Origin: an uncultured Planctomycetota bacterium
Lineage (GTDB): Bacteria; Planctomycetota; JACOTG01; JAUIME01
Direction: 5' to 3'
DNA: 64,000 nucleotides
Assembly: GCA_964597885.1 (NCBI GenBank)
Contig: CAZQZX010000008.1
Span: 576-64,575 of the forward strand
The notes under the pieces were generated by a model. It was not told the origin of the DNA. It worked only from the letters and a program-made list of their open reading frames with translations, and ran no database searches. The position numbers and the translations under genes are program-made. This document shows positions 1 through 64,000 of the stretch, one piece after another. The first letter of the stretch is position 1. The number at the start of each line of letters is the position of its first letter.

Positions 1-1539
1 CCACGCGCGGCCCATCTCGCTGCCTCCGCGGATATGCGCGATCGCGAACACGAAGCCCCGGTCGAGGAGGCTCAGGCGCGACGACCCGAATTCCGGATCG
101 ATGCAGATGCCGTAGGAACCGTATCCGTAGAGGAGCGTCGGCGCGCTGCCGTCGGTGGCGACGTCCCGTCGGTGCACGAGCGAGATCGGAACGAGCGTCC
201 CGTCGTGCGATACCGCGTCGATGCGGCGCGATTCGTACCGGGCGGGGTCGTACCCGCCGAGCACGGGCTGCTGCTTGCGGAGCTCGCGCTCCCGCGTGTT
301 CATGTCGTAGTCGTAGACCGAGCTCGGCGTCACCAGCGACGTGTATCGGAAGCGCAGAGTGGACGTATCGAACTCGGGATTCATCGAGACGTGGATCGTC
401 CCGATCGGTTCGGGGATGTCGATCTCGTGCGTCTCGTTGGTCTTCGTGTCGATCACGCGCAGGCCGGTGAAGCCGTTCGTTCGGTGCGAGAGCACGATGT
501 GGTCACGGAAGGCGTCGACGTGCGTGAGGTAGACGTCCTCACGATGCGGGACGAGCTCGCGCCATTCCTTCAGTCCGCCGCCGCGGCTCGGCGCGTCGAG
601 CGGAGCTTCGAGCAGGCGGAAGTTCTTCGCGCTGTCGTTCGTGAGCACCAGGAAGCGGTCGCCGTGATGATCGACCACGGTCTCGACGTCCGGCTGACGT
701 GCGACGAGACAGCGGAAGGAACCGTCCGGATCGTCGGCGTCGAGCACGCGGATCTCGGACGACGCGGTCGCGACCAGTTCGAGAAGCAGGAAGCGCTCGC
801 TGCGCGTCTTCGTGAGCCCGAGGAAGAAGCTCTCGTCTTTCTCGTGGAACACGAGCTCGTCTTTGGCGCCCGGTTCGGATCCGACGCTATGCCGGTACAG
901 CTTGTCGGGGCGCATCGCCTCGTCGAGGGTCCCGTAGAAGATCGTGCGATTGTCATTGGCCCACTCGATTGTGGGAGCGGTCTCTCGAATCTCGTCCGGG
1001 AGGTGCTCGCCGTTCGTGAGATCCTTCACACGCAGCGTGAACTTCTCGCCGCCCTCGGTGTCGATCGAGTACGCGAGTAGGCGGTGGTCCGGGCTCACGG
1101 CGAATCCACCGACCTCGAAGAACGAGTGCCCTTCGGCGGCCTCATTCTCGTCTAGGAGGATCTCTTCCGGCGAGTCGTCTTCGTCCGCCCGGCGACGGCA
1201 ATGGATCGCGTAGCTCTTGCCCTCCTCGGTGCGGGAGTAATAGAGCCAGGGTCCCTTGCGAGCGGGAACCGACAGATCCGTCTCTTGGATCCGCGCCTTG
1301 ATCTCTTCGTAGAGGCGCTCACGCAGAGGCTCGGTTCGATTCGTCTGAGCCTTGGTGTACGCGTTCTCGGCTTCGAGGTAGGCGAGGGTCTCGGGATCCT
1401 CGCGCTCGCGCAGCCAGAACCAGGGGTCGTCGAGCGTCACGCCGTGGACCACGGACGCGTGCTCACGCTTCGGTGCGATCGGGGGGGGCGGATCCGGTGC
1501 GGCCGCAGCCGGATCGCCGGCATGTTCGGGGCTAGTCAT
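1..1539 (-). CDS. ptrB: Oligopeptidase B (S9A prolyl oligopeptidase family), 3'-truncated by window edge
   Basis: Manual translation (absent from ORF track because it has no stop in the window): MTSPEH...HGVTLDDPWFWLREREDPETLAYLEAENAYT, and at the edge AHIRGGSEMGRAW, both typical of PtrB. ATG at 1539. Confidence 0.92.
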   Translation of the reverse strand, partial: MTSPEHAGDPAAAAPDPPPPIAPKREHASVVHGVTLDDPWFWLREREDPETLAYLEAENAYTKAQTNRTEPLRERLYEEIKARIQETDLSVPARKGPWLYYSRTEEGKSYAIHCRRRADEDDSPEEILLDENEAAEGHSFFEVGGFAVSPDHRLLAYSIDTEGGEKFTLRVKDLTNGEHLPDEIRETAPTIEWANDNRTIFYGTLDEAMRPDKLYRHSVGSEPGAKDELVFHEKDESFFLGLTKTRSERFLLLELVATASSEIRVLDADDPDGSFRCLVARQPDVETVVDHHGDRFLVLTNDSAKNFRLLEAPLDAPSRGGGLKEWRELVPHREDVYLTHVDAFRDHIVLSHRTNGFTGLRVIDTKTNETHEIDIPEPIGTIHVSMNPEFDTSTLRFRYTSLVTPSSVYDYDMNTRERELRKQQPVLGGYDPARYESRRIDAVSHDGTLVPISLVHRRDVATDGSAPTLLYGYGSYGICIDPEFGSSRLSLLDRGFVFAIAHIRGGSEMGRAW

Positions 1540-1584
1540 CGCGGCAGCATAGGATTCCTGGCGAGGCCCGGCCAGACCCGGGGG

Positions 1585-1613
1585 TTGTGCGCATCAAGGG
1601 CCTTGGTTATGAT
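1585..1613 (+). promoter_or_regulatory. Putative sigma70 promoter TTGTGC-N17-TATGAT
   Basis: Hexamers at 1585-1590 and 1608-1613 with 17-nt spacer, upstream of ATG 1656. Confidence 0.5.
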
Positions 1614-1655
1614 GTAAGTCTGTTGGGGGTTAGGACTTCTAGGAGAATAAAGAGA

Positions 1656-2309
1656 ATGGGAACTCATCGGATGGCAGCGGCACTCTGGGCTTTCGGGCTC
1701 GGTGCGGTCCTGATTTACGGGGCGGTCACGCTGGCCGCGGAGACCACGACGATCGCTCCCGGCGAGATCGTCGACTTCGAGGCGAAGAATCCTCGGCGCG
1801 TGGCCGTGCGGCTGGCGAATCTCGGGGATAGCAGCCTCGGGATCGTGACGCGCGACTCGCTGCGCCAGGTCAGCATCAACGCGGTGCTCGAACCGGGCGA
1901 GGTTCGCGACTTCCTGACGCCGTCGGCCGAGATCGCCACGGCGACCGTCAATGCCCGCCTCGAGGGGAACGTCGGCGGCGTGCTCGAGGTGCTTCCGCTC
2001 GAGACCGATGTCGAGATCCGCGTTCCGCGAGTCGGCGACGGCTTTCCGTGCGACGAGACCGTCCGGCCGATCTACCAGTCGGACGACGGCGCCAGCGCGC
2101 CCGAGGTCAGCTACCTCATCCGCAACGAGCGCGGAGCCGATTGCCAGATCCAGGTGACGATCCTGCGACCGGGCAGCGTGATCCCCGAGCTCACCACCAT
2201 CACGGGCGGCGACTCGCAGGAGTTTACCGGCGTGTTCCGCGAGATCAGCGTGAGCGGCCGCGGGAACGACAACGATCGCGTGGTCTACTTCTACACGAAG
2301 CTGAAGTAG
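1656..2309 (+). CDS. Hypothetical exported/membrane-anchored beta-rich protein
   Basis: In-frame ATG 1656 (alternative 1671) within ORF 1587..2309; N-terminal hydrophobic segment AAALWAFGLGAVLIYGAVTLAA; no family recognised. Confidence 0.7.
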   Translation: MGTHRMAAALWAFGLGAVLIYGAVTLAAETTTIAPGEIVDFEAKNPRRVAVRLANLGDSSLGIVTRDSLRQVSINAVLEPGEVRDFLTPSAEIATATVNARLEGNVGGVLEVLPLETDVEIRVPRVGDGFPCDETVRPIYQSDDGASAPEVSYLIRNERGADCQIQVTILRPGSVIPELTTITGGDSQEFTGVFREISVSGRGNDNDRVVYFYTKLK

Positions 2310-2357
2310 GCCGACGCCGCGGACCTGGATCCACCGAGACGCGAACGGCGGCGGGGC

Positions 2358-4307
2358 TCAGTCCTCGTCGCCGCCGCGCACGAAGAAGAACTCGCCGTCT
2401 CCTTCGGCCGTGTATCTCGGGCTCTGTTCGTACCCGAGGAGCTCGGCGGCGGAGGCCACCTGCAGCCTGAGGCGTGTCGCGAGATTCGAGACCATCGCGT
2501 GGCTGCCGATGCTGCGGAGCTCTTCGAGGAAGTGCTCCGTGAACAGCGAGTTCTTGCCGTGGCCGTCGAGGACGCGCTCGTCCGAGCTCCCGGCGGTGAG
2601 GAAGCACGTCACGGACTTCTTGGCGTACTGCTGCGGCAGGCTGGCCGTGGCCCCGCCCGAACGCGTCTGTCCGAGGAGCCCCGAGAAGCACGTATCGACG
2701 ACGACGAGCTTGTGACGCGCGTCGTTCATCGGGAGCCAGTCCTGCTGAAGGGCCCGCATGGCGAGGTTGCGCCGTGTCGAAGCTCCGGCCTCGAGCGTCC
2801 CGTCGTAGGGGATCAAGTAGCCGTGCGCGCGCTCTCGGGCGTCGGCGTGATCTTCGCCGTGACCGGCCCAGAACAACAGGAAGCTGTCGTCGGCGTCGGC
2901 GGCGCGCTGGATCGTTTCGAGCGTCCGTTCGATTCCGTCGAGTGTGGCCTGCTCGTTGATGAGGACGTGGGTCTCGGAAGGATCGTATCCGAGCTCGTCC
3001 ACGAGCACGGAGGCGATCGCTTGCGCGTCGTTCACGGCATTGTCGAGAGGCGCGATCGAGCGATCCGCGTAGCGATCGATCCCGACGATGAGCGCGTGGC
3101 GGCTCCCGTAGAGCGTCCGGGGCGAGAACACGTCTTCCAGTACGACGCCGCCATCGTCCTTGTCGCCTGCAGGCGGAAGCATGCCGCGCGTCTCGGACTC
3201 GTGGGGGATGCCGTCCGGACCTCCGCCGAGCGATTGGAAGAGCCAGACCCCGAGCAGAAGCGCGGCCGCGACGCCGGCCGGTCCGAGGAAGCGCCCGGGA
3301 TTCGGGAGGCCTCCGGTGGGATCGGCAGGGCGCAACGCGAGGGTGCGCCGCAGCACGGCGAGGATCCCGGCCGCGTCGAGGATCGTGCCGCCGTGGGGGG
3401 ATGCGACGAGCGTCCCGCGATGCCGCGCGCCGTCGTACCAGTGCGACGGGAGGTTCTGCGGCGAGTCGATGCCGCGGGCGCGGGCCTCGGCCTCGTCGAA
3501 GCGCGCGGCCAGGTCGGACAGGCGAAGACGCAGGGCCGGATCCGTCGACAGCACCCAGTCCGACGCGCGTAGCCGAACCGCGAGCATCCCGAATCCCTTG
3601 CCTTGCGGCGACTCGGGATCGGAGCGTGCCCAGTCGGCGAATCGATTGCTCGCGGGCTCCTCGAGCCAGAGCAGATCGCAATCGCGAACGGACGTTCCGC
3701 TCGGGACTCGCGCGGCGAATCGCCGACCCCGGTCCCGGTCTTCGAGGTAGACGTCGCGGTCGCGGCGGAGCATCGCGATCTCTTCCCGGAACGCCGACGT
3801 GCCCTCGAAGATCCCGGCGCCGAAGAGGTCGACCCCCTCGGCGATGCGTCCGGCGAGGTACTCGAACAACGCGAAGGACCGATCTCGGAACGACGCAGCC
3901 TGTGCGGCGTCGGCGAGATCCGGGGACTGGCGCTTGATCTCCTCGAAGATCGCCCGGGGGCTCTCGTCGACCGGCGCGGTTCCGGGGTCGAGCCCTTGGC
4001 GGCAGGCCCCCGCGTACTCGGCGAGCGCGGTCGCGGCTTCAGGCCGGGGCGACGATTCGGACGGCGCGCGGGTCAGGAGCCAGAGCGCGAGCAGGTCGTC
4101 GAAGACCGGAATCGACGGCGCGAAGATCGTGAGGATCGAAGAGTCGGTCCCGCCCGAAGCGAGGGCGGCCGATCCGTTCTCGAGCACGGCCTGTGAGAGT
4201 CGATCCGCGTCGGAAGCATCCGCCGCTTCGAGTACGGCTTCACCGGAGGCGGGCGGAGAAGGCCAGTCCTCTCGCGGACGAAAGCGGATCTCGAGCTCGG
4301 TCGTCAT
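2358..4307 (-). CDS. Membrane-anchored caspase-family (peptidase C14, metacaspase-like) protein with uncharacterised N-terminal domain
   Basis: C-terminal HALIVGIDRY...LDNAVNDAQAIA, FLLFWAGHG (catalytic His), VVVDTCFSG (catalytic Cys); one TM helix GPAGVAAALLLGVWLFQSL before it; SD GAAGGGAG before ATG 4307. Confidence 0.88.
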   Translation of the reverse strand: MTTELEIRFRPREDWPSPPASGEAVLEAADASDADRLSQAVLENGSAALASGGTDSSILTIFAPSIPVFDDLLALWLLTRAPSESSPRPEAATALAEYAGACRQGLDPGTAPVDESPRAIFEEIKRQSPDLADAAQAASFRDRSFALFEYLAGRIAEGVDLFGAGIFEGTSAFREEIAMLRRDRDVYLEDRDRGRRFAARVPSGTSVRDCDLLWLEEPASNRFADWARSDPESPQGKGFGMLAVRLRASDWVLSTDPALRLRLSDLAARFDEAEARARGIDSPQNLPSHWYDGARHRGTLVASPHGGTILDAAGILAVLRRTLALRPADPTGGLPNPGRFLGPAGVAAALLLGVWLFQSLGGGPDGIPHESETRGMLPPAGDKDDGGVVLEDVFSPRTLYGSRHALIVGIDRYADRSIAPLDNAVNDAQAIASVLVDELGYDPSETHVLINEQATLDGIERTLETIQRAADADDSFLLFWAGHGEDHADARERAHGYLIPYDGTLEAGASTRRNLAMRALQQDWLPMNDARHKLVVVDTCFSGLLGQTRSGGATASLPQQYAKKSVTCFLTAGSSDERVLDGHGKNSLFTEHFLEELRSIGSHAMVSNLATRLRLQVASAAELLGYEQSPRYTAEGDGEFFFVRGGDED

Positions 4308-4458
4308 CGATTCTCCCTTCGCAGAGGCAGGGCCCCGCGGGGACATTGTGCACGATGCCCCCTTCCCCCGAAAGAGGGCAGGGGCGCGATCCCTTTACGG
4401 GCTACACCCCCTCTTCCGTGCTCGCGCGATCACTTGAGAGGGTTTCTCGAGTCTTTTT

Positions 4459-4486
4459 TTGACCCTGGCCAGGGTCGGGATATACT
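4459..4486 (+). promoter_or_regulatory. Putative sigma70 promoter TTGACC-N16-TATACT overlapped by a perfect 16-bp palindrome (candidate operator)
   Basis: TTGACC 4459-4464, TATACT 4481-4486; GACCCTGGCCAGGGTC (4461-4476) equals its own reverse complement. Confidence 0.6.
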
Positions 4487-4545
4487 TCCGCGGCCCAAAG
4501 GGGATCTTGCGTCCACCGTATCGCAAGACATGAAGGAAGGTACGC

Positions 4546-5334
4546 ATGAAGGGGGACACCCGTCTGCCCATCGACAGGCCGTCTGCGCCTGTTCCCGCCT
4601 CCTCTCCCGCAGTTCATGAATCGAATTCCAGGCGCTCCCCGTCTCGGCGTGGTCGAGACGAAGCGGGCTACCTGCTCCTCGGGATGATCCTGCTGATGGC
4701 CTCGACGTCGTTGGCGCTCGGGGCCGCGTTCACGATCTACGGCGAAACGCTCGAGGAAGAGTTCGAAGAGGAGATGGACGTGGAGTTCGACGCGCTCGAA
4801 GAAGCGCTCGACAGCTACTACCGTGACACGGGAGCCGTTCCCGCGGCTCTCGCCGATCTTCTCACGAAGCCGGTCGGCGTCACGGGCTGGATGGGTCCCT
4901 ACCTCCAGGAAACGTTCCCGGACCTCGCGGCTGCGAACCTCGATCCTCTGCACGACGCCTGGGGGAATGCGTACATCGTCGCGGGATTCGCGGACGGAGA
5001 GTTCACGATTCGCTCGGCCGGTCCCGACGGCGCCGACGACAACGGCTCCGACGACGACATCGACCGCGTCGTGACGCTGAACCCGGCCTCGTGGTACGAG
5101 ACGAGCTGGGAGCTACGCATCCTCGAAGCGGCGATCGTCGCGTACAACTACTACCCCACCGATCCCGAGTACCTGAGCGGGAACTGGGAGACCGCGGCGG
5201 CGACGCTTCAGACCGCAGGGTATCTCCCGAGCGGCACGACGATGCTCAAGCGATTCCTGACCGATGGTTGGGGACAGTACTACGAACCGGACGGCAGTCC
5301 GATCACCTCTCTCGAATCCGCAGGACCTCCCTAG
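4546..5334 (+). CDS. GspG-like pseudopilin 1 (atypical N-terminus lacking Glu5)
   Basis: Basic leader then G|YLLLGMILLMASTSLALGAAF; GWMGPYL and DAWGNAY...SAGPDG...DDDI motifs of GspG-type globular domains; start uncertain. Confidence 0.8.
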   Translation: MKGDTRLPIDRPSAPVPASSPAVHESNSRRSPSRRGRDEAGYLLLGMILLMASTSLALGAAFTIYGETLEEEFEEEMDVEFDALEEALDSYYRDTGAVPAALADLLTKPVGVTGWMGPYLQETFPDLAAANLDPLHDAWGNAYIVAGFADGEFTIRSAGPDGADDNGSDDDIDRVVTLNPASWYETSWELRILEAAIVAYNYYPTDPEYLSGNWETAAATLQTAGYLPSGTTMLKRFLTDGWGQYYEPDGSPITSLESAGPP

Positions 5335-5350
5335 AAACACGGAACGAAGA

Positions 5351-6097
5351 ATGAGTACCGAACCCGATTGGATCCACCCGCAGACGGAAGACGTAGCCGT
5401 CGAAGCTCCGAAGGGAGACTGCGCCGGCTTCACGCTTCTCGAGATGGTGACGGTCGTCGCCATGTTCTCGCTTCTCGTGGGCATGGGAGTTCCCGTCACC
5501 GAGCTGTTCGTCCGACAGAAGATGCTCGAGGAGACGCGAGAGGAGATGGAAGCGATCCGCGACGCCGTGCTCGACTACTATCGCGACGTCGAAGCGTTTC
5601 CGGGCGGCCTCGTCGATCTCGTCTCGCCGTCGGTGACGCCTTCGGGATGGCTCGGGCCGTACCTTGCGCCGGAGTTCACCGATTCGGCGACCGACCTCGA
5701 CGACTACCGGTACGACAAGTGGCGAACCGCGTACGAGTTCACGACGGTGAGCGCGACGGTGCGACGCCTGCGGAGCTGGGGAGGCAACCTCACCAACAAC
5801 AACGGCGCCTCCGACGACATCACCCTCGACATCAACGTCGGGGTCGTCCTCGGAGAGCTGACTCGCGCCGAGGTGAAAACCATCAACAATGCGATCGCCA
5901 CCTACAACTCGGACTTCGTCCTGAGCACGCCGCTCTCGACGACGTTCTCGACCATGCTCGGAGAGCTCCAAGCCGCGGGCTACTTGCCCTCGGACGCCGC
6001 ATCCACCACGAAGTACTCGACGGACGGATGGGGACAGGCTTACGTGACCAACGGGAGCAATCCCGTGATCGAGGTGTACTCTCCCGGCGCGCCCTGA
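5351..6097 (+). CDS. GspG-like pseudopilin 2
   Basis: Prepilin cleavage motif AG|FTLLEMVTVVAMFSLLVGMGVP; GWLGPYL, DKWRTAY...SWGGN...DDI; ATG 5351 in frame with ORF 5264..6097. Confidence 0.87.
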   Translation: MSTEPDWIHPQTEDVAVEAPKGDCAGFTLLEMVTVVAMFSLLVGMGVPVTELFVRQKMLEETREEMEAIRDAVLDYYRDVEAFPGGLVDLVSPSVTPSGWLGPYLAPEFTDSATDLDDYRYDKWRTAYEFTTVSATVRRLRSWGGNLTNNNGASDDITLDINVGVVLGELTRAEVKTINNAIATYNSDFVLSTPLSTTFSTMLGELQAAGYLPSDAASTTKYSTDGWGQAYVTNGSNPVIEVYSPGAP

Positions 6098-6164
6098 GCG
6101 GCTCGCCGAGACACAAGGGGACCATGCCGTGTCACCGACCGGCGAAGGAAGGGACAGGAAGAAG

Positions 6165-7688
<1,524 letters not shown>

Positions 7689-7762
7689 AAGAACATCTGA
7701 TTCGGCCCTGACGCTTGCTTCACGTCAGGAGCCGCGGGGATAAAACGAAGGGGAAGCATGTT

Positions 7763-7806
7763 GAACAGGGACGCGGCCCGATCGGGCTTCGTTCCTGTTC
7801 TTTTTT
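7763..7806 (+). terminator. Probable intrinsic terminator after the pseudopilin operon
   Basis: GAACAGGGACG...GCCCGATCGGGC...CGTTCCTGTTC stem-loop followed by a T-run (7801-7806). Confidence 0.7.
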
Positions 7807-7837
7807 GGGGGGGCTCGCGCCAGGGTAGCGCAGCGGC

Positions 7838-8008
7838 CTAGGCCTTCTTGAGGGCCTCGAGCTCTTCCTGGGCCTTCGCGAGCTCGGCTTCGAGCCGGGC
7901 GACTTCGCCAGCTTCGTCGGACTGCTGTCGGGCGCCGGCGATCTGCTTCTGCAGCTTCTGCACCTTGGCGCGAAGCACCTCGAGCTTCTTCTTGATCTTC
8001 TTGTTCAT
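7838..8008 (-). CDS. Small (56 aa) Lys/Glu-rich coiled-coil protein
   Basis: MNKKIKKKLEVLRAKVQKLQKQIAG...EELEALKKA; ATG overlaps the upstream gene's TGA (ATGA). Confidence 0.7.
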   Translation of the reverse strand: MNKKIKKKLEVLRAKVQKLQKQIAGARQQSDEAGEVARLEAELAKAQEELEALKKA

Positions 8009-8712
8009 CGCTTCTCTTGCTGGAGGGTCGGCGCGATGAAGCGCCTCAGGTAGAAGAGGCCGAACGCCGTGAACGCCACGAGGGCGACGGTGGACGCGAT
8101 GATGAGCCACAGGTTCTGATCGACGAGTCCCTGGCCGAGAAGGACGAAGAACAGCGTCGACGGGATCATGCCGAGCGCCGTCGCTCCGAGGTAATCCGCG
8201 AACCGGACGGAAGACACGCCGCACAGGTAGTTCGTGACGACGAAGTTGCTGAAGGGGATCAGCCGCAGGAGGGCCACGGCCGTGAACCCGTGCTTCATCG
8301 CCAGGTCGTCGAAGCTTCGAGCGCGCGGCCCGAGCCGGTTGGCGACGAAGTCACGTCCCATCACTCGCGCGAAGAGGAAGGCCGCCGCCGCCCCGAGAGA
8401 CGAGCCGACTACCGACAGGATCATCGCGAGCGGGATCCCGAAGAGCGCGGCGCCGAGTATGGTCGGATACATGCGCGGGATACCGCACAGCGCCGTCGAG
8501 ACCAGCACGAGCAGGAACAGGAACGGCGCGAACACGCCGGTATCCGCGATCCAGGCCCGCCAGATCACGGCGTTCTCCTGGTCGAAGAACTCGTGGATCG
8601 GGGTCAGAAAGAACGCGAGGACGAACGTCACCAGAAGCGCGAGCATCACGAGGAAGCGGCGCGTCGGGGCGTCGAAACGCTCCTTGGTCGAACAGGCTCG
8701 TTGAACCGCCAA
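8005..8712 (-). CDS. TVP38/TMEM64 (VTT/DedA superfamily) membrane protein
   Basis: LGAAAAFLFARVMGR...GFTAVALLRLIPFSNFVVTNYLCGVSSVRFADYLGATALGMIP; start uncertain (TTG 8712 after GGAGG, or ATG 8646). Confidence 0.88.
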   Translation of the reverse strand: MAVQRACSTKERFDAPTRRFLVMLALLVTFVLAFFLTPIHEFFDQENAVIWRAWIADTGVFAPFLFLLVLVSTALCGIPRMYPTILGAALFGIPLAMILSVVGSSLGAAAAFLFARVMGRDFVANRLGPRARSFDDLAMKHGFTAVALLRLIPFSNFVVTNYLCGVSSVRFADYLGATALGMIPSTLFFVLLGQGLVDQNLWLIIASTVALVAFTAFGLFYLRRFIAPTLQQEKR

Positions 8713-8852
8713 CAAGAACCTCCGATTGCAATGTGATTCGCGCGACCCCGGCTCGCCAATGAAATCGCCGCCCGATGGAATCGCGCCCCTCCCCACCCTC
8801 ACGTCCCATCCTGACTTCCGGTGAGGGACGACTCGCAAAGCTGCTGTCGATG

Positions 8853-9938
8853 CTATCCGAACAGCTGTGTCCAGTGCGTTCGGCTCCGGCCCAGTCCGAT
8901 GCGCCCGTGATTCCCGAGCATGTTCTTGTGGTGGCCGGGGCTGTGGAACCATCCCAGATTCGTGTTGCTCGGATCGCGATGCCCGTACGCGATGTTTTCC
9001 GAGGACGCGCTCGCACGGAATCGGCTCGCCCGGTCGGAGAAGGTTCGCTTCCCCGGGAGCGGCGACGTGTGCGAGAAGAACTCATGGTTGGCCATGTCGT
9101 TCGAGTGATCGCGCGCGGCCGCGCACAGCTTGACGTCGATCCGCAGCGCGTTCAGGCCGAGCATGAGGCGAAGGATGTTCAGGTCGAGCACGCCGAGCGC
9201 TTCGGCCGCGTCGATCTGCCACGCGAGCTTCGCGTTCTCGATCAGGACCTTCTTGGCGCCTCCGGGGATCGACATCGCGAGCGTCGTCGCCAGGCGTTCG
9301 TTGCGGGCGAGTACTTCTTCGAAGAGCGACGGCTCGTTCGACTGGCCGTCCTCGATGCGTCGCGCCGGGGCGAGGATCTCTTCGCAGCGGTCCCAGTGGG
9401 TGCCGAGGGCGATGAGCGCGTCGCGATCCGCGGTGAGCTCTTCTTCATCGGTGAGGAGCTCGTGGACGTCGACGAGGAGCAGCTCGCTCAGCCGTTCGAC
9501 CGCGGGGTCTCCCTCATCGAGGATGCGCTGCTTGCTGAGCGCGCCGTCCTGGCTCAGCACGAGCACGGCTTCACGGAGCTTCTTCAGCTCGGAGCCGAGA
9601 GCGCGCCGCTTCTTCAGGGCGGGCTTCGCGAGCTTGGTGAGGCGCGCACGATAGCCCGCGAGCGCCTTGTCGAGCTCCTTCTGGATCTCGGACTTCAGCC
9701 GTTCGACCGCTTCGGGGCCGAGCGCCACCGCCTCCTCGACGAGGTCGGTGCGGCGATCGGGCTCGGTACGCGCAGCGCGAAAGTCGGCGACGATCCGCTT
9801 GGCGTTCGCGGCCGTCTTCGCGTAGGCCGGCGCAGCCGGAGTTCCACCCGCGCGCGGAGCGATCGCGAGCGCCATCATGGCGGCCGCGAGCAGCGTCGCG
9901 AGGAGCAGTCCGGATCCACGTGAACCGACGGAAATCAT
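8853..9938 (-). CDS. Secreted CAP (SCP-like) domain protein
   Basis: Signal peptide; C-terminal CAAARDHSNDMANHEFFSHTS...SENIAYG...WFHSPGHHKNML...WTQLFG. Confidence 0.88.
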   Translation of the reverse strand: MISVGSRGSGLLLATLLAAAMMALAIAPRAGGTPAAPAYAKTAANAKRIVADFRAARTEPDRRTDLVEEAVALGPEAVERLKSEIQKELDKALAGYRARLTKLAKPALKKRRALGSELKKLREAVLVLSQDGALSKQRILDEGDPAVERLSELLLVDVHELLTDEEELTADRDALIALGTHWDRCEEILAPARRIEDGQSNEPSLFEEVLARNERLATTLAMSIPGGAKKVLIENAKLAWQIDAAEALGVLDLNILRLMLGLNALRIDVKLCAAARDHSNDMANHEFFSHTSPLPGKRTFSDRASRFRASASSENIAYGHRDPSNTNLGWFHSPGHHKNMLGNHGRIGLGRSRTHWTQLFG

Positions 9939-10112
9939 GCGGAAGAGAGTACCTAAGGGAGCCGGGCTTTCCAAGGTCGGCTTGACGGGGTACCGGGCGG
10001 GGCCTACATTCGAGCGGCCGGGTTCGAGTGACGTCTCGGATGCGGCCGGCGCGCTCGCGGAACGCGGCGTGCCGGGAGGTAGGGGAGACAAGCCGAATCC
10101 GAGGAGGTCCCG

Positions 10113-11867
10113 TTGCCGCGAGCCCGCGCATCGAGCCGTCGACTCCCCCTGCGATGCCGCATCGTGCTGGCGTCGATCGTCGTCTGTCTTGCGGCACCGG
10201 TCGTGGCCGCGCCGCAAGCGACCGACGAAGCGGCGAGCCGGGACCGTTCCCGGGCGGCGCTCCACGAGCTCCGGGACACCGATCTCGTGAGCGGCGGCCT
10301 CATCCTGCCGTTCGCCCGGGACTTCGCGACGCCCGCCGACATCGGGCTACCCCAGGAAACGGCGACCTTCCCCAACGACATCGGCGAGAGCTTGCGGGGC
10401 TGGTTCGTCGACCGCCCCGGAACCGACCGCACGATCCTGATCTGCATGGGGAACACCGGGAACATCTCCCACACGCTCGAGTACGTGCGCTTTCTCTACG
10501 AGGGCGGGTTCGACGTGTTCGTGTTCGACCCGCAGGGATTCGGCGGGAGCTCGGGGCGGGCCAGCGTGTTCTCGCTGCCCGGCGATGCGGCGGCCGCTTA
10601 CCGATTCCTCCGGGAGTCGAAGAAGCGGGATCCGTCCGACATCGCGATCCTCGGGATCTCGCTCGGCTCGATGACCGCGCTGATGGTCGCGGAGCGTGAG
10701 AAGCCGGCCGGCGTGGTGATCGAGTGCCTTTTCGCGCCATCCCGCCAGCTCGATCAGCTGCGAGCGTACGCGAGCGGCGGGCGGATGACGGATCTCGGGT
10801 TCTCCCTGCTCGAAAGGGTGGGGCTTCCGATCGTGGATCCCTACCCGCGTCTGCCGCGCATCGAGTGCCCGATCCTGTTCGTCCACGGCGTCGACGACGG
10901 GCTGTTGCCCCCGGGCGCCTCGATCGAAGCCGTGCGACATGCGACGTCCCCTCGACTCTGGCTGATGGAAGGCGCCGGCCATTCGCCGGAGCTCCTCGTC
11001 GGCAACGATCGCGAGCATGCTCATCAGATCGTCCGGCTGTTCCGCCAGGCTTTCGGCGATGAGCCCTTCACGAACCCGGAGGTTTCGCTCGCGCCTTCCG
11101 CCGAGGATCCGCGGGTCGTGCGGATCGAGATCGCGTCGCCCTTGCCGCGCCGAGCCCTCGAGATCGCGCTGGTCGATTCCGCCGACCGGATCGAGATCGT
11201 TCGCCTGATGAGCGACGCGCCGGAGGAGCGGCGCACGCTGCGGCCGAAGCTCGAGGCCGTCGACGCTCACGCGGTCGAGATCGGGTTCTTCGTCGATCGC
11301 GGCGACGGCACCTGGGAGCCGGATCTCTCGGAGCTGTCGGTCTCGTATGCGGCACTCCGCCGGTTCGAGCAAGAGCAGCAGAAGAACGCGTTTCCGACGT
11401 CGTTCCGTTTCCTGCGGCAGGGCGATGTGCGATTCGGGACCCGCGGGTTCGACGCGAAGAGCACCACGTGGCTCCGCGAGAATCTGCCCGACCCGGGCGC
11501 CGTCCACCCGCGGATCCGTCCGCTCTATGTGCCCTTGATCGCGCAGATGTCGCTCGGCGTCGCGGACGAGCGAACGCGCGAGGAGCTGGCCCGCATCGCG
11601 CTCCGTTACTTCCCGGAAGACCCGGGCCGCCACTTCGAGCTCGGGAACGCTTCGTTTGCACTCGGCTTCGACGGTCTGCTCCCGGCGCGTGCCTGCCTGA
11701 GCGCCGCGAAGTCGTTCCTGCGCGAGGGGGAATTCGCCCGAGCGCGCGAGCTCGCGGCGCAGTACCTCGAACTGCTGCCCGAGCGATACGGGGCCGGTCT
11801 CACGCCGGAGGCGATCGCCGCCGCGGACTCGGTCGAGGATCTCGAGCACGAAGAGATCGAGTACTGA
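10113..11867 (+). CDS. Secreted alpha/beta-hydrolase with C-terminal extension
   Basis: Signal peptide; GISLG nucleophile elbow, LFVHGVDDGLLP (Asp), EGAGH (His); start uncertain. Confidence 0.8.
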   Translation: MPRARASSRRLPLRCRIVLASIVVCLAAPVVAAPQATDEAASRDRSRAALHELRDTDLVSGGLILPFARDFATPADIGLPQETATFPNDIGESLRGWFVDRPGTDRTILICMGNTGNISHTLEYVRFLYEGGFDVFVFDPQGFGGSSGRASVFSLPGDAAAAYRFLRESKKRDPSDIAILGISLGSMTALMVAEREKPAGVVIECLFAPSRQLDQLRAYASGGRMTDLGFSLLERVGLPIVDPYPRLPRIECPILFVHGVDDGLLPPGASIEAVRHATSPRLWLMEGAGHSPELLVGNDREHAHQIVRLFRQAFGDEPFTNPEVSLAPSAEDPRVVRIEIASPLPRRALEIALVDSADRIEIVRLMSDAPEERRTLRPKLEAVDAHAVEIGFFVDRGDGTWEPDLSELSVSYAALRRFEQEQQKNAFPTSFRFLRQGDVRFGTRGFDAKSTTWLRENLPDPGAVHPRIRPLYVPLIAQMSLGVADERTREELARIALRYFPEDPGRHFELGNASFALGFDGLLPARACLSAAKSFLREGEFARARELAAQYLELLPERYGAGLTPEAIAAADSVEDLEHEEIEY

Positions 11868-11876
11868 GCTTCGGAC

Positions 11877-11935
11877 GCGGTCCGTTCGCGACGTCGAGCG
11901 GTCCGTTCGCGACTTTCGAAGGGGGATCCGTTCGG
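11877..11935 (+). promoter_or_regulatory. LytTR-type direct repeat site
   Basis: GCGGTCCGTTCGCGAC at 11877 and 11898 (21-bp period); core TCCGTTCGC copies separated by 12 nt; third copy TCCGTTCGG at 11927; a LytS/LytTR pair lies downstream. Confidence 0.6.
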
Positions 11936-11979
11936 GTCACGCGTAGCTAACGCGGACCCGAAACTCGAAAGGAGCCCCC

Positions 11980-13023
11980 ATGAGAACTCTCGCGCTCGTC
12001 ACTCGCTGGATCCTGCCGGCGTCGATCCTGTTGCTCGTCGGCCTCGACTCGGCTCGAGGCGATGAGGTCCCGTTCCTGCGATGGCACGAGAACGTCGACG
12101 CGGATCGACTCGCACTTGGTGGATACGATCCGGTCGCGTACCTGCAGGACGGTCGCGCGGTGCGCGGCGAGGACGATCTCGAGGCCTCGCACGAAGGCGT
12201 CCGGTACCGTTTCGCGATCGACGAGCATCGCGATCTGTTCCAGAAGGATCCCGACCGCTACCTGCCGGAGTTCGGGGGGTGGTGCGCCTACTCGCTCGGC
12301 GTCGATCCGAAGACCGGGGCCGTGCCGCTTCGAGTGAAGGCGGACCCGCGGAGCTTCCAGGTGATCGACGGCCGCACGGTTCTGTTCGCGCGATTCCCGA
12401 GCTTCGACGCGCGAAAGACCTGGAACCAGGGCGACCCGGCGGCGCACCTCGAGCGAGCGCGCGCTTTCTGGAAGAGCCGGGAGTCGCTCGCGGCCTCGGT
12501 CGGCGCCAAGCCGGAGGGTCTTCACCCGATGGCCGTGCTCGAGACGGTGCAGTTCGACTTCTTCGTCGGCGAATGGGACAGCCGCTACAAGGTGCGCGTC
12601 GACCCGAAGCAGCCGGGCTATTCGCAGGAGATCCGCGGAACCTGGAAGGCCTGGTACGGCTGGGAGGGCTTCGCGATCTACGATGACTGGTCGCAGGTCG
12701 GAGGACGTCCCGGCAACAGCGGACCGGCCATTCGCTCGTTCGACCCCGTCTCGCGCAAGTGGATCATGCACTACATCCCGATCAACGCACCGCTCAGCTC
12801 GGTGTGGGCGATGACGGGGGAGTTCGACGAGAAGGGGTGGCTCCACGCGGAGATGGAGGCCTCGGACGGCCGAGGGAAGTTCCTGCAGCGCGTCCATTTC
12901 GTGAACATCAGCGAGGATCACTTCTCGTGGCGATCCGACCGGTCCTATGATGGGGGCGAGACCTGGATCGAAAACTGGGGGATGGGAGAGAACCATCGAG
13001 TCCGAAAGACGAGAGGCACCTGA
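11980..13023 (+). CDS. Secreted YHS-domain protein fused to a DUF1579-like C-terminal domain
   Basis: ALGGYDPVAY...GVRYRFA...RDLFQKDPDRYLPEFGGWCAY (YHS); QFDFFVGEWD...FSWRSDRSYDGGETW (DUF1579-like); SD AAGGAG. Confidence 0.8.
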   Translation: MRTLALVTRWILPASILLLVGLDSARGDEVPFLRWHENVDADRLALGGYDPVAYLQDGRAVRGEDDLEASHEGVRYRFAIDEHRDLFQKDPDRYLPEFGGWCAYSLGVDPKTGAVPLRVKADPRSFQVIDGRTVLFARFPSFDARKTWNQGDPAAHLERARAFWKSRESLAASVGAKPEGLHPMAVLETVQFDFFVGEWDSRYKVRVDPKQPGYSQEIRGTWKAWYGWEGFAIYDDWSQVGGRPGNSGPAIRSFDPVSRKWIMHYIPINAPLSSVWAMTGEFDEKGWLHAEMEASDGRGKFLQRVHFVNISEDHFSWRSDRSYDGGETWIENWGMGENHRVRKTRGT

Positions 13024-13060
13024 GCGAACGGACGGAAGGGCCGTCGCCGTCGCACCTCGA

Positions 13061-14134
13061 GTGGAGTCCGAGGTGCCGTGGTCGACGCACGTCGTCGCGT
13101 GGCTTCTCCTGGCAATCCTGCTCGCCGCGATCTTTGCGCTGAGCGATGCGCTCTCGGGGCGGATCGTCTCGATGCCGTATCTCGGGGCGCTGGCGCTTCT
13201 CTGTTCGGCGCTCTGGTTGCTCTCGGCGCCTCTCATCTGGCGCTTCACCGCGCTGGGTCAGTTCTCGACGCCGGGGTCTCTGGAGCTGCCCCTCGCGCAC
13301 TTCGCGGTCTCGATCGTGTTCGCCGTGGCCTGGACGGGCGTGTTCTCCGTGCCGATGTGGTGGGTCGGCCCGCTGTTTCTCGAGGCCTCGCCGACCCTTG
13401 CGCAGTCTTTTCGCGGCGCCTCGAACTACTTCATTCTGCCGTCCGTGCTCTTCTACTGGCTGGTGGTCGGTGCGCGCTGCGCGTTCGATCTCTCGACCCG
13501 TCTCGCGAGCGAGGAGACACGGCGGGCCCGGGCTGAGGAGCAGCTGGTCCGGTGGCGCCTCGACGTGCTGCGCATGCAGATGAGCCCCCATTTCCTCTTC
13601 AACACGCTGAACACGGTGTCCGGGCTGGTCCGCACGAATCGCGGCGAGACCGCGGTGGCGATGATCGCGAAGCTCGGGAAGGTGCTTCGCGGATCGCTCG
13701 AGGAGGATGGTTCGGGATTCGCGCCGGTCGAAGGCGAGCTCGCGGCGATCGAGGACTTCGTCGAGATCGAGCGTTGCCGGTTCGGCGACCGGCTGGACTT
13801 CGCGGTCGAGGCCGACCCCTCGATCGTCGAGCACTCGATCCCGCGCTGGATGCTTCAGCCCCTGGTCGAGAACGCGATCCGACACGGGCTCGAGGGCGAC
13901 CCCGACGCGGGACGCGTTCGTCTGCGGATCGCTCCCGACGGTCCGTGGCTGCGGATCGACGTCGAGGACGACGGGGCGGGCCTCGCCGAGGACGCGACGC
14001 CGGGAGTTGGCCTTCGGAACACGCGGCAGCGGCTCGAGGATCTGTACGCCGATCTCGGGCGGATCGATCTCGATCGTCTCGAGCGAGGAACGCGGGTGAC
14101 GATCCGGATCCCGCTCGAACGGACCGAGCCATGA
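13061..14134 (+). CDS. LytS/YehU-family sensor histidine kinase
   Basis: Several N-terminal TM helices; MQMSPHFLFNTLNTVSGL, LQPLVENAIRHG, DDGAG, GVGLRNTRQRL; start uncertain (ORF open from 12947). Confidence 0.9.
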   Translation: MESEVPWSTHVVAWLLLAILLAAIFALSDALSGRIVSMPYLGALALLCSALWLLSAPLIWRFTALGQFSTPGSLELPLAHFAVSIVFAVAWTGVFSVPMWWVGPLFLEASPTLAQSFRGASNYFILPSVLFYWLVVGARCAFDLSTRLASEETRRARAEEQLVRWRLDVLRMQMSPHFLFNTLNTVSGLVRTNRGETAVAMIAKLGKVLRGSLEEDGSGFAPVEGELAAIEDFVEIERCRFGDRLDFAVEADPSIVEHSIPRWMLQPLVENAIRHGLEGDPDAGRVRLRIAPDGPWLRIDVEDDGAGLAEDATPGVGLRNTRQRLEDLYADLGRIDLDRLERGTRVTIRIPLERTEP

Positions 14135-14877
14135 TCCGCGTCTTCGTGATCGACGATGAGCCCGTCGCGAGGCAGAACGTCGAAGCGCTTCTCGGCAAGT
14201 GCTCCGACGTGGAGGTCCGGCTTTCTTCCGGCGATCCGGTCGATGCGCTCCGGAGGATTCGCGAGGAGCCGCCCGATCTCGTGTTCCTCGACGTGCGCAT
14301 GCCGCGGCTCGACGGCATGACCTTCCTCGTACGGATGCGGGAGGATCTACCGGAAGAGCGAAGACCTTATGTCGTCCTCGTCACCGCGTTCGACCGTTAC
14401 GCGCTCGAGGCGTTCGAGTACGAAGCTCTCGACTATCTCGTGAAGCCGTTCGACACTCCGCGGTTCGAGACGGCACTCCGTCGGGCTCGCGATCGGATCC
14501 GTCAGCGAAGAGCGGTCGCGGAAGCGGGCCCCGAAGTCCGAGCGGCCGCGTCCTCCGAGCGTCTTCGCTTCAAGGTGAGCGGGGGGGAGGTGCTCCTCGA
14601 TCCTTGCGAGATCTGCTGGGTGGAGGCCGTCGACCACTACGTGCTCCTTCACGCTGCGATGCGGAGCTACCTCGTGCGGCTGACGATGTCCGAGGCCGAG
14701 AGGCGGCTCTCGCCGCACGGCAGCGTGCGCGTGCACCGGGGCGCGATCGTGAACATCGCGTGCATCCGATCGCACGAGCGGTTGGCGGACGGATCGCGCG
14801 AGCTCGTGCTCTCGGAGGGCAGCCGCGTGCGGGTCAGCCGACGTCGCTGGCGCGAGATCCGCGAGCGGATCGAGTAA
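14131..14877 (+). CDS. LytTR-family response regulator
   Basis: VIDDEP, LVFLDVRMP, FDRYALEAFEYEALDYLVKP; LytTR domain VRVHRGAIVN...VSRRR; ATGA overlap with the kinase. Confidence 0.93.
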   Translation: MIRVFVIDDEPVARQNVEALLGKCSDVEVRLSSGDPVDALRRIREEPPDLVFLDVRMPRLDGMTFLVRMREDLPEERRPYVVLVTAFDRYALEAFEYEALDYLVKPFDTPRFETALRRARDRIRQRRAVAEAGPEVRAAASSERLRFKVSGGEVLLDPCEICWVEAVDHYVLLHAAMRSYLVRLTMSEAERRLSPHGSVRVHRGAIVNIACIRSHERLADGSRELVLSEGSRVRVSRRRWREIRERIE

Positions 14878-14933
14878 GCGCCCGATCTTCCGGCGCCGGC
14901 TCGGCCGCGCTCGCTCAATGGCTTCCGTCCGGG

Positions 14934-15482
14934 CTACGCGGCCTGCTTCTCGCGGCACTCGACGAGCTGCGCTTGCGCCTCGCGCATCCGCTCCTCGGCC
15001 CGTCCCAGGCTCGCCCACACCTCGTCGATGTAGCCGTCGGCCGACGCCGACCAGGCGCGGTTGATGTTGCGCTCGCCGTTGGCGAAGGCGCTCATGATGT
15101 CGGCGTATCGCTGCATGCCGAAGAGCGGAATGAGCGACTCGCGCGATTCGACGAAGTCGTTGAGATCGTCCATGAGCTGGGCGTCGATCTGCCCGTGAAC
15201 GTCGAAGACGTCGATCGAGTCCTTGGATTCGTTCATCGCGCCGATCTTCGTGACGAGGCTCGCAACCGCTTTCTCGAGCGCCTCGAGGCCGCCGCTGTGC
15301 GCTTCGGTGTCACCCTTGGCGGCGGCCGCGTGCGACCGCACGAGCACGAGCCCGACGAGCATCGCTCCCGCGCACGGCGCGAACTGTCCCCACTTCACGT
15401 GGTCGACCTCGGCCGTCGCGATGAAGGCGCCCGCGAGAAACCCGATCATCAGAAACACGTAGCCGATCTGCTTGGTGGTCAC
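14934..15482 (-). CDS. Hypothetical membrane protein (2 N-terminal TMs plus helical domain)
   Basis: GTG 15482 preceded by AGGAG; 10 nt downstream of the OPT gene; motif ERNINRAWSASADGYIDEV. Confidence 0.75.
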   Translation of the reverse strand: MTTKQIGYVFLMIGFLAGAFIATAEVDHVKWGQFAPCAGAMLVGLVLVRSHAAAAKGDTEAHSGGLEALEKAVASLVTKIGAMNESKDSIDVFDVHGQIDAQLMDDLNDFVESRESLIPLFGMQRYADIMSAFANGERNINRAWSASADGYIDEVWASLGRAEERMREAQAQLVECREKQAA

Positions 15483-15492
15483 GGGGCGACTC

Positions 15493-17298
15493 CTACAGGT
15501 TCTCGATGACTTTGATGATCGCGTGTCCGACACCGACGAGAGCCTCGCCGACGATGAAGCCCGCGGCGATCGGGATGCCGACGTTCTCGACCCACTCGCG
15601 ACCCTTGGCCTTGTCCGCCCAGATGCGCAGGAAGTTTCCGATCGTGTACGTGAGCACGATGTTGAACGGCATGTAGAAGCCGAGGCCGACGAGCACGCCG
15701 ATGCCGCCGAGACCCGAGAGCGCGAACAGCAGTCCGAGCGTCGCGCCCGAGATGTAGCGATACTCGGGAACGTCGCCGCCCACCACGCCCTGGATCATGC
15801 TGGCGAGGGCCTCACCCTGCGGCGCGGGCAGTGTGTCGGAGCCGAGCGTGTACGCTTCGTGCAGCACGAAGATGAGCCCCATGATCAGGATCGGGCCGAG
15901 CCACGTGCCGAGGTACTGACCGATCTGCTGCATGCGTGGCCGCGCGCCGACGAGATAGCCGGATTTGAGGTCGAGCATCATGTCGCCGGCCTGCGAGATG
16001 GCCACGCAGATGGCGGCCCCGATCACGACCGACGCGACGATCTGCTGCGTGTCGCCGAGACCGCTCGCCACGAGGAGCAGGATCGTCACCGCGATGAGCG
16101 TCATGCCCGACAGCGGCGACCAGTTCGTGCGGCCGAGGCATTCCGAGACGATGACGCCGGCCACCCACACCCATAGGGTTCCGAGGATGGCCATCGCGGC
16201 CGCGCGCGGGAGCGACATGCCCGGGCCCGCGTTACCCTCGGTGTCGACGACGCCTCCGATCGAGAAGAGCGAGACGACGATGAGCGCCACGAGCCCGATA
16301 CCGATGCCGATGTACAGCAGCTTGATCGGCATCTCTTCCGCGGCGATGTCTCCGCCGGCGCCACCCTCGGCGCGCTGCTTGGCGGCCTGCTGCATCGACC
16401 GGATGGCCGAGAGGATCAGCGGCGCGGCGAAGAAGATGCTGCCGACCGCGGCGCCGATCAGCATGCCGATGCCGGTCGGTCGGAAGAGCGTTCCGCGGAG
16501 CGCGCCCGCTGCGCCCTCACCGGCGGCCATCTCCTGGACGGCGGTCGAGCCGGCGAACGAGAGGATCGGGGCGAGGAACCAGTAGCACAGGAACCCGCCC
16601 GCGCCGAACCACAGTCCGCCCTTGCCGGAGAGGAAGCCGACGCCGATCGTCATGATCGACAGGTAGAAGACGATGTTCAGGAAGTCGGGCAAGCCGAGCT
16701 GGGCGCCGAGTGGCCAGTCGTGATGGTCGCCCATCGCGACCAGCACGAGCAGATGCGCACCTCCCGAGAAGGCGGCGGCGGCGAGCAGGATCATTGTCTT
16801 GCGAAGGCCGGCGCCCGGCGACTTCAGGATCGTCGCCACCGCGATACCGCCGGGGTACGCGAGGCGGTTGAAGTCGATCATCTGTTTCCGGAGCGGGATG
16901 ATGAAGCTGAGCCCGAGCACCGCCCCCGCGATGCACGCGAAGATCATGAGCGGGGGACTGAACTCGACCGCGCCCGGATAGCCCTTCGAGCTCAGGATGA
17001 AGAGCGCCGGCACCGAGAACATCATTCCCGAGGAGGCGCCGTTCACCGCCGAGGCGATGGTCTGGTTGATGTTGTTCTCGACGATACTCGTGCGGCGGAG
17101 CACACCGCGCAGGATTCCCCAACCGAGGATCGCGGCGAGCTCGGAGCCTTCGATCGAGAATCCGAGGATGAGCGCGGCGTAGCCGATCGAGATGGCGATG
17201 ATCGCGCCGAGCAGATAGCCCACGAGAAGCGCGGACCAGGTGAGCTCGGGGTACGGGCCGTAGTGGATGCGGCGGCCCTTCGACGAGGTGCTGGCCAA
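15493..17298 (-). CDS. OPT/YSL-family oligopeptide transporter
   Basis: PELTWSALLVG...SIVENNINQTIASA...LAYPGGIAVATILKS, NWSPLSGMTLI, AGDMMLDLKSGYLVGARP, LPAPQG; highly hydrophobic. Confidence 0.92.
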   Translation of the reverse strand: MASTSSKGRRIHYGPYPELTWSALLVGYLLGAIIAISIGYAALILGFSIEGSELAAILGWGILRGVLRRTSIVENNINQTIASAVNGASSGMMFSVPALFILSSKGYPGAVEFSPPLMIFACIAGAVLGLSFIIPLRKQMIDFNRLAYPGGIAVATILKSPGAGLRKTMILLAAAAFSGGAHLLVLVAMGDHHDWPLGAQLGLPDFLNIVFYLSIMTIGVGFLSGKGGLWFGAGGFLCYWFLAPILSFAGSTAVQEMAAGEGAAGALRGTLFRPTGIGMLIGAAVGSIFFAAPLILSAIRSMQQAAKQRAEGGAGGDIAAEEMPIKLLYIGIGIGLVALIVVSLFSIGGVVDTEGNAGPGMSLPRAAAMAILGTLWVWVAGVIVSECLGRTNWSPLSGMTLIAVTILLLVASGLGDTQQIVASVVIGAAICVAISQAGDMMLDLKSGYLVGARPRMQQIGQYLGTWLGPILIMGLIFVLHEAYTLGSDTLPAPQGEALASMIQGVVGGDVPEYRYISGATLGLLFALSGLGGIGVLVGLGFYMPFNIVLTYTIGNFLRIWADKAKGREWVENVGIPIAAGFIVGEALVGVGHAIIKVIENL

Positions 17299-17465
17299 GG
17301 ACGTCCCTTTCTTCCTCGAGGTCTTGCGACTCGCGCCCTCCCGCCCGCGGGCGAGGGGCGTCTAGCGCCGGAAGGGGAGCCCCCACCGGCCCGGACGGGC
17401 GTCAGGGTATCCGAGCCGCGACCGGAAATCCAGGGGGCATGCCGGGAGAGCGGCCAGTGGCGGGC

Positions 17466-18728
17466 TCAGCGCACCTCGACGCGGGCTCTCACGTTTGCCG
17501 CGAGGCCGGCGGCGAGCCATTCGGCGCTCTCCGCCGTCAGCCGATCGACGTTCTCGCCGCTCAGGACCGCGAGGCGATAGCGAAGCACGAGCGGCCGACC
17601 GGGTTCGAGCTGCCCGGCGAAGTAGGAGCCGAAGCGTCCGTAGTCGCGCGTCGAGTAGACGCTCTTCGGGTTGTCGGGATGATCCGCGTGGAGGACCACG
17701 TGGGTTTCGCCTTCGATGTCGAAGCGCCCGAAGACCCAGGAGCAATCGACCCAGACATCGTTCCCGGTATCCTTCGCGCTTGCGGGCCGCGTGTAGGTCG
17801 TCTTCGACTCCTGGACTTCCTGCGCAGCGCGGAACTGGAAGCCGGCGTGCTGCGGGTCGCCGTCCAGCACGACGGGCGCGCCGCTGGCCTCGAGCGTGAT
17901 CGTGTAATCGAAGATCCGCGGATACCCCACGCGACCATGGATCACGACTTCCCGCGTGTCGCGGAGCGCCTCGGTGCCGTCGGCCCCGATCCATCGGGCT
18001 GATCGCCGGACCGTGGCCGAATGCTGGCGGATGGAAACGTCGTCTACAACGGCGTCGGTCCGGTAGTGCGCGCCTTTCTTTCCGTGCCAGAAATCGTCGA
18101 CGCGCCCATGGTGCCCCGTCTTCGACCAGCCGACGAAAGCGCCGCGATGATGCGAGTAGAGACCACCCGGTCCCTTCGTCAGGCGCTTACCCGAGTGCCC
18201 GTAGAGGTGATCGAACGATTTGAACGTCGGCTCGTGGTTCTCGCTGTCGTAAGTCCCGATGGCCGTCCACACCGGCTTTCCGTCGAGTCGTAGCGAGACC
18301 TCGCGGTCCGCGCGCTCGATCGACCAGTTTCCCACGAGGACCTGCCGCATCCCGTCCGCGGAAGCGGCCCGGTCGATCACGAGCTCGTACTCCTGTTCGC
18401 GCGATCCTTCGAGCCACTGCAGCACAACCTCGGTCGGCGCGGCGCCTTCGTCGTCCGGCAGAATCCGGTAGTCGACCGGAAGAATCGCACGGGAGGACGT
18501 CCTCAAGTAGGGACGGGCGTTGCCGCGCCGGATGGCCTCGGCCGTTGCCGCGTCGATGTGGCCCGGAACCGTGAGGACGGCTTCGGCCTGAGCCGCCATG
18601 AACTCGGTGTCGGAGGCGTCCACGATGACGTGGACCGAAGGCTCCGCGGCCGCCGCTTGCGCCATCGAGAGACAGCCGAGGGAGGCGCAGATCCAGATGT
18701 GTAGGAGATTCTTCATGGTCTCAAGCAT
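17466..18728 (-). CDS. Secreted DUF6807 ('PmoA-family') protein
   Basis: Signal peptide; HHRGAFVGW, GDPQHAGFQFRAAQEV, DHPDNP...YSTRDYGRFG, LVLRYRLAV. Confidence 0.75.
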   Translation of the reverse strand: MLETMKNLLHIWICASLGCLSMAQAAAAEPSVHVIVDASDTEFMAAQAEAVLTVPGHIDAATAEAIRRGNARPYLRTSSRAILPVDYRILPDDEGAAPTEVVLQWLEGSREQEYELVIDRAASADGMRQVLVGNWSIERADREVSLRLDGKPVWTAIGTYDSENHEPTFKSFDHLYGHSGKRLTKGPGGLYSHHRGAFVGWSKTGHHGRVDDFWHGKKGAHYRTDAVVDDVSIRQHSATVRRSARWIGADGTEALRDTREVVIHGRVGYPRIFDYTITLEASGAPVVLDGDPQHAGFQFRAAQEVQESKTTYTRPASAKDTGNDVWVDCSWVFGRFDIEGETHVVLHADHPDNPKSVYSTRDYGRFGSYFAGQLEPGRPLVLRYRLAVLSGENVDRLTAESAEWLAAGLAANVRARVEVR

Positions 18729-18812
18729 GGCATGAATCGCTTCGGATCGAAAGAGGCGTTGACGGTTCGTTCCCGGGGGGCTTAGACTCCGGGCTCACCC
18801 GGAGGCTCGAGC

Positions 18813-19550
18813 ATGAAGAACGCAACGATGGTCGGATTCGCGGCCGCGGTCACGGTGACCATGGTGGTCCTGAGCACCGATCCGCCCGAGGGCGCCACCC
18901 GTCTGGTCGGCCCCGAGGGTGCCACGGCCTGGCGGTCGGCCAGCGACGGCAGCCCGCACGGGTGGACCTACGCCGACGGCGTGCTCGAGGTGAACCGGCC
19001 GGCCGGAGACATCGTCACGGCCGAACGATACGAGGACGTGTTCTTGCACCTCGAATGGCGATCGCCGGAAGGTGGCGAAGGGCAGCAGGCCGCGAACAGC
19101 GGCGTGAAGATCATGCGCCGGTACGAGGTGCAGATCCTCGGGACACTGGTCGGCGAGGAGCCGAAGGCCAACGGCGCCGGCGCGATCTACGCGCATCGCC
19201 CCGCGTCGAAGAACGTGACGCGCGGCCCGGGCGAGTGGCAGACGTACGACATCTGGTTCCGCGCGCCGCGCTGGGACGGCGACACCAAGACCGAGAACGC
19301 GCGGATGTCGGTTCGCTGGAACGGGGTGCTCGTCCACGACGACGTCGAGATACCGCGCGGGACCGGCGGGAGCCCGCTTCCCGAGAAGCCCGGACCGGAC
19401 TCGATCCTTCTGCAGGCGCACTCGTCGAAGGCGAAGGGGGAAGTCGCGTTCCGCAACGTCTGGACGCTGCCGCTCGCCAAGGCGCCGGATCCGCGACAGC
19501 CGGTCGAGGCTCCTCCGTCGGATGCTGCCGCGGGCGAGGGCACCGAGTGA
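18813..19550 (+). CDS. DUF1080 (3-keto-disaccharide hydrolase-like) protein
   Basis: GDIVTAERYEDVFLHLEWR, ANSGVKI, YEVQIL, GEWQTYDIWF, SVRWNGVLVHD, ILLQAH, VAFRNVW. Confidence 0.88.
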   Translation: MKNATMVGFAAAVTVTMVVLSTDPPEGATRLVGPEGATAWRSASDGSPHGWTYADGVLEVNRPAGDIVTAERYEDVFLHLEWRSPEGGEGQQAANSGVKIMRRYEVQILGTLVGEEPKANGAGAIYAHRPASKNVTRGPGEWQTYDIWFRAPRWDGDTKTENARMSVRWNGVLVHDDVEIPRGTGGSPLPEKPGPDSILLQAHSSKAKGEVAFRNVWTLPLAKAPDPRQPVEAPPSDAAAGEGTE

Positions 19551-20473
19551 TGAGCGACGACGGGGAGAGCGCACGTCCGGGCCACTGTCCTGTGTGTGGA
19601 GCCCGACTGCGCGCGCTCCACTTCGCGGCGAGCCCGTCGGCCCCGCTCTACATGCGATGCGCGTCCTGCAAGGCCTCGCTCCGGTACGCTTCGCTCGTGC
19701 AGTACGCGACCGCGATCGGGTGGGGGATGGTGGGCGCCGTCGTCGCGCTCACGGCCTCGTCGTTTCTCATCGGTTTCGAGGACTGGCCGCGTCGCATCGC
19801 ATCCGGAATCGTGACCGGCATCGCGGCCGCCGTGGTGGTGGCCGGCTTCACGATCCTGCGCTCGAACCTTGCGCCGCGCGGCGGCCCGTTCGCGAGCGAC
19901 CCGGACACCCGGCGTTACGTTATCGGGATGGCGGGGACCAGCTTCACGGCCGTCGTGCTGCTCCTGCTGGCGGCGCTTCCGATCGTCAAGGTCGGGATGG
20001 AGAACCGGATGCTCGGGGGGCTCGTGATGCCGGAGCTCGCCGGGATGCCGCGCGGAGCTCCGATCGACGCACGCTGGACGCTTCGCACCCTCGACGGCGA
20101 GACCGTCGACTTCGATTCGCTTCGCGGCCGCCCGGTGTTCCTGAACATCTGGGCGACCTGGTGCGTGCCGTGCGTGGCGGAGCTTCCCGACATCGACGAG
20201 CTTTTCGACGAGGTCGGCGACACGCGCGCGGCCTTCGTGATCGCGTCGAACGAGCCGCTCGATCGCGTCCGACCGTTCGTCGAAGAGAAGGGCTACGGAT
20301 TCCCCGTGTACGTGTACGAGGGCTCGACCCCGATCCCGTTCTCGACGCCGGGGATCCCCGCGACGTTCATTCTCGACCGGACGGGGCGACTCGTGTTCAG
20401 CCACGTGGGACGTGCCGACTGGAGCACGCCCCGCGTGCGGAACTTCCTGCTCGAGCTGTGCGGCGAGAACTGA
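19550..20473 (+). CDS. TlpA-family thiol-disulfide oxidoreductase with N-terminal Zn-ribbon and TM helices
   Basis: ATG overlaps upstream TGA; CPVC...CASC; three hydrophobic helices; GRPVFLNIWATWCVPCVAELP...GIPATFILDR. Confidence 0.85.
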   Translation: MSDDGESARPGHCPVCGARLRALHFAASPSAPLYMRCASCKASLRYASLVQYATAIGWGMVGAVVALTASSFLIGFEDWPRRIASGIVTGIAAAVVVAGFTILRSNLAPRGGPFASDPDTRRYVIGMAGTSFTAVVLLLLAALPIVKVGMENRMLGGLVMPELAGMPRGAPIDARWTLRTLDGETVDFDSLRGRPVFLNIWATWCVPCVAELPDIDELFDEVGDTRAAFVIASNEPLDRVRPFVEEKGYGFPVYVYEGSTPIPFSTPGIPATFILDRTGRLVFSHVGRADWSTPRVRNFLLELCGEN

Positions 20474-20494
20474 GTCGAGACTTCTGGGCGGGCC

Positions 20495-23326
20495 CTACCG
20501 CGCCACGTCCAGGACGGCCCGCGCGCGCAGGCCGTCGTCCTCGAAGGTGATCCCGAAGTTCGCTCGCTGGAATCGCTTCATCGCGGGCGGGACGTCGGGG
20601 CCGTCCTTCGGGTCGCCGGGGTGTCCGTACACGGACGACTCGAACGTCTCCCACTCGAAGTTCCAGATGAAGGCGCCACCGGCGGGGCACAGGATCCGAA
20701 CGCCCCAGTTCTCGTCGTGGAAGGCGACGGCGTCGAAGTCGTCGTCCTCGCGGCCGAAGTGGCGCTTCCACTCGTTGAGGATCGGAATCGCGGTGAACGC
20801 GCGGCGTCGCATCTCTTCGTTCCAGCTCTCGTTGTAGATGTCCTGCAGAACCGGGATGCCTTCGCGGGAGATCTCGAGCGTGGCGCTCTTCCCGAGGAGC
20901 TCGAGCTCTTCGGGAGCGTCGGGTGAGGGCTGATCCTCGTCGGCGTTCTTGCGCGCGTAGTGCCGATCGATCGCGCGTCGGATCGTCTGCTCGTCGAAGC
21001 TCAGGGTAAGCGAACCGGGGAGCGCGACGTAGTAGAGCGCGGGATCGTTGAACTCGTCGAGGCCGAACTCCTCGTTGGCGGTGATCTTCACGAACGTCGC
21101 TTCTTGGTGCTCGATGTTCTCCCAGAACGTCATGCCCGGCGCGGTCTGGTTGACGAAGGCCCGCAGCGCGGTCAGGAAGCCGGCTAGCCGGAGCGGACTC
21201 TTCACCTCGAAGTGGAGTGCAATGGCGAGCCGCCCGAGCTGCTCGCGCATGAACTCCATCTTGTTCTCGGCGGTGGCGAGGTCGGCCCAGACGGCCGATC
21301 GGTCCACGTAGAGGGAGGCCGACGAACCGAGCCAAGCGAGCGGATTGGCTCCGCCACTCGGAGCGATGCCGCGCATGAAGCCGTCGGCCATCCGGAAGCT
21401 CTGCGAATCGGAATTGATGGCCATCGTCACGTGCAGCAGCGAGCCGGCGTGACGATCGCCCGCGTCCGGCGCGATCTCGGCGCCCGACGAGAGGTTCACG
21501 AACTGGCGGTAGCTGGAGCCGCCGATCAGCGGCAGCACGGTGATGTCCGCGTCGATCTTCTGATCCTTCACGAGGAAGCGGATCGCGATCGGGTCGAAGA
21601 ACGTGCGCCAGTTGCGCTCGTACCCGCTCTTCCATCGGCGGTACGCGTCGGCTTCGGACTCGGTGACGGTCTCCATCGAGAGCTCGGCCACCGGCGTCAG
21701 GAACCCGAGATTGCCGTAGATCGAGGACGAGGCGCCGTCCTTCGACATCGTCACGTCGCCGAGGCTGCCCCCGAGGAGGTCGCTCGGCAAGACGACCGAC
21801 GAATCGCGATAGTCGGCCTCGATCCGGGACGCGCGAACCTCGGAGAGGAGCGCGGCCGCGCGCAGTCGGCGCGACGCGGCGATGCGCCAGCGCGGGCTGC
21901 ACCAGCGCCGGATCGTGGCATCGGTGATCATCACGTACCCCGTCTCGCCGGGGTTGCCCTGATCGTCCTTGCCTCGCGGGTAACGGTGCCGGAAGAACTT
22001 GTACTCGAGCGACGAGGCCAGCGCGTCGTGCTCGCCGGCGGCCACGCCGGCCAGGCGTTCGAGGAGCGGCTTCGAGTTCGCGACGACGAGCACATTGTCG
22101 GCGAGCCGCATCGAGTACGTGCAGATCGATCGGTCCTTGGAGCGCGCTCCGCTGTACGGGACGTCGCCGATGCGGCCGTCGTCCGCCTTGGCGGTGCCCT
22201 GGCTGATCGCCGTCTGCTGTTGTCCCTTCAGGAACGCCTCGAGGATGGGCGTCGCGCCCGGCACGGCGTGAAACAGAACCGCGACGTCGCTGCCGGTGCG
22301 AAGGTAGGGATCGGATCCGGTGAGCGCGATCTCGGAGATCACCGTCGGTCCGAGCACGCGCGTGACCTCGTTCAGGGTCAGCGAGAGCTGCGTCTCGTAG
22401 CGTTCGAGAGTGTGGGCATCCTCGACGCGCGGCTCGATCACTCCGAGGACCGGCGCGCCGTTGGCTTTCGCTTCGTCGACGAGCGTGGTGAGCGCGTTGA
22501 AGCTCGGAAGGAACACCGCGTGGCAGTCTTCGGGCACGAATGCCGCGAGCGGATCGAGCTCGGGGTCGATCTCGGCCGTACGGCCTTCCCAGTCGTAGGC
22601 GTTCACCGTGATGCCTTCGAGGCTCGAGAGCTCGACTCTCTTCTCGTCGTCGCCGGGCTCGAGGCCGAGGAACTGCCGATCGAGCTGGAGATTCTCGGAG
22701 ATGGCGCGGCCGCCCGTCATCATCTCGTACGAGCGCGCGAGGTCGCCGGTCACCGGGCGGGCGCGCGGCGTTTGGCCGGTGATCGGCGCGTCGGCGTCGT
22801 CGGCTCCCTCGGCGCGTCGGGCTTCCCGCGCGCGATGACGGAACCAGGCCGCCCCGGGCCGATCGGTGCGGAGCAAACGATCGTAGTGGCGCCGTACGAT
22901 GCGGTGGAACTCACGGGGGTCGGTGGCTTCGGTGTCGGCCGCGATCCGGAAGCGGAGGGCCGTTCTTTTCTGATCGGGCGTGACGTCGGGAACGTAGATG
23001 CGCCCGGTGATGTCCTCGCCGGCGGGAGCCCGCACCGCGATCACGCCATGGCGCGCGTCCTCATCGGGCGTCTGCCCCGGGCCTTCGAGGAATGCTTCCC
23101 CCGGACCGTCGAGAACGACGCGCGTTCGGTTGCGACGGAAGCGCCACCACATCCGGCGTCGCGGATCGTCGTCGGCAAGCGAGCCCTCGGTGAGCTCGAG
23201 ATCGTCCACCGCGATGACGTGGTACACCTCGGCGGCGTGTGCGCTCTCGGGCGTCACGAATCCGAGACCGAGGCTCAGAAGCGGCAGACAGAGGATCAGC
23301 GGAAGAGGAATCGACTTGAACGGCAT
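20495..23326 (-). CDS. Large secreted hypothetical protein (943 aa)
   Basis: Signal peptide, SD AAGGAG, host-like codon use; no catalytic motif recognised. Confidence 0.8.
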   Translation of the reverse strand: MPFKSIPLPLILCLPLLSLGLGFVTPESAHAAEVYHVIAVDDLELTEGSLADDDPRRRMWWRFRRNRTRVVLDGPGEAFLEGPGQTPDEDARHGVIAVRAPAGEDITGRIYVPDVTPDQKRTALRFRIAADTEATDPREFHRIVRRHYDRLLRTDRPGAAWFRHRAREARRAEGADDADAPITGQTPRARPVTGDLARSYEMMTGGRAISENLQLDRQFLGLEPGDDEKRVELSSLEGITVNAYDWEGRTAEIDPELDPLAAFVPEDCHAVFLPSFNALTTLVDEAKANGAPVLGVIEPRVEDAHTLERYETQLSLTLNEVTRVLGPTVISEIALTGSDPYLRTGSDVAVLFHAVPGATPILEAFLKGQQQTAISQGTAKADDGRIGDVPYSGARSKDRSICTYSMRLADNVLVVANSKPLLERLAGVAAGEHDALASSLEYKFFRHRYPRGKDDQGNPGETGYVMITDATIRRWCSPRWRIAASRRLRAAALLSEVRASRIEADYRDSSVVLPSDLLGGSLGDVTMSKDGASSSIYGNLGFLTPVAELSMETVTESEADAYRRWKSGYERNWRTFFDPIAIRFLVKDQKIDADITVLPLIGGSSYRQFVNLSSGAEIAPDAGDRHAGSLLHVTMAINSDSQSFRMADGFMRGIAPSGGANPLAWLGSSASLYVDRSAVWADLATAENKMEFMREQLGRLAIALHFEVKSPLRLAGFLTALRAFVNQTAPGMTFWENIEHQEATFVKITANEEFGLDEFNDPALYYVALPGSLTLSFDEQTIRRAIDRHYARKNADEDQPSPDAPEELELLGKSATLEISREGIPVLQDIYNESWNEEMRRRAFTAIPILNEWKRHFGREDDDFDAVAFHDENWGVRILCPAGGAFIWNFEWETFESSVYGHPGDPKDGPDVPPAMKRFQRANFGITFEDDGLRARAVLDVAR

Positions 23327-23526
23327 GATCGTACTCCTTCGCGCGTGGACACGCGACTCGCCCGGGGATCCCTACAGAATACGTCAAAACGACGCGCGGA
23401 GCGAGTCTGCGGTTTTTCCGCGAACCGAGCCCGCAACGCCGAGCGACGTCGTGGGCGAGGTCGCCGCGCCTGTGCGGTTGGCCGGCCGTCAGTCGAGTCG
23501 TGTTCGGTCTGCCGAGTGCGGGAGTC

Positions 23527-24288
23527 CTACCGGCGTTCGAGCTGCCAGAGCTTCTGCCACTTCTCTTCGGTGTCGGCGTAGAGCGATTCGAAAGCGCGCC
23601 GATCCTTCGCGATCTCGCGGTCGAGGGCGGCTGCTCGAGATCGGTTGCCGTCGGCGAGCGCTTTCTCGCGGCGCTGCTCCTTGATGCCGAGCGCCGCGCG
23701 CGCCGCGTCGACCTGGTCGAAGCGACCGAGCAGGACGCGTGCCTTGGTGAGGGTGGTGTCGACTTTTGTCTTGTAGTCGTGCGCGATAACCTTGCGCATC
23801 GAGTTGAAGGCCTTGCGAGCGCTGGCGCGGCCGAGCGCGACCGAGTGATGCTTGCGCGTCGAGTCGAAGCACACCATCGCCGGTGCTTTGAACTGGATGC
23901 CGTTGAAGAGCGGATGCGCGCGCGCCTGTCGCTCGCTGATACGGACGTTGTCGAAGAACTTCGACGTGAGCGTGATCAACTCGAGCTGCACGACAACGCT
24001 GTCGAAGCGGCGCTGATCCGCGGGGTTGTCGGTGGCGCGGATGACGACCATGAGCGGGCGCGGTGCCTCGTCCTTGGCGGCGTCTTCGGCGGCTGCGGCT
24101 TGCTCGGCATCGAGGACGGCGGGAAGGCGGCCCGACCAGTCGATCTTGGTGCGATTCTCGCGCTCGGCGGCTCGGGCCGATCCGGAGACCGGGAGCGCGA
24201 CGGCGCAGGCGATCAGGGAGAGGAGGAAAAGACGACGTACCGAACGCCGGCCGAGCGTGGCGCTCGGCGCGCAAGTGCAATTCTTCAT
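23527..24288 (-). CDS. Secreted hypothetical protein (possible redox-inactive thioredoxin-like fold plus coiled coil)
   Basis: Signal peptide LFLLSLIACAVALPVSGSARA; IDWSG...RPLMVVI...PAMVCFDSTRK without CxxC; helical C-terminus. Confidence 0.65.
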   Translation of the reverse strand: MKNCTCAPSATLGRRSVRRLFLLSLIACAVALPVSGSARAAERENRTKIDWSGRLPAVLDAEQAAAAEDAAKDEAPRPLMVVIRATDNPADQRRFDSVVVQLELITLTSKFFDNVRISERQARAHPLFNGIQFKAPAMVCFDSTRKHHSVALGRASARKAFNSMRKVIAHDYKTKVDTTLTKARVLLGRFDQVDAARAALGIKEQRREKALADGNRSRAAALDREIAKDRRAFESLYADTEEKWQKLWQLERR

Positions 24289-24377
24289 GATTGGACCGGA
24301 CCCCTGTGTTGCGTTGGTTTGTTTGGAACCCGCGGATTCTATCGGGAACGCGAATCGGGCGCAAGAGGTGGCACCGG

Positions 24378-24407
24378 TTGCGGTTCGGCCGGTTCGGGAA
24401 GTAGAAT
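24378..24407 (+). promoter_or_regulatory. Putative sigma70 promoter TTGCGG-N18-TAGAAT
   Basis: Hexamers at 24378-24383 and 24402-24407 upstream of ATG 24432. Confidence 0.45.
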
Positions 24408-24431
24408 CGCCGCCGGAGAGGAGATGTACCC

Positions 24432-25811
24432 ATGTCTGACGCTGAACGTAACTTGCAGTCGCTCCGGGAGGCCCTCGAGGTCTCGCCCGACAACGTTCCC
24501 CTGCGCCGTCACCTCGCGCGGTCGCTCGTGGACTGCCGACGTTTCGACGAGGCCATCGACGAGTTCAAGAAGGCGCTCTCGTTTGCGAGCGACGACGAGG
24601 AGCTGAAGCTCGGACTCGCCGACGCGTACCACAAGGCCGGGCGTACGTCGGAGGCGCTCGTCATTCTGGAATCGCTCGAAGCCCAGGCGCGAACCCCTGC
24701 GCCGGCCTACATCATGCACGCGCGCATCCTCCTCGCGACCGGCGAGGTCGAGGATGCCGTCCGCAAGTACAAGCGTGCGCTCGAGGTCGATCCGGCTTCG
24801 GAGGATCCCGACCTCACGTCGCGGCTCGGCGTGCAGCCCGCGCCCGCAGCGAGCGACGAGGACGAGATCGAGGAGATTCCGTTCGAGGTCGTCGATGGAC
24901 GCGTTCGCGCGAGCCACGACGAAGGCGGCGACGGCCCTCTCGGGGAAGTCGAGCGTCCCGACATCTCGTTCGACGACGTGGGCGGGATGGATCGCGTGAA
25001 GGACGAGATCCGCGCCAAGATCATTCATCCCCTCGAGCATCCCGAGATCTACGAGGCGTACGGCAAGAAGGTCGGCGGCGGCATCCTGATGTACGGCCCG
25101 CCCGGCTGCGGCAAGACGCATCTCGCGCGCGCCACGGCCGGCGAGGTGAAAGCGTCGTTCCTCTCCGTCGGACTGCACGACGTTCTCGACATGTGGATCG
25201 GGCAGAGCGAGCGGAACCTGAACGCCATCTTCCAGCAGGCGCGCGAGAACGCTCCTTGCGTTCTGTTCTTTGACGAGGTCGATGCGCTCGGCGCGAGCCG
25301 CACCGACATGCGCCAGAGCGCGGGCCGCCAGCTCATCAACCAGTTCCTCTCCGAGCTCGACGGGATCCACGCCTCGAACGAGGGCGTGCTGATCCTCGCC
25401 GCGACCAACACGCCGTGGCATCTCGACTCGGCGTTTCGTCGGCCCGGCCGATTCGATCGCATCATCTTCGTGACGCCGCCCGACGAGCCGGCTCGCGCCG
25501 AGATCCTGCGCGTGATGCTGAACGAGAAGCCCGTAAAGGAAGTGGACCGCGCGAAGGTCGCCAAGAAGACGGACGGGTTCTCGGGTGCCGACATGAAGGC
25601 GCTCGTCGACATGGCCGTCGAAGCCAAGCTCGCGGACGCCGTGAAGACGGGGATCCCCGAGCCGCTCACCACGAAGGATCTCCTCGCGGCCGCGAAGCCG
25701 CTCAAGCCGACGACGAAGGAATGGTTCGCGACGGCGCGCAACTACGCGCTCTACTCGAACCAGGGCGGCCTGTACGACAACATCCTCGACTACCTGGGGA
25801 TTCGCAAGTGA
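24432..25811 (+). CDS. TPR-containing AAA+ ATPase (classic Vps4/CDC48-like clade)
   Basis: N-terminal TPRs; Walker A GPPGCGKT, Walker B VLFFDEVD, SRH AATNTPWHLDSAFRRPGRFD. Confidence 0.92.
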   Translation: MSDAERNLQSLREALEVSPDNVPLRRHLARSLVDCRRFDEAIDEFKKALSFASDDEELKLGLADAYHKAGRTSEALVILESLEAQARTPAPAYIMHARILLATGEVEDAVRKYKRALEVDPASEDPDLTSRLGVQPAPAASDEDEIEEIPFEVVDGRVRASHDEGGDGPLGEVERPDISFDDVGGMDRVKDEIRAKIIHPLEHPEIYEAYGKKVGGGILMYGPPGCGKTHLARATAGEVKASFLSVGLHDVLDMWIGQSERNLNAIFQQARENAPCVLFFDEVDALGASRTDMRQSAGRQLINQFLSELDGIHASNEGVLILAATNTPWHLDSAFRRPGRFDRIIFVTPPDEPARAEILRVMLNEKPVKEVDRAKVAKKTDGFSGADMKALVDMAVEAKLADAVKTGIPEPLTTKDLLAAAKPLKPTTKEWFATARNYALYSNQGGLYDNILDYLGIRK

Positions 25812-27067
25812 CGTCGCCGCGCCTCACGCGGGTCGATCTGCTGATGTCGCAGGGGCGTTTCGACGCGGCCGAGGCGGAGCTCGAGGCTGTCCTTGGGGAG
25901 TCGCCGGAGACGGCCGAGGCCCACTCGATGCTCGCGATCTGCCTCGCCCACCGCGATGAGGACAAGCGCGCGCTCGAGGAAGCCAGGGAGGGCGTCGGAC
26001 TCGCGCCCGATGATCCGTACAGCCACTATGTGCTCGCCGTCATCCTCAACGACCAGAACGATCTCGTCGGAGCCGCGACGGCGGTCGGCGACGCGATCGA
26101 TCTCGACCCCGAGTATCCGTCGGCGCACGCGCTCGCCGGAAGCATCCACTACCGTCGGAAGGAGTGGGCGAAGGCGCTCGAGGCGGCACAGACGGGACTT
26201 CGCTGCGACCCCGAGCACGTGGGATGCGCGAACCTCGAGGCGATGGCGCTCAACCAGCTCGGCCGCGGCGACGAGGCGGGCGAAGCTCTCGAACAGGCGC
26301 TGAGGCGGCATCCCGAGAACGCCGAGACCCACGCGAATCGCGGGTGGAACCTGCTGCGCAAGGGGGATACGAAGGGCGCGCTCGAGAGCTTCCGCGAAGC
26401 GCTGCGCCTCGACCCGGAGCTCGACTGGGCGCGCCAGGGAATCGTCGAGGCGCTCAAGGCCCGCAATCCGATCTATCGACTGGTGCTGCACTACTTCTTC
26501 CTGATGTCGCGGCTTTCCGGTCGCGCTCAGTGGGGCATCCTGATCGGCGGGTATCTGCTGTATCGCGTCACGTTGTCGGCGGCGCAGAACGGATCGGGAG
26601 CCGCGAAGTTCCTGTGGCCGGTCGTCTGGCTGTATCTCGCGTTCGTGTTCCTCAGCTGGTTCGCCTCGCCGATCTTCGACCTGATGTTGCTCGTTCACCC
26701 TGTGGGACGGTACGCACTGTCGACCGAGGAGAAACGCGGATCGGCCATGCTCGGGATCGTGCTGCTCGGAGCGATCGCGGCGATTGCGACCTTCTTGATG
26801 AGCGGGTCGGAAGGGGCGCTGATCACGGCGCTCGTTCTCGGGGCGCTGACCTTCCCGGTGCGCGGGTACTTCGCGCTCGGATGGCCCCAGCACCGGCGGC
26901 TCATCCTCGTGACCGGCCTTGTCGTGGCGGCACTCGGTTTCGGAGGCCTCGCGATGTACCTCTCGGGAGCCGAAGCCGACACCTACGGATCGCTGGTTTT
27001 CTTCTCGTTCCTCGGCGGCCTCGCGCACTCGTGGATCGTGAACATCGTCGCGAGTCGCGAGCGGTAG
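25808..27067 (+). CDS. TPR-repeat protein with C-terminal multi-pass membrane region
   Basis: GTGA overlap with the AAA gene; about 6 TPRs (AEAHSMLA, PSAHALAG, AETHANRGW), then 6-7 hydrophobic helices. Confidence 0.85.
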   Translation: MTSPRLTRVDLLMSQGRFDAAEAELEAVLGESPETAEAHSMLAICLAHRDEDKRALEEAREGVGLAPDDPYSHYVLAVILNDQNDLVGAATAVGDAIDLDPEYPSAHALAGSIHYRRKEWAKALEAAQTGLRCDPEHVGCANLEAMALNQLGRGDEAGEALEQALRRHPENAETHANRGWNLLRKGDTKGALESFREALRLDPELDWARQGIVEALKARNPIYRLVLHYFFLMSRLSGRAQWGILIGGYLLYRVTLSAAQNGSGAAKFLWPVVWLYLAFVFLSWFASPIFDLMLLVHPVGRYALSTEEKRGSAMLGIVLLGAIAAIATFLMSGSEGALITALVLGALTFPVRGYFALGWPQHRRLILVTGLVVAALGFGGLAMYLSGAEADTYGSLVFFSFLGGLAHSWIVNIVASRER

Positions 27068-27081
27068 GAGGGGACGGACCC

Positions 27082-27756
27082 ATGCCTGAGACGAAGAAGC
27101 CCACCGAGGAGCGAACGAAGCGAGCCAGGACGGCCTTGCGCGAGCTTCGTCGGCTGTACCCGGATGCGACCTGTGCTCTCGAGCATCGGAGCGCTCTCGA
27201 GCTTCTGGTCGCGACGATCCTCTCGGCGCAATCGACCGATGCCAACGTCAACAAGGTCACGCCGGTCCTGTTCGACCGCTGGCCGGACGCGAAGTCGATC
27301 GCGGAGGCCGAGCGGGAAGACGTCGAGGAGGTCGTCCGCAGCACGGGGTTCTTCCGGCAGAAGGCCAAGAACGTGCAGGCGGCCTGTCAGAGGCTGGTCG
27401 ACGACTTCGGCGGCAAGGTGCCGCGTACGATCGAGGAGCTCGTGACGCTACCCGGCGTGGCGCGCAAGACCGCGAACGTCATCCTCGGAACGTGGTACGG
27501 CCAGAACGACGGCGTCGTCGTCGACACGCACGTCGGACGCCTCGCCCATCGCCTCGATCTCACGTGGACCAGCAAGGACACCAAGGACGCCGTGAAGATC
27601 GAGAAGGACCTGATGGCCGTCGTGCCGCAGAAGGAGTGGACCTTCTTCGGTCACGCGATCATCCTCCACGGTCGCCAGATCTGCCACGCGCGAAAGCCCG
27701 CGTGCAATGAGTGCACGATGCAGAAGTGGTGCCCGTCCGCCGAGACGGACGCCTAG
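27082..27756 (+). CDS. nth: Endonuclease III
   Basis: LLVATILSAQSTD, HhH LPGVARKTANV, VVDTHVGR, C-terminal CHARKPACNECTMQKWC [4Fe-4S] motif; SD AGGAG. Confidence 0.96.
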   Translation: MPETKKPTEERTKRARTALRELRRLYPDATCALEHRSALELLVATILSAQSTDANVNKVTPVLFDRWPDAKSIAEAEREDVEEVVRSTGFFRQKAKNVQAACQRLVDDFGGKVPRTIEELVTLPGVARKTANVILGTWYGQNDGVVVDTHVGRLAHRLDLTWTSKDTKDAVKIEKDLMAVVPQKEWTFFGHAIILHGRQICHARKPACNECTMQKWCPSAETDA

Positions 27757-27995
27757 TCCGCGTCGCGAGCATTCCGGTCGGGGGGCCGCTCTCCGATCGC
27801 CTCGGGAATCGGCAGTCGCGATCCGATTCCGAACGACTCGGGATTTTTCGTCGACCATCCCCCCCGGTTCGCGACACAAACCCCTGGATCGAAACAGCAT
27901 TCTGCAGGGGGCAGGTTCGGGGACCGGTGCGAGCGCGCGGTTCCGCCGGGGAACCGGTGCGCGAGTCGATTCTTCTCGAGCGCAGGAGGTGTCCC

Positions 27996-30900
27996 TTGAG
28001 TCCCCGCCGTCATGTCATTCTCTCCCTTTCTCTTGCCGCGCTGCTTCTGCTGTGTGGTCCGGTCTCCGGACAGACGCAGTTCGACGATTACACGATCCCG
28101 CCCTTCGCGTACGACAACGTCCAGGGCGAGTGGGTCAACCTCGAGACGCAGCTGATCAAGCCGATCCTCGTCACCGCGGACGGGCAATCGGTCGTGGTCG
28201 CCAATGACGCCGACAACCGCCTGGTCGTCCTCGATCCGACGCTCCAGACGGTCCGCGCCGAGGTCGTCCTCGGACAGGGAATCGCGGCGATCGCCGAGAA
28301 CCCGCTGATCCCGGGCGAGATCTGGGTCTCCGTGCGACACCAGTCCGCCGTCATGGTCGTGCGCGCCGGTCGCTGGGAAGTCACGCACGTGCTCCGGCCG
28401 CCGCTTCCGTCCACGGGCATCGGCGGCGCGGACTCGCCGGGCGGAATCGCGTTCGCCCAGGGCAAGGCGTTCGTGGTGGCGAGCACGTCCGACGAGCTGC
28501 AGGTCTACGACTCCGTCGACAAGATGCATCTCGACACGATCTCGCTGTCGCTCACCCACAACCAGCTCGAGACCGCGATGGCGCGACCGTACGCGGTCGT
28601 CGTGAACCCGCTGCTCGATGCGGAAGAGCTCTACGTGATCTCGCAGGTGTCGGGCAACCAGTCGATGCCGCTCTTCGCGCCGCAGGGGCCCGCCGACCTC
28701 GTGCTCGATCTCGACAACTTTCCCGGATTCTCGCTTCCGGACTTCGACATCATGACCGTCGATGCGGGAAGCCACGCCGTCCTCGGGCACAACTCGGACA
28801 TCGGGACGCTCCTGTTCGGCCTCGCGTTCCATCCGACCACCGGTGATCTCATCGTCGCGAACATGGAATCGAAGAGCGGCGACTTCATCGGGGAGGGCTC
28901 GTTCACCGACGGCAAGGTGGTGGACAACCGCCTCACCTTCGCGGCTCCCGGGAGCACGTCGCCGACGTACGTGAGCACCGAGCCGCCGACGACGTCGGAG
29001 GCGATCGTCATGCCGACCGACATCGCGATCGATTCGTTCGGTCGCGTGTACGTGGCCGGATACGCGTCGCGGAACATCGGCGTGTTCGACGCGAGCGGAA
29101 GCTCGCTCGGAGTGATCCCGACCGGAAGCGGGCCGCGCGGGCTCGCCTTCGACGCGGCGAGCGGACGGCTGTACTGCTTCAACCGTGCGGACGACTCGGT
29201 GTTCTCCTTCGACGTGTCGAACGCCGGAACGATTCCGGGCGAAGCGCTCCAGAAGCGCAAGCTTCCCGATCCGACCTACGACCGCGTTCGCATCGGCCGC
29301 AAGATCTTCCTCGATCCCACGAACTCGGGTGCGGGCACGACGGGATGCTTCTCGTGCCATCCCGACCTCCGCAAGGACGCGCTGACGTGGGATCTCTCGA
29401 AGTACTTCGAGACGAGTACCGAGCACACGTACTCCAACCTGCCGACGTTCAAGGATCGCAAGGGCCCGATGGTGACGCAGGACCTGCGCTCGCTCGAGGA
29501 CGTGCCGCCGTACCACTGGCGAGGCGAGCAGATGGACCTCGAGGCCTTCAACGGTGCGTTCCTCGACCTTCTCAAGGGCAACAAGCTCGGGGGGGCGGCG
29601 TTCGCGATGATGAAGGACTACCTGTTCAGCTCGGTCTACCCGCCGAACCCGAACCAGCAGCTCAACCGCGTCTTCACGCCGAGTGCCGATCAGGGGGTCA
29701 TCAACTACATGACGCTCAACTCGGACGGTTCGGAGGAGGCGCCGCAGACGTGCATCGATTGCCATGCGCTGCCGACCGGAAGCGACGCTTCGATGACCGA
29801 TGGCATACCCGTCCTCCCCGAGACGCCGCTCACCATCAAGACGGCGCAGCTCCGGGGCATGTGGACCAAGACGTTCAGCCGCACCAATATCGATGAGGTC
29901 AATCCGCCGAACTTCGATCTGGCGTCGGCCGGCGTGACGCCGGTGACCGGAAGCGGCTTCTTCCACTCGGGCATCGTCGACGACCTTCCCGAGTTCATCG
30001 ACGTCTTCTTCCAGGGCATCGAGCAGGACGAGCGCGACGACATCAAGAGCTTCATGGCCGAGTTCGATTCGGGGCTCGCGCCGGCGACGATGTACTCGGA
30101 GATGCTTTCGATCGACACGGTGGGCGCGACGCAGATCCCGTTCCTGATCGATCAGGCCAACAGCTCGAACTGCGACCTCGTCGCGATCGGCAAGCTCCGC
30201 CTGGGCGAAGGCTGGACGCGCGTGAGCTTGCTCTTCGACGCCGACCCGGCCGCGCAGGAGTTCATCGCGGACGATTCGACGCTGGGGCCGTTCACGTGGA
30301 CCCAGCTCGAGGGACTCGCCGGCAGCGGCGACGCGCAGCTTCTGGTGCTCGGCGTGCCGTTCTGGTCGGGAGAGCGCATCGCACTCGATCGAGACCGTGA
30401 CGGCATCTACAACCGAGACGAGCTCGCGTTCCCGGACGGGCCGCTCTCGCCGGTCAACCCGGATACGGACGGTGACGGCATGTGGGACGGGTACGATCCG
30501 CAGCCGCTTCTCAACCCGAACACGATCCAGAAGGTCGGGGCGCCGACGCCGAGCACGCCGCAGGAGATCTTCGCGACGACAAACTCGCTGAAGCTGAGCT
30601 TCACGACCGACGAGCTCGCACTCGTGCGGATCGAGTACGGCCTGACGACGAGCTACGGCACGATCGTCGGCGATCCGTTCCCGGCGGCGGGCTCGCTTTC
30701 GGATCGTCCTACGAACCACTGGAAGACGAAGCACACCGGATTCCTGCGGCTCCTCCAGGACGGGCAGCCGTACCACTTCCGGATCCACACGCTCGGCCAG
30801 AACGGCGAGACGGCCGTCACGGACGACATGGTGACGACGTCGTTCCTGCAGGATCGCTTCGACAACGCGCGCATCGTCTCGATGGATCTGACCGGCGAGC

Positions 30901-31229
30901 GTTCCGGAGCGCTGGTGACGTACACGGCCACCGTGGTCGTGGAAGACAATCAGGGCAACACCATCACCGATGCGACGGTGAGCGGGCGTTTGACGACCTA
31001 CGACGGCAGCGACATCGGCACGCAGACCGTGGTGCAGGCGTCCACGGCGAGCGGCTCCGCCGTGATCGTGTTCCCGCCGGTTCTCCACGCCGCGGGCGAC
31101 AACGTCGTCTTCGACGTGCCGATGACGGTGGACATCGCCGGTGAGCCGACGACCGGAATCGTCATGGACTCCGAGATGTTCTTCGCCTGGCCGGAAGGTC
31201 CGAGCATGGTGATGGACATCGCTCCCTAG
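27996..31229 (+). CDS. Secreted YVTN/YncE beta-propeller + di-heme cytochrome c peroxidase (bCcP/MauG superfamily) + Ca-binding repeats + FN3-like domain
   Basis: TTG 27996 after AGGAGG; signal peptide; propeller repeats (PTDIAID, GPRGLAFD); CFSCH and CIDCH heme motifs; DRDRDG/DTDGDG repeats; SFTTDE...IEYG...YHFRI. Confidence 0.85.
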   Translation: MSPRRHVILSLSLAALLLLCGPVSGQTQFDDYTIPPFAYDNVQGEWVNLETQLIKPILVTADGQSVVVANDADNRLVVLDPTLQTVRAEVVLGQGIAAIAENPLIPGEIWVSVRHQSAVMVVRAGRWEVTHVLRPPLPSTGIGGADSPGGIAFAQGKAFVVASTSDELQVYDSVDKMHLDTISLSLTHNQLETAMARPYAVVVNPLLDAEELYVISQVSGNQSMPLFAPQGPADLVLDLDNFPGFSLPDFDIMTVDAGSHAVLGHNSDIGTLLFGLAFHPTTGDLIVANMESKSGDFIGEGSFTDGKVVDNRLTFAAPGSTSPTYVSTEPPTTSEAIVMPTDIAIDSFGRVYVAGYASRNIGVFDASGSSLGVIPTGSGPRGLAFDAASGRLYCFNRADDSVFSFDVSNAGTIPGEALQKRKLPDPTYDRVRIGRKIFLDPTNSGAGTTGCFSCHPDLRKDALTWDLSKYFETSTEHTYSNLPTFKDRKGPMVTQDLRSLEDVPPYHWRGEQMDLEAFNGAFLDLLKGNKLGGAAFAMMKDYLFSSVYPPNPNQQLNRVFTPSADQGVINYMTLNSDGSEEAPQTCIDCHALPTGSDASMTDGIPVLPETPLTIKTAQLRGMWTKTFSRTNIDEVNPPNFDLASAGVTPVTGSGFFHSGIVDDLPEFIDVFFQGIEQDERDDIKSFMAEFDSGLAPATMYSEMLSIDTVGATQIPFLIDQANSSNCDLVAIGKLRLGEGWTRVSLLFDADPAAQEFIADDSTLGPFTWTQLEGLAGSGDAQLLVLGVPFWSGERIALDRDRDGIYNRDELAFPDGPLSPVNPDTDGDGMWDGYDPQPLLNPNTIQKVGAPTPSTPQEIFATTNSLKLSFTTDELALVRIEYGLTTSYGTIVGDPFPAAGSLSDRPTNHWKTKHTGFLRLLQDGQPYHFRIHTLGQNGETAVTDDMVTTSFLQDRFDNARIVSMDLTGERSGALVTYTATVVVEDNQGNTITDATVSGRLTTYDGSDIGTQTVVQASTASGSAVIVFPPVLHAAGDNVVFDVPMTVDIAGEPTTGIVMDSEMFFAWPEGPSMVMDIAP

Positions 31230-31263
31230 ATCCGGACACCGGATCGAACACGCGTACGACCCG

Positions 31264-31305
31264 GCCACGGCCGCGGCGCGCTCGACGCCCGCGGCCGTGG
31301 CTTTT
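31264..31305 (+). terminator. Intrinsic terminator
   Basis: GCCACGGCCGCG / CGCGGCCGTGGC perfect 12-bp stem followed by TTTT. Confidence 0.75.
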
Positions 31306-31322
31306 CTCATGCCGGCGCCAGG

Positions 31323-31346
31323 CTCCTGACAGGATGCTGTCAGGAG
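31323..31346. promoter_or_regulatory. Perfect inverted repeat CTCCTGACAG-N4-CTGTCAGGAG (candidate operator)
   Basis: 10-bp arms, 60 nt upstream of the DinB-family ATG, no T-tail. Confidence 0.55.
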
Positions 31347-31405
31347 GGGCCTGGTACAAAGTCTCCACGTGAATCGGAACTGAATCGCGAACCAGGAGAC
31401 TCGCC

Positions 31406-31918
31406 ATGACCCCAAGCCTCGCCACCGCCATCATCCGAGACTTCGAGCCCGAAGCGGCCAAGTCGAAGTCCGTCCTCGCCGCCGTCCCCGAGTCGAAGTT
31501 CGATTGGAAGCCCCACGAGAAGTCGATGACGCTCCGCGAGCTGGCCGCGCATGTAGCCGAAGCCCCGATGTGGCTCCACAGCATGCTCGAGGGAGACGAG
31601 ATGGACTTCGAAGGTATGGAGGAGACGTACAAGCCCTTCGCGCCGAAGAGCCACACCGAGCTGATGGAAGCCCACGACGCGAACGTCAAAGCGTTCTGTG
31701 AGGGCCTTGCCGGACAGGAGGACGAATTTCTCCTGCGGGACTGGACGATGCGCAAGGGCGAGAAGATCCTGATGAAATCGGCGCGAACGCAGATCATCCG
31801 CGAGATCATGATCCACCACGTCGCGCATCACCGCGGGCAGCTGACCGTGTATCTGCGGCTGCTGGATGTCCCCGTGCCGGCCACGTACGGGCCTTCGGCG
31901 GACGACAACCCCTTCTAG
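31406..31918 (+). CDS. DinB/YfiT-family protein
   Basis: FDWKPHEKSMTLRELAAHVA and IHHVAHHRGQLTVYLRLLDVPVPATYGPSAD. Confidence 0.92.
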   Translation: MTPSLATAIIRDFEPEAAKSKSVLAAVPESKFDWKPHEKSMTLRELAAHVAEAPMWLHSMLEGDEMDFEGMEETYKPFAPKSHTELMEAHDANVKAFCEGLAGQEDEFLLRDWTMRKGEKILMKSARTQIIREIMIHHVAHHRGQLTVYLRLLDVPVPATYGPSADDNPF

Positions 31919-32754
31919 CGCGAGCCGAAGGGGGCGTCCGAGTTCTCGTCCCGGGGCAGCGCCTCGAAAATCAGGCTCGCGCACGTGAGTCCCGCTTCGG
32001 CTTTCGCGAGCTCGGAATACGGAGTCGTCTCGATCCGGAAGCCGTGTTCGCGGAGCATCGAAGCGGTGCGCGGATGCTCTTCCGGCACGAGAACGCTCCC
32101 GGGGAGGGCGAGTGTGTTCGCGGCGAACGGTTCCGAACCGGGCACGGTGAGCGCGCGGTACGTGCCGAAGACGCCATCCTCGTGAAGAGCTTCGGCCTCG
32201 ATCCATTCGGGATTGACGAGGAGCGTCTCCTCGTCGAGCGCGGTCGCGGCGGTCTTCAGGTGGAGGGCGCCTTTCACGGGTACGGAGATGACGTCGTACC
32301 CGTGGGGCGCGACGAGGCGTTCCAGGGCCGAGACGCCCGCAGCGTCCGTTCGGGATGAGCGGCCGACGTAGAGGCGGCGCCCGATCCGCAGCACGTCGCC
32401 GCCATCGAGCGGCTCGTCCGCCTCCATCCGAACGACGTCGCGCCAGGCGCCGAGGAGAGGGACGATCGATTCGGTCTCACCCCGCCTCGACTCGGCCCCG
32501 GGATTCGTCACGACCGCGATCTCGTCGAGGACCACCGCGACGTCTTCGACGAACACCGCGTCCGGGAAGCCGGCGAGAGGCGGCAGCGTGACCACCGCGG
32601 CCCCGAGCTTGGTGAGCGCGTCGCGGTAGGCGCGGTGCTGCTCGCGCGCGCGCGGCACGTCGATCGTCGCGCGTTCGAGGTGGGTCAGGGCGCATCGATC
32701 GAGGTCGTCCCCCGGCTCGCGGACGACGGCGACGAGTGGATTCTCGAGCTTCAC
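31915..32754 (-). CDS. ddaH: Dimethylarginine dimethylaminohydrolase (amidinotransferase superfamily)
   Basis: FPDAVFVEDVAV, GAESRRGE, LDGGDVL, ALHLKTA, ELAKAEAGLTCAS (catalytic Cys). Confidence 0.9.
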   Translation of the reverse strand: MKLENPLVAVVREPGDDLDRCALTHLERATIDVPRAREQHRAYRDALTKLGAAVVTLPPLAGFPDAVFVEDVAVVLDEIAVVTNPGAESRRGETESIVPLLGAWRDVVRMEADEPLDGGDVLRIGRRLYVGRSSRTDAAGVSALERLVAPHGYDVISVPVKGALHLKTAATALDEETLLVNPEWIEAEALHEDGVFGTYRALTVPGSEPFAANTLALPGSVLVPEEHPRTASMLREHGFRIETTPYSELAKAEAGLTCASLIFEALPRDENSDAPFGSR

Positions 32755-32772
32755 CGAAGGATCTCGCTGCGA

Positions 32773-34011
32773 TCAGAAGAGGACGAATCCGAACACGCCG
32801 AGGAACAGGAGGAACGTCAGGACGAGGATGACGTTCGTGGCGGCGCGGTTGCGGTGCTCGCGGCCGACGTGTCGCGACGGGCCGTTCAGGATCAGCAGGA
32901 CGAGGGCGAGCATCGGCAGGAACAGGGCGCCGGTGATCGCGTACGTGCGCTGCATGTTGGCGAAGCCGATCCACAGGCCGAGCGTCGAGAGCGTCGGCAT
33001 CGCGACGAGGACCCATCGGTAGACGCTGGAGCTCGCGTCGGCGCGCGCCGGCCATTGGCCCGAGGCGTCACGGCCGCGGATGAGTCGCGCCAGGTCGGCG
33101 AAGAGGTAGGGCACGGCCTGCCAGACGCCGAGCAGGCTGCTCGCCACCGCGCCCCAGGCTCCGGCGAGGAACAGCGCGCGGCCGACCGGGCCGAGCTCTT
33201 CGCCGAGCCGGTCCGACAGCGAGACGATCAGCCCGACCCCGCGGCCCTCGACCGCGATCGTGCTTCCGACGATGACCATCGCGATGCCGAACAGAGCCGT
33301 CACCGCGTAGCCCACGGCGAGATCGATCCGGCAGGCGGCGAGGTTGCCGATGGACGCGCGTCCTTCTTCCCGGATCCAGTATCCGTAGGAGAGCACCGTC
33401 ACCGTGCCACCGACGCCTCCCATCAGGGCGATCGTCCACTCGAGCCCGCCGCTGTCGAGCTTCGGGATCGCGGGAACGACCAGCCCTCGTGCGACCTCGC
33501 CGAGATCGGGACCGATCCGAGCGGCGGTGAAGACGACAGTGACGAACATGAGCGCGATGCAGGCGCCCATCACCTTCTCGAAGAGCTTGTATCCGCCGAT
33601 CCGCACGAGCACGATCCCGACCGCGCCGTGCAGGACGCCGTAGAGGATCTTGTCGCTCGCGGCGTCGCCGATCGGCAGGATCGCATGGGCCGTGGCCCCG
33701 CACGCCCCCATCAGCGCGGCCGCGACGAAGAAGGTCCACGGCAGGAGATACAGCAGGAAGAAGAGGCCGACCGGCCGGCCGAGATTCCCGACGGCGCCCT
33801 CGAGGAGCGTCTCGCCGGTGACGAGCTGCCAGCGCGCGAGCCCTTCGCTCAGGACGAACTTCACGAACGCGCCGACGACGACGGCCCAGAGGACGGCCGT
33901 ACCGAGGGCGGCCCCCGTGAAGGCGCCCGTCGCCAGGTCTCCGGCCCCCACGCCCGTGGCCGCCACGAGGATCCCGGGGCCCAGCATCGATAGCCACCGC
34001 CCGTTTCGCAT
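32773..34011 (-). CDS. Nramp-family divalent metal transporter (YcsG-like)
   Basis: GPGILVAATGVGAGDL, LSEGLARWQLVTGETLLEG, GGVGGTVTVLSYGYW; about 11 TMs. Confidence 0.85.
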   Translation of the reverse strand: MRNGRWLSMLGPGILVAATGVGAGDLATGAFTGAALGTAVLWAVVVGAFVKFVLSEGLARWQLVTGETLLEGAVGNLGRPVGLFFLLYLLPWTFFVAAALMGACGATAHAILPIGDAASDKILYGVLHGAVGIVLVRIGGYKLFEKVMGACIALMFVTVVFTAARIGPDLGEVARGLVVPAIPKLDSGGLEWTIALMGGVGGTVTVLSYGYWIREEGRASIGNLAACRIDLAVGYAVTALFGIAMVIVGSTIAVEGRGVGLIVSLSDRLGEELGPVGRALFLAGAWGAVASSLLGVWQAVPYLFADLARLIRGRDASGQWPARADASSSVYRWVLVAMPTLSTLGLWIGFANMQRTYAITGALFLPMLALVLLILNGPSRHVGREHRNRAATNVILVLTFLLFLGVFGFVLF

Positions 34012-34223
34012 GGCGGCATTCTGCCAAACGAAAGGGGGTGGGGCACGCCTGCAACTCCGGAAACCGTCCGGGATTCCGTTTTCGGGCCGTCGCCGGGCAC
34101 GGTTCTCCTTCAGATCGTGCCCCGAGAGGTTCGATCAGAGAACTCGGACGAAACCACGATCGCGCGACGTCCGTCGGCCCCCGGGGGGTGGGGATTCGCG
34201 CGGCATCGACCATAAGGAAGGGC

Positions 34224-37124
34224 ATGCACCGTATCTGGAGGGTGGTACTCGAGCCGGCGCTGTCGATCGTCTCGCCACGAATCGTGGTCGAGACCGGCTG
34301 CGATGGTGCGGAGATCCACCGATGCCTTCTCGACTTCTGCCAGGCCGCCGAGGCGACGCTCCACAGCGTCGAGGACCTCGACGACGCCCTGGATGACGCG
34401 CCCACCGTCGACGCCATCCTGGTGGCGTCCCCGGGCAGCTGGCACCGAACCTCGACGCTTCTCGAGCGAATCGACGAGTGGCGTCGTGAGCAGGGCCGAT
34501 CGTTCCCGTTCCTCATGCTGCGCGGCGCACGCCGCACACGCTTCGACGTGACCGCCAACGGCACGCGCATGGTGGAGTCGGGTGTGGCGGGGGCGATCGA
34601 GTCCTTCGTCGCTTCGACGAACGGCGAGCTCGAGAGCGTGCTCGTGCCGGCGCTCGAAGGCGTCGGCTTCGTCTTCCCGGCCGCGCTCCGCAAGGAGCTT
34701 CCCGATCTCGGCGATCACTTCCGGTCGCTCGAGTTTCTCGCGGACATGGAGACGGAGGAGCAGGAACGCCTCGAGGCCGATCGCATGGCCCTCGACGTGC
34801 GCGAGGAAGAATCGCTCCGACTACGACGCGAACGCGAGGACGTCGAGGTCTGGTTCGAAGAGCTGGCCGGCAGTACGCGAAAGATCCTCAACTCGCGTCG
34901 CTGGAAGATGGGGAACGCCGTCGCGGAGCTGCGCCGGCGAATCCTCCTGAAACGCCGAGCTTTCCGCGAGCATTTCGATACGCGGCTCACCATCGATCAG
35001 TTCCGCGCGTGGCGCCGCGGCGAGCGTGACATCCCGAAGAGCTTGCGCACGGCCGGTCTCGGCATGCGATCGGGTGAGCCGGAGCTTCGCGAGATCGCTC
35101 CCGGCGATCCGCTCGAAGGCGTCAGCGTCGACGTGGTCGTGTGCGTGCACAACGCGCTCGCCGAGACGCAGGAATGTCTCGCGTCGGTCGTCGAGAGCCG
35201 GGTGCCGGAAGCGCATCGCCTGCTCATCGTCAACGACGGTTCGGACGGAACGACCACGGAGTGGCTGCGCGGCTTCGCGGAGGAGTATCCGCACGTCGAC
35301 CTCATCGAGGTCGAGGAGGCCGAAGGCTATACCAAGGCGGCGAACCGCGGCTTGCGAGAGTCGGCGGCGGACTGGGTCGTCCTTCTGAACAGCGACACGG
35401 TCGTTCCGGCGGGCTGGCTCGAGAAGATCCTCGAGTGCGGCGACAGCGATCCTCGGATCGGGATCGTCGGGCCGCTGTCGAACGCCGCGAGCTGGCAATC
35501 GGTTCCCAACCTGCACCGTGGCGGGCGATGGGCGGTCAACTCCATGCCCTTCCCGGACAGCGTCGAAGACACCGACGAGCTCGTGGATTGGCTCTCGCCA
35601 CGGCAGTTCCCGCGCATGCCGTTCCTGAACGGGTTCTGCTACGCGATCAAGCGGAAGGTCCTGCAGAGCGTGGGTTACCTCGATGAGGCGACCTTCCCCA
35701 AGGGCTACGGCGAGGAAGACGATTACTCGATCCGCGCGCGAGAAGAAGGGCACATGCTCGCGGTGGCGGATCATCTCTTCGTGTATCACGCGAAGTCGAA
35801 GAGCTTCGGTGCCGAGAAGCGAGACTCGCTGTCGCTGGCCGGACAGCGAGTGCTGAAGCGTCGGTACGGCGAAGCCCGTCTGCTCCGAGACGCCAAGGAA
35901 GCGCGCGACAACCGTGCGCTCCGCCGCATGCGCCGGCGCGTCCGACGCGCCGTCGAGTCGCTGAAGTTCGATCTCGCACCGGGGACGACGGGGCAGCAGG
36001 GCACGCCCGCGAAGATCCCCGGCATCCCGGAGACCCCCGCGAGGCTGCCGGCGACGGCGCGCGATCTCTCGCTCGCGTTCGTCGTCCCGAGCCTGCGCGT
36101 CGGTGAAGAGGAGCGAGGTCTGGTCGAGCTCGCGAATGAGATGGTGCGGCTCGGGATCGAGGCTCGCATCGTCACGCAGGAACGAGATCCCGAGACGGCC
36201 GACTGGAGCTTCGCGCGCGAGCCGCTGGTGCTGCCGTCCGAGGAACGCCTTCGCGCGATGTTCCCGGCGGTCGACGTCGCGGTCGCGACGGATGCGGAAT
36301 CGGTGGAGTGCGTGGCCGAGCGCGTCCTCGAGGGCCGGGTGCCTCACGGCGTGCAGCTGCTCGCGGGCTACGAAGTGTGGAACCACGTCCGGCAGGACGA
36401 AGCGCCGGTCGATCGCATCGTCGCGAGCTACGATCGGTTGCCCACGAAGATCGTGCTGTCGAACTGGCTCGCCTCGCGACTGGCCTCACACGGCCACGAC
36501 GACGCGATCCGGCTTCCGGCGGGAATCGATCTCGAAATGTTCTACCCGAGGATCCTGAACCGTCGGCCGGCTGCGGTTGCGGGCGAACGGCCCCCGGTGG
36601 TCCTCGCTCACATGCGGCCCGAGCGCGCTCGGTACGGGTTCGTCCACGGCATCGAGACGCTGCGCGCGCTCAGTCACGCGATTCCGACCGCGGAGATCGT
36701 CCTGTTCGGCGCCGATCTCGCCAGTTATCGGATTCCGTTCGAGTATCGCGGCGAAGGGATCGTGTCGGACCCGAATCAGCTCGCGGAGCTGTTCTCGGAA
36801 GCTTCCGTCTTCGTCGATCCGGCGTGCTTCCTCGGGTCGGGGCGCATGGCGCTCGAGGCCATGGCGTGCGGCGTTCCGTGCGTGCTTCCCTCGGCGGGCG
36901 GGGTGCACGAGATCGCGCGCGATGGAGAGAACGCGGTGCTCGTCACACCGAATCGTCCGGAGGAACGGCTCGCGGCCATCCTTCGCCTGCTTCGCGACGA
37001 GCCTCTCGCCGAGTCGCTGCGTCAGGAGGGCTTCCGCGTCGTGGAGCGCTTCGACGTGAAGGACATGGCGCGTCGCCTGGCGGCCGAGCTCGGTCGCCAC
37101 GTCGGGACCGCGATCGGGTCGTAG
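34224..37124 (+). CDS. Multidomain glycosyltransferase (degenerate methyltransferase-like N-terminus + GT2 + GT4)
   Basis: GT2 VDVVVCVHNA, LIVNDGS, LLNSDT, YGEEDDYS; GT4-like FSEASVFVDP...GRMALEAMACGVP; ATG 34224 after AAGGAAGG. Confidence 0.87.
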   Translation: MHRIWRVVLEPALSIVSPRIVVETGCDGAEIHRCLLDFCQAAEATLHSVEDLDDALDDAPTVDAILVASPGSWHRTSTLLERIDEWRREQGRSFPFLMLRGARRTRFDVTANGTRMVESGVAGAIESFVASTNGELESVLVPALEGVGFVFPAALRKELPDLGDHFRSLEFLADMETEEQERLEADRMALDVREEESLRLRREREDVEVWFEELAGSTRKILNSRRWKMGNAVAELRRRILLKRRAFREHFDTRLTIDQFRAWRRGERDIPKSLRTAGLGMRSGEPELREIAPGDPLEGVSVDVVVCVHNALAETQECLASVVESRVPEAHRLLIVNDGSDGTTTEWLRGFAEEYPHVDLIEVEEAEGYTKAANRGLRESAADWVVLLNSDTVVPAGWLEKILECGDSDPRIGIVGPLSNAASWQSVPNLHRGGRWAVNSMPFPDSVEDTDELVDWLSPRQFPRMPFLNGFCYAIKRKVLQSVGYLDEATFPKGYGEEDDYSIRAREEGHMLAVADHLFVYHAKSKSFGAEKRDSLSLAGQRVLKRRYGEARLLRDAKEARDNRALRRMRRRVRRAVESLKFDLAPGTTGQQGTPAKIPGIPETPARLPATARDLSLAFVVPSLRVGEEERGLVELANEMVRLGIEARIVTQERDPETADWSFAREPLVLPSEERLRAMFPAVDVAVATDAESVECVAERVLEGRVPHGVQLLAGYEVWNHVRQDEAPVDRIVASYDRLPTKIVLSNWLASRLASHGHDDAIRLPAGIDLEMFYPRILNRRPAAVAGERPPVVLAHMRPERARYGFVHGIETLRALSHAIPTAEIVLFGADLASYRIPFEYRGEGIVSDPNQLAELFSEASVFVDPACFLGSGRMALEAMACGVPCVLPSAGGVHEIARDGENAVLVTPNRPEERLAAILRLLRDEPLAESLRQEGFRVVERFDVKDMARRLAAELGRHVGTAIGS

Positions 37125-37128
37125 ATCG

Positions 37129-38592
37129 CTACTCGACGTATCCGAGCCGGCGGAGCTGCTGGACCTGGTCCTCGGTGAGCTCGAGCGGTTCCGGGTCGGT
37201 GAGCCGGACCGACTTCTGCCACGCGCGGAAGGCGTCGACGTCTTTCTTCATGCGCTCCACGCGATCGGTGTGAGCGTCGGCGAGGTCGCGTTGCTCGCCG
37301 GGATCGGCCCTCCGATCGAACAGGCTCGCGGAGCCGAGATCGTGATGGACGATCAGCTTCCAGTCGTCGTCGATGAGGCTGGTCTCATGATTCCCGCGCA
37401 TCTCGTAGATCTGCGGATCGACGCCACCCTCGTGCGATCGAACCGAGATGGCCGGCCGGGTTTCTTCCGAGACCTCTCCGCGGATCGCCGGCAAGAGCGA
37501 CCGACCCTGCGCGGCGTCCGGGATCGCGAGCCCGAGCAGGTCGAGCACGGTCGGGTACACATCGACCAGCTGCGCAGGGGCCGCGATCCGCGACGCCGGA
37601 TGCTCGCGCCCGTCCGGTAGCTTCACGATCAGCGGAACGTGAACGAGCTCGCCGTGCAGCGACTGGTCGTGCAGCCAGTAGCCGTGCTCGAGCATCTCCT
37701 CGCCGTGATCGGCCACGAGGATCACGATCGCGTTCTCCCAGTAGCCGGCCTCGTCGAGGGCGCTCGCGACGGCGCGGAAGTTGTCGTCCGCCTCACGGAC
37801 CGCGAGGTCGTAGTACCGGTGGATCGCGTCGCGGCGCGCCTCGAGCTCCTGCTGCAGTTGAGGGAGCTCGGCCTTCAGCCGCTCGTTCTTCTCGACGCGC
37901 ATCACGAGATGACGGAACCGCTGGAGAAGCCGGTTCAGCTCCGCGAGCTCTTCCCGCTCGGTCCCGGTGAGGCTCCGTTCGAGAGAGTTCAGGGGCCAGT
38001 GCGGCTCGGTCGTGTGGATGTAGAGGAACAGGGGCTCGTCCTGCCGTTCCTTCTGCTCACCCAGCCAATCGAAGATCTGCTGGGAGGTCACGGTGGCCGA
38101 CTGGCGATTGGTCTTGTCGACGCGGAGCGGTCGCTCGAAGAGCTCGTCGTAACCCTGGTCGAGTCCGGTCGCGGATCCCGCGAACGGGCTCTGCGTGAAC
38201 GCTGCCGTCCGGTAGCCCGCGGCGCGCATCTGCTCCGGCAGCGTCTCGACGTCCTCGGGAAGTTTGCGACGCAGTCCGTGGATGCCGTGGCTCGGCGGGT
38301 AGGTGGAGGTCAGCAGGCTCACGACGGACGGCACGGTCCACGGGCCCTGGGACATGGCCTGCTCGAAGACCACGGATCGGGAGGCGAGCTCGTCGATGAA
38401 CGGAGACGTGTCGCCCGGATAGCCGTAGCAGCCGAGGCGATCGGCGCGCAGGGTATCGACGAGATACACGATGACGTGCGGCGTCGCCGGGGGAGGCGCG
38501 GCTCTCTCGCAACCGAGAGTCGTCCCGAATACGACCGCGAACACCGCGATGTGTGCGTGGGATCGGAAGATGGAACGGAGCGGGGCCGCCAT
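37129..38592 (-). CDS. Sulfatase-like (alkaline phosphatase superfamily) lipoprotein
   Basis: Lipobox TLGC; YLVDTLRADRLG, PWTVPSVVS, HTTEPH, ADHGEE, HVPLI, LVDVYPTV. Confidence 0.88.
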   Translation of the reverse strand: MAAPLRSIFRSHAHIAVFAVVFGTTLGCERAAPPPATPHVIVYLVDTLRADRLGCYGYPGDTSPFIDELASRSVVFEQAMSQGPWTVPSVVSLLTSTYPPSHGIHGLRRKLPEDVETLPEQMRAAGYRTAAFTQSPFAGSATGLDQGYDELFERPLRVDKTNRQSATVTSQQIFDWLGEQKERQDEPLFLYIHTTEPHWPLNSLERSLTGTEREELAELNRLLQRFRHLVMRVEKNERLKAELPQLQQELEARRDAIHRYYDLAVREADDNFRAVASALDEAGYWENAIVILVADHGEEMLEHGYWLHDQSLHGELVHVPLIVKLPDGREHPASRIAAPAQLVDVYPTVLDLLGLAIPDAAQGRSLLPAIRGEVSEETRPAISVRSHEGGVDPQIYEMRGNHETSLIDDDWKLIVHHDLGSASLFDRRADPGEQRDLADAHTDRVERMKKDVDAFRAWQKSVRLTDPEPLELTEDQVQQLRRLGYVE

Positions 38593-38622
38593 CGGCGAAG
38601 TTTATCAAACCCTTCGCGCTCG

Positions 38623-38651
38623 TTGACTCGCGGGGGCGGCCCCGATAGGAT
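38623..38651 (+). promoter_or_regulatory. Putative sigma70 promoter TTGACT-N17-TAGGAT for the AOR operon
   Basis: Hexamers at 38623-38628 and 38646-38651. Confidence 0.6.
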
Positions 38652-38753
38652 CGGGGGCAGTCCGGAAGAACCGGGAGTCTTATCGATTCAAAGAACGCTT
38701 CCGCGAGGGAGCGGGTGGCCGAAGCATGCCGATCGTCAGATCCGGAATCGCCC

Positions 38754-39023
38754 ATGCGCATCGTGTTCAAGCTGTATGCGAGCCTCGGCCGCTATCTACC
38801 CCCGCGTCCCGACGGGGGAGACGTCTCGACGAAGCACGAGTGCGTCATCGAGGTGCCGGCCGACGCGACGCCGGCCTGGGTGATCGAGCATCACGGCGTG
38901 CCCGAGGCGATGGCGCATCTTGTGCTGCTGAACGGTGTGTTCGTCGCACCGTCGGCCCGCACCACCACGACGCTGACCGAGGACGACGAGCTCGTCGTGT
39001 TCCCGCCGGTGGCCGGTGGGTGA
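38754..39023 (+). CDS. moaD: MoaD/ThiS-family sulfur carrier
   Basis: 89 aa; FKLYASL, LVLLNG, C-terminal ELVVFPPVAGG. Confidence 0.9.
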   Translation: MRIVFKLYASLGRYLPPRPDGGDVSTKHECVIEVPADATPAWVIEHHGVPEAMAHLVLLNGVFVAPSARTTTTLTEDDELVVFPPVAGG

Positions 39024-39109
39024 TTGCCGCGACCGCATCCGTCGGCGTCGCTCCGTCCTCTTTCCTTCGATCGTTCCCTGAGTCGGATTCCGTCCGAGGA
39101 GATCGCTGA

Positions 39110-39637
39110 ATGCAAAAGTCCCTGTTGCTCGAGCCCGCGAAATGTACCGGGTGCCTGCAGTGCGAGCTCGCCTGCTCGTACGAGAACGAAGGCGTCTTCA
39201 ATCCGGCGAAGTCGCGGATCAAGGTCTTCACGTTTCACGACGAAGGGCGATTCGCGCCGTACACCTGTACGCAGTGCGAAGAGGCGTGGTGCCTGCACTC
39301 GTGTCCGGTGGAAGCGATCGTGATCGACCCGGTGACGGGCGCGAAGAACGTGCTTCCGGAGGTCTGCGTCGGATGCAAGGTCTGCACGATCGCCTGTCCG
39401 TTCGGCACCGTGAACTACGAGCCGGATTCCGGAAAGGTCATCAAGTGCGACCTCTGCGGTGGCGATCCGTGGTGCGCGAAGGCTTGCCCCACGGGAGCGA
39501 TCCAGTACGTCGATGCCGCCGAGACCGGATACGAACGGATGCGCGCGTGGGCGCAGCAGAGTCCGGCCGGCGCGGGGCCGCGGACGAACACGGCACGAGA
39601 GAAGAACGTCGAATCTTTCGAGCGGGCGGATAGCTGA
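39110..39637 (+). CDS. aorA: 4x[4Fe-4S] ferredoxin subunit of aldehyde oxidoreductase
   Basis: CTGCLQCELAC, CTQCEEAWCLHSC, CVGCKVCTIAC, CDLCGGDPWCAKAC. Confidence 0.92.
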   Translation: MQKSLLLEPAKCTGCLQCELACSYENEGVFNPAKSRIKVFTFHDEGRFAPYTCTQCEEAWCLHSCPVEAIVIDPVTGAKNVLPEVCVGCKVCTIACPFGTVNYEPDSGKVIKCDLCGGDPWCAKACPTGAIQYVDAAETGYERMRAWAQQSPAGAGPRTNTAREKNVESFERADS

Positions 39638-39649
39638 GGAGGCCGGATC

Positions 39650-41500
39650 ATGGCGTGGACCCGGAAAGTACTGCGCGTCGACCTGACGGCCGGCAGCGTG
39701 AAGGAAGAACCGCTCAACATGGATTGGGCGAAGATGTATCTCGGGCAGCGAGGGCTCGCGAGCAAGTATCTCGTCGAGGAGATCGATCCAAACTGTGACG
39801 CTCTCGGCCCCGACAACAAGATGATCATGACGACCGGACCGCTCACCGGCACGATGGCGTCGACGGGCGGTCGCTACTCGGTCGTCACGAAGAGTCCGCT
39901 CACCGGCGCGATCGCGTGCTCGAACTCGGGCGGGTTCATCGGCGCCGAGATGAAGTCGGCCGGCTGGGACATGATCATCTTCGAGGGGAAGGCGCCGAAG
40001 CCGGTCTACCTCTACGTGCGAAACGAGCACGTCGAGCTGTGCTCGGCGGACGAGATCTGGGGCAAGTCGGTATGGGACGCCGACAAGTGGCTCCATCAGC
40101 AGCACGCCGACGCGTCGATCCGGATCGCGTGCGTCGGTCGATCGGCCGAGGAAGGCTGTCTCTACTCGGCGATCATCAACGACCTTCATCGCGCCGCGGG
40201 CCGATCGGGCGTCGGCACGGTGATGGCGTCGAAGAACCTGAAGGCCGTCGTCGTCCGCGGGACCCGTGGCGTCGGCAACCTCAAGGATCCGCTTCGCTTC
40301 ATGCAGGCGACCGAGGAAGGCAAGAAGGTGCTGGCCGAGAATGCCGTCACCGGCCAGGGGCTCCCGACGTACGGCACGCAGGTGCTGATGAACGTCATCA
40401 ACGAGATCGGGGCCATGCCGACCCACAACATGCGCGAGTCGAAGTTCGACGGCGCGAAGAAGATCTCGGGCGAGGCGATGCACGAACCGCGCGAGAGCGA
40501 CGGTCAGCCGAACCTCACGACCAACGCGGCCTGCTTCGGCTGCACGATCGCGTGCGGCCGCATCTCGACGATCGATCGCGAGCACTACACGATCAAGAAC
40601 AAGCCCGAGTACTGGGGCAATTCCGGTGGGCTCGAGTACGAAGCGGCGTGGTCGCTCGGATCGGATACGGGGGTCGACGATCTCGACGCGCTCACCTACG
40701 CGAACTTTCTGTGCAACGAAGACGGAATCGATCCGATCTCGTTCGGCGCCACGGTGGCGGCCGCGATGGAGCTCTTCGAGAAGGGCGCGATCACGACCGA
40801 GCACACCGGCGGCATCGAGATGAAGTTCGGGTCGGCCGAGGCGCTGACGAAGGCCGCCGAGCTCACCGCCAAGGGCGAGGGCTTCGGCAAGGATCTCGGC
40901 CTCGGGTCGAAGCGGCTGTGCGAGAAGTACGGCCACCCCGAGCTCTCGATGACGGTGCGCGGGCAGGAGTTCCCGGCCTACGATCCACGCGGGATCCAGG
41001 GCATGGGGCTCGCCTACGCGACGTCGAACCGCGGCGCCTGCCACCTGCGCGGCTACACGGTCGCGTCCGAGGTGCTCGGCATTCCCGAGAAGACCGATCC
41101 GCTCACGAGCGACGGAAAGCCGGCTCTCGTCAAGGCGTTCCAGGACGCGACGGCGGCGGTGGACTCGAGCGGACTGTGCGTCTTCACGACGTTCGCGTGG
41201 ACGCTCGACGACATCGCGCCGCAGATCGACGCGGCGTGTGAAGGCGAGTGGTCGCCCGAGTCGCTCCTCGAAGTCGGCGAGCGCATCTGGAACCTCGAGC
41301 GCGAGTTCAACGAGAGGGCCGGGAGCGGCGGCGCGGAAGATCGTCTGCCTGAGCGTCTCGTGAAGGAAGGCGCGAATACCGGCCCGGCCGAGGGACGCGT
41401 CAACGAGCTCGACAAGATGCTCCCCGAGTACTACGAGCTGAGAGGCTGGTCGAAGGACGGCAAGGTCACCGACGAGACGCGCAAGCGTCTGTCCCTGTAG
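39650..41500 (+). CDS. aorB: Tungsten-dependent aldehyde oxidoreductase catalytic subunit
   Basis: SPLTGAIACSNSGG, RAAGRSGVGTVMASKNLKAV, CFGCTIAC, EYE, DGIDPIS, SNRGACH, DSSGLCVF. Confidence 0.95.
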   Translation: MAWTRKVLRVDLTAGSVKEEPLNMDWAKMYLGQRGLASKYLVEEIDPNCDALGPDNKMIMTTGPLTGTMASTGGRYSVVTKSPLTGAIACSNSGGFIGAEMKSAGWDMIIFEGKAPKPVYLYVRNEHVELCSADEIWGKSVWDADKWLHQQHADASIRIACVGRSAEEGCLYSAIINDLHRAAGRSGVGTVMASKNLKAVVVRGTRGVGNLKDPLRFMQATEEGKKVLAENAVTGQGLPTYGTQVLMNVINEIGAMPTHNMRESKFDGAKKISGEAMHEPRESDGQPNLTTNAACFGCTIACGRISTIDREHYTIKNKPEYWGNSGGLEYEAAWSLGSDTGVDDLDALTYANFLCNEDGIDPISFGATVAAAMELFEKGAITTEHTGGIEMKFGSAEALTKAAELTAKGEGFGKDLGLGSKRLCEKYGHPELSMTVRGQEFPAYDPRGIQGMGLAYATSNRGACHLRGYTVASEVLGIPEKTDPLTSDGKPALVKAFQDATAAVDSSGLCVFTTFAWTLDDIAPQIDAACEGEWSPESLLEVGERIWNLEREFNERAGSGGAEDRLPERLVKEGANTGPAEGRVNELDKMLPEYYELRGWSKDGKVTDETRKRLSL

Positions 41501-41513
41501 AGGAGCGGGCATC

Positions 41514-42785
41514 ATGCATCACGTGATCGTCGGAGCCGGCCCCGCCGGTGTGGTGGCCGCCGAAACGCTGCGCAAGGCGGACGCCGATTGCCGCATCACG
41601 ATCGTGGGCGACGAGCCCGAGCCGCCGTACTCGCGCATGGCGATCCCGTATCTGCTCGAGGGGCAGATCGACGAGAAGGGGACGTACCTGCGCAAGGCCG
41701 ACGACCACTACGCGGGCCTGTCGATCGAGGTGATTCGAGATCGCGTCGCTTCCCTCGACACGGGAGTCAAGGAGCTGACGCTCGCGTCCGGCGGCAAGAC
41801 GGCGTACGACCGGCTTCTCATCGCGACGGGATCGAGCCCTCTCGTTCCGCCCGTCTCGGGCGTCGACCGCGATGGCGTTCATACTTGCTGGACGCTCGAG
41901 GACGCGCGCTCGATCCTCACGCTCGCGTCGAAGGGCGCGCCGGTCGTGCTGATCGGCGCCGGCTTCATCGGCTCGATCATCCTCGAAGCGCTCGCCACAC
42001 GCGGCGTGGACCTGACGGTCGTCGAGATGCAGGACCGCACGGTGCCGCGCATGCTGAACGATCGGGGCGCGGAGCTGCTGAAGCGCTGGTGCGAGCAGAA
42101 GGGCGTACAGATCCGGACGACGACGCGGGTCGAAGCGATCGAGGACGGAACGGACGGCGCGCGCCACTCGGTGCGGCTCGACCCAGGCGGCGCGATTCCG
42201 GCGGATCTGGTTGTCGTGTCGGCGGGCGTGAAGCCGAACGTCTCCTGGCTCGAAGGATCGGGACTCAAGATCGACCAGGGCGTCGTGGTGGATGATCATC
42301 TGCGTTCGAGCGACCCCGATATCTTTGCCGCAGGTGATGTCGCGCAGGGGCCGGACTTCTCGACCGGCGGATTCTCGGTGCACGCCGTGCAGCCGACGGC
42401 GGTCGATCACGCGCGCGTCGCGGCTCTGAACATGACGGGGAAGACGGTTCGCTACCAGGGTAGCGTGCAGATGAACGTGCTCGACACGCTCGGGCTCGTC
42501 TCGACCTCGTTCGGTAGCTGGGACGGCGTCGAAGGCGGCGATCAGGCCGAGCAGCACGACGCGGAGCGATTCGAGTACATCAACCTGCAGTTCAAGGGCG
42601 ACGTGCTCGTGGGCGCGAGCTCCGTGGGCATCACCGACCACATCGGCGTGCTGCGCGGTCTCATCCAGAGTCGGGTCAAGCTCGGCGACTGGAAGGAGAA
42701 GCTGAAGCACGAGCCGAAGCGCGTGATGGAAGCCTACCTCGCCCGTACGCAGCCGCTCGGATTGCCCGCGAAGGTGCTCCACTGA
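41514..42785 (+). CDS. aorC: FAD/NAD-dependent oxidoreductase subunit
   Basis: GAGPAG, PYSRMAIPY, YDRLLIATGS, GAGFIG, IFAAGDVA; directly after aorB. Confidence 0.88.
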   Translation: MHHVIVGAGPAGVVAAETLRKADADCRITIVGDEPEPPYSRMAIPYLLEGQIDEKGTYLRKADDHYAGLSIEVIRDRVASLDTGVKELTLASGGKTAYDRLLIATGSSPLVPPVSGVDRDGVHTCWTLEDARSILTLASKGAPVVLIGAGFIGSIILEALATRGVDLTVVEMQDRTVPRMLNDRGAELLKRWCEQKGVQIRTTTRVEAIEDGTDGARHSVRLDPGGAIPADLVVVSAGVKPNVSWLEGSGLKIDQGVVVDDHLRSSDPDIFAAGDVAQGPDFSTGGFSVHAVQPTAVDHARVAALNMTGKTVRYQGSVQMNVLDTLGLVSTSFGSWDGVEGGDQAEQHDAERFEYINLQFKGDVLVGASSVGITDHIGVLRGLIQSRVKLGDWKEKLKHEPKRVMEAYLARTQPLGLPAKVLH

Positions 42786-42814
42786 GCGAGGACGAGCCCC
42801 GCATCGCGCGCGAG

Positions 42815-43078
42815 ATGGGCTTCACGCACGCGGAGCTCTTTCGGACGCTGCGTCGCGTGTACGGGGATTCGGGCGTTGCGATCGACGGGCGGTCGGTGCG
42901 CATCCGGGACGGTAATCGCGAGGTACGGCTCGACCTCTCGGTGGAGTCGACGCGTCGGCTCGGATCGCTTTCGCTTCCCGTGGTCCACGTCGAGTTCCGT
43001 TTCGCCGGGCATACCCCGGAAGACGTCGAACGATTCCTCGAGCACTTCGACGCGCACTTCCGCAAGGGCGGGGGGTAG
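42815..43078 (+). CDS. Small hypothetical protein (87 aa) ending in KGGG
   Basis: MGFTHAELFRTL...LPVVHVEFRF...FDAHFRKGGG; 29 nt after aorC on the same strand. Confidence 0.75.
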   Translation: MGFTHAELFRTLRRVYGDSGVAIDGRSVRIRDGNREVRLDLSVESTRRLGSLSLPVVHVEFRFAGHTPEDVERFLEHFDAHFRKGGG

Positions 43079-43090
43079 CGCCGCGGTCGC

Positions 43091-43759
43091 TCAGTAGCTG
43101 CCGGGGTCGATCGGCGATTCCGACTCGATCTGCCGCAGCCTTTCCGCGTACGCCTCGAGCTGCTGCTCGCGTTCGGCCGCTTCGAGATGCGCCGGCCCAT
43201 AGACCACGGTCGGCGCGAGCACGTGGAAGCCGACGAAGTAGAACACCCCCCGGTGGACGGGCCTGAGGATGGCGTCGAGATCGCCGTTGAAGCCGCCTTT
43301 CTCGTACGCGGCCTTGGGGCCTCCCGTGGTCGTCGACACCATCGCCTTCTTGTCTCGGAAGAAGCCCGTGTCGTAGAAGCGTCCGCCGCCGTAGGTTCGT
43401 CCCATGGCGAAGACGCGGTCGACCCACCCCTTCAGGATCGCCGGCACGCCGAACCACCAGAGCGGAAACTGCCAGATCATGAGGTCGCACCACTCGAGCT
43501 TCTCGAGCTCGGCCTCGATGTCGGCGGCAAATCCGTCCGCCTCGGTCGCGTGGATCTCCTCGATCTGCTGCTTGAAGTAGTCGGCGTCCTTCGTCGTCGT
43601 GAAGTTACGGCGATCGGAGACCGGATCGAAGCCCATCGCGTAGAGATCCGACGTGCGGACCTCGTGCCCTTCGGCTTCGAGCGTGTCGACGGCCGTGCGG
43701 AACATCGCGCCGTTGAAGCTCGACGGTTCGGCGTGGGCGAAGACAACGAGCGCTTTCAT
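43091..43759 (-). CDS. NAD(P)H:quinone oxidoreductase (flavodoxin-2 family)
   Basis: MKALVVFAHAEPSSFN, SDLYAMGFDP, QFPLWWFGVPAILKGWVDRVF; ATG overlaps the pepT stop. Confidence 0.92.
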   Translation of the reverse strand: MKALVVFAHAEPSSFNGAMFRTAVDTLEAEGHEVRTSDLYAMGFDPVSDRRNFTTTKDADYFKQQIEEIHATEADGFAADIEAELEKLEWCDLMIWQFPLWWFGVPAILKGWVDRVFAMGRTYGGGRFYDTGFFRDKKAMVSTTTGGPKAAYEKGGFNGDLDAILRPVHRGVFYFVGFHVLAPTVVYGPAHLEAAEREQQLEAYAERLRQIESESPIDPGSY

Positions 43760-44994
43760 GCCGCGCCTTCCTTGCCCCACAGTCGCGCGAGCTCGATGAG
43801 GACGTTCTTCGCGGCGTCCATCTCTTCGACGCTGGTCCACTCGAGCGGCGAGTGCGGATTGTGCTGACCGGTCGAGAGGTTCGGCGTCGGGAGCCCCATC
43901 TCGGTGAGGCCCGAGCCGTCGGTGCCGCCGCGGATGATCGTCGGCTGCGGTTCGAGGCCGGCATCGCGGATCGCCTGCATGCCGAGCGTGAGGGCGCGCG
44001 GCTCGCGCCCGAGGCCGTCGCGCATGTTGCGGTACTGCTTGCGCACTTCGATCTCGATCGACGCCTTCGGGTGCAGCGGACGAAGCTCGGCGGCGATGGA
44101 CTCGAGGAGCGCGGCTTGATCGGCCAGTTTCGGCGTCTCGAAGTCGCGCAGGATCAGCTGCGCGCGCGCTTCCGCCACGCCTCCCTGGATCTCGTACGGG
44201 TGCACGAAGCCGTCGCGACCCGACGTGCATTCGGGAGAGAGGTCGGCGGGAAGCCGCGAGAGGAACTCGCCGAGGATCCGGATCGCGTTGACGAGCTTGT
44301 CCTTGCCCATCGACGGGTGGGTGTTGATGCCCGTCACGGTGACGATGGCGAGGTCGGCCGAGAACGTCTCGGTGTCGATCTTCGCCGTGCCTTCGCCGTC
44401 GAGCGTGTAGCCGCATACGGCGTCGATCGCGGCGAGGTCGATCTTCTCGGTGCCGCGCCCGATCTCCTCGTCGCACGTGAAGCAGAGGCGGATCGGGCCG
44501 TGCGCGATGTCCGGATGATCGAGCAGATGCTGCGCCGCCGACAGGATGACCGCGATCCCCGATTTGTCGTCGGAGCCGAGGAGCGTCGTGCCGTCGGTTG
44601 TGATGATGGTACCGCCGTGGAGCGTCGCGAGCGTCGGGTTCTCGTCGACGCGAACGACTTTCGACGGATCGCCCGGCAGCACGATGTCGCGGCCGTCGTA
44701 GTCCGCGTGCACGACCGGCTTCACGTTCGTGCCCGACGTCTCGGGCGATGTGTCGACGTGGGCGAACCACGCGATCGCGGGCGCCTGGCAACCGGGCGTC
44801 GCGGGCACCGTGGCGAGGACGAGGCCATCCGGCGTGAGCGTCACATCGGCGAGGCCCATGTCGCGGCACTCGGCCTCGAGCATGCGGCTGAGGTCGAGCT
44901 GCTTCGCGGTGCTCGGATACGTCGTGCTGTGCTCGTCGGCCTGGGTGTCGACCTGGACGTAGCGGAGGAATCGATCGAGAAGCGTGGTCGTCAT
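43756..44994 (-). CDS. pepT: Peptidase T (M20B tripeptide aminopeptidase)
   Basis: LLDRFLRYVQVDTQAD, AHVDTS, LLGSDDKSG, FTCDEEIGRG, IRGGTDGS, HNPHSPLEW. Confidence 0.95.
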   Translation of the reverse strand: MTTTLLDRFLRYVQVDTQADEHSTTYPSTAKQLDLSRMLEAECRDMGLADVTLTPDGLVLATVPATPGCQAPAIAWFAHVDTSPETSGTNVKPVVHADYDGRDIVLPGDPSKVVRVDENPTLATLHGGTIITTDGTTLLGSDDKSGIAVILSAAQHLLDHPDIAHGPIRLCFTCDEEIGRGTEKIDLAAIDAVCGYTLDGEGTAKIDTETFSADLAIVTVTGINTHPSMGKDKLVNAIRILGEFLSRLPADLSPECTSGRDGFVHPYEIQGGVAEARAQLILRDFETPKLADQAALLESIAAELRPLHPKASIEIEVRKQYRNMRDGLGREPRALTLGMQAIRDAGLEPQPTIIRGGTDGSGLTEMGLPTPNLSTGQHNPHSPLEWTSVEEMDAAKNVLIELARLWGKEGAA

Positions 44995-45062
44995 GGTGGT
45001 TCTGCCAGATCTCCAGATGGGGGAACGGTCGCGCGCGCACCCGGGCGGATGCGGCTAGCGGA

Positions 45063-46373
45063 TCATAGCTTCTCGATCGTCGGGATCGCGAGATAGAACA
45101 CGGACATCGTACCGTCTTCCGTGGTGAAGAACGGGACGTACGTCGCGTCGCAGCCCCCGTTGGCGGTGGGGTCGACCTGTCGCCATCCCTCACCCTCGCG
45201 GAGCACCTCGGCCCAGACGTGTCCGCCCATGCCGTCGACCCATCCGGCGACTTGCCGGCAGGGCACATCCACGGCGCGGGCGAGCGTGATGAAGCTGTCC
45301 GAGAAGTCCCAGCAGTGGCCGAGCTTTCGTTCGTGGAAGGCGCCGAAGCCGTGCCGGGAGCCCGTGTCGCGGCCGCCGAAGTTCAGGTTCGTGCCGGGCC
45401 GATGCCAGGCGAGCAGCCGCTCGACCTTCTCGGGGACGGTCTTCGCGTCGCCGACGATCTCGCTGGCGAGGGCGCGGATGCTCTCGTCCTCAGAAGGCCA
45501 GGTCGTCGTGGCCGCGGTCAGTCCGACGTCCTTCTTGCGATCGCTCGGTGTGATCGCGAATGCACTCGTGCGGACGGTGCCCTCGACGGTCGCATAGGGG
45601 ACCCCGGCGCGCTCGGGAAGGTCGCCGAACTCGTAGGCGACGACGTCATCGTGGAACCAGCTCTCGCGCCGCGCGGCATCCGGGGTGACGCTCCAGTCCC
45701 CGGGCTTGCCGTCCGCGCCGAGCAGACGCAGCTGGATCGAGCGACCGAACTCGAACTGGTCGCGATACTCTTGGACGCGCTTTCGGGTCTCGGTGTCGTC
45801 GGGGTTCGCCGCGAGGCGAATGAGCAGATTGAACGCGACGTTGACGTCGGCCGGGTTGCCCTTGCGGAGCGGAGCGAGCTGGAAGCCGACGCGATACGTC
45901 GCATCGCGCGGCTCGAACCCCAGCACGATCGCGGCCTCGCGGACGGGGCGGATGTCGTTGGCGACGAACTCGACCACCGTCTTTCCGTCCCGCTTCACGG
46001 CGAGCTGGTTGCCCTTGTGGACCTCGAGCATCGCGCGATGCAGACGTTCGGCATCGCCGTTGCTGGCGCCCATGATCAGGTTGACCCGGATCACGCCGTA
46101 GGGAGTTTGGAGCTGATCGTTGGTCAGGGCGAGAATCTCGGCGCCCATCTTCTTTCCGAGCGGAGCGAATCCCGCTTCGGGGACGGCGGTGTGCTTCCTC
46201 AGGCGCCATCCGTCGGGCAGATTGTCGAACCGGTGGAGCAACTCCTTCACGGCGTTCCGGGTCGGATCGAGGGAGGACGAGCTCGCCAGGATCGACGGGG
46301 CCCACGCGGCGAAGGCGAGGCCGGTCAGCAAGAGGAACGCGCGCAGCGCGCGAGCAGCGTTCGTGGATCTCAT
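45063..46373 (-). CDS. Secreted transglutaminase-like cysteine protease-domain protein
   Basis: Signal peptide; triad GHCWDFS, GHVWAEV, WRQVDPT. Confidence 0.87.
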   Translation of the reverse strand: MRSTNAARALRAFLLLTGLAFAAWAPSILASSSSLDPTRNAVKELLHRFDNLPDGWRLRKHTAVPEAGFAPLGKKMGAEILALTNDQLQTPYGVIRVNLIMGASNGDAERLHRAMLEVHKGNQLAVKRDGKTVVEFVANDIRPVREAAIVLGFEPRDATYRVGFQLAPLRKGNPADVNVAFNLLIRLAANPDDTETRKRVQEYRDQFEFGRSIQLRLLGADGKPGDWSVTPDAARRESWFHDDVVAYEFGDLPERAGVPYATVEGTVRTSAFAITPSDRKKDVGLTAATTTWPSEDESIRALASEIVGDAKTVPEKVERLLAWHRPGTNLNFGGRDTGSRHGFGAFHERKLGHCWDFSDSFITLARAVDVPCRQVAGWVDGMGGHVWAEVLREGEGWRQVDPTANGGCDATYVPFFTTEDGTMSVFYLAIPTIEKL

Positions 46374-46495
46374 CGGGGAATCTCCAGTTCCGGACCGTCC
46401 CCATTATCCGTAACCGGCGCCCAGGCCTCAACGGATCGCCCGGGCGTCGGACGACGCGGGCCGTGACCGACTTCCTTCGTTTTCGGGAATCCTCG

Positions 46496-46524
46496 TTGAC
46501 GGGCCCGGAAGGTCGTGTTAGTTT
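46496..46524 (+). promoter_or_regulatory. Putative sigma70 promoter TTGACG-N17-TAGTTT with TGn extension
   Basis: Hexamers at 46496-46501 and 46519-46524; TG at 46516-46517. Confidence 0.55.
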
Positions 46525-46604
46525 TGCAGCACAGTGCTGGAAATGCAGCACTCGGCGCCCGGGGCGTCGGAGCAGGCGACGCAGACCAGATGGAGGACGG
46601 TCGC

Positions 46605-47876
46605 ATGAAACGTGCACACTCGTGGATGCTGGTCCTGCTGGCAACGACCCTGATGCCCCCTGGGGTCTTCGCCGTCGAGGAAGGGGAGCGCGAATCCAAG
46701 CCCGAGCTCACGTCGGACGAATCGACCGATCGTGGCGGCGATGGCAACGACGCGATGGTGCGGGGGCGAGCGCTCCTGCAGCAGGGGCGATTCGAGGAGG
46801 CCGCCCGGCACTTCGAAGGAATGACGAAGCGCCAGCCCGATGTCGGTGAGGCCTGGTTCAATCTCGGTTGGGCCGTCCACGCGCTCGGCCGCTACAACGA
46901 CGCGGTCGGAATCCATCGCAAGGCGGCGATGTTCCCCGAGTGGAAGCCGTCGGCTCTCTACAACCTGGCGAGCGCCTACGGGAGCATCGGGATGACGAAC
47001 CACGCACTCGGCGCCCTGGAGCAGGCGCGACGAGCCGGATTCAACGACCAGAACATCCTGAAGCAGGATCCGGCGATGGCCGCCGTGCGAAAGCACGAAC
47101 GCTTCGTGGCGCCTCGCAAGCTCGAGGTGAAGCGGCTCGTCGACGAGGGCGGCGAGCTTACCGTGCTCGAAGTGAAGCGCGATGGCGACGGCGATCGCGG
47201 CAACGACGACGAGCGCCGCGAGGACAAGGCCGAGTACGTCCGGGCCGAGAATGGGGAAGAGCAGAAGGACGAGAAGGAAGAAGGCGGCCTCGTCTTTGCC
47301 GTCCAGACGCCTCATGGATTCGACGCGTCGAAGTCGTACCCGGTTCTGCTGGCGTTCGCGCCCGGCGGATCGGTGCAGGGCGGCTTCAACTCGTACTGGG
47401 GAGAGGCGGCGGCGACGCGCGGCTGGATCGTCGTGAGTCCGGCCACGCCCGAAGGCGGTTTCGGTACCGACGGCGGTCGCGAGCTCCTTACGGGTCTGCT
47501 CACGGCCATGCGGATGCACTTCAAGGTCGAAGGCGACCGCATCCACGTCGCGGGCGCGGGGGACAGCGCCTCGGACGCGTTCCGCTGTGCGATCGAGCAC
47601 GCCGACGCCTGCCGGTCGCTGACGGTGTTTCCCGGCTTCGCGAGCGACGACGACAGAGAGCACCTCGACCGTCTCGCGAGCGTCCGGGTGAACCTTTTCG
47701 TCGGCGAGAAGGACGGGGACTACCTCGAGATGGTGAAGGCGACCCAGCAGCAGCTCGAGAAGCACCGCGTCGCGTCGAAGCTCGAGGTGGTGGAGGGTAG
47801 CGGTCGGCAGATCCGCGACCTCCTCGCCGACAACTTCATGGAGTTCATGGAAGAGCAGCGGATCGCGCGCCGCTAG
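46605..47876 (+). CDS. Secreted TPR + alpha/beta-hydrolase-like protein (nucleophile apparently missing)
   Basis: GGAGG SD; signal peptide; TPRs (AWFNLGW, ALYNLASA); esterase-like PHGFDASKSYPVLLAF, GWIVVSP, DRIHVAGAGDSA. Confidence 0.8.
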   Translation: MKRAHSWMLVLLATTLMPPGVFAVEEGERESKPELTSDESTDRGGDGNDAMVRGRALLQQGRFEEAARHFEGMTKRQPDVGEAWFNLGWAVHALGRYNDAVGIHRKAAMFPEWKPSALYNLASAYGSIGMTNHALGALEQARRAGFNDQNILKQDPAMAAVRKHERFVAPRKLEVKRLVDEGGELTVLEVKRDGDGDRGNDDERREDKAEYVRAENGEEQKDEKEEGGLVFAVQTPHGFDASKSYPVLLAFAPGGSVQGGFNSYWGEAAATRGWIVVSPATPEGGFGTDGGRELLTGLLTAMRMHFKVEGDRIHVAGAGDSASDAFRCAIEHADACRSLTVFPGFASDDDREHLDRLASVRVNLFVGEKDGDYLEMVKATQQQLEKHRVASKLEVVEGSGRQIRDLLADNFMEFMEEQRIARR

Positions 47877-48217
47877 CGAGCGCCGCATACCCGCGCTGGA
47901 GCCAGATCGAGAAGAAGAGAAATCGTGCCGCGGCGAGCAGCCCGACCCTCATGAATCAAGGTTTCGTCGCCTGAAAACGGGTGCTCGCCGCACTTTTTCT
48001 CTTCCTTCTTTTCTGGCCTTCTCCCGCAAAGCATAGGCCCTAACCGTGGCGACCCGCCCGGCGCGGTATCGTAGCCATCGGTTCCCCTCCGGCGAATTTT
48101 TCTCGAGTCACGTGTAAGCCTCATCGCGAATCCCTCAGGAAGCGAATGAGGGAGTACGACGGCGTGCCTCCTCGTGCCATCCACAGAATTGGATCCGTCT
48201 AGTCATGGAGGAGTGTC

Positions 48218-49723
48218 ATGTACCCGCGCAAAGCTCTCACGAAGGTTCTTCTCGCTGCGACCGTATTCTCGACCTTTCTCTGGGCCAGTCCCGTCGGGGC
48301 ACAGCCCAACCCGCAGCACCAGCAGAAGCTACAGAACATGGTTTGCAAGCGGTTCGGCGCCTACCAGAGAAGGATCCCGAGCATCTTTCCCGACTTCACC
48401 AGCCGAGCCACGTTCGAGGCGCTGGTCAAGGCTTCGCCGCCGCGCGGGGCTTCACCGACGTTGAATCGATTCATCGAATCGCTCAGGAAGGAGGCGATTG
48501 CGATGGGCGCGGACACAGGCAGCGATGCCATGGACGCCGTCGCGGCTTGGATCGAGGAGAGGACCAGGGCCGAATGCGAGCGAACCGACGACCTAGCCGG
48601 ACTCCCGACTCGGGATAACGTCACGCTTATCGTCTGCGGACGTGTCGACGCCTATCATGAGCACTGGACGACGGCCGCTACGGAGCGTTTCGTGCTGGCG
48701 CTCAGAAACGAGCTGGAGCGTCGATCGAGCGTGTTCGCCTTTGAGGCATCGCTAGAAGGAGCTCCCGTAGACTCGGATGAACTCTCCCTCTACTGCCGGG
48801 AGGCGGCGAGTCGGGCAGGCGACTTCGCTCAGCAGATGATCGATCAACGCTTCGCGCAGGGTCGACGTCGTCTGTGCAGTGCCTTGGAGCAGGGTGTCCT
48901 CGACGATGCCCCGGTCGTCCTCTCGGAGTACCACGTTGAGGATGATCGCTACCCCGGTCAGCAAGTGGGCCTCGACGCGGGCGTGTACCACCAGTTCGAC
49001 TTCGGGGTCTCGACCATTGCAGTCCGGGAGGGATTCGTCGCCCAAATCACGGATATCTTCGGTTTCGCTCAGTCCATCCGGGGGCCAAGAGAAGTCTTCG
49101 TCGGTAGTCAGAGCGAGAACAACTTGATCGAAGTTTTCGTCCGTCCTGAGGATACATCGGACGACAAACGTGGACGGCAGGAGCTACTCGAGGAGCGAAG
49201 GAAGCTCGAGGAGGAACTGAACGAAGCGCGGGCGAATCTCGAGGCCGCGACGGACGAGGAAATGCGGGCCTTCGATTCTCTCATCGAGCTCGAGGCTACG
49301 CTCGAGAGCATCGCGAGCGAGCTCGACGCCAAGTCTGAAGAAGCACTGTCGACTTACACGGAGATGAGAACGCACCTCGAGGAGGTTCGCGCGGCCGATG
49401 AAGTTCGGAAAGCCCTGGCGCTCCTTGTGAACCGGTACCCGGTGGGACACCCCGAACGCCGGTCCCTCGAGAGTCGACTCGAGCATTACGAGACCGAGTT
49501 CGATTCGCTGATGGGGGAGCTTAGCGAGATCTCGGCGCGCTACGATGCCCTTTCCGCGGAGATCGACGCGCTCCGCGCCGAGGGGGGGCGGCTATGGCTG
49601 ACGCTGTCCGACGTGCGACAGGAAGCGGCCCTTGCCACGGTCGAACGAGCCTCGACGGAGAGTAAGATGAACGACATTGAGGCCGCCCTCGTCGGGATCG
49701 AGGATGCCCTCGCGCGGCTGTGA
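48218..49723 (+). CDS. Orphan secreted protein with long C-terminal coiled coil
   Basis: SD GGAGGAG; signal peptide; heptad-rich C-terminal third; atypical codons (CTA, AGA, GTA). Confidence 0.72.
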   Translation: MYPRKALTKVLLAATVFSTFLWASPVGAQPNPQHQQKLQNMVCKRFGAYQRRIPSIFPDFTSRATFEALVKASPPRGASPTLNRFIESLRKEAIAMGADTGSDAMDAVAAWIEERTRAECERTDDLAGLPTRDNVTLIVCGRVDAYHEHWTTAATERFVLALRNELERRSSVFAFEASLEGAPVDSDELSLYCREAASRAGDFAQQMIDQRFAQGRRRLCSALEQGVLDDAPVVLSEYHVEDDRYPGQQVGLDAGVYHQFDFGVSTIAVREGFVAQITDIFGFAQSIRGPREVFVGSQSENNLIEVFVRPEDTSDDKRGRQELLEERRKLEEELNEARANLEAATDEEMRAFDSLIELEATLESIASELDAKSEEALSTYTEMRTHLEEVRAADEVRKALALLVNRYPVGHPERRSLESRLEHYETEFDSLMGELSEISARYDALSAEIDALRAEGGRLWLTLSDVRQEAALATVERASTESKMNDIEAALVGIEDALARL

Positions 49724-49803
49724 GAGCGAGATGTTCTTTCGAGTCCGACCCCGGTTCCGATCGTTCGATCGGGCCGGGGTTCTTTTCGTTCGGACGAGAA
49801 CGA

Positions 49804-51684
49804 TCAGTGGAGCGGATCGCGGAGGCGATACAGACGATACGCGCGATCGAGGATGCCCTCGAACTCGGGAAGGCCGCGAAGCGACGCGAAGTCCGTATCG
49901 GTGCGGACGCTCTGCGGATCCCAGTAGCCGATCCCGAACGACCGCTCGAGGCTTCCGAGGGCCTGGGCCGTGCGGCCGAGGCGCGCCTGGCAGCAGGCGA
50001 GATTGTAGAGCGCCATCTTCTTGTCGGCGGAGAACTCGCGCGTCTTCCACGCGTCGGCGCGCTGGATCGCCTGGCGGTTCGCGTCGATGGCGAGCTCGAG
50101 GTTTCCCGACTCGGCAAGGACGTAACCGAGGAGCGCCCATGCGCTCGCGTTGGCAGGCGTCGCGGCGACGATCCGACGGAGGGTGACTTCGGCCGCGACC
50201 GTGTCGCCGGATTCGATCTGGTGCTGCGCTAGAGAGAGGGGTGGAACGGTGCCGTCGGATTCGGGCGTGGCACCGACCGTCGCGTCGTCGTCGGTCGGGT
50301 GGGTTTCTCGGGAATCGTCCTCGGATTCCGCGACGCGGGGCTTGGCTTCGGCGGGATCGTTGTCCGTCGCGGGCGGCGTCGTCGCTTCGGGCTCGGCGGG
50401 CGCTTCGCTCGCGAAGGTGCTCGGACCGGGCTCGTGCGCGTAGGGGATCGGACCGTCGGCGCGGCTCCACGGCTGGATCGCGGCGAGGACCGTGACCAGC
50501 GAGGCCATCGTCAGCATCGTCGGCAGGGCGGCGCGCGGGTTCAGCCGGCGCTTGCGCGGATGGAGGATCGAGATGAGGCGACCCTCGAGCTCGGAGCGCG
50601 AAGCCATGGCGAGCGTCGCGGCCGGCAGGCGAGAGCGTCGACCCAGACTCGCGCGCGCGACGTCCAGCAGATGGCTCGCGTAATCGGAGGGGCGCGTGCC
50701 GAGGGCGATGACGTCGTCGTCGCAGGCGTGCTCGCGTTCGGCGGCCAGGCGGCGCGCCGAGATCCACATCAGTGGATGGAACCAGAAGATCGAGCACGCG
50801 ATCTGTGCGAGGACCTGAAGCAGCCAGTCGCCGCGCTTCACGTGGACGAGCTCGTGCAGGAGGACGACGCGCCGTCGGTCGTCGGACCAGCTTCGAGCCG
50901 CCTCCGGCATCAGGACGACGGGATTCCAGTGGCCCATGGTCATCGGAGTGGGGACGCGTGCGTTGTCGAGCAGCCGCACGCGCGAGCGAAGCGACGTTCG
51001 GCGACACGCTTCACGGACCAGGCGCTTCCACCCGCGGTCGCGCAGCGGGACACCCGCGGCGGCGATCCCGCGCGCTCGAGACCAGGCGACGAGAAGCGTC
51101 GCCGCCATGACCACCATTCCGGAGATCCAGGTCGCGACCAGCAGCGCACTCCATGCGAACGATCCGAAGGCGGGGTCCGGCTCGGTGTCGATTCCCGTGC
51201 CGGTTGCGGTTCCCTCGGCGGGATCGGAGGCGATGTCGGCTTGTGCGAGTACGGGCTCACGGTCCGCGGTCGAAAGCTCGGGCAGCCTGTCGATCGCGCC
51301 GACCAGCGAAGGAACCGCACTCGGTAGCGCACCGACCGGAAGCAGGCGGTTCGGGATCTCGCCCGGCTGACGCGTTCGCGAGAGCTCGGGGAACGAAGAC
51401 GTGGAAGCGAGCGAGTCCGCGGAATCCGGATTCGACGCGGTCTCGGGCGGCATCGGCGAGGTGACGTCACGCGGTGGGGCGGGGAGCAACGGAATCCGCC
51501 ACTCGGGAGTGATCATCGCGAGCGTCGGGAGGGCGAGCACGCCGAGGATTGCGACCGTCCACATTCGATACCGGACCCGTGCCGCCGTGCCGCGCAGCAA
51601 TCGATCGGCGACGATCGCGAGACCGAGCAGGATCGTGGTCTTGATCGCGAGCTCGATCAGCCACATCGACACGTCGGTGAACAT
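49804..51684 (-). CDS. BlaR1/MecR1-type M56 metallopeptidase with C-terminal TPR domain
   Basis: VLLHELVHVKRGDW, WFHPLMW, EHACDD, LEGRLISIL; C-terminal ALYNLACCQARLG...DTDFASLR. Confidence 0.9.
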   Translation of the reverse strand: MFTDVSMWLIELAIKTTILLGLAIVADRLLRGTAARVRYRMWTVAILGVLALPTLAMITPEWRIPLLPAPPRDVTSPMPPETASNPDSADSLASTSSFPELSRTRQPGEIPNRLLPVGALPSAVPSLVGAIDRLPELSTADREPVLAQADIASDPAEGTATGTGIDTEPDPAFGSFAWSALLVATWISGMVVMAATLLVAWSRARGIAAAGVPLRDRGWKRLVREACRRTSLRSRVRLLDNARVPTPMTMGHWNPVVLMPEAARSWSDDRRRVVLLHELVHVKRGDWLLQVLAQIACSIFWFHPLMWISARRLAAEREHACDDDVIALGTRPSDYASHLLDVARASLGRRSRLPAATLAMASRSELEGRLISILHPRKRRLNPRAALPTMLTMASLVTVLAAIQPWSRADGPIPYAHEPGPSTFASEAPAEPEATTPPATDNDPAEAKPRVAESEDDSRETHPTDDDATVGATPESDGTVPPLSLAQHQIESGDTVAAEVTLRRIVAATPANASAWALLGYVLAESGNLELAIDANRQAIQRADAWKTREFSADKKMALYNLACCQARLGRTAQALGSLERSFGIGYWDPQSVRTDTDFASLRGLPEFEGILDRAYRLYRLRDPLH

Positions 51685-51700
51685 ACGGCGGCCCCTCGGC

Positions 51701-52090
51701 TCAGCGACCTTCCGAGCGCGCGCTCTCGATCATTTCCGAGAGTCGTTCGAGCTCTTCCTCGCTGAGGTCCGTGTTCTTCAGATCGAGCAGCGCTGCCATC
51801 ATGTTGCCGGCGGAGCCGTCGAAGAACGTGTTCATCATGTGCTTCAGCGCCGACTGGCTCGCCTTTTCGCGAGGGACGGTCGGCAGATAGACGTAGCGGG
51901 GGCCGTCGTTGCGGTGCTTGAGGTGACCCTTCTCCTCGAGCACGCGAAGCGTCGCGCGTACGGCCGAGTAGCTCGGCGGCGACGCCATTCCCGAGCGGAT
52001 CTCGGCGGCGGTCGCCTGACCGGCCGTGTAGATGATGTCCATCATCTCCCGCTCGCGTCGACTGAGCTGTGAAGGCTTGGCCTTGCCCAT
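51701..52090 (-). CDS. BlaI/MecI/CopY-family repressor
   Basis: LSRREREMMDIIY, YSAVRATLRVLEEKGHL, GPRYVY, FFDGS. Confidence 0.93.
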   Translation of the reverse strand: MGKAKPSQLSRREREMMDIIYTAGQATAAEIRSGMASPPSYSAVRATLRVLEEKGHLKHRNDGPRYVYLPTVPREKASQSALKHMMNTFFDGSAGNMMAALLDLKNTDLSEEELERLSEMIESARSEGR

Positions 52091-52159
52091 GGTTCTCCCG
52101 GATCCATTCTTCCAAGGATGATCGCCCGCGCGGTCTCCGAAGCCGCGCGAGATGGTGGA

Positions 52160-52188
52160 ATTTTAGCAGGGCCGGCATCCGGGGTCAA
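52160..52188 (-). promoter_or_regulatory. Putative sigma70 promoter TTGACC-N17-TAAAAT for blaI-M56
   Basis: Minus-strand hexamers at 52188-52183 and 52165-52160. Confidence 0.65.
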
Positions 52189-52245
52189 CGATCAGGTGGG
52201 CGAATCCGCTTCGGTCGATCCGGCGAGGAGTGGTACGATGCGCGC

Positions 52246-53112
52246 ATGAAACGGGAGATCGACAGGCCGACGTTCATCGTCAGTCCCCACCGGAGCGGCT
52301 CCACGCTGCTGTACGGAATCCTCGGGGCGCATCCGGATCTCGGCTACTACAACCGGGCCAACCGGCGCATGCCGCAGTTCCCCGCGGTGGCGCGGCTCGC
52401 GACCCGTCTCGGCTTCCGCGATGATCCCATGGAGGCGCAGCGCATCTGGGATCGCTTCTGGGATGGGACGGACGACGTGATGGACGCGTCGCACGCGACG
52501 CCCGAAGCGTGCGAGTGGTATCGCGAATCGGTCGCGCGGGTGCTCGAGCTGCGCGGCGCCCGCCGGTTCCTCGCCAAGTATCCGCGACTGTCGCTTCGGC
52601 TCGCCTGGCTCGACGCGATTTTCCCGGACGCGATCTTCCTGCACCTCGTCCGCGACTGGCGGGCGGTCGTCAACTCCACGACGGCGCGTATCGTCAAGCG
52701 CGAGCAGCGCGGGGGGGGATGGTTCGGCGTGCGCATCCCCGGATGGCAAGATCCCGAGCTCGAGAATCAGCCCCCGGAAGTCGTGGCCGGACGCGTGTAT
52801 CGCTACGTGACGAAGGCTCTCGAGACCGAGGGACCGAAGTTCGGCGACCGATACTTCCGCGTCAGCTACGAAGACATCTGCGCCCGTCCGCGCCAGGTCG
52901 TTCGCGAGATCGCCGATCGGTGCGACTGGCCGTGGAGCGACGAGTTCGAGTCGACGGTGCCCGCCGAGCTCCGCAGCGCCAACGCGAAGTGGCGAGAGCG
53001 ACTCGATCCCGAGCTCATCGAGCAGATCCGATCCGAGGATCCCGAGTTCTACGCGCGCTACGAGTCGGCCGATGCCACGCCGGTCGCCGGCTCCGGCTCC
53101 GGCTCCGCCTAG
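52246..53112 (+). CDS. Sulfotransferase family protein
   Basis: PAPS-binding SPHRSGSTLLY and HLVRDWRAVVNS; VSYEDIC. Confidence 0.88.
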   Translation: MKREIDRPTFIVSPHRSGSTLLYGILGAHPDLGYYNRANRRMPQFPAVARLATRLGFRDDPMEAQRIWDRFWDGTDDVMDASHATPEACEWYRESVARVLELRGARRFLAKYPRLSLRLAWLDAIFPDAIFLHLVRDWRAVVNSTTARIVKREQRGGGWFGVRIPGWQDPELENQPPEVVAGRVYRYVTKALETEGPKFGDRYFRVSYEDICARPRQVVREIADRCDWPWSDEFESTVPAELRSANAKWRERLDPELIEQIRSEDPEFYARYESADATPVAGSGSGSA

Positions 53113-53130
53113 CGGTTCGCGCCGCTCTGC

Positions 53131-55092
53131 CTAGCGGTTCCCGCCGGATGGCTTGGGCACGGTTTCGACCGCCGGCGCTGCCGCCGCCGGCTCCATTCCG
53201 ACGATCGCGAGCAGGATCGAGATCGCGCCGGTCGGCGTGAACAGGTCGAGGCACACATCCTCGTCGCTTCGACTCGCGCCGAGCGCCATCGCCGAGAAGT
53301 GCTGCGCCATCGTCGTCGGTGACGGCATCTTCGCCGGATCGAGCGTGGGGCCTCCCCCGGCGGGGAAGATCATCGAGTTGAGCCCGAGGGTCAGCCCGAT
53401 CGGTAGCGTGCGCTTCAGGTCGACGTAGAGCAGGAGCCCGAGATCGTCGAGCGGGAAGATCTTGCCGAGTCGCGCGAGCCCGGGATCCGTCGTCGGATTG
53501 CCGCTCGAGGACGCGAGCTTCGTGAGGTGCGCCTGGAGCGCGGGGAATCCGAGCAGCGCCGCGTGAAGCTTTCCGCCCTCGATCGTGAGCGCGGGCTGGA
53601 ACGGCATCCCGGGAAGCGACAGCGTCGTGGCCTTGCGTCCGCCGGTGAGCGCCATCTCTCCGAACGAGAGCTGACCCTGGCCTTCGCGCGCCAGCTCCTT
53701 GAATCGCTCGAGGAGCTTCGCGAAGCCCTGCTCGTCGCCCAGCGTCATCGTCAGGACGGCGTTCGGGATGGGGCCCATCATCGCGCCGATCTCGAAGTCG
53801 ATCTCGTCGCCGAGGGAGCCGATGATGTCGTCGAGCGGCCCGAGGACGCTGACGGCGTCGATCGGTGCGAGCAGCCGCCTCTCGATACCGGTCCGCGATC
53901 CGGGGAGCACCGACTCGGTGATGAACTTCATCGTCGCTTCGTGCGCGGCGCGAACATCGAAGTGCGCGCCGGCGAAGGCGAGCATGCCCGGCGTCGCGGT
54001 GTCGAGGGCTTCGATACCCCCGCCGAATGCGGCGAGCTGCGCGAGCATCCCGCGCGGCTCGCGGATCGCGATGCGGAACGTGTCGCGGATGCCGCCGTCG
54101 ACCATCGACATGCCGTAGGAGAGCCCCTCGATGCCGTCGATGCCGAGGAGCGCGAGCTCGTCGAAGAGCAGCGGCGGGGCGAGCGGTCGAGCCATGGCGA
54201 AGAGCCGCTTCAAGCTGACGTACGCCTCTACCACCGAGGCACCCTCGAGCGTGCGGGCGCGACTGCGCTGGAAGTCCGCATCCGCGGCGAGCGGCCGTTC
54301 GATGTCATTCCCACGAAGCATCGACGCCATACGCTCGCGATCTCCGGCGAGGATCCATCGCTCGGGAGTCGCGTAGACGAAGAAACGAGTCGGCAGAAGT
54401 CCCTGGCGAAAGCGCAGAGTCGCCTGGATCTCGTGGATCTGCCGGCCTTCAATTTCGGTCGAGCCGCGCGTCATGTTGCCGGGCAGGCTCATGAGCATCG
54501 TCGTGGCGAGCTGGTGCAGCGACGGCCCGCTGTCGAGATCGATTGCGAAGTCGAGAGAGATCGTCGGGTCGGCGAGGGGCTTTCCGTTCACGCGCGACTG
54601 GGTCAGCAGCAATCGGTGGATCAGATAAGAGCGCACCGGCTCGCGGCCCGAGAGGCGGAGTCGTTCCACCTTTCCGGAATCGTCCACGAGCTCGACGAGC
54701 AGACCGCTCACGCCGGCTTCGAGTCGTCCGGGAAGGAAGTCCGCGAGCACGCTGTCGAGGAGGCCCTGCAAAAGCGCGTCGATCGGGGGAGCTGATTCTC
54801 CGTCCACCGCGTCGACCCCGACCGGCACCGGAAGCTGCCGCACGAGCGGGGCGAGAAATTCGCGCACCTCCGGCTCGCCCAGGAGCTTGGCGATCGAGAG
54901 CGAGCGCAGGTTCTTCGAGAGCGCGCCGGTGTCGATCGACACGTACGCGAGCGTGTCCTCGGGAAGCTTCTTGTCGAGCCTGGACTCGCCGGCCCGCGAA
55001 GCCGTCGCGCCGACCGCGACGACGAGCCAAGCCAGGACGAGCTTCGGGAAGATCGAAACGGGACGGGATTCGGACGGGGACGTCGGATGCAC
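53131..55092 (-). CDS. Secreted hypothetical protein (DUF3352-like)
   Basis: Signal-like KLVLAWLVVAVGATASRA; LPEDTLAYVSID; alpha/beta repeats; family resemblance is weak. Confidence 0.65.
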   Translation of the reverse strand: MHPTSPSESRPVSIFPKLVLAWLVVAVGATASRAGESRLDKKLPEDTLAYVSIDTGALSKNLRSLSIAKLLGEPEVREFLAPLVRQLPVPVGVDAVDGESAPPIDALLQGLLDSVLADFLPGRLEAGVSGLLVELVDDSGKVERLRLSGREPVRSYLIHRLLLTQSRVNGKPLADPTISLDFAIDLDSGPSLHQLATTMLMSLPGNMTRGSTEIEGRQIHEIQATLRFRQGLLPTRFFVYATPERWILAGDRERMASMLRGNDIERPLAADADFQRSRARTLEGASVVEAYVSLKRLFAMARPLAPPLLFDELALLGIDGIEGLSYGMSMVDGGIRDTFRIAIREPRGMLAQLAAFGGGIEALDTATPGMLAFAGAHFDVRAAHEATMKFITESVLPGSRTGIERRLLAPIDAVSVLGPLDDIIGSLGDEIDFEIGAMMGPIPNAVLTMTLGDEQGFAKLLERFKELAREGQGQLSFGEMALTGGRKATTLSLPGMPFQPALTIEGGKLHAALLGFPALQAHLTKLASSSGNPTTDPGLARLGKIFPLDDLGLLLYVDLKRTLPIGLTLGLNSMIFPAGGGPTLDPAKMPSPTTMAQHFSAMALGASRSDEDVCLDLFTPTGAISILLAIVGMEPAAAAPAVETVPKPSGGNR

Positions 55093-55253
55093 GGGGGAGC
55101 CTCCTCGATTCTCGGGCGCCGGCCGAGTGGCCGGTCGGAACCGCGTTCTATCCCGCAGGGCCGCCCCGTGTCAATGGCGGTGGGGCTTCGGGGGATGTAC
55201 GGCTCGCGGAAGGAACCGGAGAACCTGCCGCGTCTCACACGTATAATGGGTCG

Positions 55254-58200
55254 ATGAATCTGCCGGAACCGACGTGCGACCTTCGATGGGGCTCCCGAAT
55301 CTCCCGTCGACTTCTGTGTGCCTTCCTGCTCTGGACGCTCGGGGCGCTGGTGCTTTGCGGCGGCGCGAAGGCCGACGAGCGAGACGAGGAGATCCTGCGC
55401 CGGCTCGATGCGTGGCGCGGGCGACAGGGGCTTCCCGCGATGGCCGCGGCGCTCGTGCAGGACGGACGCATCCGATTGCTGCACGGATTCGGCTGCGATG
55501 CGGGGCGGCGTTTCGGCGTCGGCTCGATCGCGAACGGGCTGACGGCGGGCGTCGTGGCGACGCTGGTCGAAGAGGGGCGACTCGGCTGGGATGACCCGAT
55601 CGAGAAGCACTTGCCCGACGTCGTGATCCCTTCGCGATCCGACGACCCGGCGGCGCGGGTGACGATTCGCGACGCGCTCGCGCATCGCACGGGCTTCACG
55701 GGAATGGATCTCCTGCTCGAAGCTCCGATCTCGCGACGCGAACGACTCGACCGCTACATCGCGAGCGCGGAACCGCGGGACGGCCTGCGGGCCCGCGCTC
55801 TTCCGAACGATGCCATGCTGACGCTCGTCGAGCTCGTGATCGAGACGATCACCGGTCAACCGTACGAGGTCGCGCTCGACGAACGGCTGCTCACGCCGCT
55901 CGGGATGAGTCGTACCACTCCGTCGCGCTCGACCGCGCGCGATCTCGCGTCGTGGCTGCGGCTGCTGCTCGATCGCGGCAAGTGGGACGACCGGCAGCTG
56001 CTGACCCCGGCATCGATCGAGGAGATGTGGGGGATCCTCGCGGAGTCCACGGAGGGCGTGGCCTTCGGCGCGGGATTCGGTGTGGAGGCGTGGCGCGAGC
56101 GGCGCGTGATCACGCAGGCCGGGAGCCGCAACCAGCTCGGCGGGATCCTCGCGATGCTTCCCGAGTCGAACGTCGGCTGGGTGATCCTCGTCGACGGCGT
56201 GCACGAGGAAATCCCCATCTCGGTGCTCGACTGGATGTGGCCGATGCTCGTCGGCGATTGGCTGGGCGGCGTCGAACCGTACCTGGGCAATTATCTCGCG
56301 AACTACGGCTACTTCCAGAACGCTCAGTTCACGGTGCTCTTCGAGAACGAGCGGCTCGTGCTTCGCGTGCCGGGCGAGCCGGACTACGTGCTCGAGTGGC
56401 CCGATCCCGAGGGCCTCTGGAAGTACGAGCTCAGCGATCAGCTGGCGGTCTCGTTCATCAAGGACGAGCTCGGACGCGTGACCGCGATGCGGCAGCACGC
56501 CGACGGCATCATCCTCGAACTGCCGCGCATCGGGGCGGAAGTCGCGGGCGACATCGATGCCGATCGGGTGCGGCGGTACCTCGGCCGCTACCGCGACCCG
56601 AGCTACACGCGCGACATCCGCGTGGAGCTTCGCGACGGTCGCCTCGTCATGGATTGGCCTTTCTGGATCGTGGCCGACCTCGTACCTCCCGCTCCGAACG
56701 GCGATCGCTGGAGCTTCCGCGCGGCGCCGGAGCTGTCGGTGTCCTTTCAGGAAGACGACTACGGCGCCGTGAAGTCGATGACGCTTCACGATCGCGATCG
56801 CGATACGAAAGTGCTCGAGCGTCTGTCCGATGATCCGCCGGCCGGTACGCCGACCGGCGCGCGCCTGCTCGAGATCCGGCAGAGCGAAGCGCGGAAACGT
56901 GCGCGGACGGAGGGCGGGTGGCTGCTGTCGGGAACCTTGAATCGTCCGCAGGCCGGAGCGAGCGGGGCCTTCCGGTGGTGGGAGCGAGGCGAGGTCGGAG
57001 GGTGGGACGTCGATCTCGGCGACCTCGGATCGTATCGCGACGACGGCGCGGACCGGGACGCACTCCGCGCTCTGATCGGGCCGTGGACGGGGGACTTCGA
57101 CGAGATCCGTCCACTTCGTGTCGATCGCTTCGAAGACCAGCCGGTCGTGCTCGTGGAGCTCGCGCGCAGAGACGGTCCCATCACGACGGTGGCCATGCAT
57201 ACCGACACGGGCGACGTGCTCTGGCTGGATGCCGGCGCGGCGCGCGTATTCGGAGGCACGGGATACTGGCGATTCGATGCGCATCGCGACGTCGACGGGG
57301 TGCGGGTTCCCGCTGGCGGTGCGTGCGAAGACGACGAGCTCGGAGAGGTCCGCATCGAGATCGACAAGATCGATCCCGCCGGATCGATCGAGCTTCCGGG
57401 GGCGGCGCGGATCCGTCGAGATCTGACGACGCGCGTCGAACGCGTCGACCGCGGCAAGCGCTCGGTGCGTCTGGTGGAGCGAGTCCTCGAGGCGGGCGCC
57501 ACCGACGCCACGCGCGCCGGGCGCGTCGTGGTGCTGCTTCCGTCGGAGCGGCTTGCGCCGTCCGCCCTGTGGGACCTTCCGGTCGCGGACCATTCGATGC
57601 TGGACGATCTGGCTCGGCGCGGGTTCGACGCGTTCCTGCTCGCGCCGTCCGAGGCGAGATCCGGCGAGATCGGCGAGGAAGAGCTCGCCGACCTCGAGGC
57701 CGCGATCGATCGCATCCGGGACACGCGAGGGGACGTGCGCTTGCGGCTTCTCGGCGCGGGAAGAGGAGCGCGGCTGGCATCGCGACTCGCCGTCCGGCGA
57801 CCCGACACGATCGATCGCATCGTCTTGCACGACTGGTCGGGTGCGCTCGGAGAAGGAGAGGTGGCGGGGCTGCCACCGACGAGAGTGACGGCGCGTGGCC
57901 GGGTGGCCGATGCCGATCTCGAGCCCGGCGTGGCCGAAGAGATCGCGGTGACGACCCTCTCGCCGCGTGCCGCCGCCGTTCGTGCTCCGATCGACGAGGC
58001 GGCGGTGCGATCGGCATCCGCCGAGGATGCGCCGCGTCTTCGCGTGCCGGCCTTCGTCGTCGATGGCGCGCGAGGTCTCGACGACGACCGGCGTGGCTGG
58101 CAGGCGCGTCGATATCGCGAGCTGCGCGTGCGGGGGAAGCGGCGGGCGATCGTCGAATCGGTATCGGATCTCGCGCCGATCGAGCGCGGCCGAGGTGCAT

Positions 58201-59312
58201 GGCGGGATGTCGTCGTGGAGTTCCTTACCGAGCGCCTCGAGGTACCCTTGGCCGAGATCAAGGCGCGGGTCGTCGAGGAGGTGGACGCCTACCGTACGAG
58301 CGTCGACGCCCCGGGCATGACCGCGGCGTTCGTGCTTCCGGATGGAACGCTCGCAGCGGTGGCCGCGGGTCGGTCGAACGTCGACGCGGATGAGCCCATG
58401 AGACCGACCGATCGGATGATGTCGGGCAGCGTCGGCAAGATGATCGTCGCCACGACAGCGCTCGACCTGATCGAAGAGGGGCGCCTGGCGCTCGATGATC
58501 CGATCGGGAAGTGGCTCGGAGAGGAACCGTGGCTCGCGCGACTGCGTGGTAGCGACGCGATGACGGTGCGGCAGCTTCTGGCGCACACGAGCGGGATCCA
58601 CGAGCACGTGCGGATGCCCGAGTTCCACGCCGCGCTCCGTGCCGACCCTCAGAAGGCGTGGACGCCTCCCGAGCTGATCGAGTTCGCGCTCGACCGAGAT
58701 CCGTTGTTCGATCCGGGTACGGGATGGTCCTACGCCGACACCAACTACATCGTGCTCGGCGCGATCCTCGAGCGTGCCGCGGAAGCGCCGTTCTACGAGC
58801 TGGCGCGCGCGAGGGTGCTCGAGCCGTTCGGCATGAAGAGCACGATCGCATCCGATCGACCGGAGCTGCCGGGGCTCGTCAGCGGATACACCGGACTGTC
58901 CGCGGCCTTCCCGGTCGAGCCCGCCGTGATGCGCGACGGCAAGTACACGATGAATCCGCAGTTCGAGTGGACGGGCGGCGGTTACGTGACGACATCCTCG
59001 GATCTCGCGCGCTTCCTGTTCCAGCTCTTCGAAGGGAATCGACTCGACGCGTCGAGCCTCGCCGCCATGCAGGTCCGCACCGAGACGACGCTCGGTCCCG
59101 GCGTCGACTACGGGCTCGGAACGATGCTCTGGGATTCGCCGATCGGGGAAGCGGTGGGGCACCTCGGCATCTTCCCGGGGTACCTGACAGCGTGCGCGTA
59201 CTATCCGGATTATCACGTGGCCTTGGCGGTGCAGCAGAACACGGACGTCGGTACGGGGAACGCTCAGCTGATCGCGCTGCTCGATCGGCTGGCATCCGCG
59301 CTCGTCCGCTGA
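55254..59312 (+). CDS. Large multidomain serine hydrolase (beta-lactamase/PBP family)
   Basis: ATG 55254; N-terminal degenerate domain (GSIANG); two DUF3471-like repeats; C-terminal intact domain SGSVGK (SxxK), WSYADTNY, GHLG. Confidence 0.85.
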   Translation: MNLPEPTCDLRWGSRISRRLLCAFLLWTLGALVLCGGAKADERDEEILRRLDAWRGRQGLPAMAAALVQDGRIRLLHGFGCDAGRRFGVGSIANGLTAGVVATLVEEGRLGWDDPIEKHLPDVVIPSRSDDPAARVTIRDALAHRTGFTGMDLLLEAPISRRERLDRYIASAEPRDGLRARALPNDAMLTLVELVIETITGQPYEVALDERLLTPLGMSRTTPSRSTARDLASWLRLLLDRGKWDDRQLLTPASIEEMWGILAESTEGVAFGAGFGVEAWRERRVITQAGSRNQLGGILAMLPESNVGWVILVDGVHEEIPISVLDWMWPMLVGDWLGGVEPYLGNYLANYGYFQNAQFTVLFENERLVLRVPGEPDYVLEWPDPEGLWKYELSDQLAVSFIKDELGRVTAMRQHADGIILELPRIGAEVAGDIDADRVRRYLGRYRDPSYTRDIRVELRDGRLVMDWPFWIVADLVPPAPNGDRWSFRAAPELSVSFQEDDYGAVKSMTLHDRDRDTKVLERLSDDPPAGTPTGARLLEIRQSEARKRARTEGGWLLSGTLNRPQAGASGAFRWWERGEVGGWDVDLGDLGSYRDDGADRDALRALIGPWTGDFDEIRPLRVDRFEDQPVVLVELARRDGPITTVAMHTDTGDVLWLDAGAARVFGGTGYWRFDAHRDVDGVRVPAGGACEDDELGEVRIEIDKIDPAGSIELPGAARIRRDLTTRVERVDRGKRSVRLVERVLEAGATDATRAGRVVVLLPSERLAPSALWDLPVADHSMLDDLARRGFDAFLLAPSEARSGEIGEEELADLEAAIDRIRDTRGDVRLRLLGAGRGARLASRLAVRRPDTIDRIVLHDWSGALGEGEVAGLPPTRVTARGRVADADLEPGVAEEIAVTTLSPRAAAVRAPIDEAAVRSASAEDAPRLRVPAFVVDGARGLDDDRRGWQARRYRELRVRGKRRAIVESVSDLAPIERGRGAWRDVVVEFLTERLEVPLAEIKARVVEEVDAYRTSVDAPGMTAAFVLPDGTLAAVAAGRSNVDADEPMRPTDRMMSGSVGKMIVATTALDLIEEGRLALDDPIGKWLGEEPWLARLRGSDAMTVRQLLAHTSGIHEHVRMPEFHAALRADPQKAWTPPELIEFALDRDPLFDPGTGWSYADTNYIVLGAILERAAEAPFYELARARVLEPFGMKSTIASDRPELPGLVSGYTGLSAAFPVEPAVMRDGKYTMNPQFEWTGGGYVTTSSDLARFLFQLFEGNRLDASSLAAMQVRTETTLGPGVDYGLGTMLWDSPIGEAVGHLGIFPGYLTACAYYPDYHVALAVQQNTDVGTGNAQLIALLDRLASALVR

Positions 59313-59415
59313 GACCCACGCCTCGTCCGGTTTTTTTGCGATCGAGTTCCCTGACTCGACGAGAATCGGGGGTATACTTCGCGGGCGATCCACCCGGTCC
59401 GCCCCCTGTCTATCC

Positions 59416-60273
59416 GTGTCTTCCCCCCTCGACAGCGGTCACGGAAACCCTCCCATGCTCGAATCCCTGCGACCTGCCGGTACGGCTGACGACTCCCTTG
59501 GCGTGTCGTTCCCGGTCCTCCGTCCGTACGCGGACTCGCAGGAATCGGGGAATGCGAAGGCGGGGTCGCTCGGGTCGTCACCGCTCTTCGAGGATGAGCT
59601 GACGCTCTCCGAGGAGGTGCTGCAGCGATTCGAGGAAACGGAAGATTCCGAAGATCCGACCGCGCCCGAGGGATTCGAGAAGACCGGGCAGGAAGAGGAG
59701 GACGAAGGCTCGCAGCGGGAGAATCCGCAGGAGCTTTCCGACGAGGAAGAAGAGCAGGTCCGCGAGCTCCAGGCGCGAGATCGCGAAGTGCGCGCACACG
59801 AGCAGGCGCACAAGGCCGCCGCCGGAAGCCTGGCCGCGGGCGGTCCCGTGTACGAGTACGAGACCGGCCCGGACGGCCGACGCTACGCGGTGGGCGGTCA
59901 CGTCAACGTGCGGCTCGAGACCGGAAACACGCCGGAAGAGACGCTGCAGAACGCGGCCCGGATTCGTCGAGCCGCGTTGGCGCCGGCCGAGCCGTCGCCG
60001 CAGGATCGAGCCGTCGCGGCCGAGGCGGCGCAGATGGCGGCCGAGGCGCGGGCCGAGATCGCGGCCGAGCGTCAGAAAGAGGCGCAGGGCGAAGACGAGG
60101 ATGCCGGCGGGACCTCTCCGGCTTCGAGTGCGACGCAAGTGTCGTCGTCGGAGTCGCTGAGTGCTTCGGAAGTCCCTGCGGGCGAGGAGTCGCCCCTCGG
60201 CGAAGAGCCGGGCCTCGCGCCCGAGAGCTCTCTCCTCACGCAGGCGATCGCGGCCTACTCGATCTACCGGTAG
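59416..60273 (+). CDS. SprA-related family protein
   Basis: RDREVRAHEQAH, YETGPDGRRYAVGG, AALAPAEPSPQDRAVAA; start uncertain; TATACT at 59373-59378 upstream. Confidence 0.85.
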   Translation: MSSPLDSGHGNPPMLESLRPAGTADDSLGVSFPVLRPYADSQESGNAKAGSLGSSPLFEDELTLSEEVLQRFEETEDSEDPTAPEGFEKTGQEEEDEGSQRENPQELSDEEEEQVRELQARDREVRAHEQAHKAAAGSLAAGGPVYEYETGPDGRRYAVGGHVNVRLETGNTPEETLQNAARIRRAALAPAEPSPQDRAVAAEAAQMAAEARAEIAAERQKEAQGEDEDAGGTSPASSATQVSSSESLSASEVPAGEESPLGEEPGLAPESSLLTQAIAAYSIYR

Positions 60274-60396
60274 ACGCGCGCCGGAAGCGCCGCACTCTCC
60301 ATTTGATATCGTTCCCATGGCCGGCCCGGCCTTCCCACCTCATTCGACGGAGCCGGAGTTCCGTTCCCCGGGCCGATACCCAAGGAGAATCTGTAC

Positions 60397-62547
60397 GTGA
60401 CACCACCCCCGAACCGTACCGCGGGCGCAAGCTCCGGACGGCAACAGCCGACCTCGGCGACCACGCGAAAAAAGAAGAAGAAGCGCAACAACCCCACCAA
60501 CACCAGCAAGAAGAAGAGCGCGTCGCCCCGACCGGCGCGAAAGAAGAAGACGCCCTCGAAGGGCAATCCGCGGGCGGGCCGACCGGCGCGTCCGGCCGGC
60601 CGTATCAGCGTTCGTGCGAGCGGTCGCGCGCAGGTCCGATTCGATCGCCCCTTCCGCTACAAGGATGCCGTCTATGACGGCGGACGCGCTGCGGCCGACG
60701 CGGTCGGTCTCGCGTTGCACGGCGATCGCGTCTCGTTCCGTCCGACGCGCGTTCGCGACGGACTCCTCGAAGGCGTCATCGAGTCCGTCATTGAGCGGTC
60801 GCGCACGGAGCTCGCCGGCGTCTACCGCATGCACGGGCGCGCCGCGGTGGTCGACTTCGCCGACGGCAAGCGCGAGCGCGAGATCCGCGTTCCGAGAGCG
60901 CGAGGCGCACGCGAGGGCGACTGGGTCGTGGCCGAGGTCGTGAGCCACGCCGAGGCGCCGGCCCCTCTCGAAGGGCGCGTCATCGAAGTCATCGGCTCCC
61001 GCGAGGCTCCAGGCGGCGACATCACGTTCTTCCTGCGGCGACACGGATGTCCGGAGGTCTTCCCGGCGGCCGCACTGACGCAGGCGTCGAAGGTTGCCAA
61101 GCGAATCGGACCGGCCGAGATCAAGCGTCGCCGCGATCTGCGATCGGTGCCGACGTTCACGATCGACGGCGCCGATTCGAAGGACCTCGACGACGCGATC
61201 TCGATCGAGAAGCTCGGAGCGCTCGGGTGGCGGCTCGGAGTCCACATTGCCGATGTCTCCCACTACGTGCGGGAAGGGACGCCCCTCGATCTCGAGGCGG
61301 AGCGTCGCTCGACAAGCGTGTATCCGCTCGATCGCGTCGTCCCGATGTTGCCGGAAGCGCTTTCGAACGGTGTTTGCTCGCTGCTGCCGGAAGTCGATCG
61401 CCTCGCGATGAGCTGTTTTCTCGACGTGAGCGATGAAGGCATCGTGAAAGGCGTGGACATCTGCGAGTCGGTGATTCGTTCGGATCGAAGGTTCACCTAC
61501 GAAGGCGTGCAGTCCATCTTCCATCGCGTCGACGAGGGGCGGGAGCTTCATCCCGACGACCGCTCGCTCGCCCCGCGGCTGCTGGAAGCGCGCGATGCCG
61601 CGCGTGTGATTCGCGGGGAGCGAAGACGACGCGGCGCGCTCGATCTCGATTTCCCCGAGCCGGGCCTGCGCTGCAACCGAGACGGGTCCGCGGTGACCGT
61701 GATGTCGCGCGTGCGGTTCGAATCGCATCGACTCATCGAAGACCTGATGCTCGTCTGTAACGAGGCCGTGGCGCGATTCGCCCAGAAGCGGGGGATCCCC
61801 GTTCCGTATCGCGTTCATCCCGGGCCGGAGGCCGACGAGTCGCGACGGCTGGTTCCGATCCTCGAGGACCTCGGGCTGGAGGCGCCGAAAGGGTCGCGCT
61901 GGCGGCCGCAGGATCTGGCGCGCGTGCTCGATCGGGCCTCGCTCCTCGAGTCCGGTTCGATCATCCAGCGACGGATCCTCCGCGTGCTCGGGCGAGCGAG
62001 GTATGACGTCGATCCGCGGGCCGGGCACTTCGGCCTGGCGAGCGGGGCCTACCTGCACTTCACCTCGCCGATCCGGCGTTATCCCGATCTGCTCGTCCAT
62101 CGGGGGCTGCGCGCCTTCCTTGCCGGCGAGTCCGACGACACGGGCCTCCCGGCGCTCGCGGCGGTGGCGGCGACCTGCTCCGAACGGGAGCGGGCCGCGG
62201 CGTCGGTCGAGTGGGACGTCGCGGGCCGGCGTCTCCTGGGGCTCGCGAGCCGCTTCACCGGGGAGAAGTTCGACGGCCGGGTGACGGCGATCACGTCCAT
62301 CGGGGCGTTCGTCGAGCCGGAGGGGCTCGGCGTGGAGGGGCTCCTGCCGCTGCGAACGCTCCCCGGCGCCTGGCGCCACGACGGCGTCACCGAGGTGCTC
62401 CGCCAGTCCGGCCGGGGCGGGCGGCGGCTCGCGATCGGCGATCCGGTCATCGTGAAGCTGGAGAAGGCCGACCCGGACCGGCTCCGGCTCGATCTTTCTT
62501 GGGCCGAGCCGAGACGGCGGTCCAACTCCCGACGCAAACGTACGTAA
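60397..62547 (+). CDS. rnr: Ribonuclease R (RNB family)
   Basis: TIDGADSKDLDDAIS, LGVHIADVSHYV, HFTSPIRRYPDLLVHR, C-terminal S1 domain; basic disordered N-terminus; SD AAGGAG. Confidence 0.9.
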   Translation: MTPPPNRTAGASSGRQQPTSATTRKKKKKRNNPTNTSKKKSASPRPARKKKTPSKGNPRAGRPARPAGRISVRASGRAQVRFDRPFRYKDAVYDGGRAAADAVGLALHGDRVSFRPTRVRDGLLEGVIESVIERSRTELAGVYRMHGRAAVVDFADGKREREIRVPRARGAREGDWVVAEVVSHAEAPAPLEGRVIEVIGSREAPGGDITFFLRRHGCPEVFPAAALTQASKVAKRIGPAEIKRRRDLRSVPTFTIDGADSKDLDDAISIEKLGALGWRLGVHIADVSHYVREGTPLDLEAERRSTSVYPLDRVVPMLPEALSNGVCSLLPEVDRLAMSCFLDVSDEGIVKGVDICESVIRSDRRFTYEGVQSIFHRVDEGRELHPDDRSLAPRLLEARDAARVIRGERRRRGALDLDFPEPGLRCNRDGSAVTVMSRVRFESHRLIEDLMLVCNEAVARFAQKRGIPVPYRVHPGPEADESRRLVPILEDLGLEAPKGSRWRPQDLARVLDRASLLESGSIIQRRILRVLGRARYDVDPRAGHFGLASGAYLHFTSPIRRYPDLLVHRGLRAFLAGESDDTGLPALAAVAATCSERERAAASVEWDVAGRRLLGLASRFTGEKFDGRVTAITSIGAFVEPEGLGVEGLLPLRTLPGAWRHDGVTEVLRQSGRGGRRLAIGDPVIVKLEKADPDRLRLDLSWAEPRRRSNSRRKRT

Positions 62548-62681
62548 GTACAGCGAGCGAGAGTCCCTGCGATGACCTGGCCGAGTGGGCCGGGCCGCAT
62601 TTCCCACGCCGACTTTCTTTGAGGGGGCGGGGGGCAGGGGGACTCTCTAGTCCTGACCCGCAAACGACTTGGCCAGTGTCG

Positions 62682-63263
62682 ATGCCCTCGAGGGATGAAA
62701 CCGTATCGGGTCTCCTGGTCCGCATGGGCGAGGATGACGCCGGCGCCGTCCAGGAGCTTTTCGAACAGCAGAAAGCGCCCCTGATGCGCCTGTTCTATGG
62801 GCTCACCCGGTGCTTCACCCGGGCCGAGGACCTCGTCCAGAGCACGTTCATCGCGCTCTGGCGATACCGGCAGAACTACAAGGGACGTGGGAGTGCTCAT
62901 GCCTACGTGTATCGCGTGGCGGTGAACCAGTGGCGTCGAGAGAACGCGCGTGAGCGACGCTCGCGGGAGGCCTTCCGCGAGTTCGCGCCGACGCGAGAGA
63001 CCGAGCTCGTCCAGGATGCCGACGACTCGCTCGAGCGCGCGGAGTCCCGAAACGAGGTCTGGCGGGCGATCGACTCGCTCCCCGAGGCGCAGCGGGAGAC
63101 GTTCGTGCTGCACCGCTTCGAGGAGATGAGCTGCCCGCAGATCGCGCAGGTGCTCGACAAGTCGGTGAAGACGGTGGAATCGAGGCTGCGGTTGGCCCTC
63201 GAGAAATTGACGGAAAAGCTTCAGAAGCGAGAGCATGTTGAGAAGCGGGAGCGGCTTCGGTGA
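62682..63263 (+). CDS. ECF RNA polymerase sigma factor
   Basis: AEDLVQSTFIALWR, YVYRVAVN, region 4 LPEAQRETFVLHRFEEMSCPQIAQVL...VESRLRLA. Confidence 0.92.
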   Translation: MPSRDETVSGLLVRMGEDDAGAVQELFEQQKAPLMRLFYGLTRCFTRAEDLVQSTFIALWRYRQNYKGRGSAHAYVYRVAVNQWRRENARERRSREAFREFAPTRETELVQDADDSLERAESRNEVWRAIDSLPEAQRETFVLHRFEEMSCPQIAQVLDKSVKTVESRLRLALEKLTEKLQKREHVEKRERLR

Positions 63264-64000
63264 ACGGCGAGACTCTCAGAGACAAGATTCCTGATCTGGT
63301 GGCCGGTCGACTCGACGAGGAGACCGCGCGCGAGGTCCGCGCGTACCTCCTGACCGATGAGGCGGCAAACGACTACTACGAGCGCGTCGCGCAGCTCTAC
63401 CGCATGGATCTGATGCCGCCGATGAGCCCACCGAGCTCGCTGGCCGGCGGACCGATCCCGGCGAAGGCATCTGCGCGCGGGCCGTTCGTGTGGCGACGGA
63501 TCGCGTGGGCGGCGGGCTTCCTGCTGCTCGTTACCGGAGCTCTCGCGGTGATCCGGCCGTTCGGCGGCGGGGGAGGCACGTCGCCGGAAGAAGCGCCGGT
63601 CGTGGCGGATGGCGGCGGATCGAAGACGGCCCCGGCCCACGAGATCGACGACGAGCCGGTCGCGTCGCCTCCGACCTCGCTTCCCCTGCTCGACATCGAA
63701 ATCGACATGCCCGAGCTTCCGGGTCACTACGCGTCTGGTGAATGGCTCGACTCGCGAGAAGAGGCGGTGCTCGTATCGATCTACTCGGGGCGGCCGCTGC
63801 TCGAATCTTACGTGAACCCCTACTGCCCGCTCAGCCAGCGCGTTTGCGGTGAGCTCGAGAAGAAGGCGTGCCTCGAGACCCTCGAAGGATTCGTGTGCTA
63901 CCGCGAGCAGTTCGCGGGCAAGGTGCCGGAGCCGATGGAGGGTGAGGTCGCGGCGCAGGATCTGATCGCTCGCCTCCCGGCGATGCGGATCTCCGGCGGG
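63260..64000 (+). CDS. Putative anti-sigma factor (TM + thioredoxin-like C-terminal domain), 3'-truncated
   Basis: Manual translation (absent from ORF track): MNGETLRDKIPDLVAGRLDEETAREVRAYL..., TM IAWAAGFLLLVTGALAVI, WLDSREEAV...SGRPLLESYVNPYCPLSQRV; GTGA overlap with the sigma gene. Confidence 0.8.
   Translation, partial: MNGETLRDKIPDLVAGRLDEETAREVRAYLLTDEAANDYYERVAQLYRMDLMPPMSPPSSLAGGPIPAKASARGPFVWRRIAWAAGFLLLVTGALAVIRPFGGGGGTSPEEAPVVADGGGSKTAPAHEIDDEPVASPPTSLPLLDIEIDMPELPGHYASGEWLDSREEAVLVSIYSGRPLLESYVNPYCPLSQRVCGELEKKACLETLEGFVCYREQFAGKVPEPMEGEVAAQDLIARLPAMRISGG

Follow-up and report, generated by a model that had tools for sequence, protein, structure and literature searches.

A caspase-like protease joined through a single predicted transmembrane helix to a conserved N-terminal domain with a predicted DHH/DHHA1-like fold, a candidate cytoplasmic input module

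On the minus strand of the window, the 64,000-nucleotide stretch analysed here as a whole, the gene at 2358..4307 encodes a protein in which a conserved domain of about 330 residues is followed by one transmembrane helix and a caspase-like protease. The N-terminal domain is a real, discrete and conserved unit rather than chance sequence, as indicated by its 379 cluster representatives and by a confident structural model. We propose that it serves as a cytoplasmic pseudo-DHH input module that controls the extracytoplasmic caspase via the single helix, a reading to which we assign an even chance.

Gene and domain organization

The uninterrupted minus-strand reading frame covers 2358..4346 and would specify 662 amino acids if counted from the first ATG. 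Translation probably starts at 4307 (Met14 of this frame), because the sequence AAGGGAG stands 5 nt upstream and because the homologues begin at the residue equivalent to Met14; the in-frame ATG at 4346, adding 13 residues, is the less likely start. The start at 4307 had been chosen in the sequence-only reading, and the strings quoted there were all found in the translation (FDDLLALWLL at residues 69-78, ADWARSD at 224-230, GKGFGMLAV at 236-244 and WYDGARHRGTLVASPHGGTIL at 290-310). The architecture described there, an N-terminal domain, one transmembrane helix and a C14 domain with an intact catalytic dyad, was confirmed by the reading frame, the hydropathy profile and the Pfam match. The features are as follows.

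2358..4307, minus strand: whole gene, 649 amino acids and a TGA stop (2358-2360)
4313..4319, minus strand: Shine-Dalgarno-like AAGGGAG, 5 nt upstream of the ATG at 4307, read directly from the sequence
3735..4307, minus strand: N-lobe and helical linker, residues 1-191, from the AF2 model and conservation
3318..3734, minus strand: C-lobe with a predicted DHHA1-like fold, residues 192-330, from the AF2 model and Foldseek
3228..3290, minus strand: single predicted transmembrane helix, residues 340-360, with an Arg-rich stretch before and an acidic stretch after
3102..3227, minus strand: acidic, Gly/Pro-rich linker from the helix to the protease, residues 361-402
2406..3101, minus strand: Peptidase_C14 domain (caspase/metacaspase-like), residues 403-634, from Pfam and PDB profile matches
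2859..2861, minus strand: codon of the predicted catalytic His483, in WAGHG; GHG belongs to the conserved blocks of the family consensus
2688..2690, minus strand: codon of the predicted catalytic Cys540, in VVDTCFSG; DxCxSG is another conserved block of that consensus

By the curated threshold of PF00656 (81.8 bits, cut-off 21.4; E 7.8e-23; positions 2-225 of the 233 in the profile) and by its His and Cys motifs, the protein can be assigned to Peptidase C14. The best profile matches of this domain in the PDB were metacaspase-4, Yca1, MCA2 and GSU0716. With the profile of EACC1-associated caspases (NF047832) the score was 74.2 bits, below the cut-off of 140, and the only label that relatives carry at NCBI is 'caspase family protein'.

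The sole hydrophobic segment of the protein, FLGPAGVAAALLLGVWLFQSL (residues 340-360), has a Kyte-Doolittle mean of 1.74, and the segment at the equivalent place is stronger in the homologues. No N-terminal signal sequence was detected in the window protein. Across 120 homologues, Lys plus Arg residues number on average 4.36 ahead of the helix and 1.73 behind it, the count being greater on the N side in 106 and on the C side in 3. Based on the missing signal sequence and on the positive-inside rule as seen in these 106 homologues, a bitopic inner-membrane protein is predicted with the N-terminal domain inside and the protease outside, in agreement with the earlier proposal that the two domains lie on opposite sides of the membrane. 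In some homologues the linker region following the helix carries a beta-rich insert of about 150 amino acids.

The N-terminal domain and the DHH phosphoesterase fold

An exhaustive phmmer search detected homologues of the N-terminal domain in 379 representatives of clusters at 50% identity (E<=1e-3), 76 of them at E<=1e-30. Overall identity is 30-35%, and about 40 positions are near-invariant, including the polar or aromatic residues D70, R103, D183, D190, R228, D230, D256, E274, W290 and D292. The AF2 model of the domain is confident (pLDDT 93.4, pTM 0.89; pLDDT 96.3 for the C-lobe) and shows two lobes. The N-lobe contains a motif-I-like element, composed of a strand (60-64), a loop with the invariant D70/D71 and a helix (69-79), after which it is mostly helical (89-103, 117-126, 134-156 and 174-193); its conserved residues are G45, Y98, R103, G105, D183 and D190. 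The C-lobe is built from two beta-hairpins, a helix, a strand, the conserved loop P304-x-x-G307-T and a further helix, with conservation of P218, W226, R228, D230, W251, S254, D256, P257, E274, W290, D292 and G293. The N-terminal domain of the window protein matched nothing in Pfam, NCBIfam or PADLOC, and phmmer and profile searches of PDB sequences gave nothing significant; when 28 members of the family were compared with Pfam at E<=10, again no match was obtained. As far as these curated libraries extend, the module appears to be without annotation.

DHH-family proteins were ranked first in all three Foldseek searches. With the full domain, the top three PDB matches were the DHH/DHHA1 catalytic domain of GdpP (E 0.015-0.02, probability 0.72-0.84), while the BFVD returned viral DHH-family phosphohydrolases (E 2e-4 to 1.4e-2, probability 0.96-0.99). 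With the C-lobe alone, the matches were yeast PPX1, mycobacterial NrnA, GdpP, the C-Ala domain of AlaRS (DHHA1) and DhhP (best E 3.7e-3, TMq 0.33-0.43). The TM-scores for the two queries ranged over 0.25-0.43. On the basis of the model, a resemblance of the domain to DHH/DHHA1 phosphoesterases is supported at the level of the fold only; since the TM-scores are below 0.5, the E-values modest and significant sequence links to the DHH families absent, the likeness may also reflect convergence or a chance fold match.

The sequence-only reading had likened the domain to the degenerate DHH/MYG1-type domains fused to CorA-like proteins. The DHH part of this comparison found support in the fold as described above, and failed at the level of sequence, as did MYG1. 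Membership in a DHH sequence family found no support in the Pfam search of the 28 members or in hhalign, where the comparison with an alignment of 20 NrnA-like proteins gave a probability of 0.1%, not significant. For MYG1/UPF0160 (PF03690), there was no Pfam match, and hhalign aligned only 26 columns around motif I (probability 0.9%, P 0.064, not significant); the invariant His residues of the bacterial MYG1 alignment (H11, H16, H69, H70 and H252) are absent from the domain, and PF03690 itself is nearly absent from the phylum (1 of 151 genomes). Among the best 150 of the 379 homologues, none carried a CorA-like C-terminal pair of transmembrane helices. Literature searches on caspases with a fused DHH-like sensor, or on a connection of MYG1 with CorA, yielded nothing relevant. 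The word 'degenerate' proved apt. The DHH motifs I-IV (DxD, D, DHH, D) and the DHHA1 motif GGGH were not found in the domain, the His residues of motifs I and III and of GGGH being all missing; His exceeds 57% of the sequences in no column, D70/D71 at the motif-I-like position is the only remnant of the catalytic motifs, and, by comparison with the NrnA consensus and the invariant residues of MYG1, a P-x-x-G-T loop takes the place of GGGH. The N-terminal domain is probably not a phosphoesterase, because the metal-binding His/Asp motifs have been lost.

Fusion partners, neighbourhoods and distribution

Among the best 150 of the 379 matches, 126 have the N-terminal domain followed by a caspase-type partner, nearly always with one hydrophobic helix in between. 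In other homologues the partner across the transmembrane helix is trypsin. Fusions lacking the helix join the domain to TIR, DUF4145, HATPase_c, Ser/Thr kinases (on either side) and class III cyclases, the last including the TPR-cyclase-N-domain proteins L095, L099, L100 and P0143; stand-alone copies also exist (L091). Altogether seven different output domains are combined with the module, and the list of further effectors that the sequence-only reading had proposed to draw up now comprises trypsin, TIR, DUF4145, HATPase_c, kinase and cyclase. Its occurrence in fusions with kinases, cyclases, TIR and trypsin gives the domain the appearance of an input module that can be used again and again, and the range of partners strengthens, without proving, the idea of a ligand-sensing gate.

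The conserved residues also allow for a different reading, in which the N-terminal domain would be not a sensor but an enzyme, such as a metal-dependent hydrolase or transferase, whose active site has been remodelled from D70/D71, D183, D190, D230, D256, E274, D292 and R103/R228; the protein would then be bifunctional, with one enzyme on each face of the membrane. Near-invariant charged residues are unusually many for a family of such low identity, and the Asp pair of motif I is kept where DHH enzymes bind metal. Nevertheless we hold this to be unlikely, given the loss of every His of motifs I and III and of GGGH, and given that a domain found time and again with kinases, cyclases, HATPase_c, TIR and proteases shows the pattern typical of input domains rather than that of a second effector.

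Fusion to Ser/Thr kinases on either side is likewise what would be seen if the domain were a docking or scaffold module which, as an adaptor or a substrate of kinases, brings the protease into a network of Ser/Thr kinases and cyclases and binds no small ligand. In one locus (L001) the domain is encoded twice, once joined to a kinase and once to a caspase, which fits such a network; kinase genes are frequent nearby, at no more than 7 kb in six of the homologous loci inspected, and partners of the WD40 and TPR kinds are common. Planctomycetota and Myxococcota genomes are, however, rich in kinases, which makes adjacency weak evidence, and the conserved, buried-looking polar residues together with DHH ancestry would better suit a small-ligand pocket; a docking role is accordingly rated as rather improbable.

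Some homologous loci (L081/L082, L086 and L090) encode a nucleotide cyclase and the effector in a single operon. In loci of G352/G233, G228 and G365, N-domain-caspase genes have TPR-cyclases no more than 3 kb away; these genomes, of 3.7-5.8 Mb, contain 12-32 cyclases each. The SfsA gene upstream in L081/L082 was considered as a partner and is probably coincidental; bpMoxR-vWA genes were found in one homologous locus. The surroundings of the window copy contain no cyclase or kinase gene and no other conserved partner, and the two PF00211 genes of its own genome are located on contigs C347 and C291, with none on C8, so that the link with cyclases and kinases rests on the relatives. The window gene is monocistronic, its neighbours being pseudopilins, an S9 peptidase and a 240-aa secreted protein, and no counterparts of these neighbours were found in 22 other loci (tblastn against L001-L005; all-vs-all clustering). 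That the caspase forms one surface system with the three T2SS-G-like pseudopilin genes with N-methyl motifs, which are divergent from it at 4546-7688, is hardly credible, given that no such counterparts were found in the 22 loci compared.

Secreted proteins or lipoproteins are often encoded by genes flanking the homologues; the upstream one of about 250 amino acids (cluster c4) is confined to 5 related loci. Such flanking products could be substrates if signalling ran from outside to inside or did not occur, i.e., if the periplasmic C14 domain were constitutive or activated by Ca2+ and the N-terminal domain were an anchor, an assembly element or an output released on cleavage. The monocistronic window copy, devoid of partner genes, would agree with this, as would the many bacterial metacaspases predicted to be extracytoplasmic and lacking known regulators (PMC3501461). 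Against it, a domain of 330 residues with about 40 near-invariant positions would be needless for an anchor, and the same domain occurs in wholly cytoplasmic proteins with classic outputs; we consider it very unlikely.

The distribution of the N-terminal domain is patchy and accessory-like. A genome search detected it in 16 of the 401 genomes of the phylum, with up to 5 copies in one genome, one copy being located beside an integrase; no relative of the same family or the same order among the phylum genomes searched contained it. A single-protein search of genome contigs for related loci detected none.

Proposed mode of action and relation to known systems

According to the input-module reading, the N-terminal 330 residues or so would form in the cytoplasm a two-lobed, DHH/DHHA1-derived module that senses a ligand or a partner. 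DHH ancestry and the association with cyclases suggest a nucleotide-derived molecule as the most likely ligand. Ligand-dependent dimerization or rearrangement would be relayed through the single helix to the periplasmic C14 protease, with its intact His-Cys dyad, and the protease, once activated by induced proximity or autoprocessing, would cleave envelope or periplasmic proteins. The outcome might be suicide or defence on the one hand, or envelope remodelling or signalling on the other.

Transmembrane-anchored bacterial metacaspases with a predicted extracytoplasmic location are common (Asplund-Samuelsson et al. 2012, PMC3501461). The window protein shares with bacterial metacaspases and orthocaspases (MEROPS C14, PF00656; PMC3501461) the C14 fold, the His-Cys dyad and a transmembrane helix that is predicted to put the protease outside. 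In contrast to those described, its helix is internal, with no N-terminal signal anchor, and comes after a large conserved domain, predicted to be cytoplasmic, which the described architectures lack. With the DHH/DHHA1 proteins (GdpP, NrnA, PPX1 and DhhP; PF01368, PF02272 and PF02833) and MYG1 (PF03690), the N-terminal domain appears to have in common the two lobes and a strand-loop-DD-helix at the motif-I position, and its top Foldseek matches, for the whole domain and for the C-lobe, come from the DHH family; it differs from them in the lack of significant sequence or profile similarity, of motifs II-IV and of GGGH, and in an N-lobe that is largely helical after motif I. The EACC1-associated caspases and effector-associated domains (Kaur et al., PMC8195603) also combine a caspase with a constant non-catalytic module in bacteria of complex lifestyle (Planctomycetota and Myxococcota), but the NF047832 score falls below the cut-off and the N-terminal domain is neither Death-like nor an EAD helical adaptor; a DHH-like module is not mentioned in that article (PMC8195603).

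Fusions of sensors with effectors in nucleotide-signalling defence are represented by PycTM and PycTIR of Pycsar, the Cap effectors with SAVED of CBASS and the CARF effectors of type III CRISPR. The present family resembles them in that one putative sensor domain goes with interchangeable effectors (protease, TIR and others), in its patchy distribution and in the class III cyclase genes fused or adjacent in some loci. Unlike them, the N-terminal domain does not have a cNMP-binding, SAVED or CARF fold, the protease is predicted to lie across the membrane, and its partners include many enzymes of ordinary signalling (Ser/Thr kinases, cyclases and HATPase_c); the window copy further differs from Pycsar-like systems in having no cyclase in the same operon or nearby. 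In its boldest form the proposal would be that the N-terminal domain represents a new class of cytoplasmic second-messenger receptor which arose from DHH/DHHA1 phosphodiesterases with loss of catalysis, reads a nucleotide produced by the associated TPR class III cyclases and, in the caspase and trypsin forms, signals inside-out to a periplasmic protease, by a Pycsar/CBASS-like logic whose execution step takes place outside the cytoplasm, in Planctomycetota and Myxococcota; this we put forward tentatively, as a long shot.

Little is known so far of what regulates bacterial caspase homologues, and it would be unusual for a signal to pass from the cytoplasm to the periplasm through a single helix. 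A widespread module of about 330 amino acids is now defined, with a confident structural model and a plausible pseudo-phosphodiesterase ancestry. The hypothesis is directly testable, the N-terminal domain being of a size suited to a soluble protein, its conserved residues being named and candidate cyclase partners being present in homologous loci. If the N-terminal domain does bind a nucleotide, it would represent a new receptor fold for second-messenger signalling and a rare case of protease activation from the cytoplasm to the periplasm.

The protease gene and the layout of its product

The caspase gene is monocistronic in the window and lies between a convergent and a divergent neighbour.

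2358..4346, minus: uninterrupted open reading frame, read from the window sequence, that includes the caspase gene
1587-2309, plus: convergent gene for a 240-aa secreted protein that has a hydrophobic segment at its N-terminus and matches no Pfam family
4546-7688, plus, divergent from the caspase gene: three tandem T2SS-G-like pseudopilins (262, 277 and 519 aa) with N-methylation motifs

The ATG at 4307, the start chosen in the sequence-only reading, is preferred because AAGGGAG is located 5 nt 5' of it and the closest homologues start at the equivalent residue. The product of 649 aa (P0001) has Peptidase_C14 (C14) as its sole Pfam match (residues 403-634, E 7.8e-23); the single NCBIfam match was a sub-threshold EACC1-type caspase model (74 bits vs a cut-off of 140), and PADLOC returned a generic caspase model and nothing else. 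Both catalytic residues are intact, His483 (AGHG) and Cys540 (DTC), as the same reading had noted, and all the strings quoted there were found in the order and at the positions described. The family profile matches metacaspase and paracaspase structures through its C-terminal half only.

The only strong hydrophobic segment of the window protein is located at residues 340-360, with LRRTLALRPADPTGGLPNPGR before it and an acidic stretch after it, and an N-terminal signal sequence is absent. Among 120 homologues, the mean number of K+R in the 15 residues before the helix was 4.36 vs 1.73 after it, the excess being on the N side in 106/120 and on the C side in 3/120. Based on this bias and the absence of a signal sequence, the N-terminal region of about 330 residues (N-domain) is predicted to be cytoplasmic and the C14 protease to be outside, in agreement with the earlier placement of the two domains on opposite sides of the membrane. 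TM-linked bacterial metacaspases with predicted extracytoplasmic location were common in earlier surveys (PMC3501461).

An S9 oligopeptidase is encoded on the same flank as the 240-aa protein, for which no homologue was detected in the other loci compared. The third pseudopilin (519 aa) combines a low-complexity (GN)n run with a C-terminal extension of about 250 aa without Pfam match; just past the pseudopilin genes (8005-10265, minus), two products are encoded, a 315-aa membrane protein of VTT/DedA type and a protein of 470 aa whose C-terminal domain is CAP/SCP. Since none of the window neighbours (240-aa protein, S9 peptidase, pseudopilins) was repeated beside homologues in the loci compared, a joint pseudopilin-caspase system was rejected.

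Conservation and fold of the N-domain

Exhaustive phmmer search with residues 1-345 gave 379 cluster representatives at E<=1e-3, of which 264 reached E<=1e-10 and 76 reached E<=1e-30, about 320 residues being covered every time. Residues D70, P218 and R228 are invariant, and conservation is 90% or higher at G45, R103, G105, D183, D190, W226, W251, S254, P257, E274, W290, D292, G293, P304 and G307, which is striking given the mere 30-50% sequence identity; the window copy keeps every one of them. The AF2 model (131 sequences) was very confident (pLDDT 93.4, pTM 0.89), as was the C-terminal lobe (residues 192-330) modelled by itself (pLDDT 96.3). No consistent family was matched when 28 members were compared with Pfam at E<=10, nothing was found in PDB by phmmer or profile, and NCBI names the relatives just 'caspase family protein'. 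The N-terminal region is thus a real domain absent from sequence-library annotation.

A DHH/MYG1-like nature had been proposed for this domain; the evidence was modestly positive for the fold and negative for the sequence. For the whole N-domain, the GdpP DHH/DHHA1 catalytic domain filled Foldseek ranks 1-3 in PDB, with about 280 aligned columns (E 0.015-0.02, prob 0.72-0.84), matches ranked below being noise. The C-terminal lobe alone matched yeast PPX1 (E 3.7e-3, prob 0.85), mycobacterial NrnA (prob 0.82, TMq 0.41), GdpP, the AlaRS C-Ala (DHHA1) domain and Borrelia DhhP. In BFVD, the whole N-domain matched a Harvfovirus DHH-family phosphohydrolase (E 2e-4) and a Bacillus phage 'exopolyphosphatase' (E 2e-3), both with prob 0.99, as well as a phosphohydrolase of an Erwinia phage and a DHH phosphohydrolase of Pithovirus. 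The fold-level likeness appears positive in all searches but modest in size, with TM-scores of 0.25-0.43 throughout.

In contrast, hhalign of the N-domain alignment against 20 NrnA-like DHH/DHHA1 proteins from related genomes gave prob 0.1%, the best ungapped piece being the DHHA1 hairpin ahead of GGGH, and that against 40 bacterial MYG1 proteins was not significant (prob 0.9%, P 0.064). The best local MYG1 alignment sits on motif I (vvvP..PTlDDmLAa vs IITHpGxAHrDDFLA), in a register that is suggestive, not significant. Whereas MYG1 proteins share invariant H11, H16, D18, D55, D68-H69-H70, D107 and H252, no N-domain column exceeds 57% His, and of the catalytic motifs just the DD of motif I remains. 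Membership in the MYG1 family was therefore rejected, while the earlier term 'degenerate' DHH-like is fair. We regard descent from the DHH superfamily as probable. As to function, a remodelled active enzyme is a rival reading of the N-domain, kept alive by the many invariant acidic residues.

Partners, neighbours and distribution

In 126 of the 150 best N-domain representatives, the C-terminal partner is of the caspase type of the window protein, and in nearly all of these one hydrophobic helix separates the domains. The search for other effectors, suggested earlier, gave the following.

P0086, P0093, P0061: trypsin-like peptidases, likewise past a TM helix
P0118: TIR, without TM helix
P0111: DUF4145, without TM helix
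P0144: HATPase_c, without TM helix
P0033, P0099 and seven others of their nine-member cluster; L092-L097: Ser/Thr kinases, N- or C-terminal of the N-domain
P0143, L095, L099, L100: class III adenylate/guanylate cyclases, often with TPR repeats
L091, P0126: N-domain by itself

The suggested link to CorA-like proteins was not supported, no such architecture being present among the 150 best matches. Proteases are placed across the membrane from the N-domain and cytoplasmic enzymes are joined directly; in kinase, cyclase and HATPase_c proteins the N-domain holds the slot usual for an input domain. Several caspase homologues carry an additional beta-rich insert of about 150 aa past the helix. In one subgroup (P0013, P0014, P0017 and P0022; family alignment columns ~470-640), this segment, between TM helix and caspase, is consistent with an extracytoplasmic Ig-like spacer.

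TPR-cyclases are located within 3 kb in the loci of genomes G352/G233, G228 and G365, which have 12-32 cyclases in 3.7-5.8 Mb, so that about 0.03-0.04 would be expected by chance at each locus. Ser/Thr kinases, abundant in these phyla, are encoded in six homologous loci (L001, L003, L084, L086, L090 and L098); that of the closest homologue, L001, encodes a kinase-N-domain protein as well. Together with the TPR-cyclase-N-domain fusions, these loci provide a 'Rosetta-stone' style link of the N-domain to cyclase/kinase signalling, in few independent lineages. A docking domain for kinases is another reading of the N-domain.

The locus of homologue P0003 (L003; ENA ERZ24794654 contig, 1-17842) is a dense grouping of conflict- or signalling-type genes, with bpMoxR-vWA genes, two sigma54 activators, a WD40 protein, a kinase-FGE-sulfatase protein and two more caspase-domain genes. 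In five related loci (L084-L087, L090), a conserved secreted protein/lipoprotein of about 250-274 aa without Pfam match (cluster c4) is encoded directly 5' of the N-domain-caspase gene and could be a substrate, inhibitor or partner of the periplasmic protease.

The N-domain was detected in 16/401 sampled genomes of the phylum of the host, Planctomycetota, with five copies in one, and in none of the same-family and same-order relatives sampled; further members are from Pirellulaceae, Gemmataceae, Myxococcales and Kofleriaceae. The distribution is that of an accessory, horizontally mobile gene. The host MAG (7.0 Mb) has five C14 genes; homologue P0004 is NCBI MEM7164396.1 (Planctomycetota). Planctomycetota genome G320 (10.4 Mb; L092 = G320:C121, L093, L095, L096) has five N-domain paralogues, mostly Ser/Thr kinase fusions and two of them ~6-7 kb apart on one contig, which looks like a lineage-specific expansion. 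The stand-alone 337-aa protein of L091 (G167:C1:220500-239500, 7592-16483) is encoded directly 3' of a 2098-aa WD40-rich protein, and its gene adjoins a phage-type integrase gene.

Role of the N-domain

Fusions of sensor and effector are already known, and so are TM-anchored metacaspases of bacteria. The N-domain family, not found in the papers covered by the literature search and without Pfam/NCBIfam annotation, is new, as are its pseudo-DHH character, the range of its partners and the inside-out layout with proteases. A constitutive envelope protease, with a cytoplasmic domain of no regulatory role, is a further reading of the window protein. In the best-supported reading, the N-domain serves as an input module in the cytoplasm and derives from DHH/DHHA1 phosphoesterases, whose catalytic activity it has lost. 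Its ancestry and the cyclase association tentatively favour a nucleotide-derived molecule as ligand. Dimerisation induced by ligand or partner, uniting the protease domains, would be the most economical mechanism, because a single helix passes on little beyond association state. The N-domain would govern interchangeable outputs, and in the window protein one TM helix would connect it to its output, a periplasmic C14 protease.

Follow-up and report, generated by a model that had tools for sequence, protein, structure and literature searches.

An aorDABCE operon for an AorABC-type aldehyde oxidoreductase, probably acquired horizontally, in a planctomycete genome

To our knowledge, AorABC-type tungsten enzymes have been characterised in Aromatoleum only. 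Interest in enzymes of this type stems from biocatalytic acid reduction and from their 'nanowire' architecture. The enzyme of Aromatoleum aromaticum EbN1 (AOR_Aa; PDB 8C0Z; PMC6365974, PMC10413684), a member of the Betaproteobacteria, consists of the subunits AorA, AorB and AorC, and its genes lie in the order A-B-C-D-E, where D is a MoaD-like gene and E a fifth small gene that is also described in the literature as MoaD-like. The use of NAD+ as the electron acceptor, relative O2 tolerance and the H2-dependent reduction of acids and NAD+ are not known from any other enzyme than that of Aromatoleum (PMC6365974, PMC9295118). The three-subunit AOR found in Moorella thermoacetica and the 9MQX nanowire enzyme, a WOR (PMC12318220), likewise combine an AOR catalytic subunit with a polyferredoxin subunit but fall in separate sub-clades and belong to strict anaerobes; the M. 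thermoacetica AorA is without the C-terminal extension (PMC12096430). More distant is the AOR of Pyrococcus furiosus (PDB 1AOR), a homodimeric, single-subunit, ferredoxin-dependent, hyperthermophilic and extremely O2-sensitive enzyme that shares the catalytic fold and cofactor motifs but functions without AorA or AorC.

The window analysed here, a stretch of 64,000 nucleotides from the metagenome-assembled genome (MAG) of an uncultured planctomycete, contains a promoter-like site followed by five genes in the order D-A-B-C-E, all on the forward strand between positions 38623 and 43078. With high probability, this locus is a functional aorDABCE operon for an AorABC-type aldehyde oxidoreductase, which was acquired horizontally and resides in a Planctomycetota chromosome. 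An earlier sequence-only reading had reported a promoter, a moaD gene, a ferredoxin, an AOR and an FAD subunit, and each of these is present on the + strand where that reading had placed it; its list of genes stands for the four that it named but passed over a fifth, at 42815-43078, in the same interval. What is established here is the gene content of the locus, the conservation of its residues, the identity of its host, its distribution and the selection to which it is subject.

The promoter-like site (38623-38651, + strand), a TTGACT -35 box and a TAGGAT -10 box separated by 17 nt, matches at 9 of 12 positions, lies upstream of aorD and is the single sigma-70-like match in the region 38400-43400, where 0.4 matches are expected by chance. 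In G001, an independently assembled genome from the same family, both boxes (GTTGACTCGCG and TAGGATCG) and the 17-nt spacer are kept upstream of aorD, with the flanking DNA diverged; the site is a putative promoter. The first gene, aorD (38754-39023, + strand), encodes a MoaD/ThiS-like small protein with a Gly-Gly end that matches Pfam ThiS (7.7e-7) and, weakly, the NCBIfam SAMP1/ThiS models. Its likely start, as in G001, is the ATG at 38754 (MRIVFKLYASL) and not the in-frame GTG at 38715. Homologues of aorD (34-52% identity), with the C-terminus AGG in 69 of 71, are located after aorC in the majority of the 160 related loci, the usual order in related operons being A-B-C-D-E, whereas here aorD has moved to the front. 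The gene order in G001 is identical to that in the window, with aorD likewise upstream; elsewhere among the related loci, D-A-B-C-E occurs only in L063, which belongs to another sub-clade.

The three structural genes encode the same subunits as in AOR_Aa, with full-length alignments throughout. The product of aorA (39110-39637, + strand), the electron-transfer subunit or polyferredoxin, matches PDB chain 8c0z_C over the full length (E = 1.3e-73), and all 16 of its cysteines, those at positions 12, 15, 18, 22, 53, 56, 61, 65, 86, 89, 92, 96, 113, 116, 122 and 126, are placed as in the 8C0Z AorA, which points to four [4Fe-4S] sites. Also shared is the C-terminal helix needed for filaments in AOR_Aa: its motif TGYERMRAWA is conserved, and the helix in the window, TGYERMRAWAQQ, can be aligned with its AOR_Aa counterpart, TGLARMQAWAAK, and with the motif of 79 relatives. 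By analogy, the window AorA may form filaments as well. Beyond the helix, the window AorA carries a tail of about 20 amino acids that is common only to the window, G001 and seven related loci.

The catalytic subunit is encoded by aorB (39650-41500, + strand), 12 nt downstream of aorA, and is predicted to bind a tungsten/pterin cofactor and one [4Fe-4S] cluster. It contains the domains AFOR_N (PF02730, 1.3e-76) and AFOR_C (PF01314, 1.4e-139) and matches 8c0z_A over residues 1-616 (E = 5.3e-291), with a global identity of 67.6%. Among the residues named for AOR_Aa as contacts of the W-bis-MPT cofactor, of Mg and of the FS0 cluster or as parts of the second shell and the substrate pocket (PMC10413684), the window enzyme is identical at R75, N92, G94, R181, A182, E331, D361 and D504, as well as at Y468, C509, V510, F511 and F514, which include the aromatic pocket. 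The FS0 [4Fe-4S] motif is intact (C295, C298, C302 and C509, the latter being residue 510 in the window), and the invariant histidine is H464, the His of GACHLRG; the residue given as His484 in the published text corresponds to a leucine in the window and in 76 of 80 relatives. The isoleucine at position 508 of AOR_Aa is replaced by leucine in the window, as it is in 69 of 80 relatives. After a further 13 nt follows aorC (41514-42785, + strand), which encodes the FAD-containing, NAD-binding subunit: the protein matches Pyr_redox_2 (7.8e-57) and 8c0z_E (E = 2.9e-137, over residues 1-416, a range that takes in the helical domain at the C-terminus), and its translation holds two GxGxxG motifs, GAGPAG and GAGFIG.

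Gene order and host separate the window from AOR_Aa, as do the AorA tail and the leucine at position 508, and it lies in the gammaproteobacterial sister clade of the AOR_Aa clade. The nearest relatives are seven loci from uncultured gammaproteobacteria and Candidatus Entotheonella (L012, L016, L003, L010, L027, L039 and L013), with AorB sequences 78-80% identical to that of the window, the same AorA C-terminal extension and the same five genes, but in the order A-B-C-D-E and in proteobacterial or Tectomicrobia hosts. Among the more remote enzymes, 9mqx_D matches the window AorB with E = 2.8e-203 and 9mqx_E the window AorA with E = 1.9e-33; the match between AorB and the P. furiosus AOR has E = 5.8e-173.

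By analogy with the Aromatoleum enzyme, AorB would convert aldehydes into carboxylic acids at a bis-metallopterin centre, with tungsten most probably being the metal, and the electrons would travel from the AorB [4Fe-4S] cluster along the four AorA clusters to the FAD in AorC, where NAD+ would be reduced; AorD and the GGG-tailed fifth protein would act as accessory factors, probably in cofactor maturation. The cell can probably supply this cofactor from genes that lie on contigs other than that of the operon. The sequence-only reading had proposed a search of the genome for tungsten-cofactor genes, and these turned up as tupABC-like genes, three moeA genes, moaA and moaE. On one contig (C101), a gene for a TupA-like protein with a TTTS motif (NF041772, 222 bits) is followed by genes for a TupB-like protein and an ABC ATPase; given that the scores for TupA (222 against 400 bits) and TupB (198 against 320 bits) fall below the curated NCBIfam cut-offs, tungstate specificity of this transporter is only probable. 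The TupA of the MAG is 41-53% identical to the TupA proteins encoded next to aor operons in Betaproteobacteria, and tupB is found within 5 kb of the aor operon in 20 of the 80 beta-clade loci.

The distribution of the AorABC-type AorB is strongly skewed. It is encoded in more than 596 proteobacterial loci and in two of the 401 sampled Planctomycetota species, the window MAG and G001, which belong to one family; the two remaining genomes of the order are without the operon, and the next-best AorB match in Planctomycetota, at 56% identity, belongs to other AOR clades. The window AorB, which is 53-56% identical to the nearest other AOR clade, falls inside the AorABC clade (123 rows), which is separated from the planctomycete AORs of other clades with 100% SH-aLRT; this position and the matches of the subunits to 8C0Z bear out the enzyme type assigned in the sequence-only reading. 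The mean identity of the window AorB to the gamma clade (77.4%) is similar to that within the gamma clade (76.5%), and its identity to the beta clade (68.4%) is similar to that between gamma and beta clades (69.2%). In maximum-likelihood trees of AorB and of the concatenated AorA, AorB and AorC, the window and G001 sequences (SH-aLRT 93 and 96, respectively) are placed in a sub-group (8-9 rows) corresponding to the loci with the AorA C-terminal extension. The gamma-like identity of AorB and its placement in the gamma clade point to horizontal acquisition, the donor most likely being a proteobacterium from the gamma clade of AorABC. The recipient would have been ancestral to the small family to which the MAG and G001 belong. 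Since the acquisition, the operon has been kept under purifying selection, with dN/dS between the two genomes of 0.19 for aorB, 0.19 for aorA and 0.18 for aorD.

The possibility of horizontal acquisition, already raised in the sequence-only reading, is the best reading of these data, and the phylogeny is less decisive than a plain 'nested' would imply. The AU test does not reject a position of the planctomycete pair outside all proteobacterial AorB (p = 0.447), on the outgroup side, nor one beyond the rows labelled gamma (AorB, p = 0.307; AorABC, p = 0.39), and the gamma clade has a backbone of very short branches, all of which would be compatible with an operon that is ancient in Planctomycetota and has been inherited vertically with massive loss, or with transfer from planctomycetes to Proteobacteria. 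Because these tests are non-significant, statistical nesting within Gammaproteobacteria is not claimed, and the case for nesting, donor and direction is built on the distribution, the distances and a single indel. It is on these counts that an ancient planctomycete origin or a reverse transfer becomes quite unlikely: a single family among the sampled planctomycetes holds the operon, the distances to the gamma and beta clades are unlike those of a separate phylum-level lineage, AorB is closer across phyla (up to 81% identity) than is RpoB between the MAG and other planctomycetes (about 70%), and the AorA extension ties the window to a specific gamma/Entotheonella sub-group. No insertion site emerges from a synteny comparison with the other genomes of the order, as G002 is without a PepT match, G003 has a homologue of only 47% identity and the contigs of G001 are too short (3.9, 1.5 and <1 kb). 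Less credible still is that the operon or the whole contig was drawn into the MAG from a co-occurring gammaproteobacterium during binning or assembly. The MAG (7 Mb, 86.6% complete) is indeed fragmented into 464 contigs with an estimated contamination of 3.9%, the closest AorB relatives are gammaproteobacterial, and another 'Planctomycetota' bin (L065) has the operon on a contig of 5.2 kb, which may well be mis-binned. Here, however, the operon lies mid-way along a 64.8-kb contig that also carries sulfatase and type II pseudopilin-like genes and, two genes away from the operon, a gene for PepT with 80 best matches that come almost all from Planctomycetota, at 63-72% identity; GC3 of the aor genes (0.83-0.90) is similar to that of the neighbours and uniform over the contig; and G001, with an RpoB 90% identical to that of the MAG, has the same operon with the same unusual D-A-B arrangement and identical promoter boxes. 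A 16S rRNA gene was not found in a search of the MAG, and the host was therefore placed by RpoB, 65-73% identical to those of about 75 Planctomycetota MAGs, and by PepT, both of which agree with the earlier suggestion of a non-proteobacterial host.

A different kind of doubt concerns not the history of the operon but the work of the enzyme, which might be loaded with molybdenum, might serve as an acid reductase or an H2:NAD+ oxidoreductase or might accept a narrower range of substrates than the Aromatoleum enzyme. Such a departure seems very unlikely, with the cofactor and aromatic substrate-pocket residues being identical to those of AOR_Aa, TupAB-like genes present in the MAG and a preference for molybdenum apparently confined to one sub-clade of the AOR family, the YdhV type (PMC12096430). 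What speaks for it is that the tungsten genes are unlinked to the operon in the window, that AOR_Aa itself is able, in vitro, to use H2 for the reduction of acids and NAD+ (PMC9295118), and that the genome and the vicinity of the operon yielded no PQQ alcohol dehydrogenase (none above the cut-off in the MAG) or other source of aldehydes; within the window, there is no aldehyde-producing pathway linked to the operon. Under the preferred reading, that of an AorABC-type aldehyde oxidoreductase, the substrates and the NAD coupling of the window enzyme are those suggested by its likeness to the Aromatoleum enzyme, from which its O2 tolerance and 'cryptic H2 oxidation' would likewise be extrapolations.

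The fifth gene (42815-43078, + strand), at the aorE position, encodes an 87-amino acid protein of an uncharacterised family with a GGG end. The protein has no match in Pfam or NCBIfam, but its position is conserved: homologues (26-47% identity) lie behind aorD in 51 of the 80 beta-clade (Rhodocyclales/Burkholderiales) loci and in most gamma-clade loci, and 51 of 52 homologues end in GGG. Judged by this position in the 51 beta-clade loci, among which A. aromaticum EbN1 does not figure, the ORF probably corresponds to the published aorE. The AF2 model (pLDDT 83.6) consists of a helix, a six-strand beta meander and another helix, and a Foldseek search of this model against the PDB gave no match better than E = 0.1. 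A MoaD/ThiS beta-grasp carrier was considered and rejected, as the family scans, the hhalign comparison with the AorD alignment (1% probability) and the predicted fold were all negative. The likeness of the protein to MoaD/ThiS carriers is confined to the C-terminal GGG. It is conceivable, albeit doubtful, that the family, with a predicted fold unlike MoaD/ThiS or solved structures, represents a new kind of carrier activated at its C-terminus or a factor for cofactor insertion dedicated to tungsten AORs. Under this reading, it would have entered a little-known lineage of planctomycetes along with the enzyme, and there an O2-tolerant tungsten enzyme might add a hydrogenase-independent H2:NAD+ activity.

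The window enzyme belongs, as an ordinary representative, to a widespread family and is remarkable for its unusual host, and it involves no new mechanism; the GGG-tailed fifth gene is the one point that is perhaps worth the attention of specialists. Among Beta- and Gammaproteobacteria, the operon is very common and occurs in hundreds of species; its additional presence in at least one deep planctomycete family gives mesophilic tungsten metabolism a wider ecological and taxonomic range. As a divergent orthologue (68% identical), the window enzyme is usable for comparative biochemistry.

The operon consists of five closely packed genes on the forward strand (intergenic gaps of 86, 12, 13 and 29 nt), which together with a promoter-like site occupy positions 38623–43078: a MoaD/ThiS-like ORF with a C-terminal GG (aorD, 38715 or 38754 to 39023; Pfam ThiS, 7.7e-7), a polyferredoxin gene with 16 cysteines (aorA, 39110–39637), the AOR-family catalytic gene (aorB, 39650–41500; AFOR_N, 1.3e-76; AFOR_C, 1.4e-139), a pyridine-nucleotide-disulfide-type flavoprotein gene (aorC, 41514–42785) and an 87-aa ORF (42815–43078). 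Thus, the moaD, ferredoxin, AOR and FAD-subunit genes that the sequence-only reading had described are all present, with intact motifs, at 38715–42785. A search of the PDB sequences with the products of aorA, aorB and aorC, the middle genes of the operon, gave full-length matches to all three subunits of the AorABC filament of Aromatoleum aromaticum (AOR_Aa, 8C0Z), with E-values of 1.3e-73, 5.3e-291 and 2.9e-137, respectively, and a global identity of 67.6% for AorB.

The functional residues named in the structure paper (PMC10413684) were each compared with the window AorB. The Mg ligands N92 and A182, the pterin contacts R75, G94, R181, D361, D504, C509 and V510, the cysteines of the FS0 [4Fe-4S] cluster (C295, C298, C302 and C509), and E331 with the pocket residues Y468, F511 and F514 are the same in both enzymes; one pterin contact differs, I508 being replaced by L, as in 69 of the 80 relatives. 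The position given as His484 is Leu in the window AorB and in 76 of the 80 relatives, and being so variable, it is not diagnostic; the invariant histidine of AorB is H464, within GACHLRG, so that His484 in the text of PMC10413684 is probably a numbering slip for this family-wide invariant residue. In AorA, all 16 cysteines occupy the Aromatoleum positions and the C-terminal helix TGYERMRAWA, deletion of which abolishes the filaments of AOR_Aa (PMC10413684), is kept. The assignment to the Aromatoleum type is accordingly upheld; that the window enzyme contains tungsten, is coupled to NAD, tolerates O2, forms filaments and uses H2, and what its substrate range may be, is extrapolated from the Aromatoleum enzyme.

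The host is, as had been proposed, not a proteobacterium. The window represents contig C8 of a MAG of 7.0 Mb (464 contigs, 66% GC, completeness 86.6%, contamination 3.9%), in which no 16S gene was found; the RpoB fragment of this MAG shares 90% identity with that of one other MAG and 65–73% with those of about 75 Planctomycetota MAGs. PepT, encoded two genes from the operon, has nearly all of its best 80 matches (63–72% identity) in Planctomycetota, and the GC3 of the aor genes (0.83–0.90) is in line with that of the neighboring genes. The lineage is small: the family has one further species, and the order adds two; the remaining relatives from the genome search are at the ‘same phylum’ level only. 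The operon is flanked upstream by a sulfatase gene on the opposite strand (37129–38592) and downstream by two convergent genes, for a flavodoxin-fold NAD(P)H oxidoreductase-like protein (43091–43759) and pepT (43756–44994). Elsewhere in the window, and unrelated to the operon, are genes for a 662-aa protein with an EACC1-associated-type caspase domain (2358–4346, reverse strand) and a 459-aa TPR protein with a CDC48/FtsH-like AAA ATPase (24432–25811, forward strand).

Among 401 evenly sampled species of the phylum, this type of AorB occurs only in the source MAG and its one family mate (G001), and the next-best matches (up to 56% identity) belong to other AOR clades; the two order mates lack it. 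The AorB of G001 is ~82–85% identical to that of the window, and the D-A-B gene order is common to both. Two scans of species-representative genomes gave at least 600 matches each; among the matches listed, those of the first were almost all from Gammaproteobacteria (Arenicellales, Granulosicoccaceae, Ectothiorhodospiraceae, Thiotrichales, and sponge and clam symbionts) and those of the second almost all from Betaproteobacteria (Rhodocyclales, Burkholderiales). In a 126-row ML tree of AorB, the AorABC clade (support 100%) splits into a beta clade, to which the Aromatoleum enzyme belongs, and a gamma clade (97%), the window and G001 being sisters within an 8-row sub-group of the latter. The tree of concatenated AorA, AorB and AorC is concordant (beta/gamma split 100%, window with G001 96%, a 9-row sub-group 91%). 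The AorB identities are consistent with these trees: the window is on average 77.4% identical to the gamma clade and 68.4% to the beta clade, compared with 76.5% within the gamma clade and 69.2% between gamma and beta. At the AorA C-terminus (39560–39637), a tail of ~20 aa (PRTN..P.EK..f.R) follows the filament helix; it is limited to the operons of the window, L003, L010, L012, L013, L016, L027, L039 and L172 (G001), which coincide exactly with the 9-row sub-group.

By the AU test, two kinds of placement of the window and G001 are not rejected: one to the outgroup side of every proteobacterial sequence (p = 0.447), and one that keeps them apart from the gamma-labelled rows (AorB, p = 0.307; AorABC, p = 0.39). 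Because these alternative trees survive, the horizontal acquisition that had been raised as a possibility, here from the gamma-type clade, is best termed the best-supported reading; its basis is the distribution (2 of the 401 species), the gamma-level distances, the ML placement with the gamma clade and the AorA indel, rather than a statistically proven topology. A complete aorABCDE operon in the closed chromosome of Candidatus Entotheonella (Tectomicrobia; L013, OY282375.1), close to the sub-group of the window, is a further non-proteobacterial holder. In a bin labelled ‘Planctomycetota’, a 5.2-kb contig (L065, CAUZOB010000271.1) also carries aorABCDE, with an AorB nested in sponge-symbiont Gammaproteobacteria, far from that of the window; this would reflect a transfer of its own or else a contig placed in the wrong bin. 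In G001, aorB is jointly spanned by contigs C123 and C711 (L172/L173), whose ~127-codon overlap is non-identical, which suggests strain heterogeneity or two aorB copies.

The ORFs of the operon are all intact, dN/dS between the two family members is low (0.19 for aorB and aorA, 0.18 for aorD; dS 0.6–1.6) and boxes upstream are conserved, which together suggest that the operon is in use. The claimed promoter, TTGACT-17-TAGGAT (38623–38651, forward strand), is the sole sigma-70-like match in 5 kb (0.4 expected), and the only well-conserved stretch upstream of aorD between the MAG and G001 is GTTGACTCGCG, a 17-nt spacer and TAGGATCG, a phylogenetic footprint for this putative promoter. Around the aorD start (38726–38765), two similar 12-mers, ATGCCGATCGTC and ATGCGCATCGTG, each with an ATG, lie 28 nt apart; G001 has a single copy, so the leader in the window may hold a small duplication.

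Two sets of 80 loci each, one around the nearest relatives of the window AorB and the other around relatives of the Aromatoleum AorB, show a prevailing order of aorA-B-C, the MoaD-like gene and a homologue of the 87-aa ORF (51 of the 80 beta-set loci and most of the gamma set). In contrast, the window and G001 carry the MoaD-like gene at the front, as does only one gammaproteobacterial locus among the 160 (L063), which is placed elsewhere in the tree and hence looks like an independent rearrangement. The 87-aa ORF is tentatively equated with the published aorE by gene position. Both aorD and aorE are MoaD-like according to PMC6365974; in the tests here, this resemblance holds for aorD (AGG terminus in 69 of 71 homologues) and fails for the fifth gene family, which ends in GGG in 51 of 52 members. 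The 87-aa ORF has no Pfam or NCBIfam match, and hhalign against the AorD alignment gives a 1% probability. Its AF2 model (44 input sequences, pLDDT 83.6) predicts a meander of six beta strands between two helices rather than a beta-grasp fold, and Foldseek against the PDB returned no match better than E = 0.1. In Aromatoleum toluclasticum (L276:8221–11219), a 485-aa gene on the opposite strand separates aorD from the GGG-tailed gene, which is directly followed by a tupB-like permease gene, an arrangement that may point to a connection of this family with tungsten handling. The GGG-tailed gene, a secondary matter here, may merit another look by specialists.

As the sequence-only reading had noted, the window contains neither a tungstate transporter nor MoeA; the search of the genome found tupABC-like genes and three MoeA on other contigs. 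The transporter operon (C101:18885–21054, reverse strand) encodes, in this order, a TupA-like binding protein with a TTTS motif (best NCBIfam match TupA, 222 bits, under the 400-bit cut-off), a TupB-like permease (best match TupB, 198 bits, under the equivalog cut-off; ABC_perm1 over cut-off) and a TupC-like ABC ATPase. This TupA is 41–53% identical to those encoded within 5 kb of betaproteobacterial aor operons, tupB being linked to aor in 20 of 80 such loci. Two moeA genes, one encoding a 619-aa fusion of MoeA with a periplasmic-binding domain (PRK14498, 717 bits, over cut-off), adjoin a second AOR paralogue (33% identical to AorB; C105:13975–19720, reverse strand) in what seems to be a distinct gene cluster for a tungsten or molybdenum cofactor. 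The third moeA (C48:28093–29709) seems to switch frame about two thirds along, with the C-terminal motifs in another frame; a frameshift or a fault in the assembly may be the cause. MoaE and MoaA are encoded on contigs other than the window, and a third AOR paralogue (30% identical to AorB; AFOR_N and AFOR_C; C215:4477–6780, reverse strand) is fused C-terminally to a ThiS/MoaD-like domain with a GG terminus. No aldehyde-generating pathway linked to the operon was found; no PQQ alcohol dehydrogenase reaches the cut-off in the MAG, and none is near the operon.

Overall, the original observation is confirmed and its interpretation supported: the operon is of modest interest, as a phylogenetically displaced example of an enzyme family that is well described and very widespread.
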